Shown here: one piece after another, positions 1 to 16,311 of the stretch
Position numbering within the stretch: position 1 is the stretch's first letter
How the letters are laid out: each line of letters begins with the position of its first letter
Source of the DNA: Candidatus Bathyarchaeia archaeon
GTDB taxonomy: Archaea; Thermoproteota; Bathyarchaeia; Bathyarchaeales; Bathycorpusculaceae
Length of the DNA: 16,311 nt
Reading direction: 5' to 3'
Assembly: GCA_050012255.1 (NCBI GenBank)
Contig: JBEKHN010000028.1
Location: forward strand, 1-16,311
Notes under the pieces: model-generated
Seen by the model: only the letters and a program-made list of their open reading frames with translations
The model's database searches: none
What the model was told of the DNA's origin: nothing
Made by a program: the position numbers and the translations under genes

Positions 1-244
1 CGTACTCGTTTATTGATACGCCGGCATTTTTACGTAAGAACCCATCGATTCGCATAATGCTTGGATCCTGGTCTTCAGAGTACGCTGGCCAAGCGATCGC
101 CGACGTCTTTTTCTTCCCTGAGAATTCTATTACGTCTCCAGATGAAACCCCTAACTTTTGCATTGTGATCTGGTCTATTCTAGCGATTCCTCTTGCCACA
201 TCTCTCTGTCTGGAATCCAGAACTCTCAGCTGAACTTCGCTCAA
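1..244 (-). CDS. cdc48: CDC48/VCP-family AAA ATPase, N-terminal part (runs off the window edge)
   Basis: Not in the ORF track. Manual minus-strand translation from TTG at 244 gives MSEVQLRVLDSRQRDVARGIARIDQITMQKLGVSSGDVIEFSGKKKTSAIAWPAYSEDQDPSIMRIDGFLRKNAGVSINEY, the typical archaeal CDC48 N-domain. Confidence 0.92.
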   Translation of the reverse strand, partial: MSEVQLRVLDSRQRDVARGIARIDQITMQKLGVSSGDVIEFSGKKKTSAIAWPAYSEDQDPSIMRIDGFLRKNAGVSINEY

Positions 245-551
245 TCTTCAACGCTCCACTAAATATATTTCTGATAGAAGCACTAATTCTTTCTCCCAAT
301 ATAAGTAGAGGACCATTAAAGTGACCCTGAAACTTCAATACAAATAGGGCATGTGCTGACATGACATACAAGGTCCACGCAGCTCAGCGCGCGCCTTTGT
401 CAATGGATGCGTCAGCCATTTTAGGATCTCTTGTAGCAGAGGTAGGTTCATGAAGGTAAGGTTAAAGGCATGAAGGAAGTGGGTGTTTTTGAACCTTCCT
501 TAACAAGATTATCACAATCCCATCCCCTTTCAAAACCTCTAAACGGTCCTC

Positions 552-845
552 TCACAGAGGCTTTTCACTTCTCTTTTTGCGAGGCTTATGCAGTATGAAA
601 GTGTGGCCTCGAACATCGATTAGGGCGGATTCTGTTTGCTGAGCTGTTTTTGACGCGATGTCTTTGGCGCTCTCATCCTCAAGCGCACTTTTCAATATTT
701 GGACTTTCACTATTTTCCTTTTCTCCAACTGCCTAGAAATCTCATTCATCGTCTGCGGCGACGCTCCCTCCTTACCAACCCATATTGTTGGTTTCTCTAA
801 GGTTAGCACACGTTTCATTCGATTTTTCGCCTTGGACGATATCAT
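552..845 (-). CDS. yhbY: YhbY/CRM-domain RNA-binding protein
   Basis: C-terminal 97 aa of ORF 552..1004: KPTIWVGKEG...EISRQLEKRKIVKVQIL...IDVRGHTFILHK is the CRM signature. ATG at 845 is the likely start. Confidence 0.88.
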   Translation of the reverse strand: MISSKAKNRMKRVLTLEKPTIWVGKEGASPQTMNEISRQLEKRKIVKVQILKSALEDESAKDIASKTAQQTESALIDVRGHTFILHKPRKKRSEKPL

Positions 846-973
846 GTTTCCTCCCGTTCCTTCAGTCCTGGTCAAACCATTTACATCCAAATAGTACAAT
901 GGAGCTCCTAAGATATAGGCATCAGCTTTATCCAAAATCTCATTCAGTTCTCTAGGTGTCTCATGACGCGCGC

Positions 974-998
974 GTGGGGTCGCTGGGATTTGAACCAG
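974..998 (-). pseudogene. Isolated 3' fragment of a tRNA gene (T-loop plus acceptor 3' strand; Pro-like, identity uncertain)
   Basis: Minus strand reads CTGGTTCAAATCCCAGCGACCCCAC, i.e. T-arm GGTTCAAATCC, acceptor strand CGACCCC and discriminator A. No matching 5' half (GGGGTCG) found nearby. Confidence 0.7.
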
Positions 999-1005
999 GG
1001 GCAAA

Positions 1006-1038
1006 TGGAGATATCTCCTTCAACTCCCCCATTTTTCT
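1006..1038 (+). repeat. Dispersed repeat, copy 1 (GGAGATATCTCC palindrome plus AACTCCCC..TTTTTCT tail)
   Basis: tggagatatctccttcaactcccccatttttct matches copy 2 at 6411-6443 at 25/33 positions ungapped. Core 1007-1018 is a perfect palindrome. Confidence 0.8.
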
Positions 1039-1364
1039 AACTCATGGAGTTCTTATTGGTGAAAAGTTTTTAAACTTTCGTAGCGTAATATTCTTAATAG
1101 CAAGTATTGTTTCGTGGAGATTGGTGTATGCCTTCATTGAAAAAGAAAAATGTTCAAAAGAAGAAGAAACATTCGGATAAAGTTGGGAAATAACGCAGAT
1201 TTCATATTTTGTGTTCATGCTGGTCTTTGTCGTTCATCTGCTGCACCGTCAACGAGGTTAACCTATTCAGAAAACGGAAGATAGAGTCCTAAAATAGCAA
1301 GATAACATAGAAATGAGACTTAGATTGGCCGTCTGCCTAGTTGAATAAATGCGGCGTTGTCAAT

Positions 1365-2474
1365 ATGAAATATGATGTTAAATGCTCAGCGTGCGGCTAT
1401 CATTCGAGCAATCTGCTTGATTTCAGGTGCTCTTCGTGTGGCATGCCATTGGACATACAACTTCACCTCGATTTTGAAACTAAGAGAATTTCTAGGAAAG
1501 ATTTCTCAGTTTGGCGATACAGAAGATTCTTTCCCTACGTAAAAGAGAGTGAGATCGTGAGGCTCGGAGAAGGATGGACACCTCTGGTCAGATTCTCTGA
1601 GCATGTCCACTTCAAACTTGAAAGCCTGAACCCAACGGGTTCCTTCAAAGACAGAGGATCCGCATTGCTTGTCTCTGCTCTTCACAAGCTGATAAAGAAA
1701 AGAAGAGGCTACATTTCCGAAGACTCTTCGGGTAACGCGGGCGCATCGATCGCCGCATACGCAGCCCGCGCCGGGTTGAGGGCGAAGGTATACGTTCCAG
1801 AAGCCGTCTCGGGTCCAAAATTCAACCAGATCCAATTTTACGGAGCTGATGTTGTTAGGGTTTCTGGAAGCCGGAGCAAGGTTGCGGAGGAAGCGCAGAA
1901 ACATGAAACTGGAAAATTCTACATTGGCCACATACTCCATCCGTTGTTCCGTGACGGAATAAGAAGCCTAGCTTATGAGATGGCTGAACAGCTCGGCTGG
2001 GAGGCCCCAGATCGTGTCTATTTGCCCGTCTCCGCGGGAACTTTGCTGCTGGGCGTTGTAAGCGGATTTCAACATTTGGTCGGCTCAAACGTGATAGAAT
2101 CAATGCCGAAAATAGTGGCTTGCCAAACGAGGCAGGTCTCGGCGCTTTATCATCGCCTTAAGAACTTGAGCTACACGCCACCTGAGACTGTAACGTCGGT
2201 TGCTGACGCCCTGGTCAGTGTCGATCCGCCGCTGTTGGAGCTTATGGTTAAGAACTTGAAGGAAGTAGAAGGCGACGCGGTCATTGTTGAAGAAGAAGAG
2301 ATAGTTGAAGCCTTCAGAGAGCTTGCGGGAAGAGGCTTCTACGTGGAGCCGAGCTCTGCCGTTGCTTACGCTGGCTACAAGAAACAAGTCGAGAACAAAG
2401 AGATACCGATTGGCAGTAGCGCTGCAATAGTTTTGACCGGAGCTGGTTTGAAAACAGCAACGATCCGACCCTAA
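1365..2474 (+). CDS. thrC: Threonine synthase-family PLP enzyme
   Basis: N-terminal CxxC...CxxC, LGEGWTPL, NPTGSFKDRG (PLP lysine), SSGNAGAS, VEPSSA, VLTGAGLK. ATG at 1365 preferred over TTG at 1341. Confidence 0.88.
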   Translation: MKYDVKCSACGYHSSNLLDFRCSSCGMPLDIQLHLDFETKRISRKDFSVWRYRRFFPYVKESEIVRLGEGWTPLVRFSEHVHFKLESLNPTGSFKDRGSALLVSALHKLIKKRRGYISEDSSGNAGASIAAYAARAGLRAKVYVPEAVSGPKFNQIQFYGADVVRVSGSRSKVAEEAQKHETGKFYIGHILHPLFRDGIRSLAYEMAEQLGWEAPDRVYLPVSAGTLLLGVVSGFQHLVGSNVIESMPKIVACQTRQVSALYHRLKNLSYTPPETVTSVADALVSVDPPLLELMVKNLKEVEGDAVIVEEEEIVEAFRELAGRGFYVEPSSAVAYAGYKKQVENKEIPIGSSAAIVLTGAGLKTATIRP

Positions 2475-2530
2475 CCGCGGTAATCTGCCAAAGTTTATGT
2501 TCAAAATCTAACTTCTACCCGTTCCTTTTA

Positions 2531-2578
2531 GAAAAACTTATATTGTGAGGCTGTTTTTCATTGTGACGCAAAAGGAGG
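2531..2578 (+). promoter_or_regulatory. Putative BRE/TATA box and RBS of the thermosome gene
   Basis: gaaaaacttatat at 2531-2543; aggagg at 2573-2578 upstream of the TTG start at 2591. Confidence 0.55.
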
Positions 2579-2590
2579 TTTGTTTAAGGT

Positions 2591-4243
2591 TTGTCAACAC
2601 AATCAGCTGGTGGTGTTCCGGTTCTAGTGTTGAAAGAAGGCTCTAGTCGTTCTAGAGGGCGAGAAGCTCTGCACACAAACATTGAAGCTGCTAGAATAGT
2701 GGCTGAGACTGTGAAGAGTTCCCTCGGACCAAAGGGCATGGACAAGATGCTCGTGGACAGTTTTGGCGACGTTACCATAACAAGCGACGGACGGACAATT
2801 TTGGACGAGATGGATATTCAGCATCCAGCGGCAAAAATGATGCTAGAAGTCGCGAAAACCCAGGACAACGAAGCAGGCGATGGAACAACAACCGCGGTCA
2901 TAATATCCGGCGAACTGCTCAACAAGGCTCAAGAGCTGGTTGAAAGAAGTGTTCATCCAACGATAATAATCGACGGATACAAGAAAGCTTCGGACAAAGC
3001 ACTGGAAGTTCTGGAAAAGATCGCTATTTCGATAGACCCGAGCTCCACAGATTACCCGAAGAAGGTTGCGATGACCTCGATGGCAAGCAAGCTTGTGGCG
3101 GAGCACAGAGAGTATCTGGCTGACTTGACGGTTAAAGCGATCTTGGCTGTGGCAGAGAAGGACGGTGACAAGTATAAGGCGGATGTCGACGACGTGAAAG
3201 TCGAGAAGAAACCTGGCGAGTCGACAAGGGAAACGAAGCTTATTCAAGGGATAGTCCTTGACAAGGAAATCGCTCATTCAGGTATGCCTAAGCGCGTCGA
3301 AAAGGCCAAGATAGCTCTGCTTGACTGCCCGCTCGAGATCGAGAAGACGGAGTTTGACGCAAAGATCAACATTGAAAGCCCGGAGCAGATGGATGGCTTT
3401 CTCAAGCAGGAGGAGGACATGCTGCGCGACATGGCTGAAAAGATTGCGAAGACTGGTGCCAACGTTGTTCTGTGCGAGAAAGGCATCGACGACATGGTCC
3501 AGCACTTCCTTGCCAGAAAAGGGATACTTGCGGTTCGAAGGAACAAAAAGTCAGACATGGAGAAATTGGCCAAGGCTACTGGAGGAAAAATAGTGACCAA
3601 CCTTGACGGCATGACTTCGGCAGACCTGGGCTATGCTGCTCTGGTCGAAGAACGCAAGATAGGCGACGACAAAATGACCTTCATAGAAGGATGCAAGCAT
3701 CCCAAGGCCGTTACCATACTGATAAGGGGTGGAACCCAACGCATCGTGGACGAAGCAGAGCGGTCAGTGCACGACGCTTTGTGCGTGGTCAGAGACGTGG
3801 TTGAAGAGCCAAAGATCGTTGCGGGAGGAGGAGCCCCAGAACTAGAAGTTTCACGCATGCTCAAGAAATACGCGGAAACTCTGCCAGGAAGAGAACAGCT
3901 TGCAGTCAAAGCCTTCGCAGAGGCTCTTGAAGCCGTGCCAATCACACTGGCCGAAAACGCAGGGCTGGACCCGATCGACATAATATCTGACCTCAGAGCA
4001 CGACATGAAAAAGGCGAAACGTGGGCGGGCATAGAAGTGAACAACGGAAAAACACAAGACATGGCCAAAGCAGGAGTCTATGAACCCTTGGCAGTCAAGA
4101 AACAAATAGTGAAGTCAGCAACGGAAGCTTCTACGATGATACTGAAGATCGACGACGTAATCGCTTCTGGAAAAATGAAAGCTTCCCCAACACCTCCAGG
4201 AGGCCCAGGCGGCGCTGGGTACCCAGGCATGGGGGAGTACTAG
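2591..4243 (+). CDS. ths: Thermosome (group II chaperonin) subunit
   Basis: [29 protein letters not shown] motifs and a Gly/Pro/Met-rich C-terminal tail. Alpha versus beta subunit not resolved. Confidence 0.97.
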
Positions 4244-4246
4244 AAA

Positions 4247-4504
4247 ACGTCTGAGACAAAACGGATCACGATCGGACCGCCAAAGCTCACCCGTTTCGAG
4301 AAGGCAAGAATAGTGGGGGCTAGGGCCCTGCAAATATCTATGGGTGCACCCATACTTGTCGACGTCTCAGAGGGCTTTTCAGGTCCAATAGACATAGCGC
4401 TGAAGGAACTCGGCGCTGGCCTCCTGCCGATGACTGTAAGACGAACGTTGCCCGACAACACTTTTCAGGATATTCCGCTGAAGTGGCTGTTGGAAGAGCG
4501 TTAG
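4247..4504 (+). CDS. rpoK: DNA-directed RNA polymerase subunit K (Rpo6)
   Basis: The frame of ORF 4313..4504 extends upstream to give (M)[34 protein letters not shown]...PIDIALKEL...PMTVRR. The conserved TRFEKAR motif lies before the GTG at 4313, so the apparent start is ACG at 4247. Confidence 0.93.
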
Positions 4505-4508
4505 AAAC

Positions 4509-5057
4509 TCATTTTTCTCTTTCTGGTTCTTCCAAAATCTGTTTTGCCGCGTTCAGCGTCTTTCTGATTCTCGTCCAGTGTGCGCCCTGCCAGTATATCT
4601 GGCCGCAGTTCGGGCATTTCCAGAACTCTTTGTAATGGTCAAAAGTACTTCTTTCAACCTTGCCCTCAGCCTGCTGTCTGGACACAAGCTTCACTGTTGA
4701 GTTGCATTTTGGACATCTGGATGACGCCATGTCTATTTCCAGTCTGACATCGTACCTCTTGGCAAGCTCCGCCAGTTTTTCTTCTCCAGTCAGTCCTTCC
4801 AGGTAGAAAGCGTCGATTCCTCTGGCATTGGCTCGTTGATAAAGTTCAAAGTCCCTCGTCAGCAGGATTCTTTTCTCCTTTTTCGCTATCATTAGAAGTT
4901 GTGGGTCGTCCAAGCTGCTCGAGTACTTCACGTCCTGTCCCAGCATGCGAAGCCAACGCGTCAGTTTTCCAAGCATGCCGTCGGCGACGAACCTCAAATG
5001 GTCACTGTCTCCGAATGACTCTGCCGCTTCCCGCTTTGGCAATAATTTCGCCTTCAT
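4509..5057 (-). CDS. Mut7-C RNase domain protein (PIN-like plus Zn ribbon)
   Basis: FVADGMLGKLTRWLRMLG, ILLTRD, RCPKCN, CPNCGQIYWQGAHW. Start is uncertain because it overlaps the end of pyrC. Confidence 0.88.
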   Translation of the reverse strand: MKAKLLPKREAAESFGDSDHLRFVADGMLGKLTRWLRMLGQDVKYSSSLDDPQLLMIAKKEKRILLTRDFELYQRANARGIDAFYLEGLTGEEKLAELAKRYDVRLEIDMASSRCPKCNSTVKLVSRQQAEGKVERSTFDHYKEFWKCPNCGQIYWQGAHWTRIRKTLNAAKQILEEPEREK

Positions 5058-6342
5058 CCATGATCAGCCGTCCGCCAACGAATGTTTTTGCGGGTTTTCC
5101 CTCGACCTCGCGTCCATCAAAAGGAGAAAACTTGGCCTTAGACAGAAAGTTGGATGAATCAATCCTGAACTTTTTGCGTAGGTCCACAACGGTCAAGTCG
5201 GCGTTGTTTCCTTCTCTCAAGTATCCTTTGCCCTTCAGGTTGAAGATCTCAGCGGGCTTCTCCGACATGAGCCTCGCCACATCACCAATCGACATTCGCC
5301 CTCGTTTGACTTGGGTCAGCAGGAGCGGAAGAGTTGTCTCTAGCCCCGGTATGCCAACCTTGACGTCCCAAACGGTATCAGCCTCCTTTTCTCCGATGGT
5401 GTGAGGAGCGTGGTCTGAGGCTACGATGTCGACCCAACCGTTTCTAACGCCCTCCCATAACGCTTCAGCGTGCTGTTTTTCTCGAACGGGCGGCATAGTC
5501 ACACCCAACGTTCCCGCCCTCTTCAAGTCATCAGCAGTCAGAAGCAGGTGGTGCGGGGTTACTTCGCAAGATATCAACATTCCAGACTTCTTTCCAGCGG
5601 CAATGGCTCTCAAACCATTCTGCGTGCTGACGTGGCAGAAATGCACGGGGAAGTTGCCCTGCTTGACCATGTCCAGAACACGTGTTGCAGCTCTCAGCTC
5701 CACGTTTTCCGAATGAGCCTTGAGGAAAGCGGCAACATCATTCTGTCTACGGCGTTGTAGCTCACCCTCACCTCTCTTCAACATCTGCTCGTCCTCCGCG
5801 TGAACAGAAGTGGAAACTTTAAGCTTGCCGACAGCCTTGAACGCTTCCAGCATGGCTTCATCATCGTTCACATCCAACCCGCCGACCTGATTAGCCATGA
5901 AAAGCTTGAAACCCACAGCACCTTCTCGCACAATTCCCTCTATCTCCCCAGCGTCTCCCGGAAATTCAGAGCGGAAGCCAACGTCCACCAGAATCCTTGC
6001 CTCCGCAATCTTCATTCGATTCCTCAAAGCCTCAGCACTCATCGTCACTGGATCGTTGTTAGGCATGTCAAGAACAGTCGTCATTCCACCCGCAGCGGCA
6101 GCGGCTGTGCCTGAGAGAAAGTCTTCTTTGTACGACTTACCCTCATCTCGAAGATGCACATGAGCGTCGATCAGCCCAGGGAGAACCAGATGATTCTCCA
6201 AGTCGAATCTTGCGTCAGCGGTAGGCATGCTCGATTCTCTGCCTATCTTAAAAATCCTGCCTTCGTTGAAGGCGATGCTGCAGTCTACTATTGCCTGCTT
6301 AAAGTAGGCTTTGGCATTTGCCAAGACGGAATCGACTATCAA
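5002..6342 (-). CDS. pyrC: Dihydroorotase-family cyclic amidohydrolase
   Basis: PGLIDAHVHLRD, AAAGGMTTVLDMPN, HFCHVS, EVTPHHL, SDHAPH, PGLET, FSPFDG. Confidence 0.87.
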   Translation of the reverse strand: MIVDSVLANAKAYFKQAIVDCSIAFNEGRIFKIGRESSMPTADARFDLENHLVLPGLIDAHVHLRDEGKSYKEDFLSGTAAAAAGGMTTVLDMPNNDPVTMSAEALRNRMKIAEARILVDVGFRSEFPGDAGEIEGIVREGAVGFKLFMANQVGGLDVNDDEAMLEAFKAVGKLKVSTSVHAEDEQMLKRGEGELQRRRQNDVAAFLKAHSENVELRAATRVLDMVKQGNFPVHFCHVSTQNGLRAIAAGKKSGMLISCEVTPHHLLLTADDLKRAGTLGVTMPPVREKQHAEALWEGVRNGWVDIVASDHAPHTIGEKEADTVWDVKVGIPGLETTLPLLLTQVKRGRMSIGDVARLMSEKPAEIFNLKGKGYLREGNNADLTVVDLRKKFRIDSSNFLSKAKFSPFDGREVEGKPAKTFVGGRLIMDEGEIIAKAGSGRVIRRQ

Positions 6343-6410
6343 GTCTCGTAGTGCTCCTCATCACTGAAATAACGTGAAATGGACATGTAAAAAGCTTATT
6401 CACTCTGCGA

Positions 6411-6443
6411 TGGAGATATCCCCCGTAAACTCCCCTTTTTTCT
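6411..6443 (+). repeat. Dispersed repeat, copy 2 (left boundary of the Cas1 module)
   Basis: tggagatatcccccgtaaactccccttttttct; the minus strand of the core reads GGGGATATCTCC. Confidence 0.8.
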
Positions 6444-6477
6444 CTCATTCATGCATCCAGCGCACGCTTCTTGGGTT

Positions 6478-6495
6478 TGGGATAAAACTTTACCC
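6478..6495 (+). repeat. Left copy of an 18-bp inverted repeat, inside a local hairpin
   Basis: TGGGATAAAACTTTACCC is the exact reverse complement of 15738-15755. It is enclosed by ttgggtttggg (6471-6481) and cccaaacccaa (6496-6506). Confidence 0.85.
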
Positions 6496-6558
6496 CCCAA
6501 ACCCAAACCCAAACACACAAACGAATAATAATCACATAGTTTATACTTCTAATGAGGC

Positions 6559-6879
6559 TTGTCTGTGAGCCTAGGTAGAAGAACTTTAATTATGTTCTTC
6601 GTTGTGAGTCTTTTTTTCATAGCTATTGGATTGGAATTATATTTTTTCACTCAGACAGTCAATGGCGCTAGCATTGGCACAGCTTGGATTAATGGAACCA
6701 AGGTTTCCAACATATGGATGGCCTCTCCTCCTTTTGTATTTCGTCCGTACTTGGATCTAGGCTTTAGGTTATTTGGATTTGGAACAGTTATTTTGGTTGC
6801 TACTTTCTTTGAGAGCCTAGTAGGAAAGAGACCAACCTCAGTTGTTGCAAAAATCCACAGGCGCCTGAAACTTCGGTAG
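6559..6879 (+). CDS. Small membrane protein (two hydrophobic segments, basic C-terminus)
   Basis: Hydrophobic runs LIMFFVVSLFFIAIGLELYFF and LFGFGTVILVATFF; TATA-like tttata at ~6540. Confidence 0.6.
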   Translation: MSVSLGRRTLIMFFVVSLFFIAIGLELYFFTQTVNGASIGTAWINGTKVSNIWMASPPFVFRPYLDLGFRLFGFGTVILVATFFESLVGKRPTSVVAKIHRRLKLR

Positions 6880-6941
6880 AAAGATTCGCTAGAAGATTGT
6901 TCTATCTGCGCATATTAACCACATTTCAGCCTGAGAGAGCA

Positions 6942-7142
6942 CTAAATGAGAAGTCCTCTACGTTTTAAAATTTCAATCCAAAATGAATCATCAGGATATT
7001 TCCACTTGAAAAATTCAGCAACAAACTTTTTGATTTCAAAACTGTTTCGTTCCATGCCTATCCAGTACAGCAGTCGGTGTCCAGTGAACAAGTCTAAGTC
7101 TATGACGCTTTCTTTTTCAAAAGCATAATCGCCGTGTCTCAC
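6942..7142 (-). CDS. Hypothetical protein, 66 aa
   Basis: Last gene of a tightly coupled minus-strand operon. Its GTG start overlaps the upstream TAG stop (TAGTG), with a gaggag RBS upstream. Confidence 0.6.
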   Translation of the reverse strand: MRHGDYAFEKESVIDLDLFTGHRLLYWIGMERNSFEIKKFVAEFFKWKYPDDSFWIEILKRRGLLI

Positions 7143-7318
7143 TATGTTGTCTCCTCTTTTGTTGGAATTGGCTCAAGAATGAAAGTGTAGCTTTTCTTTC
7201 CATCAAGAACCTTCCTCAATTCTTCAAGGTTTGCGATGTATCGCGCTTTCTTAACTACAACACTAACCTTCTTGCCGTCCTTGCTTAAACTCAAATAGCC
7301 ACAGTCTTTCCAAACCAT
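7142..7318 (-). CDS. Hypothetical protein, 58 aa (missed by the ORF track)
   Basis: Manual translation MVWKDCGYLSLSKDGKKVSVVVKKARYIANLEELRKVLDGKKSYTFILEPIPTKEETT*. It fills the gap between neighbours, starts 2 nt after the upstream stop and has an aggagg RBS. Confidence 0.7.
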   Translation of the reverse strand: MVWKDCGYLSLSKDGKKVSVVVKKARYIANLEELRKVLDGKKSYTFILEPIPTKEETT

Positions 7319-7320
7319 TG

Positions 7321-7821
7321 TTATCGCCTCCTTTCCTTCCTGAGAAAATTGAGTATGAAACTGCGATTTCCCAGATACTTCTTAATCATTTTGTCTTGAA
7401 GGCCATAGCGAAAAACAATTTTTGGAATAGGCTTCTTACCTTTTCTTGACATCCTTACGGTTGAAGTTTCCTTGATGCACTGCATCCTAACATATCTTCG
7501 GAGATTCTCGTTTCCGCTTTCCAAAGCAACCCAGTTCATCACATGAACGTTTCTGCCCCAATCGACTGGACTATTAAAAACCACATGATAACTTGCCTTC
7601 CTGAGTCTGAAAAAGACTTTGCGTTTCTGTGTCACAACATAGTTTTTGTGGCTTGATTCCGAGATTATGAATCCTTCCAGTTTGAAAAAGAAGGTTGCTC
7701 TGTAAGACCAGAGTTTTACTTCGTCTAATGAAGGGGCATCATCCCAGTCTAATCTAATGGTTTCTGTATCCCAGTCTCCAAAGACCAGAGAAGTGTTAAC
7801 TTTCAACTCTTGGTCTCGCAT
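7321..7821 (-). CDS. Putative minimal archaeo-eukaryotic primase (AEP)-like protein
   Basis: hhDxD motif (IRLDWDD), SYHVVF (motif II-like His) and TVRMSRKG (hRh). No clear motif III Asp. ATG at 7821 preferred over TTG at 7839. Confidence 0.5.
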   Translation of the reverse strand: MRDQELKVNTSLVFGDWDTETIRLDWDDAPSLDEVKLWSYRATFFFKLEGFIISESSHKNYVVTQKRKVFFRLRKASYHVVFNSPVDWGRNVHVMNWVALESGNENLRRYVRMQCIKETSTVRMSRKGKKPIPKIVFRYGLQDKMIKKYLGNRSFILNFLRKERRR

Positions 7822-8260
7822 CCCAGTGTCCCCTTTCAAGAAATTCTTCTGGAGATTCTAACAAAGCCTCAGAACTTATGGTAAGAAATTGTTTTTTGGG
7901 CGGGTGCTTAGAAACAATCTGCATGGCCTCATACAGTTGTCTTCCGCTTCCAAACATCTGTATCCTTTTAGATTTTCCGTGTTCTGAACCGTAACAGGCA
8001 ATCTGTTTGGCGAATATTCCAATTTTTGGCGCTGGCGTGTATGTCGTTTGTCTTCTATATTCTCTGGGTATGTGCTTCTGAACGTGAGGTCTTGCTCGTT
8101 TATGTTTGGCTTGTCTTACGTAATGGAGCAGTTTGGTGCGCCTCATACCTATGTGTCTCTGTCTCAATTTCTGCTGGATTTTGTTTGCAGAGTAGCCTTT
8201 GCGAGCGTAACTTCTGATTGCGTTGATTTGCCGTTTTGAAACACCTTTAGTTTTTGCCAC
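7796..8260 (-). CDS. Very basic protein with an HTH-like N-terminus, probably nucleic-acid binding
   Basis: K/R-rich; IRSYARKGYSANKIQQKLRQ resembles an HTH; aggtgg RBS just after the ATPase stop. Confidence 0.65.
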   Translation of the reverse strand: MAKTKGVSKRQINAIRSYARKGYSANKIQQKLRQRHIGMRRTKLLHYVRQAKHKRARPHVQKHIPREYRRQTTYTPAPKIGIFAKQIACYGSEHGKSKRIQMFGSGRQLYEAMQIVSKHPPKKQFLTISSEALLESPEEFLERGHWDARPRVES

Positions 8261-8270
8261 TGTCCCACCT

Positions 8271-9221
8271 TCATCCTAAAGCATTAAATGAGAAGTTCAT
8301 CCATCTAGCAAGAAACAAAACATGGTCAACGTCTTTCTGTTCAATTTCATCTCTACTGTCTATCATAGCTGAAGCGTAACACAGTTTCTGAAGATTCTTC
8401 TGAACTCGAAAGCCATAACTATCGGAAAACTGTGCGAGCTTAAGACTGACCTGTTCCAGTTGGCTGAGAAGCTTAGGCTTGGGTTCGTACTCTTTTGTTT
8501 CCGTGTAACTGAGGAATTGTATTTGAGGTATTCGTATATTGTATTTTTTTGCAGGAGTGTTTCCGAAGAGAAAATTGAATATTCTTGCAGTGTTGTCGAT
8601 GGGATATTCATAGCTGAAAGGAACCATTCGACTTAGGAAACCCATTCTTTTAAGGTCATTGTAGAGGCTTGACTGTTGCGGTGAAGAATATGTGAGGCTT
8701 TCTCTTGTTATCGCGCTTATTAAACCGACTTTTACGGGAGTGGGATATTCGTATGTTTTGTATGGTGTTGCTACTCTTCTTGTTCCTTCATCAACCATCG
8801 TCTTCATGGTTTGAAGTAAGGGTTTTTTGGTGACTGAGGCTTTTTCCACACAGTTGAGAATATCGGGAATCAGTACGAATCTTATTTGGCCGTTTTGTGC
8901 TCTGGGAAATATGGTGTCGGTGAAAGTTTTTGAGGTTACTTCGTTTGCGTAGTAGATGAAGGGATAGTTGGCGAAGAGGTCTATTGTGCTTGTCTTTCCA
9001 GATTCAGGTTTAGCTATGAGCATGAGGCTTGAAGGTCGATAACCGTCTATTCTATCGGTTACGAATGCGGTTTGTATTGTGAGTGCAGTTATGTCAATTA
9101 GTGGCTGTATGTTGACTAGGTTTTCACCTTTTCGAGCTTGGCCTCCTGAAAGTAGTGACTGAGAGTATATACCCTCCCTAGGGGAAGGTAATGGTGGCAT
9201 GTTGTCGCTTTTCATTTTCAT
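8271..9221 (-). CDS. MCM/MoxR-like AAA+ ATPase, putative helicase lacking the MCM N-terminal domain
   Basis: Walker A AKPESGKTS, Walker B-like FVLIPD, MKTMVDEG, sensor-1-like ISAIT, arginine finger FLSRM and lid FRVQKNLQKLCYASAM...KDVDHVL. Start may be downstream (e.g. 9200). Confidence 0.75.
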   Translation of the reverse strand: MKMKSDNMPPLPSPREGIYSQSLLSGGQARKGENLVNIQPLIDITALTIQTAFVTDRIDGYRPSSLMLIAKPESGKTSTIDLFANYPFIYYANEVTSKTFTDTIFPRAQNGQIRFVLIPDILNCVEKASVTKKPLLQTMKTMVDEGTRRVATPYKTYEYPTPVKVGLISAITRESLTYSSPQQSSLYNDLKRMGFLSRMVPFSYEYPIDNTARIFNFLFGNTPAKKYNIRIPQIQFLSYTETKEYEPKPKLLSQLEQVSLKLAQFSDSYGFRVQKNLQKLCYASAMIDSRDEIEQKDVDHVLFLARWMNFSFNALG

Positions 9222-9239
9222 TCACTTCGAGAAAAGGGT

Positions 9240-9278
9240 TATATCGCGGTATAGATATATCACTTTTAGAAGTGATAT
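9240..9278. promoter_or_regulatory. Palindromic operator-like sites between the divergent ATPase and wHTH-cas1 units
   Basis: atatcactt-ttag-aagtgatat (9257-9278, perfect 9-bp arms) and tatatcgcggtata (9240-9253, 12/14 palindrome). Confidence 0.55.
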
Positions 9279-9282
9279 CGTA

Positions 9283-9906
9283 ATGTCACGCAAAAAGGCC
9301 AAGAAAAGTAATACGCCTCAAATTGGAATATTCATCGACAAGAAAAGTGCAAACTACAATCGGTTGATTCTTGAGATACTATTCTCGCAACAAATGGAAG
9401 CATGGCAAATAGCAGAAGCCATACTTAGAAAAAAAGACCCAAATATTAGCAAGGAAATCAAGGAAGTGAGGCGTTACCACACACAGAAAATCTACAGCGT
9501 CATCCAAAGGAAAAATGGACGGCTTGAAGACCTGAGAAACAAGGGTTACATAGGAGAAGAAAACGGAGTATGGAACCTTACAAAAAAGGGTTTCATCGCA
9601 TTAAGCATAGAGAAGCCTGATTTGGTAAATAATGAAATTCAAAAAAACAAAAACCTTCTTTTGGAATCATTCCAAAAAAGAATTACTTCGATGCCAAATG
9701 GCATGGCAAAAGTGGCTCTGGGTATTCATATTGACTTCTCTGAGATTAAACCATACTTTGAGAAAGTAGACAAATTATCTTTATTTCACATGTTTATTGA
9801 AGAGGCTAAGACTCTGCTTTCAGAAGGAATAGAATTGGACAGAATAAGCGAAAGTGATTTTGAGGCTATAGTAATGAATAAGCTGTCTTTTTCTAAGAAG
9901 GCATGA
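9283..9906 (+). CDS. Winged-helix DNA-binding protein
   Basis: LILEILF...AWQIAEAI...RLEDLRNKGYI...WNLTKKG wing pattern. Likely start is ATG 9283; the stop overlaps the cas1 start (ATGA). Confidence 0.7.
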   Translation: MSRKKAKKSNTPQIGIFIDKKSANYNRLILEILFSQQMEAWQIAEAILRKKDPNISKEIKEVRRYHTQKIYSVIQRKNGRLEDLRNKGYIGEENGVWNLTKKGFIALSIEKPDLVNNEIQKNKNLLLESFQKRITSMPNGMAKVALGIHIDFSEIKPYFEKVDKLSLFHMFIEEAKTLLSEGIELDRISESDFEAIVMNKLSFSKKA

Positions 9907-10946
9907 TTATGGTTCAAGGTTCTAAAACTCAGAAGATAGTCTTAGACAGTCAAGGTTCTTATTTGGGAATGGAGAAAGGATGCTTCACAGTCAAGGATAG
10001 AGAAGGCAACGTTCAACGCTTCCCATTATTCGAAAATACGTTGGGTTCCGTTGTTTTGAAAAGCGGTAATGCCGTTTCTACTGGGGCTTTAGCTTCTCTG
10101 GGATTCTGGGATATTGACGTACTGATAATGACTCAGAGAGGGAATCCTGTTGCTATGCTCAGAAGCCTTGATGATTCCAGTCATGTTGAAACCAGAATTG
10201 CCCAGTATGAGTCTCTGAAGAATGTCAAGTTCTCTGAAATAGCTAAACAGTTTGTCTTATCAAAAATAGAAGCTCAGAATCAAGTGCTGTCGAAGTACGG
10301 GCTGAGAAGGTTAGATTATTCGCATATCGAGCAGGTTAAAGGTCTTAAAGAAACTGACTCTAGAACCCTGAGGAATAGGCTGACAACGATAGAAAGCCAC
10401 TGTTCTAGGCTGTACTTTGACCAAATCTTTCAAATGTTCAATGAACCATTAAGACCAGACGGAAGAAACGGTTTCAAGGCTTATGACGGAATAAATAACC
10501 TCTTCAACCTAGCATATGAGGTTCTCTCTTGGAAAGTGCACATAGCTCTAGTAAGAGCTAGGCTTGAACCGTTCATGGGATACCTGCACAGCTTAGCATG
10601 GAGTAAACCGTCTCTGGTTTGCGATTTTCAAGAGCTCTATCGCTACTTAATGGATGATTACGTTATTCAGTATGCTAGAGGTCTGAAGGCTAAGGATTTT
10701 ACGTTGAAGACTGAAGATTTTTCCAGTAAGAAGAAGGGCAAGAGAGAATACCTTAGCGATTTCAAGACTAGAGATTTTATGAAAAGCCTTAACGAGTATT
10801 TTCTTTCTGAAGTGAAGATACCGAGATACAGAATGGGCAAGAAGCAAGAGTTGGAGACTTTGATTAGTGAAGAGGCTATGCTGTTTGCGAAGTACCTGAG
10901 AAATGAAAGACAAACATGGATTCCAAGAATACCGAGCCTAGCTTGA
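9903..10946 (+). CDS. cas1: Solo Cas1 endonuclease/integrase (casposase-like)
   Basis: GSYLGMEKG, VSTGAL, RIAQY, IESHCSRLYF (catalytic E), DGINNLFNLAYEVL, GYLH (catalytic H), SLVCDFQELYR. No cas2, other cas gene or array in the window. Confidence 0.95.
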   Translation: MIMVQGSKTQKIVLDSQGSYLGMEKGCFTVKDREGNVQRFPLFENTLGSVVLKSGNAVSTGALASLGFWDIDVLIMTQRGNPVAMLRSLDDSSHVETRIAQYESLKNVKFSEIAKQFVLSKIEAQNQVLSKYGLRRLDYSHIEQVKGLKETDSRTLRNRLTTIESHCSRLYFDQIFQMFNEPLRPDGRNGFKAYDGINNLFNLAYEVLSWKVHIALVRARLEPFMGYLHSLAWSKPSLVCDFQELYRYLMDDYVIQYARGLKAKDFTLKTEDFSSKKKGKREYLSDFKTRDFMKSLNEYFLSEVKIPRYRMGKKQELETLISEEAMLFAKYLRNERQTWIPRIPSLA

Positions 10947-10957
10947 TGGAGAAAAAC

Positions 10958-10987
10958 GGAGATATCTCCCGAACACCCACATTTTCT
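10958..10987 (+). repeat. Dispersed repeat, copy 3 (11 nt after the cas1 stop; right boundary of the Cas1 module)
   Basis: ggagatatctcccgaacacccacattttct, with the perfect palindrome GGAGATATCTCC at 10958-10969. Confidence 0.8.
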
Positions 10988-11048
10988 GTGGCTTTTCGTT
11001 ATCTGCTATACCACTAAAGTATAGAGGCAGCCCTTCACATAAAGGTTC

Positions 11049-11294
11049 CTAATGTCGTCTTCTACGTGACAGCTTCCTATGCTTCTTAGGTGTCATGTTC
11101 ACCACGATAATGAAATAGGCCACCATCAGGAAGAAAAAGAACACCAAAGGAGAGATCTGAGAGAATACACCTTTAACAATGAGATATGCTAGATTGCTTA
11201 TCAGGATCAGTCCAAGTCCGAGAAATAGGCTGCTGATTAGGTTTCTGTTCGCGCGCGCGCGCGAACGATTCAGGTGTGAGTGAAAAAGAAGCAC
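11049..11294 (-). CDS. Possible small two-TM membrane protein with a basic tail
   Basis: LISSLFLGLGLILISNLAYLIV and PLVFFFFLMVAYFIIVV followed by KKHRKLSRRRRH. The start is uncertain and a (GC)6 tract lies in the 5' part. Confidence 0.45.
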   Translation of the reverse strand: MLLFHSHLNRSRARANRNLISSLFLGLGLILISNLAYLIVKGVFSQISPLVFFFFLMVAYFIIVVNMTPKKHRKLSRRRRH

Positions 11295-11603
11295 GATTCA
11301 TAACATCAAAGAAAGCCAACACTTTCACCTGTCACTCAAGTTAGGTCCGTTCCAGTATTTATCATTCATTTGCGCCCTTGAAGGAAAAGACGTCAAATCG
11401 AAATAGGCATAGCGCGCGCGAAATACGAAACTCTCTCCATCTCGTCCCGGTAAGGGTTCGTTCAGTCTTTCAACGAAGTGTCGGGGCACTAAAAAGCGCG
11501 CGCCCTTCACTAACTCTTCCGCCCGTTCATCATGGTCAATAATAAGGTATCTTCCAATGCTTTGCTCTTTGGCAACTTGTAATACACTCCTCCGAGGCCT
11601 AGT

Positions 11604-11663
11604 CCGGAAAACCTTATATCCATCCACCACCACAATATATGTATGAATTACATGTATCAGGTG
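11604..11663 (+). promoter_or_regulatory. Putative BRE/TATA and RBS for the ubiquitin-like operon
   Basis: ccggaaaaccttatat at 11604-11619; aggtg at 11659-11663 before ATG 11672; tacatgt occurs twice (11649, 11669) and may be an operator. Confidence 0.45.
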
Positions 11664-11671
11664 TTTTCTAC

Positions 11672-11935
11672 ATGTCAGTCGAGAAACTCTCAAGAATAGT
11701 TGAATTGCTAAGAAAAGAGGCAAAGGTATCGCCATCTCAAATCGCTGAGACGATAGGATCCGATAGAAGGACCGTAGACAAGATGCTTAATATTGCTGAG
11801 AACCTGAGCATTATATCCTGTGAGAGGCTGGAGATGGCGGGAAGAACATATAAAACATGCGAACTGAACCCAGATTTCAAGAGAATATTACAGAAGAGGA
11901 GTGAGCACGATGAGCCAACCAGAAAAAACGAATGA
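11672..11935 (+). CDS. Small winged-HTH regulator leading the operon
   Basis: RIVELLRKEAKVSPSQIAETIGSDRRTVDKMLNIAENLSII. Likely start is ATG 11672; overlaps the Ubl gene. Confidence 0.8.
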   Translation: MSVEKLSRIVELLRKEAKVSPSQIAETIGSDRRTVDKMLNIAENLSIISCERLEMAGRTYKTCELNPDFKRILQKRSEHDEPTRKNE

Positions 11936-12185
11936 ACCCATGATTACGATAACCATAAGAACAGTGGATGGAGAAACCTGGACCAACGAATTTAACATTC
12001 ACGAGCCAATTAAAAGCATCCTGCAGAAATCGCTGGCACACTTTGGGATACAACCTGCTCCCGGAATTGTGTTTCATTTTCTGTACGAAGGCAGATTGTT
12101 GGATGAAAGCAAAACGCTTGAGCAAGAAGCGGTAAAAACAGGATCGACGCTAGTCTTCGGAACGGAAGCACAAGTTGGACAGTAG
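11910..12185 (+). CDS. Ubiquitin-like beta-grasp modifier (BilA-like)
   Basis: ITITIRTVDG...FLYEGRLLDESKTLEQEAVKTGSTL parallels ubiquitin [23 protein letters not shown]; ends ...AQVGQ. Confidence 0.88.
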   Translation: MSQPEKTNEPMITITIRTVDGETWTNEFNIHEPIKSILQKSLAHFGIQPAPGIVFHFLYEGRLLDESKTLEQEAVKTGSTLVFGTEAQVGQ

Positions 12186-12212
12186 ATGACACAACAACTC
12201 TAGTGAATGGAA

Positions 12213-13022
12213 ATGACCATCGCAGTCTGCATATGGGTTCCGGAAGGAATCGTGCTTGCATCTGAAAGCCGTCAAGTCTACAAGAACCAAAAGGGCAATT
12301 ACAGGACTTCATCTGATTTAGCTCAGAAAGTTTTCCAGTTGTCCGCCCGTATTGGCGGAATTACATGTGGCAGAGCTTATCTTTCCAAGAAAGGCGTACT
12401 GAGTCTAATCGAGGAATTCAAAGCCTCAGCTAAGGCTTCAGGAAGCAACCTTGATGAAATTGCAGTCAAAGACATGGCGGACAAGGTCGGAGCTTTTCTT
12501 CAAAGCAAATGGCAAGAGCAGACAGCAGATGGCGCGGAAGGAGGAGCTTCATTGTTGAGCCTTGTTATAGGGGGATATGAAAATGGAATAAACCGTATCT
12601 TCGAGGTTTCACTTCCTGGGCCATCGATAGTGGAAATAAGCACTTTGCAGGAGCTGGGGGCGGCCTGGAGAGGTCAAACCGACGTTGTAACCCGGCTAAT
12701 AAAAGGGTTCGATCCAAGAATAAGCAGTCTTTCATGGTTTCAACCAAACTATACGCAAGAACTGGAAAAGCTGAGGTATATGATAGGTTTTGACGCCATG
12801 ACCTTGCAGGATGCAATTGACTTTGCCGTCTTTCTGATAAGGACAACGATTGATATGCAAAGGTTTTCCGATGGAATATCGCTAGATCCAGGCGACATAC
12901 CTGGCACAGGTGGCCCAATTGACATAGCAATTATAAGACCAAATGAAGGTTTCGCGTGGGTGCAGAGAAAGGAGCTAAGAGGCGAAACACTATACAAACG
13001 AATGCGCATTGGCGAAAGCTGA
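12213..13022 (+). CDS. Proteasome-beta-like Ntn hydrolase (Thr1 nucleophile)
   Basis: (M)TIAVCIWVPEGIVLASESR...AQKVFQL...GGITCG gives Thr1, acidic residue 17, R19, and Lys33- and Gly47-like positions; C-terminal QDAIDFAVFLI...TGGPIDIAII. ATG at 12213 exposes Thr after Met removal. Confidence 0.85.
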   Translation: MTIAVCIWVPEGIVLASESRQVYKNQKGNYRTSSDLAQKVFQLSARIGGITCGRAYLSKKGVLSLIEEFKASAKASGSNLDEIAVKDMADKVGAFLQSKWQEQTADGAEGGASLLSLVIGGYENGINRIFEVSLPGPSIVEISTLQELGAAWRGQTDVVTRLIKGFDPRISSLSWFQPNYTQELEKLRYMIGFDAMTLQDAIDFAVFLIRTTIDMQRFSDGISLDPGDIPGTGGPIDIAIIRPNEGFAWVQRKELRGETLYKRMRIGES

Positions 13023-13061
13023 ATGGGCCATTCAAGTATTGCTGCTGTGCAAGCAGAGTGA

Positions 13062-13490
13062 ATGATGGAAGCTTCAAGAATGGATGATTCGGCTTCGCTG
13101 GCCTTTCTTGACGACCAGATCAAGAAACTTAAGTCAATTTCCGAGCACCTGCTCATCCATAGCATTGATGTTAGTCAGTGGGATATTTACGTGACTCTCA
13201 CTCGCGCCAAAGACGGAAAAGAACACACAATTCGCTTAAGATGTGACAATGGCTATCCTATTACTGCGCCGAGCGTCACGTTCGTAAGTCCTGTGGACTT
13301 CAAAATGGAAGGAGTGCAGTTTTGGCCCGATGACGGCGAACGTGCATTCAAAAGAACGTCTAGCCCTCCGTTTATTTGCATTCCTGGAACAAGAGAGTAC
13401 TATGAGCATCATCGGGAAGTTCAGGTTGCTCCGCGCGATGTGTCCTTAACCAAAATAGTCGCCGAGCTAGTAACGATGATGAACCGGTAG
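13062..13490 (+). CDS. E2/UBC-fold conjugating enzyme, CEHH type (type II BilB-like)
   Basis: GYPITAPSVTF (UBC YPxxxP) and FICIPGTREYYEHH (catalytic Cys with the C-E-H-H pattern). Confidence 0.82.
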   Translation: MMEASRMDDSASLAFLDDQIKKLKSISEHLLIHSIDVSQWDIYVTLTRAKDGKEHTIRLRCDNGYPITAPSVTFVSPVDFKMEGVQFWPDDGERAFKRTSSPPFICIPGTREYYEHHREVQVAPRDVSLTKIVAELVTMMNR

Positions 13491-13503
13491 ATGTGGGGTA
13501 AGA

Positions 13504-14055
13504 TTGAGAGAGAATAGATTGGGAACGAAGCCTAGCTACATCGGCGTCTTTCTCATTTCCAAAGGAGTTCTTGATGAGACCTTGGCTTACCTTCGTAATC
13601 ATGGAAGAAGCAATTATGAAGGGTTCATGTGCTGGAGCGGCATTATAGTAAATGATTATGACGCTCTAGTCAAAAGCTGTATCTATCCTCGATTGTCTGA
13701 ACTCTCTGATTACGGATTTCTACATGCAGAAATAAAGCTCAAAAGTGTTTTTGACATAGGTCAGCAAGTTTATGATAAGCAAGAATTTCTGCTTGCTCAA
13801 CTGCACACGCACGCTTTTGAAGCTTTCCACTCTTATGTAGATGACAGATTTCCTATCAGTCACAAGCCAGGATTCATTTCAATCGTCGTGCCGTTCTTTG
13901 CGAGAAGGAAGTTTTACAACAGTAAAACGCTGATTAACTGCAGTGTTAACGAGTATGTGGGAAGAGGAAACTGGCATCCGCTGAAACCAGACGAGGTGAG
14001 GAAGAGGGTTAAGATAGTTGGGGAGGAGCACAGGAACAGACATGAGTATAAATGA
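13504..14055 (+). CDS. JAB/JAMM metallo-isopeptidase (BilC-like)
   Basis: NYEG catalytic Glu and QLHTHAFEAFHSYVDD (HxH...SxxD). Start uncertain. Confidence 0.88.
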   Translation: MRENRLGTKPSYIGVFLISKGVLDETLAYLRNHGRSNYEGFMCWSGIIVNDYDALVKSCIYPRLSELSDYGFLHAEIKLKSVFDIGQQVYDKQEFLLAQLHTHAFEAFHSYVDDRFPISHKPGFISIVVPFFARRKFYNSKTLINCSVNEYVGRGNWHPLKPDEVRKRVKIVGEEHRNRHEYK

Positions 14056-15598
14056 CAGGACACAGAAACTAGTTAATAGGTTTCTGCCAGGAAAAAGTGA
14101 AGGCTTTTTTAGATTTGATGGGTTCAAAATAGGCGTCGCCATTGAACCTGCTCTGGCTGAAACCTTCAACGGGCAAGTAATGATGTTTACCTGCTTGAAC
14201 CTCTTGTCTAGATTTACGAATAGAATGCTCCTTGGCAGAATCCCCGAAGTTCCTACATTGTTAGAGCTTCGCGGGCTGAGGGGGAATCTAAAGGCTAGGC
14301 TTCTTGCAAGCGTTGCCCATATCAATCCGGATATTAAGATTGATGGCTTGGGCAAGGAACAGCTGGTTGATATACTCATAACCATAGGAAAAACGGAATA
14401 TAACTCCTCATTCAAGATAGCCATAAATTCTGACGGGTGGACAGCGAAGCTAGAAGAAGGAGTGGATGCCAGTTTAGACTACGTTAGCGGGAACGCAAAC
14501 CCCATAGGGGCACAAATTGCCTCCTGTTTTGCTTCAGCCGAAGTCTTCAAGCATCTTCTCAGGTCCATGGGTAGTACAAGCTACGCTGTTCAGCAGCCAG
14601 TGGGTTCCGTTTCCTTTTCAGCTCTTGACTATTCGATCAATTCAGGCACATCTCAAAATCCGGAACTTCCATCAGAGCTAAATCTTGAGGAAACTGTTTT
14701 GGTGGGTGCCGGAGCCGTTGGAAGCAGCTTTGTGAATACATTAGGTTGTCTGAACAATGTTTCCGGGCGACTTATAATCCTTGATTTTGATGTTGTTGAT
14801 GTCACCAACTTGAATAGGTACCTTATTGCGGGAATACGCGATGTAGGAAAGGCAAAAGTGAAGGTTGCCACGGATTTTCTTGCGGGAAGCGGGATACAGG
14901 CGGTTCCAGTACATAAAAGCTATGAGAGCTACGTTAAGGAGGATAGGCCTGACAAGACGTTTGACACAGTCGTATCTACAGTAGATGACAACGCAGCTAG
15001 ACAGCATATGCAATCAGACCTGCCGAGGCAGATTTTGCATGGAGCAACGCATGAACAGAGCTGCGTCGTTTCAAGACACGATTTCCTGCATGATGCATGC
15101 TTAGGCTGCCTATTCTATATGAAATCAATGACATATGCAGAGAGAATCTACATTGAAACCGGAATTCCCTTAGATGAGGTAGAGAAAACGCTTTCGCTTA
15201 ACGGTTCCTTCAATGATAAACACTTAGCTATAATGATGAGAGAAAGAGGTATTAACCCTGAGAGGTTTTCCAAGTTTATTGGTCAACCGTTCAAGGATGT
15301 CTACGCCAAGGAGATATGCGGCGTCTTCGGTTTTAATGTGGGTGCAAAAGCTGAAGCTGCCACAGTATCATTCGTGTCAGCTTTGCCAGGCATATTGCTT
15401 GCTGGCGAAATAATCAAGGACAGAATCTCAGAACTGCGTAAGTACAGGCTGAACAACTATCTTCAGATGAGCCTTTTTTCGCTTAAAGCTAATTGGCCAA
15501 TTATTAGAAAGAAGGACCCTCGCTGTTCTTGTCTTTGTTATGAACAAATCATGATAGACCGTTATAAGCAAAAATGGCTGAGAAGCAGTGGCTCATAG
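14042..15598 (+). CDS. E1/ThiF-family activating enzyme with a long N-terminal domain (BilD-like)
   Basis: VLVGAGAVGS, DFDVVDVTNLNRY, GKAKV, STVDDNAAR, ACLGC and CSCLC Zn ligands, candidate catalytic Cys in EICG, SFVSALPG. Likely start is ATG 14042. Confidence 0.92.
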   Translation: MSINDRTQKLVNRFLPGKSEGFFRFDGFKIGVAIEPALAETFNGQVMMFTCLNLLSRFTNRMLLGRIPEVPTLLELRGLRGNLKARLLASVAHINPDIKIDGLGKEQLVDILITIGKTEYNSSFKIAINSDGWTAKLEEGVDASLDYVSGNANPIGAQIASCFASAEVFKHLLRSMGSTSYAVQQPVGSVSFSALDYSINSGTSQNPELPSELNLEETVLVGAGAVGSSFVNTLGCLNNVSGRLIILDFDVVDVTNLNRYLIAGIRDVGKAKVKVATDFLAGSGIQAVPVHKSYESYVKEDRPDKTFDTVVSTVDDNAARQHMQSDLPRQILHGATHEQSCVVSRHDFLHDACLGCLFYMKSMTYAERIYIETGIPLDEVEKTLSLNGSFNDKHLAIMMRERGINPERFSKFIGQPFKDVYAKEICGVFGFNVGAKAEAATVSFVSALPGILLAGEIIKDRISELRKYRLNNYLQMSLFSLKANWPIIRKKDPRCSCLCYEQIMIDRYKQKWLRSSGS

Positions 15599-15737
15599 AG
15601 GCGTGTAGGGAATTCAATGAAAAAAGAACCTTGCAAAATGCACCTAGCGCGCGGGTGGAGTGAGACGATTCCCTCATTGTCCAAGGTCTAGATGACGCTT
15701 TCGAGAAGCGCGCGCTATATAAGATTGCGTTGGGTGA

Positions 15738-15755
15738 GGGTAAAGTTTTATCCCA
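15738..15755 (-). repeat. Right copy of the 18-bp inverted repeat, inside a local hairpin
   Basis: gggtaaagttttatccca is the reverse complement of 6478-6495. It is enclosed by tgcgttg (15726-15732) and caacgca (15760-15766). Confidence 0.85.
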
Positions 15756-15802
15756 TATACAACGCACACGCACACGGAGTGAGTGTGAGAGTGAAGGGCG
15801 CG

Positions 15803-16084
15803 CTAGTGTTTACACTTAGAAAGAATACGATTGACTTCCTCTAAGCTGACATCTCTAATCAGAATCTTCTTCTGCTTTGAAGTAAAACCAGAAATAAATT
15901 CAACTTTCCTCTTGAAAATCCTTGAAAGTTCCTTTATCAACTCTCTATCAACCTTGCCTTTTACTGGAGACTCTTTACAATGCACCACAAGTTCATCATC
16001 TTCGACCTCAATTTTGAGGTCTCTCGAGTCTGGCTTAACGTACACATTCAGGACTACTCCTTGGTCCGTTTTCAACAGCTTCAT
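15803..16084 (-). CDS. DUF167/YggU-family protein
   Basis: VVLNVYVKPDS...ESPVKGKVDRELIKELSRIF...ISGFTSKQKKILI. Likely start is ATG 16084. Confidence 0.85.
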   Translation of the reverse strand: MKLLKTDQGVVLNVYVKPDSRDLKIEVEDDELVVHCKESPVKGKVDRELIKELSRIFKRKVEFISGFTSKQKKILIRDVSLEEVNRILSKCKH

Positions 16085-16245
16085 TGTTGACACAGCTTTG
16101 AAGTTTCTCCTTTCTAAATTTGAAGGAAAACTAGAGTATATAAAATAGCGCGCATGCCTGTTCCGAAAATGGTTAAAAATGGTTTTAATTCGCCTTTTGC
16201 GATTTAGAGGCATTTTTGGGCTTCGCGTCTGTTTTCGTGCTTCTT

Positions 16246-16311
16246 TCAGTGCCCACGCTTCTCGAACTGTGCCGGCGGCCCGAAGGTGTTGGCCTGTGCG
16301 CTGTGAACAGC
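16246..16311 (-). CDS. Possible 3' end of a gene entering from the right edge
   Basis: Open frame AVHSAQANTFGPPAQFEKRGH* to the edge with host-like GC; too short to identify. Confidence 0.3.
   Translation of the reverse strand, partial: AVHSAQANTFGPPAQFEKRGH

Follow-up and report, generated by a model that had tools for sequence, protein, structure and literature searches.

Three same-strand repeats in a 16,311-nt stretch of DNA from a peat archaeon of the Bathyarchaeia (the whole stretch analysed, hereafter the window) belong to a dispersed, lineage-wide family of motifs of about 34 bp. On balance, this motif is probably a one-sided boundary of site-specifically inserted, integrase-type mobile DNA stacked in tandem, with a Cas1-containing segment as one member of the stack. 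Since the repeats belong to a family of about 36 copies found at the edge of tRNA-adjacent inserted DNA, they are not a duplication made by the neighboring Cas1 gene.

The repeat search of the window returned one family with three copies of 34 nt, all on the + strand, at 1005-1038 (copy 1; ATGGAGATATCTCC TTCAACTCCCCC ATTTTTCT), 6410-6443 (copy 2) and 10956-10989 (copy 3; ACGGAGATATCTCC CGAACACCCAC ATTTTCTGT), scoring 37.9, 43.5 and 36.3 bits, respectively, against the genome-wide matrix described below. Successive copies are separated by 5405 and 4546 nt. Taking copy 1 as reference, copy 2 is 76% and copy 3 is 65% identical to it, and the aligned rows show differences between copies 2 and 3 as well. 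A CRISPR array was considered and rejected on this kilobase spacing and these identities, and none was found in the genome by a crude scan; CRISPR repeats are similar in length (about 30-34 nt) and in having a core that is palindromic in part. Copies 1 and 3 contain the palindrome GGAGATATCTCC unchanged, and copy 2 deviates from it at one position (GGAGATATCCCC). With up to one mismatch permitted, 3 matches are found in the window against 0.04 expected by chance, and none of 200 shuffles reaches 3, which confirms the repeats described in an earlier note on this DNA. Its observations that they lie outside genes and that two of them bracket the Cas1 module also stand: none of the three copies is within a long ORF of the window, and copies 2 and 3 flank the Cas1-containing stretch 6559-10946. 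Copy 1 touches the TTG of ORF 552-1004, whose true start is probably near 846 since the YhbY domain begins only at residue 56. Copy 2 lies 68 nt upstream of an amidohydrolase gene (5002-6342, minus strand), and copy 3 begins 10 nt past the stop codon of cas1 (10946). On the other hand, the short terminal inverted repeat formerly proposed is an effect of the core being its own reverse complement, while the extended motif (CGC, C-run, T-run) is direct, not inverted, in all three copies.

The source assembly is a MAG, 98.5% complete with 5% contamination, and no single exact public contig spans the join at 6505-7347 of the window. The genome (2.35 Mb) was scanned with a matrix built from 21 hand-picked copies, which match it by construction. 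The scan gave 68 windows above 12 bits, from which 3 shifted duplicates were dropped; 36 strong copies score at least 25 bits, 33 of them beyond the window, while three mononucleotide shuffles of 0.8 Mb yielded 1-2 matches above 12 bits. The consensus is [A/G/T]TGG[A/C]GAYRTCTCC-CGC-N6-7-C-run-T-run, and its palindrome, with at most one mismatch, occurs 27 times genome-wide. In a search independent of the matrix, the exact pattern GGMGAYRTCTCCCGC has 10 matches in this genome and is present in 8 of 10 same-genus genomes and in 17 of 31 genomes overall, this one included (16 of 30 relatives), with the reversed control giving 0 matches across all 31. Most strong copies are intergenic (28 of 36), and the other 8 are inside short opposite-strand ORFs (100-156 aa) that are taken to be spurious. 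Contigs shorter than 40 kb hold 16 of the 36 copies, where 6.1 would be expected from their share of the genome (17%), and two 5-kb regions with copies have no match in the relatives G001 or G007. Pairs of neighboring copies within 8 kb have the same orientation in 4 of 6 cases at 25 bits or more and in 8 of 10 at 20 bits or more; contig C27 carries three same-strand copies, as does the window.

The high copy number, the graded decay of the copies (from 47 down to 12 bits), the clustering of intergenic copies on small repeat-rich contigs and the other dispersed repeats beside them could also be the result of a selfish miniature repeat (REP-/MITE-like, or an IS200/IS605-type end) that spreads by itself through intergenic DNA and favors tRNA 3' halves. 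We consider this unlikely. Similarity between copies is confined to about 35 nt, with no second end found, and single copies are not surrounded by a partner end, an inverted full-length copy or a target duplication. No transposase was detected among 10 neighboring genes scanned, and what relatives lack at two empty sites is a whole cargo segment (1.2 and 12.6 kb), not a 34-bp unit.

The relation of the motif to inserted DNA is visible at copy 1, where it forms an attR-like junction with a tRNA 3'-end fragment (974-1004, minus strand). Positions 996-974 run from the T-loop through the discriminator and one base more, and agree at 23 of 23 positions with the 3' terminus of a multi-intron tRNA of contig C5 (about 15130-14984). 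Bases 1004-997 loosely resemble a variable loop and T-stem. The homology of relatives over the YhbY flank ends between 967 and 975 (974-975 in G001, the closest one). No full tRNA is found within the window, its contig ends in a repeat, and its flanks are not syntenic in relatives, being located elsewhere in G001 and G007.

Two sister loci, on contigs C1 and C2, have an intact target tRNA at the proximal boundary and can be compared with empty sites. In G001 the counterparts of C1:22965 and C1:35536 adjoin, overlapping by 29 nt. The 12.6 kb between them is therefore inserted DNA at a tRNA gene, and here the palindrome begins at most 5 nt from the limit of homology. Likewise, G007 joins C2:64075 to C2:65319 with a 26-nt overlap, which means that a 1.24-kb insert, made of one APH gene and the motif, is absent from G007; at the same site G001 has a different 2.2-kb cargo ending in the same palindrome and fragment. 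In both the C1 and C2 inserts, the motif is the outermost element-side sequence and its T-run points into the insert. Exact fragment matches to resident tRNAs cover 22-23 nt (23/23 between the window and C5, 23/23 at C1, 21/22 at C2). Imperfect similarity to tRNA extends about 12 nt past this exact match in the direction of the palindrome (at C1, 7 of 11 positions agree), which fits attP homology rather than a gap-filled target duplication and tells against a Cas1 product as well.

Among the 36 copies, a T-loop-like sequence in tRNA sense is present on the palindrome side in 7 (1, 1 and 0 in controls with three placements; 0.35 expected), beginning 10-12 nt after the palindrome in 5 of these 7. 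Judged by eye, the copies with a tRNA-like neighbor number about 10 of 36; in relatives they number 1 of 17. Other motif copies adjoin different recurring sequences. This fixed register between the palindrome and a tRNA-like T-arm, together with a promoter box that precedes the reversed motif of copy 1 by about 30 nt and several anticodons to which ARAGORN assigned no gene, might point to a small structured RNA of which the motif is one part, or to split-tRNA genes in which the palindrome acts as zipper leader before the tRNA 3' halves. Such an origin is very improbable, since six folds gave no folding signal (z-scores from -1.5 to +0.8), Rfam returned 0 matches at gathering score in the window and two chance-level matches in 800-1400 (E up to 10), the tRNAs matching the fragments are intact elsewhere in the genome, and the empty sites show that the junctions arose by insertion.

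Tyrosine integrases that target tRNA genes reportedly cross over in the T-loop and have an identity block extending to the tRNA 3' end, as Williams is said to have described in 2002. The direct repeat of 22-23 bp from T-loop to discriminator is like the attR of these elements, as are the intact tRNA near one end with the fragment at the far end and the empty sites in close relatives, both seen at the sister loci, and the imperfect resemblance to tRNA that continues from the core into the element side. Unlike them, one conserved 34-bp motif stands here beside the core across different target tRNAs. Two further differences tell against reading the motif as an element boundary, namely that most copies have no tRNA core alongside and that the polarised inserts and the window have no integrase: none is found among 10 ORFs scanned in the C1 insert or in the window ORFs, and the C2 insert holds just the APH gene. 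The genome has 14 tyrosine-recombinase matches, with no motif above 11.2 bits within 1.5 kb of any of them. Two integrase ORFs overlap tRNA sequence in antisense, one of them at the same tRNA whose fragment adjoins copy 1, and beside that integrase there is a homologue, 68% identical, of window ORF 6559-6879. The full motif is also present in six IMG/VR viral contigs; in L082 it follows an integrase ORF at a distance of 60 nt and precedes portal and capsid genes, and in L088, with its T-run facing inward, it is located 14 nt from the end of the contig.

Given the junction at copy 1 and the same orientation of copies 2 and 3, we read the window as a series of stacked segments. Copy 1 is followed, on its T-run side, by a dispersed unit of about 240 nt (1039-1277), with copies on contig C22 and in four relatives; this unit has the promoter-like box AAAGTTTTTAAAC and small ORFs of 44 aa (1150-1284, + strand) and 58 aa (1042-1218, minus strand). 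A core-genome block conserved across the genus follows (1278-6409; PLP enzyme, thermosome, Mut7-C RNase and amidohydrolase), with identities of 95% in G001, 92% in G007 and about 73-74% in G009 and G004, and with both flanks differing in G001 and G007. Most of the DNA from copy 1 to copy 2 is core genome conserved in the genus, so that this segment is not itself a mobile element, which counts against an element boundary. Beyond copy 2, a promoter-like box (GGGTAAAGTTTTATCCCAAACCCAA; 6471-6514, minus strand), present in very high copy number in four metagenomes, points to copy 2 and the amidohydrolase gene, and the homology of G001 and G007 stops in its region (6508-6512). The segment that carries Cas1 (6559-10946) is located to the T-run side of copy 2 and has five ORFs without a family match (6559-6879 and 9199-9906 on the + strand; 7321-7839, 7796-8260 and 8271-9221 on the minus strand) and the Cas1 ORF itself (9903-10946, + strand; Pfam Cas_Cas1, E 9e-45; TIGR00287, 1e-43). 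It is less GC-rich than the core block (about 0.36-0.42 and about 0.50-0.54, respectively). The segment on the T-run side of copy 3 (10990-16311) starts with two small ORFs of no assigned family, continues with a Bil-like (ubiquitin-like-conjugation) gene set of a proteasome-beta-like protein, DUF7665, a BilC-like protein and a fused E2+E1, and closes with a dispersed repeat where the contig ends.

The motif could instead be a host cis-regulatory element, an operator for a dimeric transcription factor over an accessory gene set, whose link with inserted DNA would be secondary. In variants of this explanation, the palindrome would be followed by an oligo-T terminator (+ orientation), or an A-rich TATA-like box would have its start just after the palindrome (- orientation). 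The central pyrimidine-purine step of the palindrome and its fixed spacing to the T-run are in favor of it, as well as the position of copy 3 and of the L082 copy shortly after the stops of cas1 and of an integrase gene, both on the strand of the gene. A half-motif, CG(C/A)AAA..C-run..T-run, is found at the stop codons of two integrase genes, promoter-like boxes located 25-50 nt past the T-run are aimed back through copies 1 and 2 at the YhbY and amidohydrolase genes, and five paralogous AsnC/wHTH genes are within 4 kb of copies. However, no orientation rule is seen, as the nearest gene on the palindrome side shares the strand of the motif in 16 cases and has the opposite one in 18 (20 and 12 on the T-run side), distances to the nearest genes are mostly 100-600 nt, and the neighboring genes have no common function. 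The C-run plus T-run is about twofold enriched after stop codons (50 vs 26 of 1673 genes), with plain T5 runs unbiased. Moreover, the motif is missing along with the insert at both empty sites, and the orthologues of copy 2 are decayed in G001 (21.6 bits) and G007 (31.3 bits), faster than their 92-95% identical surroundings, and absent in G009 and G004. A regulatory role of this kind is possible, though not likely.

One reading of the earlier note was that Cas1 had duplicated its target of about 30 bp, which would make the module a giant spacer, and the note saw in copy 2 a resemblance to casposon termini. The position of copies 2 and 3 around the gene is in favor of a Cas1 product of one kind or the other. 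As in casposons, in the part of the literature drawn on here, Cas1 is present without Cas2 (no match to the family in the 98.5% complete genome, so that this Cas1 is solo) or a CRISPR array, its homologues in this genus are multi-copy, often broken and decaying, and a tRNA 3' end is near one repeat. Casposons use tRNA 3' ends. In addition, G001 holds a decayed copy of the module with a motif copy at a distance of 2.5 kb, the two being oriented relative to each other as in the window. Even so, a Cas1 product of either kind is extremely improbable. A target-site duplication specific to Cas1 insertion was rejected on the 36 genome-wide copies and on two close relatives: G001 and G007 keep a decayed copy 2 at the orthologous place but have no Cas1 module there. 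At this place, copy 2 either came before the Cas1 module or, at the least, does not depend on it. A fresh duplication would have left two identical copies, and those around the module are not identical. None of 7 Cas1-homologue loci from other Bathyarchaeia genomes has a motif copy above 10 bits, and the other full-length Cas1 locus of this genome, on contig C30, has no match above 12 bits. Unlike casposons, as described in the same literature, no family B DNA polymerase is found in the 19 window ORFs (E up to 0.01; these are profile matches only, and the five unmatched ORFs could include remote homologues) or among 10 neighbors of Cas1 homologues, the bracketing copies are direct over 34 nt, with just the self-complementary 12-mer reading both ways, and the repeats are genome-wide and not tied to cas1. 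Of the possibilities first raised, element ends left by repeated insertions agree with our findings, except that the insertions are tRNA-linked and unrelated to cas1. The condition that the earlier note named for its own refutation holds by half: the motif is common genome-wide and has no association with cas1, but it is associated with insertion boundaries.

We return to the proposed boundary motif of inserted DNA. On the + strand of the window, it consists of the 12-bp palindrome GG(A/C)GAY-RTCTCC, CGC, 6-7 variable bases, the C-run and the T-run. Where the history is readable, the palindrome is outermost on the element side, about 12 nt from the 22-23-bp copy of the tRNA 3' end, a geometry expected of the attR junction of a tyrosine-integrase-type insertion with crossover in the tRNA T-loop. 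Copy 1 would be such a junction. Copies 2 and 3, which have no tRNA core alongside, the tRNA 3' copy being found at copy 1 only, would be same-orientation boundary motifs whose core was lost or never present. The stack would then comprise the unit 1039-1277 with the core block, the Cas1 segment and the Bil-like island, with the motif at the same edge of each, and the Cas1 segment would be one stacked segment, not the maker of the repeats. Against this reading, a joined form skipping 6444-10955 was not seen in four metagenomes, a result of little weight as contigs only were searched. As to the biochemical role of the motif, which we infer from the sequence, the palindrome with its flexible central step is a putative site for a dimeric protein assisting or regulating recombination, and the C/T tract may be a stop for transcription entering the element.

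Comparable stacks are the tycheposons of Prochlorococcus, tRNA-seeded islands grown by successive integrations that push older elements outward (bioRxiv 10.1101/2020.12.28.424599). In the part of that preprint drawn on here, elements are likewise stacked, with partial tRNAs and degenerate remnants in the islands, and the cargo includes defense and metabolic genes. In contrast with that account, the present stack is archaeal, a shared palindromic motif marks it and not only partial tRNAs, the anchoring tRNA is off the contig, and core genome forms part of it.

Same-orientation, site-like motifs that delimit cargo, down to a single gene plus motif in the C2 insert, are also reminiscent of integron cassettes. 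The integron attC is a 55-140-bp imperfect inverted repeat beside single-ORF cassettes and the integron integrase, whereas this motif has 34 nt, with a perfect 12-bp palindrome and a C/T tract, the segments are 1-12 kb with genes on both strands, and no integron integrase or attI was seen. We suggest tentatively, as a rather unlikely extension, that an archaeal cassette-accretion system recombines at the 34-bp motif, and that its integrase-less cargo would be captured in tandem at tRNA genes by a recombinase acting in trans. If true, each segment, from a single kinase gene to 12-kb islands, would have one palindromic site beside a tRNA-like core, and the system would cover both the Cas1-solo module and the ubiquitin-like defense island. 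These stacks would then be analogous to integron cassette arrays, with another site and another enzyme, and common to Bathyarchaeia hosts and their viruses.

One repeat family is present in the window, on the plus strand at 1005-1038 (copy 1), 6410-6443 (copy 2) and 10956-10989 (copy 3), copies 2 and 3 being 76% and 65% identical to copy 1. The three same-strand repeats with a palindrome claimed in the earlier note were borne out, since the palindrome GGAGATATCTCC with at most one mismatch occurs three times against 0.04 expected by chance, and 0 of 200 shuffles reach three. In the whole genome assembly, G000 (2.35 Mb in 38 contigs, 48% GC), of which the window forms one entire contig (C28, 16,311 bp), there are 27 such occurrences. 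Allowing up to two mismatches together with a T-run 6-16 nt downstream returned 35 matches, revealing a longer consensus of about 34 bp: the palindrome, CGC, 6-7 variable bases, a C-run and a T-run. The genome-wide scan that the note had proposed was run with a 38-column matrix built from 21 copies chosen by eye. It gave 68 windows above 12 bits in G000 (1-2 in each of three mononucleotide shuffles of 0.8 Mb), and 36 copies of at least 25 bits once three shifted duplicates were removed; copies 1, 2 and 3 score 37.9, 43.5 and 36.3 bits. Since the 21 training copies match by construction, we also used the exact pattern GGMGAYRTCTCCCGC, found 10 times in G000. Eight of 10 genomes of the same genus have it, as do 17 of all 31 genomes (G000 counted), whereas its reversed control matched in none of the 31. 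The C-run plus T-run tail is found in 11 of the 12 loci from relatives displayed. The motif forms a dispersed family. At the genome-wide density 0.25 copies would be expected in 16.3 kb, against the three present (Poisson P = 0.002), and clusters like this one were found elsewhere in G000 too. A full-text literature search, with supplementary files outside its reach, found no paper on the palindrome. A second repeat family has the same palindrome followed by CGAACAACGAAATTGGATTGCCGAGTT (G000 C7:11197 and C5:83407; L040:3753), and copy 3 shares its first 18 nt with it.

Of the 36 copies, 28 are intergenic and 8 lie inside short opposite-strand ORFs (100-156 aa) that are taken to be spurious. 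No rule relative to the flanking genes was found: on the palindrome side the strands of motif and nearest gene agree in 16 cases and differ in 18, on the T-run side they agree in 20 and differ in 12, and distances are mostly 100-600 nt. Contigs shorter than 40 kb, which make up 17% of the genome, hold 16 of the 36 copies. At a 20-bit threshold, copy pairs within 8 kb have the same orientation in 8 of 10 cases. Clustering the genes within 4 kb of the copies revealed dockerin proteins, ABC ATPases, AsnC-type regulators and methyltransferases, with no integrase and no common neighbour family.

By Pfam, the window encodes, from its left end, a CDC48 N-domain protein (2-244, minus strand), YhbY (552-1004, minus strand, domain beginning at residue 56), a PLP enzyme (1341-2474), a thermosome subunit (2591-4243), a Mut7-C RNase (4509-5057, minus strand), an amidohydrolase (5002-6342, minus strand), five ORFs with no family match (6559-9906) and Cas1 (9903-10946). 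Two small minus-strand ORFs with no family assigned follow on the right, then proteasome-beta-like, DUF7665, BilC-like and fused E2+E1 genes (12207-15598; BilC-like from a separate profile match) and a DUF167 protein. The ubiquitin-like conjugation genes at 12207-15598, with the BilC-like protein (PADLOC E 1e-10) and a Prok-E2_C and ThiF (E1) fusion, have the look of a Bil-type defence island, here archaeal and with an extra proteasome-like subunit. GC content is 0.50-0.54 over 1500-6300 versus 0.36-0.42 over 6300-11000.

Comparison with relatives divides the window into conserved and variable DNA. The genomes G001 and G007 have only 1278-6508/6512 in common with it, at 95% and 92% identity, and this block has other neighbours in both; G009 and G004 share about 1360-6342 at 73-74% identity. 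Copy 2 lies within the block and is decayed in the relatives that keep it (21.6 bits in G001, 31.3 bits in G007), with no matching equivalent in G009 or G004. No syntenic counterpart of the Cas1 segment (6559-10946) or of the right-hand island was found beside the block in the relatives compared. On the left, positions 1-974 are 95% identical to a different location in G001, and homology ends between 967 and 975 in G001, G003 and G007 (974-975 in G001), at the end of a tRNA fragment. By this comparison all three copies lie at borders between conserved and variable DNA, with the variable DNA on the T-run side. In G001 a copy of the second palindrome family lies 70 nt beyond the block's left edge, in the opposite orientation to copy 2. 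Between copy 1 and the block, 1039-1277 is a unit of about 240 nt also present at C22:993-1217 and at loci L048 and L052-L055 (72-88% conserved in G000 and four relatives). It contains a promoter-like AAAGTTTTTAAAC box, putative small ORFs of 44 aa (plus strand, 1150-1284) and 58 aa (minus strand, 1042-1218) and, at the same end in every copy, an A-run/G-run remnant of the motif.

The left join of the window is supported by one public contig, from the run best matching the window, that spans 735-6505 without difference. Among the contigs of four metagenome runs, where absence means little, there is no exact cover of 6821-7346 and no joint skipping 6444-10955, which contains the Cas1 segment. 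None of the sequencing runs listed as containing the window was of RNA. A 40-nt box at 6471-6514, reading GGGTAAAGTTTTATCCCAAACCCAA on the minus strand, resembles a BRE/TATA promoter; 25-28 nt of it are exactly identical at other Bathyarchaeia MAG loci, its summed contig depth in the four metagenomes is in the thousands, and contigs break at its two edges. The right end of the window (16130-16311) is a dispersed repeat, the last ~123 nt encode the same 41 residues as the start of C16 (100% at protein level), and the translated start of C29 shares 97% identity with YhbY ORF residues 41-77 (773-884). Assembly breaks at repeats, or strain variants, are the likely cause.

Empty sites in relatives locate the motif on inserted DNA. 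G001, a one-contig genome about 93-95% identical to G000 in shared blocks, joins C1:22965 to C1:35536 with a 29-nt overlap, so the 12.6 kb between these points are an insert in G000. This insert encodes PIN, an AbiEii-like nucleotidyltransferase, a cohesin/dockerin protein, QueC, QueT and PdxS/PdxT, with no integrase among the 10 ORFs scanned. Likewise, G007 joins C2:64075 to C2:65319 with a 26-nt overlap and hence lacks a 1.24 kb insert that carries the motif and a single APH kinase gene; at this site G001 contains other DNA, 2.2 kb long, that ends with the same palindrome and fragment. At both loci the element side ends with the palindrome, about 12 nt short of the exact repeat, and the motif's T-run faces the inside of the insert; no inverted motif was found at the other end of either insert. 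The motif travels with inserted DNA, at its distal edge, at two polarised loci. The 12 nt in between bear an imperfect likeness to a tRNA variable loop and T-stem (7 of 11 positions at C1), which is the pattern of a tRNA-mimicking attP and would not result from a gap-filled target duplication. The proposal in the earlier note that the repeats are element ends left by repeated insertions agrees with these findings, the motif standing at the insert edge at C1 and C2.

Both loci involve tRNA genes. On C1, a full tRNA (35536-35638) and the motif at 22970 are on the same strand, the fragment matching at 23 of 23 positions; on C2, a tRNA-Arg (63996-64071) and the motif at 65306 are likewise on one strand, with 21 of 22. 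The fragment adjoining copy 1 (window 996-974, minus strand) agrees at 23 of 23 positions with the 3' end of a multi-intron C5 tRNA. In many copies, reading on the opposite strand, the 3' part of a tRNA comes next. A T-loop-like regular expression, searched on the palindrome side in tRNA sense, matches at 7 of 36 copies (1, 1 and 0 in three control placements; background rate 0.0097 per 65 nt), and in 5 of the 7 the match starts 10-12 nt past the palindrome. The motif adjoins tRNA 3' copies in a fixed register. The C5 tRNA (~14984-15130, minus strand) and L045 in G001 have several introns, non-canonical positions included, and ARAGORN misses this tRNA. Its list of 45 tRNA genes in G000 is without several expected anticodons, which makes it probable that G000 has many multi-intron tRNAs. 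At C11:19015-19221, the tRNA fragment beside a motif copy is directly followed by a dispersed repeat of about 200 nt starting with TTAGCGCGCATGC (L040:16176-16377 in G001), with more than 20 copies in G000 that are 80-91% identical.

In G000 there are 14 tyrosine-recombinase matches, and no strong motif was found within 1.5 kb of these integrase genes (best 11.2 bits). Two of the ORFs, C5:14980-15990 and C15:26168-27112, run antisense through tRNA sequence, and the C5 one overlaps the tRNA whose fragment adjoins copy 1; beside it is a homologue (68% identical) of window ORF 6559-6879. Both integrase ORFs begin with codons antisense to a tRNA gene or fragment, and a GTG/TTG start may lie opposite its CCA end.

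The motif is present in viral contigs, in full in six from IMG/VR, L095 (19.5 bits) being counted as weak. Two 16-mer patterns matched 27 and 18 contig stretches, respectively one (L082, above 14 bits) and six (above 18 bits) of them motif-like, and a third, gapped pattern had 0 matches. In L082 the motif lies 60 nt past the stop of a same-strand integrase ORF and is followed by portal and HK97-type capsid genes. It stands 14 nt from the contig end in L088, T-run inward, and in L091 between an asparagine-synthase-like gene and a 574-aa protein without Pfam family. Three viral contigs encode proteins of 554-574 aa at 200-950 nt inward of the motif (L088:10304-11965, L091:10677-12398, L097:3987-5651). 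Two are 36% identical to each other and the third has a 38%-identical homologue in G000 (C12:45428-46681) adjoining an integrase; no Pfam family was found for any of these proteins. Two papers on Bathyarchaeia viruses and proviruses treat integrases and tRNA sites in general terms only.

The other reading in the earlier note, a target duplicated by Cas1 with the Cas1 module as a giant spacer, finds no support. No motif above 10 bits was found at seven Cas1 loci of other genomes, C30 of G000 is also without it, and copy 2 persists, decayed, in G001 and G007, which lack the module at the block compared. The window Cas1 is an ordinary one by family models; in this genus Cas1 homologues occur in multiple copies, many of them broken. 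We found no match to a Cas2 family in G000 (98.5% complete) and no CRISPR-like array in a crude scan of it, and neither the window ORFs nor 10 neighbours of Cas1 homologues matched a family B polymerase, Cas2 or Cas4. Nothing found ties the repeats to Cas1 activity. The Cas1 segment may itself be a mobile or decaying unit. Three of its five no-family ORFs recur near Cas1 in other Bathyarchaeia MAGs, and Cas1 with all five could be an undescribed Cas1-solo module.

Several functions of the motif itself were considered and rejected. Many copies open with ATG, GTG or TTG, as a small peptide would, but their reading frames diverge or reach a stop after 11-12 codons, and third positions are not the ones that vary. 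Six folds (three copies, two strands) gave z from -1.5 to +0.8, Rfam returned nothing and ARAGORN found no tRNA in the window, leaving no sign of a structured RNA. A split-tRNA leader is discarded, as the tRNAs concerned are also present intact and the junctions arose by insertion. Origin-recognition boxes consist of a dyad plus a G-string, a likeness ruled out by the dispersed copies. As for a general terminator, C-run plus T-run tails after the stops of 1673 genes number 50 sense versus 26 antisense, a weak signal, and T5 runs 307 versus 322. A host regulatory element is still a live rival to an edge tag of mobile DNA, since most copies are without the tRNA core and no integrase adjoins them.

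With the motif as such a tag, the window would be a stack of motif-bordered segments, a dimeric protein would read the palindrome, and the C/T tract may act on transcription, its role as a terminator being weakly indicated. The attractive giant-spacer reading is replaced by a testable sequence tag that marks and orients inserted DNA in an archaeal class both abundant and uncultured. If it holds, the tag would allow islands, proviruses and integrase-less cargo to be cheaply delimited in Bathyarchaeia MAGs, in which annotation of integrases and multi-intron tRNAs is difficult, and would also point to a predicted palindrome-reading protein.

Follow-up and report, generated by a model that had tools for sequence, protein, structure and literature searches.

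A proteasome-family Ntn hydrolase gene in a Type II Bil-like cassette of a Bathyarchaeia archaeon, a candidate proteolytic arm

Bil-type systems and the archaeal cassette

Small protein tags are genetically or functionally coupled to proteasome-family peptidases in the Pup-proteasome system of actinobacteria and in the SAMP/ubiquitin-proteasome systems, which employ a full alpha/beta 20S particle together with an AAA+ unfoldase, the ligation chemistry of Pup being a different one. The locus described here has the pairing of tag and peptidase in common with them, but its peptidase is a lone beta-like protein in a mobile cassette. The ligation genes have their counterparts in the antiviral Type II BilABCD systems (CEHH/6C) of bacteria as described by Chambers et al. 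(bioRxiv 10.1101/2023.09.26.559546), with which the archaeal cassette shares the gene order, a BilD-type E1, a JAB DUB and the lack of an E3, in addition to a ubiquitin-like protein (Ubl) with a single beta-grasp domain, whose conserved C-terminal Gly precedes a short tail; the candidate E2 of the cassette may be of the CEHH type as well. Its E1 and JAB proteins match the solved E. aridi BilD and BilC proteins directly. In contrast to the bacterial operons, the host is an archaeon, the E2 is shorter (142 aa), and there are six genes instead of four, with a winged-HTH (wHTH) gene at the head and a Thr peptidase gene between the equivalents of bilA and bilB; a function in virus defence is presumed by analogy with the bacterial system. 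In the literature as far as covered here, no report of a proteasome homologue in a Bil-, Bub- or CBASS-type Ubl operon was found, although the supplement of Chambers et al. or the external data of Fuchs et al. (2021) may contain such cases.

The window, i.e., the whole stretch of 16,311 nt that was analysed, carries the cassette on its forward strand in the order wHTH-Ubl-Ntn-E2-JAB-E1, which by sequence comparison is Type II BilABCD-like. At the head lies the frame of a small winged-HTH regulator (11639..11935; likely true start ATG 11675, MSVEKL...), a minimal protein of ~80 aa that contains no sensor domain, gives weak HTH matches only (HTH_11, HTH_24, and CasR/Csa3-type) and is kept upstream of the Ubl gene in all five related loci that extend that far. 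It is followed by the gene of a putative BilA-like, single-domain Ubl (11901..12185; likely start ATG 11940, MITITIRT...), which matches Pfam ubiquitin just above the cut-off (1.2e-5; 25.5 bits versus 25.4) and ends with GTEAQVG plus one residue. This C-terminal motif is invariant in 6/6 sequences, with 0-5 variable residues behind it, while the Ubl of one locus (L100) ends exactly at the Gly, such that no maturation is needed. The gap between the Ubl and Ntn genes measures 7-29 nt in four loci, whereas in L001 the two frames as called have 18 nt in common.

Downstream of the Ntn gene, a candidate BilB-like E2 with a CEHH-like motif is encoded (13062..13490), whose residues C106, E112, and H117 are invariant in 6/6 sequences. 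Its matches to Pfam Metal_CEHH (E 0.029, under the family cut-off) and, by phmmer, to the UBC enzyme 3we5 (E 0.074) are weak, and PADLOC returned no BilB match; the three top Foldseek matches of its low-confidence model (pLDDT 62.5), again weak (E 0.02-0.03, prob 0.98-0.99), are 8tz0_C, 8tyz_C, and 8tz0_D, all of which are E2(BilB) chains of the solved bacterial E1-E2-Ubl complex. The BilC-like JAB/JAMM metallopeptidase (13504..14055) is recognised by PADLOC as BilC (9.9e-11) and matches the DUB(BilC) chain 8tyx_B in the PDB (2.9e-11). Its catalytic residues are intact, with E39, H101, H103, S110, and D113 invariant in 8/8 sequences, and the Ntn hydrolase would therefore add a function instead of replacing the DUB. 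The last gene encodes a BilD-like E1 (14018..15598) and overlaps the end of the JAB gene; the protein is detected as BilD by PADLOC (1.6e-21) and as ThiF by Pfam (7.2e-19), and it matches E1(BilD) 8tyz_A with 1.1e-40 over residues 70-520, which is nearly the full length. No PADLOC model matches the Ntn, Ubl or E2 proteins. As already stated in the initial annotation of this DNA, neither an alpha subunit nor an ATPase was found among the operon genes; searches with Pfam, PADLOC, and NCBIfam revealed no AAA+ unfoldase and no Ubl receptor either.

The Ntn hydrolase and its family

The initial annotation had described the gene between those of the Ubl and the E2 as encoding a proteasome-family Ntn hydrolase with a Met-Thr start and no real propeptide, with proteasome-like active-site residues, a length (~270 aa) above that of a normal beta subunit and extra sequence around LRYMIGF, and all of these features withstood closer analysis. 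The forward-strand frame 12207-13022 translates into 271 aa, and its second ATG, at 12213, yields Met-Thr. Among homologues of at least 240 aa (n = 240), 194 carry Thr or Ser directly behind the initiating residue (96 MT, 83 MS, and 15 VT), and the gene is therefore likely to start at 12213 (12213..13022), without a propeptide; the ATG at 12207 represents an alternative start. Removal of the Met, which the exposure of Thr1 at the N-terminus presupposes, is assumed here. Profile-profile alignment (hhalign) with the PsmB of the same genome places T4, E20, R22, K41, and G55 on Thr1, Asp17, Arg19, Lys33, and Gly47, with the codons equivalent to Thr1, residue 17 (Glu), Lys33, and Gly47 at 12216-12218, 12264-12266, 12327-12329, and 12369-12371, respectively. 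K41 and G55 are kept in all rows of the 87-row family alignment, in which position 20 is occupied by Asp in 66 and by Glu in 21 rows, and position 4 by Thr in 45 and Ser in 35, with a gap in 7. The protein is a stand-alone proteasome-family Ntn hydrolase with a complete active site and is probably active. At 269-271 aa, it exceeds the open frames of the genome's own PsmB genes (216 and 226 aa).

The AlphaFold model of the Ntn protein (pLDDT 85.6) displays the alpha-beta-beta-alpha sandwich of the proteasome type and yielded at least 500 Foldseek matches at E <= 0.001, led by 20S subunits. Structural superposition with VIA-align gave Z 19.2 for Anbu (5loy_A; rmsd 2.9, 192 aligned) and Z 16.4-18.8 for 20S beta subunits, with T4 of the model superposing on residue 1 of the mature chains, compared with Z 12.6 and 11.8 for Connectase, 12.7 for HslV, and 13.8 and 11.8 for BPH. 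Judged by the model, the protein is tied between Anbu and 20S beta subunits and distant from Connectase, HslV, and BPH. The Pfam Proteasome match (PF00227), the sole Pfam family reported, spans residues 6-138 only, and the hhalign match with PsmB ends at residue 143. Beyond both alignments lies a segment of residues 157-199 (GQTDVVTRLIKGFDPR...LRYMIGFDAMT; 12675..12803, forward strand), which serves as a signature of the family and which in the model comprises three short extra helices (159-166, 170-174, and 180-187) between a strand (151-156) and a long helix (200-219), with helices 170-174 and 180-187 placed between helix 159-166 and helix 200-219. By mapping these helices onto H3 and H4, we infer that the segment is an H3/H4-type insertion. 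In and around it, W154, G156, R163, G167, D169, R171, and Y191 belong to the most conserved positions across the family, while S176 and W177 are specific to the clade that is linked to Bil-like genes. A PDB sequence search with the Ntn protein returned no proteasome-family chain at E <= 10 and six unrelated weak matches, and a search for fused forms of more than 475 aa found none, which is weak evidence.

Membership in several described groups was considered and rejected. The initial annotation had named grouping with housekeeping PsmB as a result that would speak against its interpretation; such grouping does not occur, as the protein scores 19.2 bits against TIGR03634 (cut-off 224), while segments of the two true PsmB genes of the genome score 234.8 and 221.5 bits. 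PsmB identity is ruled out, also by the genes for two PsmB and one PsmA that the genome carries on other contigs. Anbu genes share their operons with ATP-grasp, alpha-E, and transglutaminase genes. No such partner families were detected among the window genes, and the model contains no H5, its residues 260-271 being disordered, which excludes Anbu membership; a long C-terminal coiled-coil H5 is described for Anbu (PMC8665760). Fold and catalytic residues are thus common to the window protein, Anbu, and 20S beta subunits, but it has neither an Anbu-type operon nor a C-terminal coiled-coil helix nor an alpha partner, and it carries the extra H3/H4 segment. HslV and BPH are compact subunits without insertions or C-terminal elements, HslV in addition having an HslU partner; the 40-aa insert and the lack of an AAA+ gene in the cassette exclude membership in either.

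Connectase (DUF2121) is likewise a stand-alone proteasome homologue with a Met-Thr opening, for which a two-helix S3/S4 insertion over the active site and the absence of helices H1/H2 are described (PMC8665760). The window protein has no S3/S4 helical lid, as strands 23-26 and 32-35 of the model are joined by a 5-residue loop, it does possess H1/H2 (64-77, 87-107), and no MtrA-type substrate context is found, such that membership was rejected. The initial annotation had proposed that the protein might replace a missing E3 by transpeptidation; in this reading, the Ubl or its targets would be ligated by a transpeptidase of the Connectase kind. Connectase is indeed described as a proteasome homologue working as a sequence-specific ligase (PMC8665760; PMC7980362), and the Ubl has the invariant tail GTEAQVG. 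We consider this role highly improbable. The model shows H1/H2 and the short loop where the S3/S4 insertion should be, its Z-scores to Connectase contrast with those of 17-19 to Anbu and beta subunits, and ligation chemistry is already supplied by the E1 and E2. Moreover, no E3 is "missing", since Type I and II Bil systems are described as E3-free, their E2 being proposed to recognise targets directly (PMC11601596); the idea is weakened accordingly.

Homology searches retrieved 883 Ntn homologues at E <= 0.001 and, when run exhaustively, 1274 representative clusters, which is more than expected by chance. The window protein belongs to a large uncharacterised family whose members occur mostly outside Ubl operons. 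Ten homologue clusters that were looked up are named solely "hypothetical protein" or "20S proteasome alpha/beta subunit", and the PMI accessions named in PMC8665760 are not among them. Based on the insertion position only, the family probably corresponds to the PMI group ("proteasome homologs with multiple insertions") of Fuchs, Alva and Lupas (2021, PMC8665760). Both are stand-alone and beta-like, lack a propeptide, contain Thr/Ser1-Asp17-Lys33-Gly47 as well as an insertion between H3 and H4, and have a wide yet patchy spread over bacteria and archaea; another insertion, of ~50 aa and placed after H2, is found in the relatives from CPR bacteria, Methanobacteriaceae, and Atribacterota. Fuchs et al., who catalogued 22 new families of proteasome homologues, report that they found no genomic context from which a function could be read (PMC8665760), whereas the Bil-linked clade described below has one.

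Linkage, capture, and the accessory island

Homologues of the E1, JAB, and E2 genes adjoin the Ntn gene in 1/80 genome loci and 6/80 metagenome loci (one being the window's own sequence). The linked loci are exactly those with enough flank in which the Ntn protein is at least 56% identical to that of the window, and at more distant relatives no cassette was found; a further locus (L101) shows HTH-Ubl-Ntn, after which the contig ends. Gene order is identical in all cassettes, down to 50-57% protein identity, while the flanks are unrelated. In the Ntn tree, all six Bil-linked rows fall into a 21-row clade (SH-aLRT 100, stem 0.71), and every row of this clade with known context is Bil-linked, which indicates that the Bil-linked Ntns form one well-supported clade. 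Two other Bil-like operons were detected in 401 genomes of the phylum, both reading Ubl-E2-JAB-E1 without an Ntn gene; by this comparison the peptidase appears as an addition to a Bil-like operon, and we infer a single event in which a Bil-type defence system based on Ubl conjugation captured it. Between the window and a related locus (L099), dN/dS amounts to 0.26 for Ntn, 0.05 for Ubl, 0.09 for E2, 0.20 for JAB, and 0.18 for E1, and the five enzyme and tag genes are accordingly under purifying selection. That the Ntn protein is an unrelated passenger or a variant housekeeping subunit with no tie to the Ubl genes is hardly credible and strongly disfavoured: the family is mostly unlinked to Ubl genes, but the gene holds the same position and order in every cassette and diverges comparably with its neighbours (at its dN/dS of 0.26), the Bil-linked Ntns are monophyletic, and PsmA and PsmB are encoded elsewhere.

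The cassette is accessory: few genomes of the phylum possess it, none of the searched genomes of the same genus does, its flanks differ from locus to locus, and it is located in a non-syntenic island. None of 10 same-genus genomes contains the Ntn gene, and the family is present in 1/60 relatives, there as a distant, unlinked member. Synteny with a same-genus genome stops at about 6510, where the left arm of a 25-nt inverted repeat is located (6471..6495), and the right arm (15738..15762; 88% complementary) follows the E1 stop at a distance of 140 nt. Between the arms extends an island of 9.3 kb that contains a solo Cas1 and the cassette. The genome has 27 occurrences of the repeat motif, against none in the reversed control. 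Neither a CRISPR array nor a tRNA gene was found as an integration landmark. Phage and plasmid collections gave no match by tblastn; IMG/VR viral contigs contain one distant (29%) relative without a cassette, and among the island genes PHROGs matched only Ntn, over 27 residues, to a family of unknown function. A search of sequencing runs listed no RNA run with this stretch, and one DNA run, which may be its source, contains it in full. The accessory, island-borne spread of the cassette is consistent with, but does not prove, a function in virus defence.

Together, these analyses leave the core of the initial annotation standing, namely a stand-alone, probably active beta-type Ntn hydrolase in a Ubl/E1/E2 operon, while none of the three roles that it had offered (degradation of Ubl-tagged targets, a Ubl-activated effector, and E3 replacement) is confirmed. 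It had overlooked the resemblance of the operon to Type II BilABCD defence cassettes and its location in an accessory island, that the very large family occurs mostly outside Ubl operons, and that a wHTH gene is conserved at the cassette head.

Possible roles of the peptidase

We were curious to know which role would fit the captured peptidase. In actinobacteria, the gene of the Pup tag lies directly upstream of prcB-prcA, and there would thus be an earlier example of a tag gene beside a proteasome-family gene. The captured PMI-type homologue may constitute the proteolytic arm of a Bil-type system that acts on Ubl-tagged proteins ("tag and cleave"), a reading to which we assign a probability of roughly 0.38. 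According to this proposal, the Ubl precursor would be matured at GTEAQVG by the JAB peptidase, and the E1 and E2 would attach the matured Ubl to targets, presumably virus structural proteins by analogy with Bil; the Thr1 peptidase would then cleave or degrade the tagged proteins, and the Ubl would be recycled by JAB. Unfoldase, alpha subunit and Ubl receptor are all missing from the cassette, and host factors would be required if the peptidase were to degrade folded, tagged proteins in a chamber. Several observations speak against a proteolytic arm. The H3/H4 insert is of a type that may prevent the assembly of double rings, as suggested by Fuchs et al. (PMC8665760), and most family members have no Ubl partner. 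Characterised Bil systems, as far as their description was covered here, function without a protease effector (Chambers et al., bioRxiv 10.1101/2023.09.26.559546), and BubE sets the precedent that the second peptidase of a Ubl operon can be a deconjugase (PMC11601596). A complex prediction of Ntn (residues 4-262) with the Ubl (residues 13-93), which was run without controls, scored 0.00 with a mark of 0.32 and speaks neither for nor against binding.

The Ntn protein could instead be a second Ubl-specific peptidase that resembles BubE in function, in which case JAB would mature the precursor and the Ntn protein would strip the Ubl off its targets, thereby negatively regulating or recycling the system. 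Amidases acting on non-peptide amide bonds are part of the Ntn superfamily, which would suit such a deconjugase, as would the location of the Ntn gene directly after that of the Ubl. In Bub operons, the JAB domain is described as mainly maturing the precursor, and BubE, which uses a Ser-His dyad, as cleaving Ubl-GFP and removing Ubl-target conjugates (PMC11601596). BubE (DUF6527) and the Ntn protein are both a second peptidase besides JAB within a Ubl/E1/E2 operon (PMC11601596). However, they differ in fold and chemistry (Ser-His dyad versus N-terminal Thr) with no evident homology, PF00227 being the only Pfam family of the latter, and deconjugase activity was demonstrated for BubE, whereas for the Ntn protein it would be a prediction. 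In addition, Ubl partners are missing from the family at large, Type II BilC is described as already maturing and binding the Ubl and the JAB protein is intact here, and JAB is presumably kept for deconjugation, because the Ubl of locus L100 ends at Gly and needs no maturation. The deconjugase role that was brought up earlier thus has a precedent in the Bub operons and is not confirmed, and we regard it as unlikely.

The surroundings of the wider family were tallied for 142 neighbour genes at 50 bacterial or other family loci, none of which matched ThiF, JAB or ubiquitin. With no Ubl partner at most family members, the ancestral substrate would not have been a Ubl conjugate. LexA_DNA_bind is the commonest Pfam family among these neighbours (9 matches), and in 10/80 genome loci the Ntn gene of a distant family member is immediately preceded, with a gap of at most 17 nt or an overlap, by the gene of a LexA-type wHTH protein in which the S24 domain for self-cleavage is missing. 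The nearest non-Bil relatives (Chloroflexota and others) have no adjoining HTH gene.

The conserved wHTH at the cassette head gives rise to a regulatory alternative, in which the Ntn protein would cleave this wHTH repressor upon an infection or stress signal and de-repress the operon, as in CapP/CapH or ImmA/ImmR. A regulatory role fits the conserved cassette wHTH and the upstream LexA-type wHTH equally well. The sensorless ~80-aa wHTH in 5/5 loci, the prevalence of LexA-type neighbours, and the description of Bub and CBASS operons as often linked to repressor systems (PMC11601596) are in favour of it. Nonetheless, the Ubl gene parts the HTH from the Ntn gene in every cassette, the nearest non-Bil relatives do not share the HTH neighbour, and the upstream gene examined at the two Ntn-less archaeal Bil-like operons matches no HTH family. 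Homology of the cassette wHTH with the LexA-like neighbours of distant Ntns is not supported either, as the similarity is that of generic wHTH proteins (hhalign probability 13%). On balance, we deem this regulatory role quite unlikely.

In bacteria, genes of the restriction-modification or Abi type adjoin many members of the family (N6_N4_Mtase, 7/142 neighbours), and single cases of a type I S subunit, RloB, HNH, and a MutH-like gene were observed near family members. Although this association is anecdotal, it would agree with a toxic effector in abortive infection that is controlled by the Ubl, i.e., one that is inactive until it is conjugated to the Ubl or set free and then broadly cleaves host or viral proteins. 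Type II CBASS is described as employing the E1-E2 enzyme Cap2 to conjugate, and thereby prime, the system's own enzyme, and the stem of the Bil-linked clade is long (0.71), with clade-specific surface changes that include Asp17 to Glu, S176, and W177. Against an effector of this kind, no regulated or inhibited state was seen, there being neither a propeptide nor an inhibitor gene in the cassette, and it appears very unlikely to us.

Returning to the proteolytic arm on Ubl-tagged proteins, we surmise, rather doubtfully, that the cassette may be a horizontally mobile, self-contained "tag-and-destroy" module of archaea against viruses, in whose single operon Ubl, E1, E2, and DUB are joined by a proteasome-family peptidase. 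If true, Ubl conjugation would here have been coupled to proteolysis of the proteasome type independently and in minimal form, with no alpha subunits or dedicated unfoldase, and the large PMI-type family of orphan proteasome homologues would gain its first clue to a function. If the Ntn protein acts on Ubl conjugates, the five-protein set would be small enough for reconstitution, by which the coupling of tagging and proteolysis could be tested directly, whereas cleavage of the wHTH would reveal a new class of repressor-protease switch, with the LexA-like/Ntn pairs of CPR bacteria as a second example. In research on prokaryotic ubiquitination and defence, the cassette would widen the range of Bil systems to include archaea, with a Thr peptidase as a new kind of accessory enzyme. 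With a conserved, selected slot in a Ubl cassette, the Bil-linked clade offers a first suggestive genomic context for this uncharacterised peptidase family.

Ntn in an accessory Bil-type cassette

Selection keeps the proteasome-family Ntn hydrolase gene (Ntn, 12213-13022, +) in its place between the genes for the Ubl and the E2 in a mobile cassette of the Bil type, and we put the probability that its product would serve as the proteolytic arm of this cassette, acting on Ubl-tagged proteins, at somewhat under 40%. On the forward strand, the cassette comprises a small wHTH protein (11639-11935), a Ubl (11901-12185), Ntn, a 142-aa E2-like protein (13062-13490), a JAB peptidase (13504-14055) and an E1 (14018-15598). 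As called, the wHTH and Ubl frames share 35 nt (11901-11935); alignments suggest later starts at 11675 and 11940, respectively, the latter of which would remove the overlap. The E1 matched the solved E. aridi E1 (BilD, 8tyz_A; 1.1e-40, residues 70-520) and PADLOC BilD (1.6e-21). The Ubl reaches the Pfam ubiquitin cut-off and carries at its C-terminus an invariant GTEAQVG with 0-5 residues behind it, which fits Type II BilA, described by Chambers et al. (bioRxiv 10.1101/2023.09.26.559546) as having a conserved Gly with at most nine residues after it and being cleaved by BilC. In the 142-aa protein, C106, E112 and H117 are invariant; it gave a sub-threshold Metal_CEHH match and a weak match to a UBC enzyme, and the top three Foldseek hits of its low-confidence model (pLDDT 62.5) are E2 chains of a bacterial E1-E2-Ubl complex (E 0.02-0.03). 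In our reading, the operon is a Type II BilABCD-like system to which two genes have been added.

The JAB peptidase matched the DUB BilC (8tyx_B, 2.9e-11) and PADLOC BilC (9.9e-11), and all eight sequences retain its Glu, HxH, Ser and Asp residues. This bears on one of the main rival explanations, in which Ntn would be a second deconjugase resembling BubE, the Ser-His peptidase that strips Ubl-target conjugates in Bub operons (PMC11601596). Since the JAB is intact, Ntn adds a function rather than replacing the DUB, which counts for the proteolytic arm.

The cassette is accessory, and Ntn is an addition to a Bil-type operon. None of 10 same-genus genomes yielded Ntn, and just one of 60 relatives encodes a distant member of the family (E 3e-12), whose available 2.6 kb contain no Bil genes. 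Of 401 genomes belonging to the phylum, 3 encode a BilD-like E1, the window's own included; in the other two, the operon consists of Ubl, E2-sized gene, JAB and E1 without Ntn, the E1 shares only 29% identity with that of the window, and the JAB and Ubl matches are weak. The 20S genes of the genome itself (two PsmB, one PsmA) lie on contigs other than the window's, as do two further divergent proteasome-family ORFs of 243 and 245 aa (contig C36, 2707-3168, -; contig C2, 86950-87477, +), neither of which was matched by the profile of the window's Ntn family.

Synteny with a same-genus genome (95% identity) starts at 1278 and breaks off near 6510, at the left copy of a 25-nt inverted repeat (6471-6495 and 15738-15762, 88% complementary), which encloses a 9.3-kb non-syntenic island with a solo Cas1 gene and the cassette. 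The 17-nt core of the repeat is dispersed over the genome in 27 copies (15 forward, 12 reverse; reversed control 0), so that its bracketing of the island may be fortuitous; copies are often paired, a few hundred bases apart. The copies could mark the termini of a MITE/IS-like family, or the repeat could be a motif common in intergenic DNA. The Cas1 gene (9903-10946, +; Pfam 9.1e-45), whose start is overlapped by an ORF at 9199-9906 (+), could belong to a casposon-like or other Cas1-bearing mobile element neighbouring the Bil cassette; no PolB was seen, and the window holds no Cas2, CRISPR array or tRNA gene. Its last ~100 nt and downstream sequence (about 10830-10978) recur at many same-genus sites with 75-82% identity. 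The island genes at 8271-9221 (-), 7796-8260 (-), 7321-7839 (-) and 9199-9906 (+) gave no Pfam, NCBIfam, PADLOC or PHROGs match except a weak RecX-like HTH; the 316-aa protein among their products contains a Walker-A-like KPESGKTS.

Active site and predicted fold

The open frame at 12207-13022 (+) encodes 271 aa beginning Met-Glu-Met-Thr. Nearly all homologues start where the second Met lies, for which reason translation most likely starts at 12213, leaving no propeptide: the N-termini of 240 homologues of at least 240 aa include 96 MT, 83 MS and 15 VT, and in the exhaustive search residue 1 of most matches pairs with query residue 3. Removal of the initiator Met alone would expose the Thr nucleophile. 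PF00227 (Proteasome) was the only Pfam match (E 5.6e-6; 26.6 bits, cut-off 22.4; residues 6-138); the NCBIfam archaeal beta-subunit equivalog scored 19.2 bits (cut-off 224), and a PDB sequence search retrieved no proteasome-family chain. Profile-profile alignment of the family with the genome's own PsmB, which stops at residue 143, pairs T4 with Thr1, E20 with Asp17, R22 with Arg19, K41 with Lys33 and G55 with Gly47. K41 and G55 never vary among the 87 rows of a family alignment; position 20 holds Asp (66) or Glu (21), and position 4 Thr (45), Ser (35) or a gap (7). Ntn is apparently an active Thr1 peptidase.

The AlphaFold2 model of Ntn (38 homologues; mean pLDDT 85.6, pTM 0.86) contains both helix pairs of the proteasome fold, and Foldseek returned at least 500 PDB chains at E <= 0.001 with 20S subunits at the top. 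In an exhaustive VIA-align search, the designed Anbu 5loy_A (Z 19.2, rmsd 2.9, 192 aligned) and eukaryotic and archaeal beta subunits (Z 16.4-18.8) are tied by the program's rule, followed by actinobacterial subunits (Z about 15), BPH (13.8 and 11.8), HslV (12.7) and Connectase (12.6 and 11.8); residue 1 of mature chains aligns with model residue 4. Another of the main rival readings, a Connectase-like transpeptidase, is disfavoured by the predicted structure. The initial annotation had remarked on extra sequence in the protein, which the model resolves into three additional short helices (159-166, 170-174 and 180-187) ahead of a long helix (200-219). W154, G156, R163, G167, D169, R171 and Y191 are at least 90% conserved inside and outside the window's Ntn clade, so the stretch is a family feature and no local oddity.

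Linkage to the cassette and the wider family

Among the best 80 of 157 confirmed genome loci with Ntn family members, homologues of the window's HTH, Ubl, E2, JAB and E1 each occur in a single locus, L001 from an archaeal MAG; among the best 80 of 188 metagenome loci, E2, JAB and E1 occur in six and HTH and Ubl in five. L098 is identical to the window, L099, L100 and L102 hold complete cassettes, L116 and L117 start within Ntn, and L101 ends after it. Within these two sets of best 80 loci, the cassette is present exactly where Ntn is 56-100% identical to the window's and absent from every locus with Ntn at <=42% identity. Gene order is constant, and nothing beyond the six cassette genes is common to the loci compared. 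A maximum-likelihood tree of 87 rows, obtained by a quick search without a mixture model and with long-branch joins flagged elsewhere, unites all six Bil-linked sequences with database homologues P0001-P0015, several of them identical or nearly so to the former, in a 21-row clade (SH-aLRT 100, stem length 0.71). Between the window and L099, dN/dS is 0.26 for Ntn, 0.05 for Ubl, 0.09 for E2, 0.20 for JAB and 0.18 for E1.

The family is large, with 883 homologues in a word-indexed search and 1274 representative clusters at E <= 0.001 in an exhaustive one; named sources include Nitrososphaerota, Chloroflexota, Nitrospirota, Patescibacteria/CPR, Atribacterota and Methanobacteriaceae. A long form of ~310-340 aa (CPR bacteria, Methanobacteriaceae, Atribacterota) carries a further ~50-aa insert after helix 2. 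One of the 22 new proteasome homologues described by Fuchs, Alva and Lupas (2021; PMC8665760) is the PMI group, whose insertions follow H1/H2 and separate H3 from H4; the authors state that no genomic context they saw hinted at a function. Going by its insertion positions, the window's family looks like PMI. Nine distant homologues (P0137, P0153, P0168, P0190, P0199, P0203, P0212, P0232 and P0239) bear a 36-75-aa hydrophobic, signal-peptide-like N-terminal extension ending in Gly directly ahead of the conserved Thr (e.g. ...RG|TVVVG), and look like exported proteins that would process themselves at a classical Gly-1/Thr1 site.

Other genomic contexts and the role of Ntn

Among 142 genes within two positions of Ntn at 50 other loci (three ORFs running off locus ends excluded), the commonest Pfam families were LexA_DNA_bind (9), TPR (8, all Atribacterota-type) and N6_N4 DNA methylase (7), and ThiF, JAB and ubiquitin are missing from this tally. 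Single cases adjoining a family gene are a type I S subunit, RloB, HNH and a MutH-like nuclease. Eight Atribacterota-type loci (L014, L017, L019, L023, L025, L036, L044, L060) encode a 390-397-aa TPR protein 28-29 nt upstream on the same strand. The long form in Methanobacteriaceae-type loci (L022, L027, L028 and 25 others) has a conserved neighbourhood that comprises three DNA glycosylases (Adenine_glyco, Pur_DNA_glyco, OGG/HhH-GPD), HisF-like genes, a GAF protein and a 171-aa protein that is likewise conserved and belongs to no known family. This setting, very different from the Bil cassette, suggests vertical inheritance and possibly a tie to DNA damage.

In 10 CPR-type loci (L008, L011, L031, L033, L034, L035, L041, L051, L061, L062), a LexA-type wHTH protein of 124-336 aa with a variable tail and without the S24 self-cleavage domain is encoded directly upstream of the homologue, overlapping it or at most 17 nt away. 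Such pairs could represent a repressor with a trans-acting peptidase. Another main rival is of this kind, with Ntn as a regulator that cleaves the cassette wHTH as repressor. The insertion adjoins the tag gene, not the regulator, and this favours the proteolytic arm instead. The pup-prcBA cluster, in which a tag gene adjoins proteasome genes, provides a precedent for that reading, and the endopeptidase chemistry of the family argues for it as well. Against it stand the lack of any unfoldase or receptor gene in the cassette, the proposal that this type of insert hinders double-ring formation (PMC8665760), and the characterised Bil systems, which are not known to need a protease. A further main rival holds that Ntn is an abortive-infection effector controlled by the Ubl.

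In the literature searched, which covered main texts and included the papers on Bil and Bub, a review and Iyer et al. (2006), no operon for Ubl conjugation is described as containing a proteasome homologue. What is new is an archaeal Bil-type system with an added Thr-peptidase and a regulator, and the cassette provides the first contextual clue to a large orphan family of proteasome homologues.
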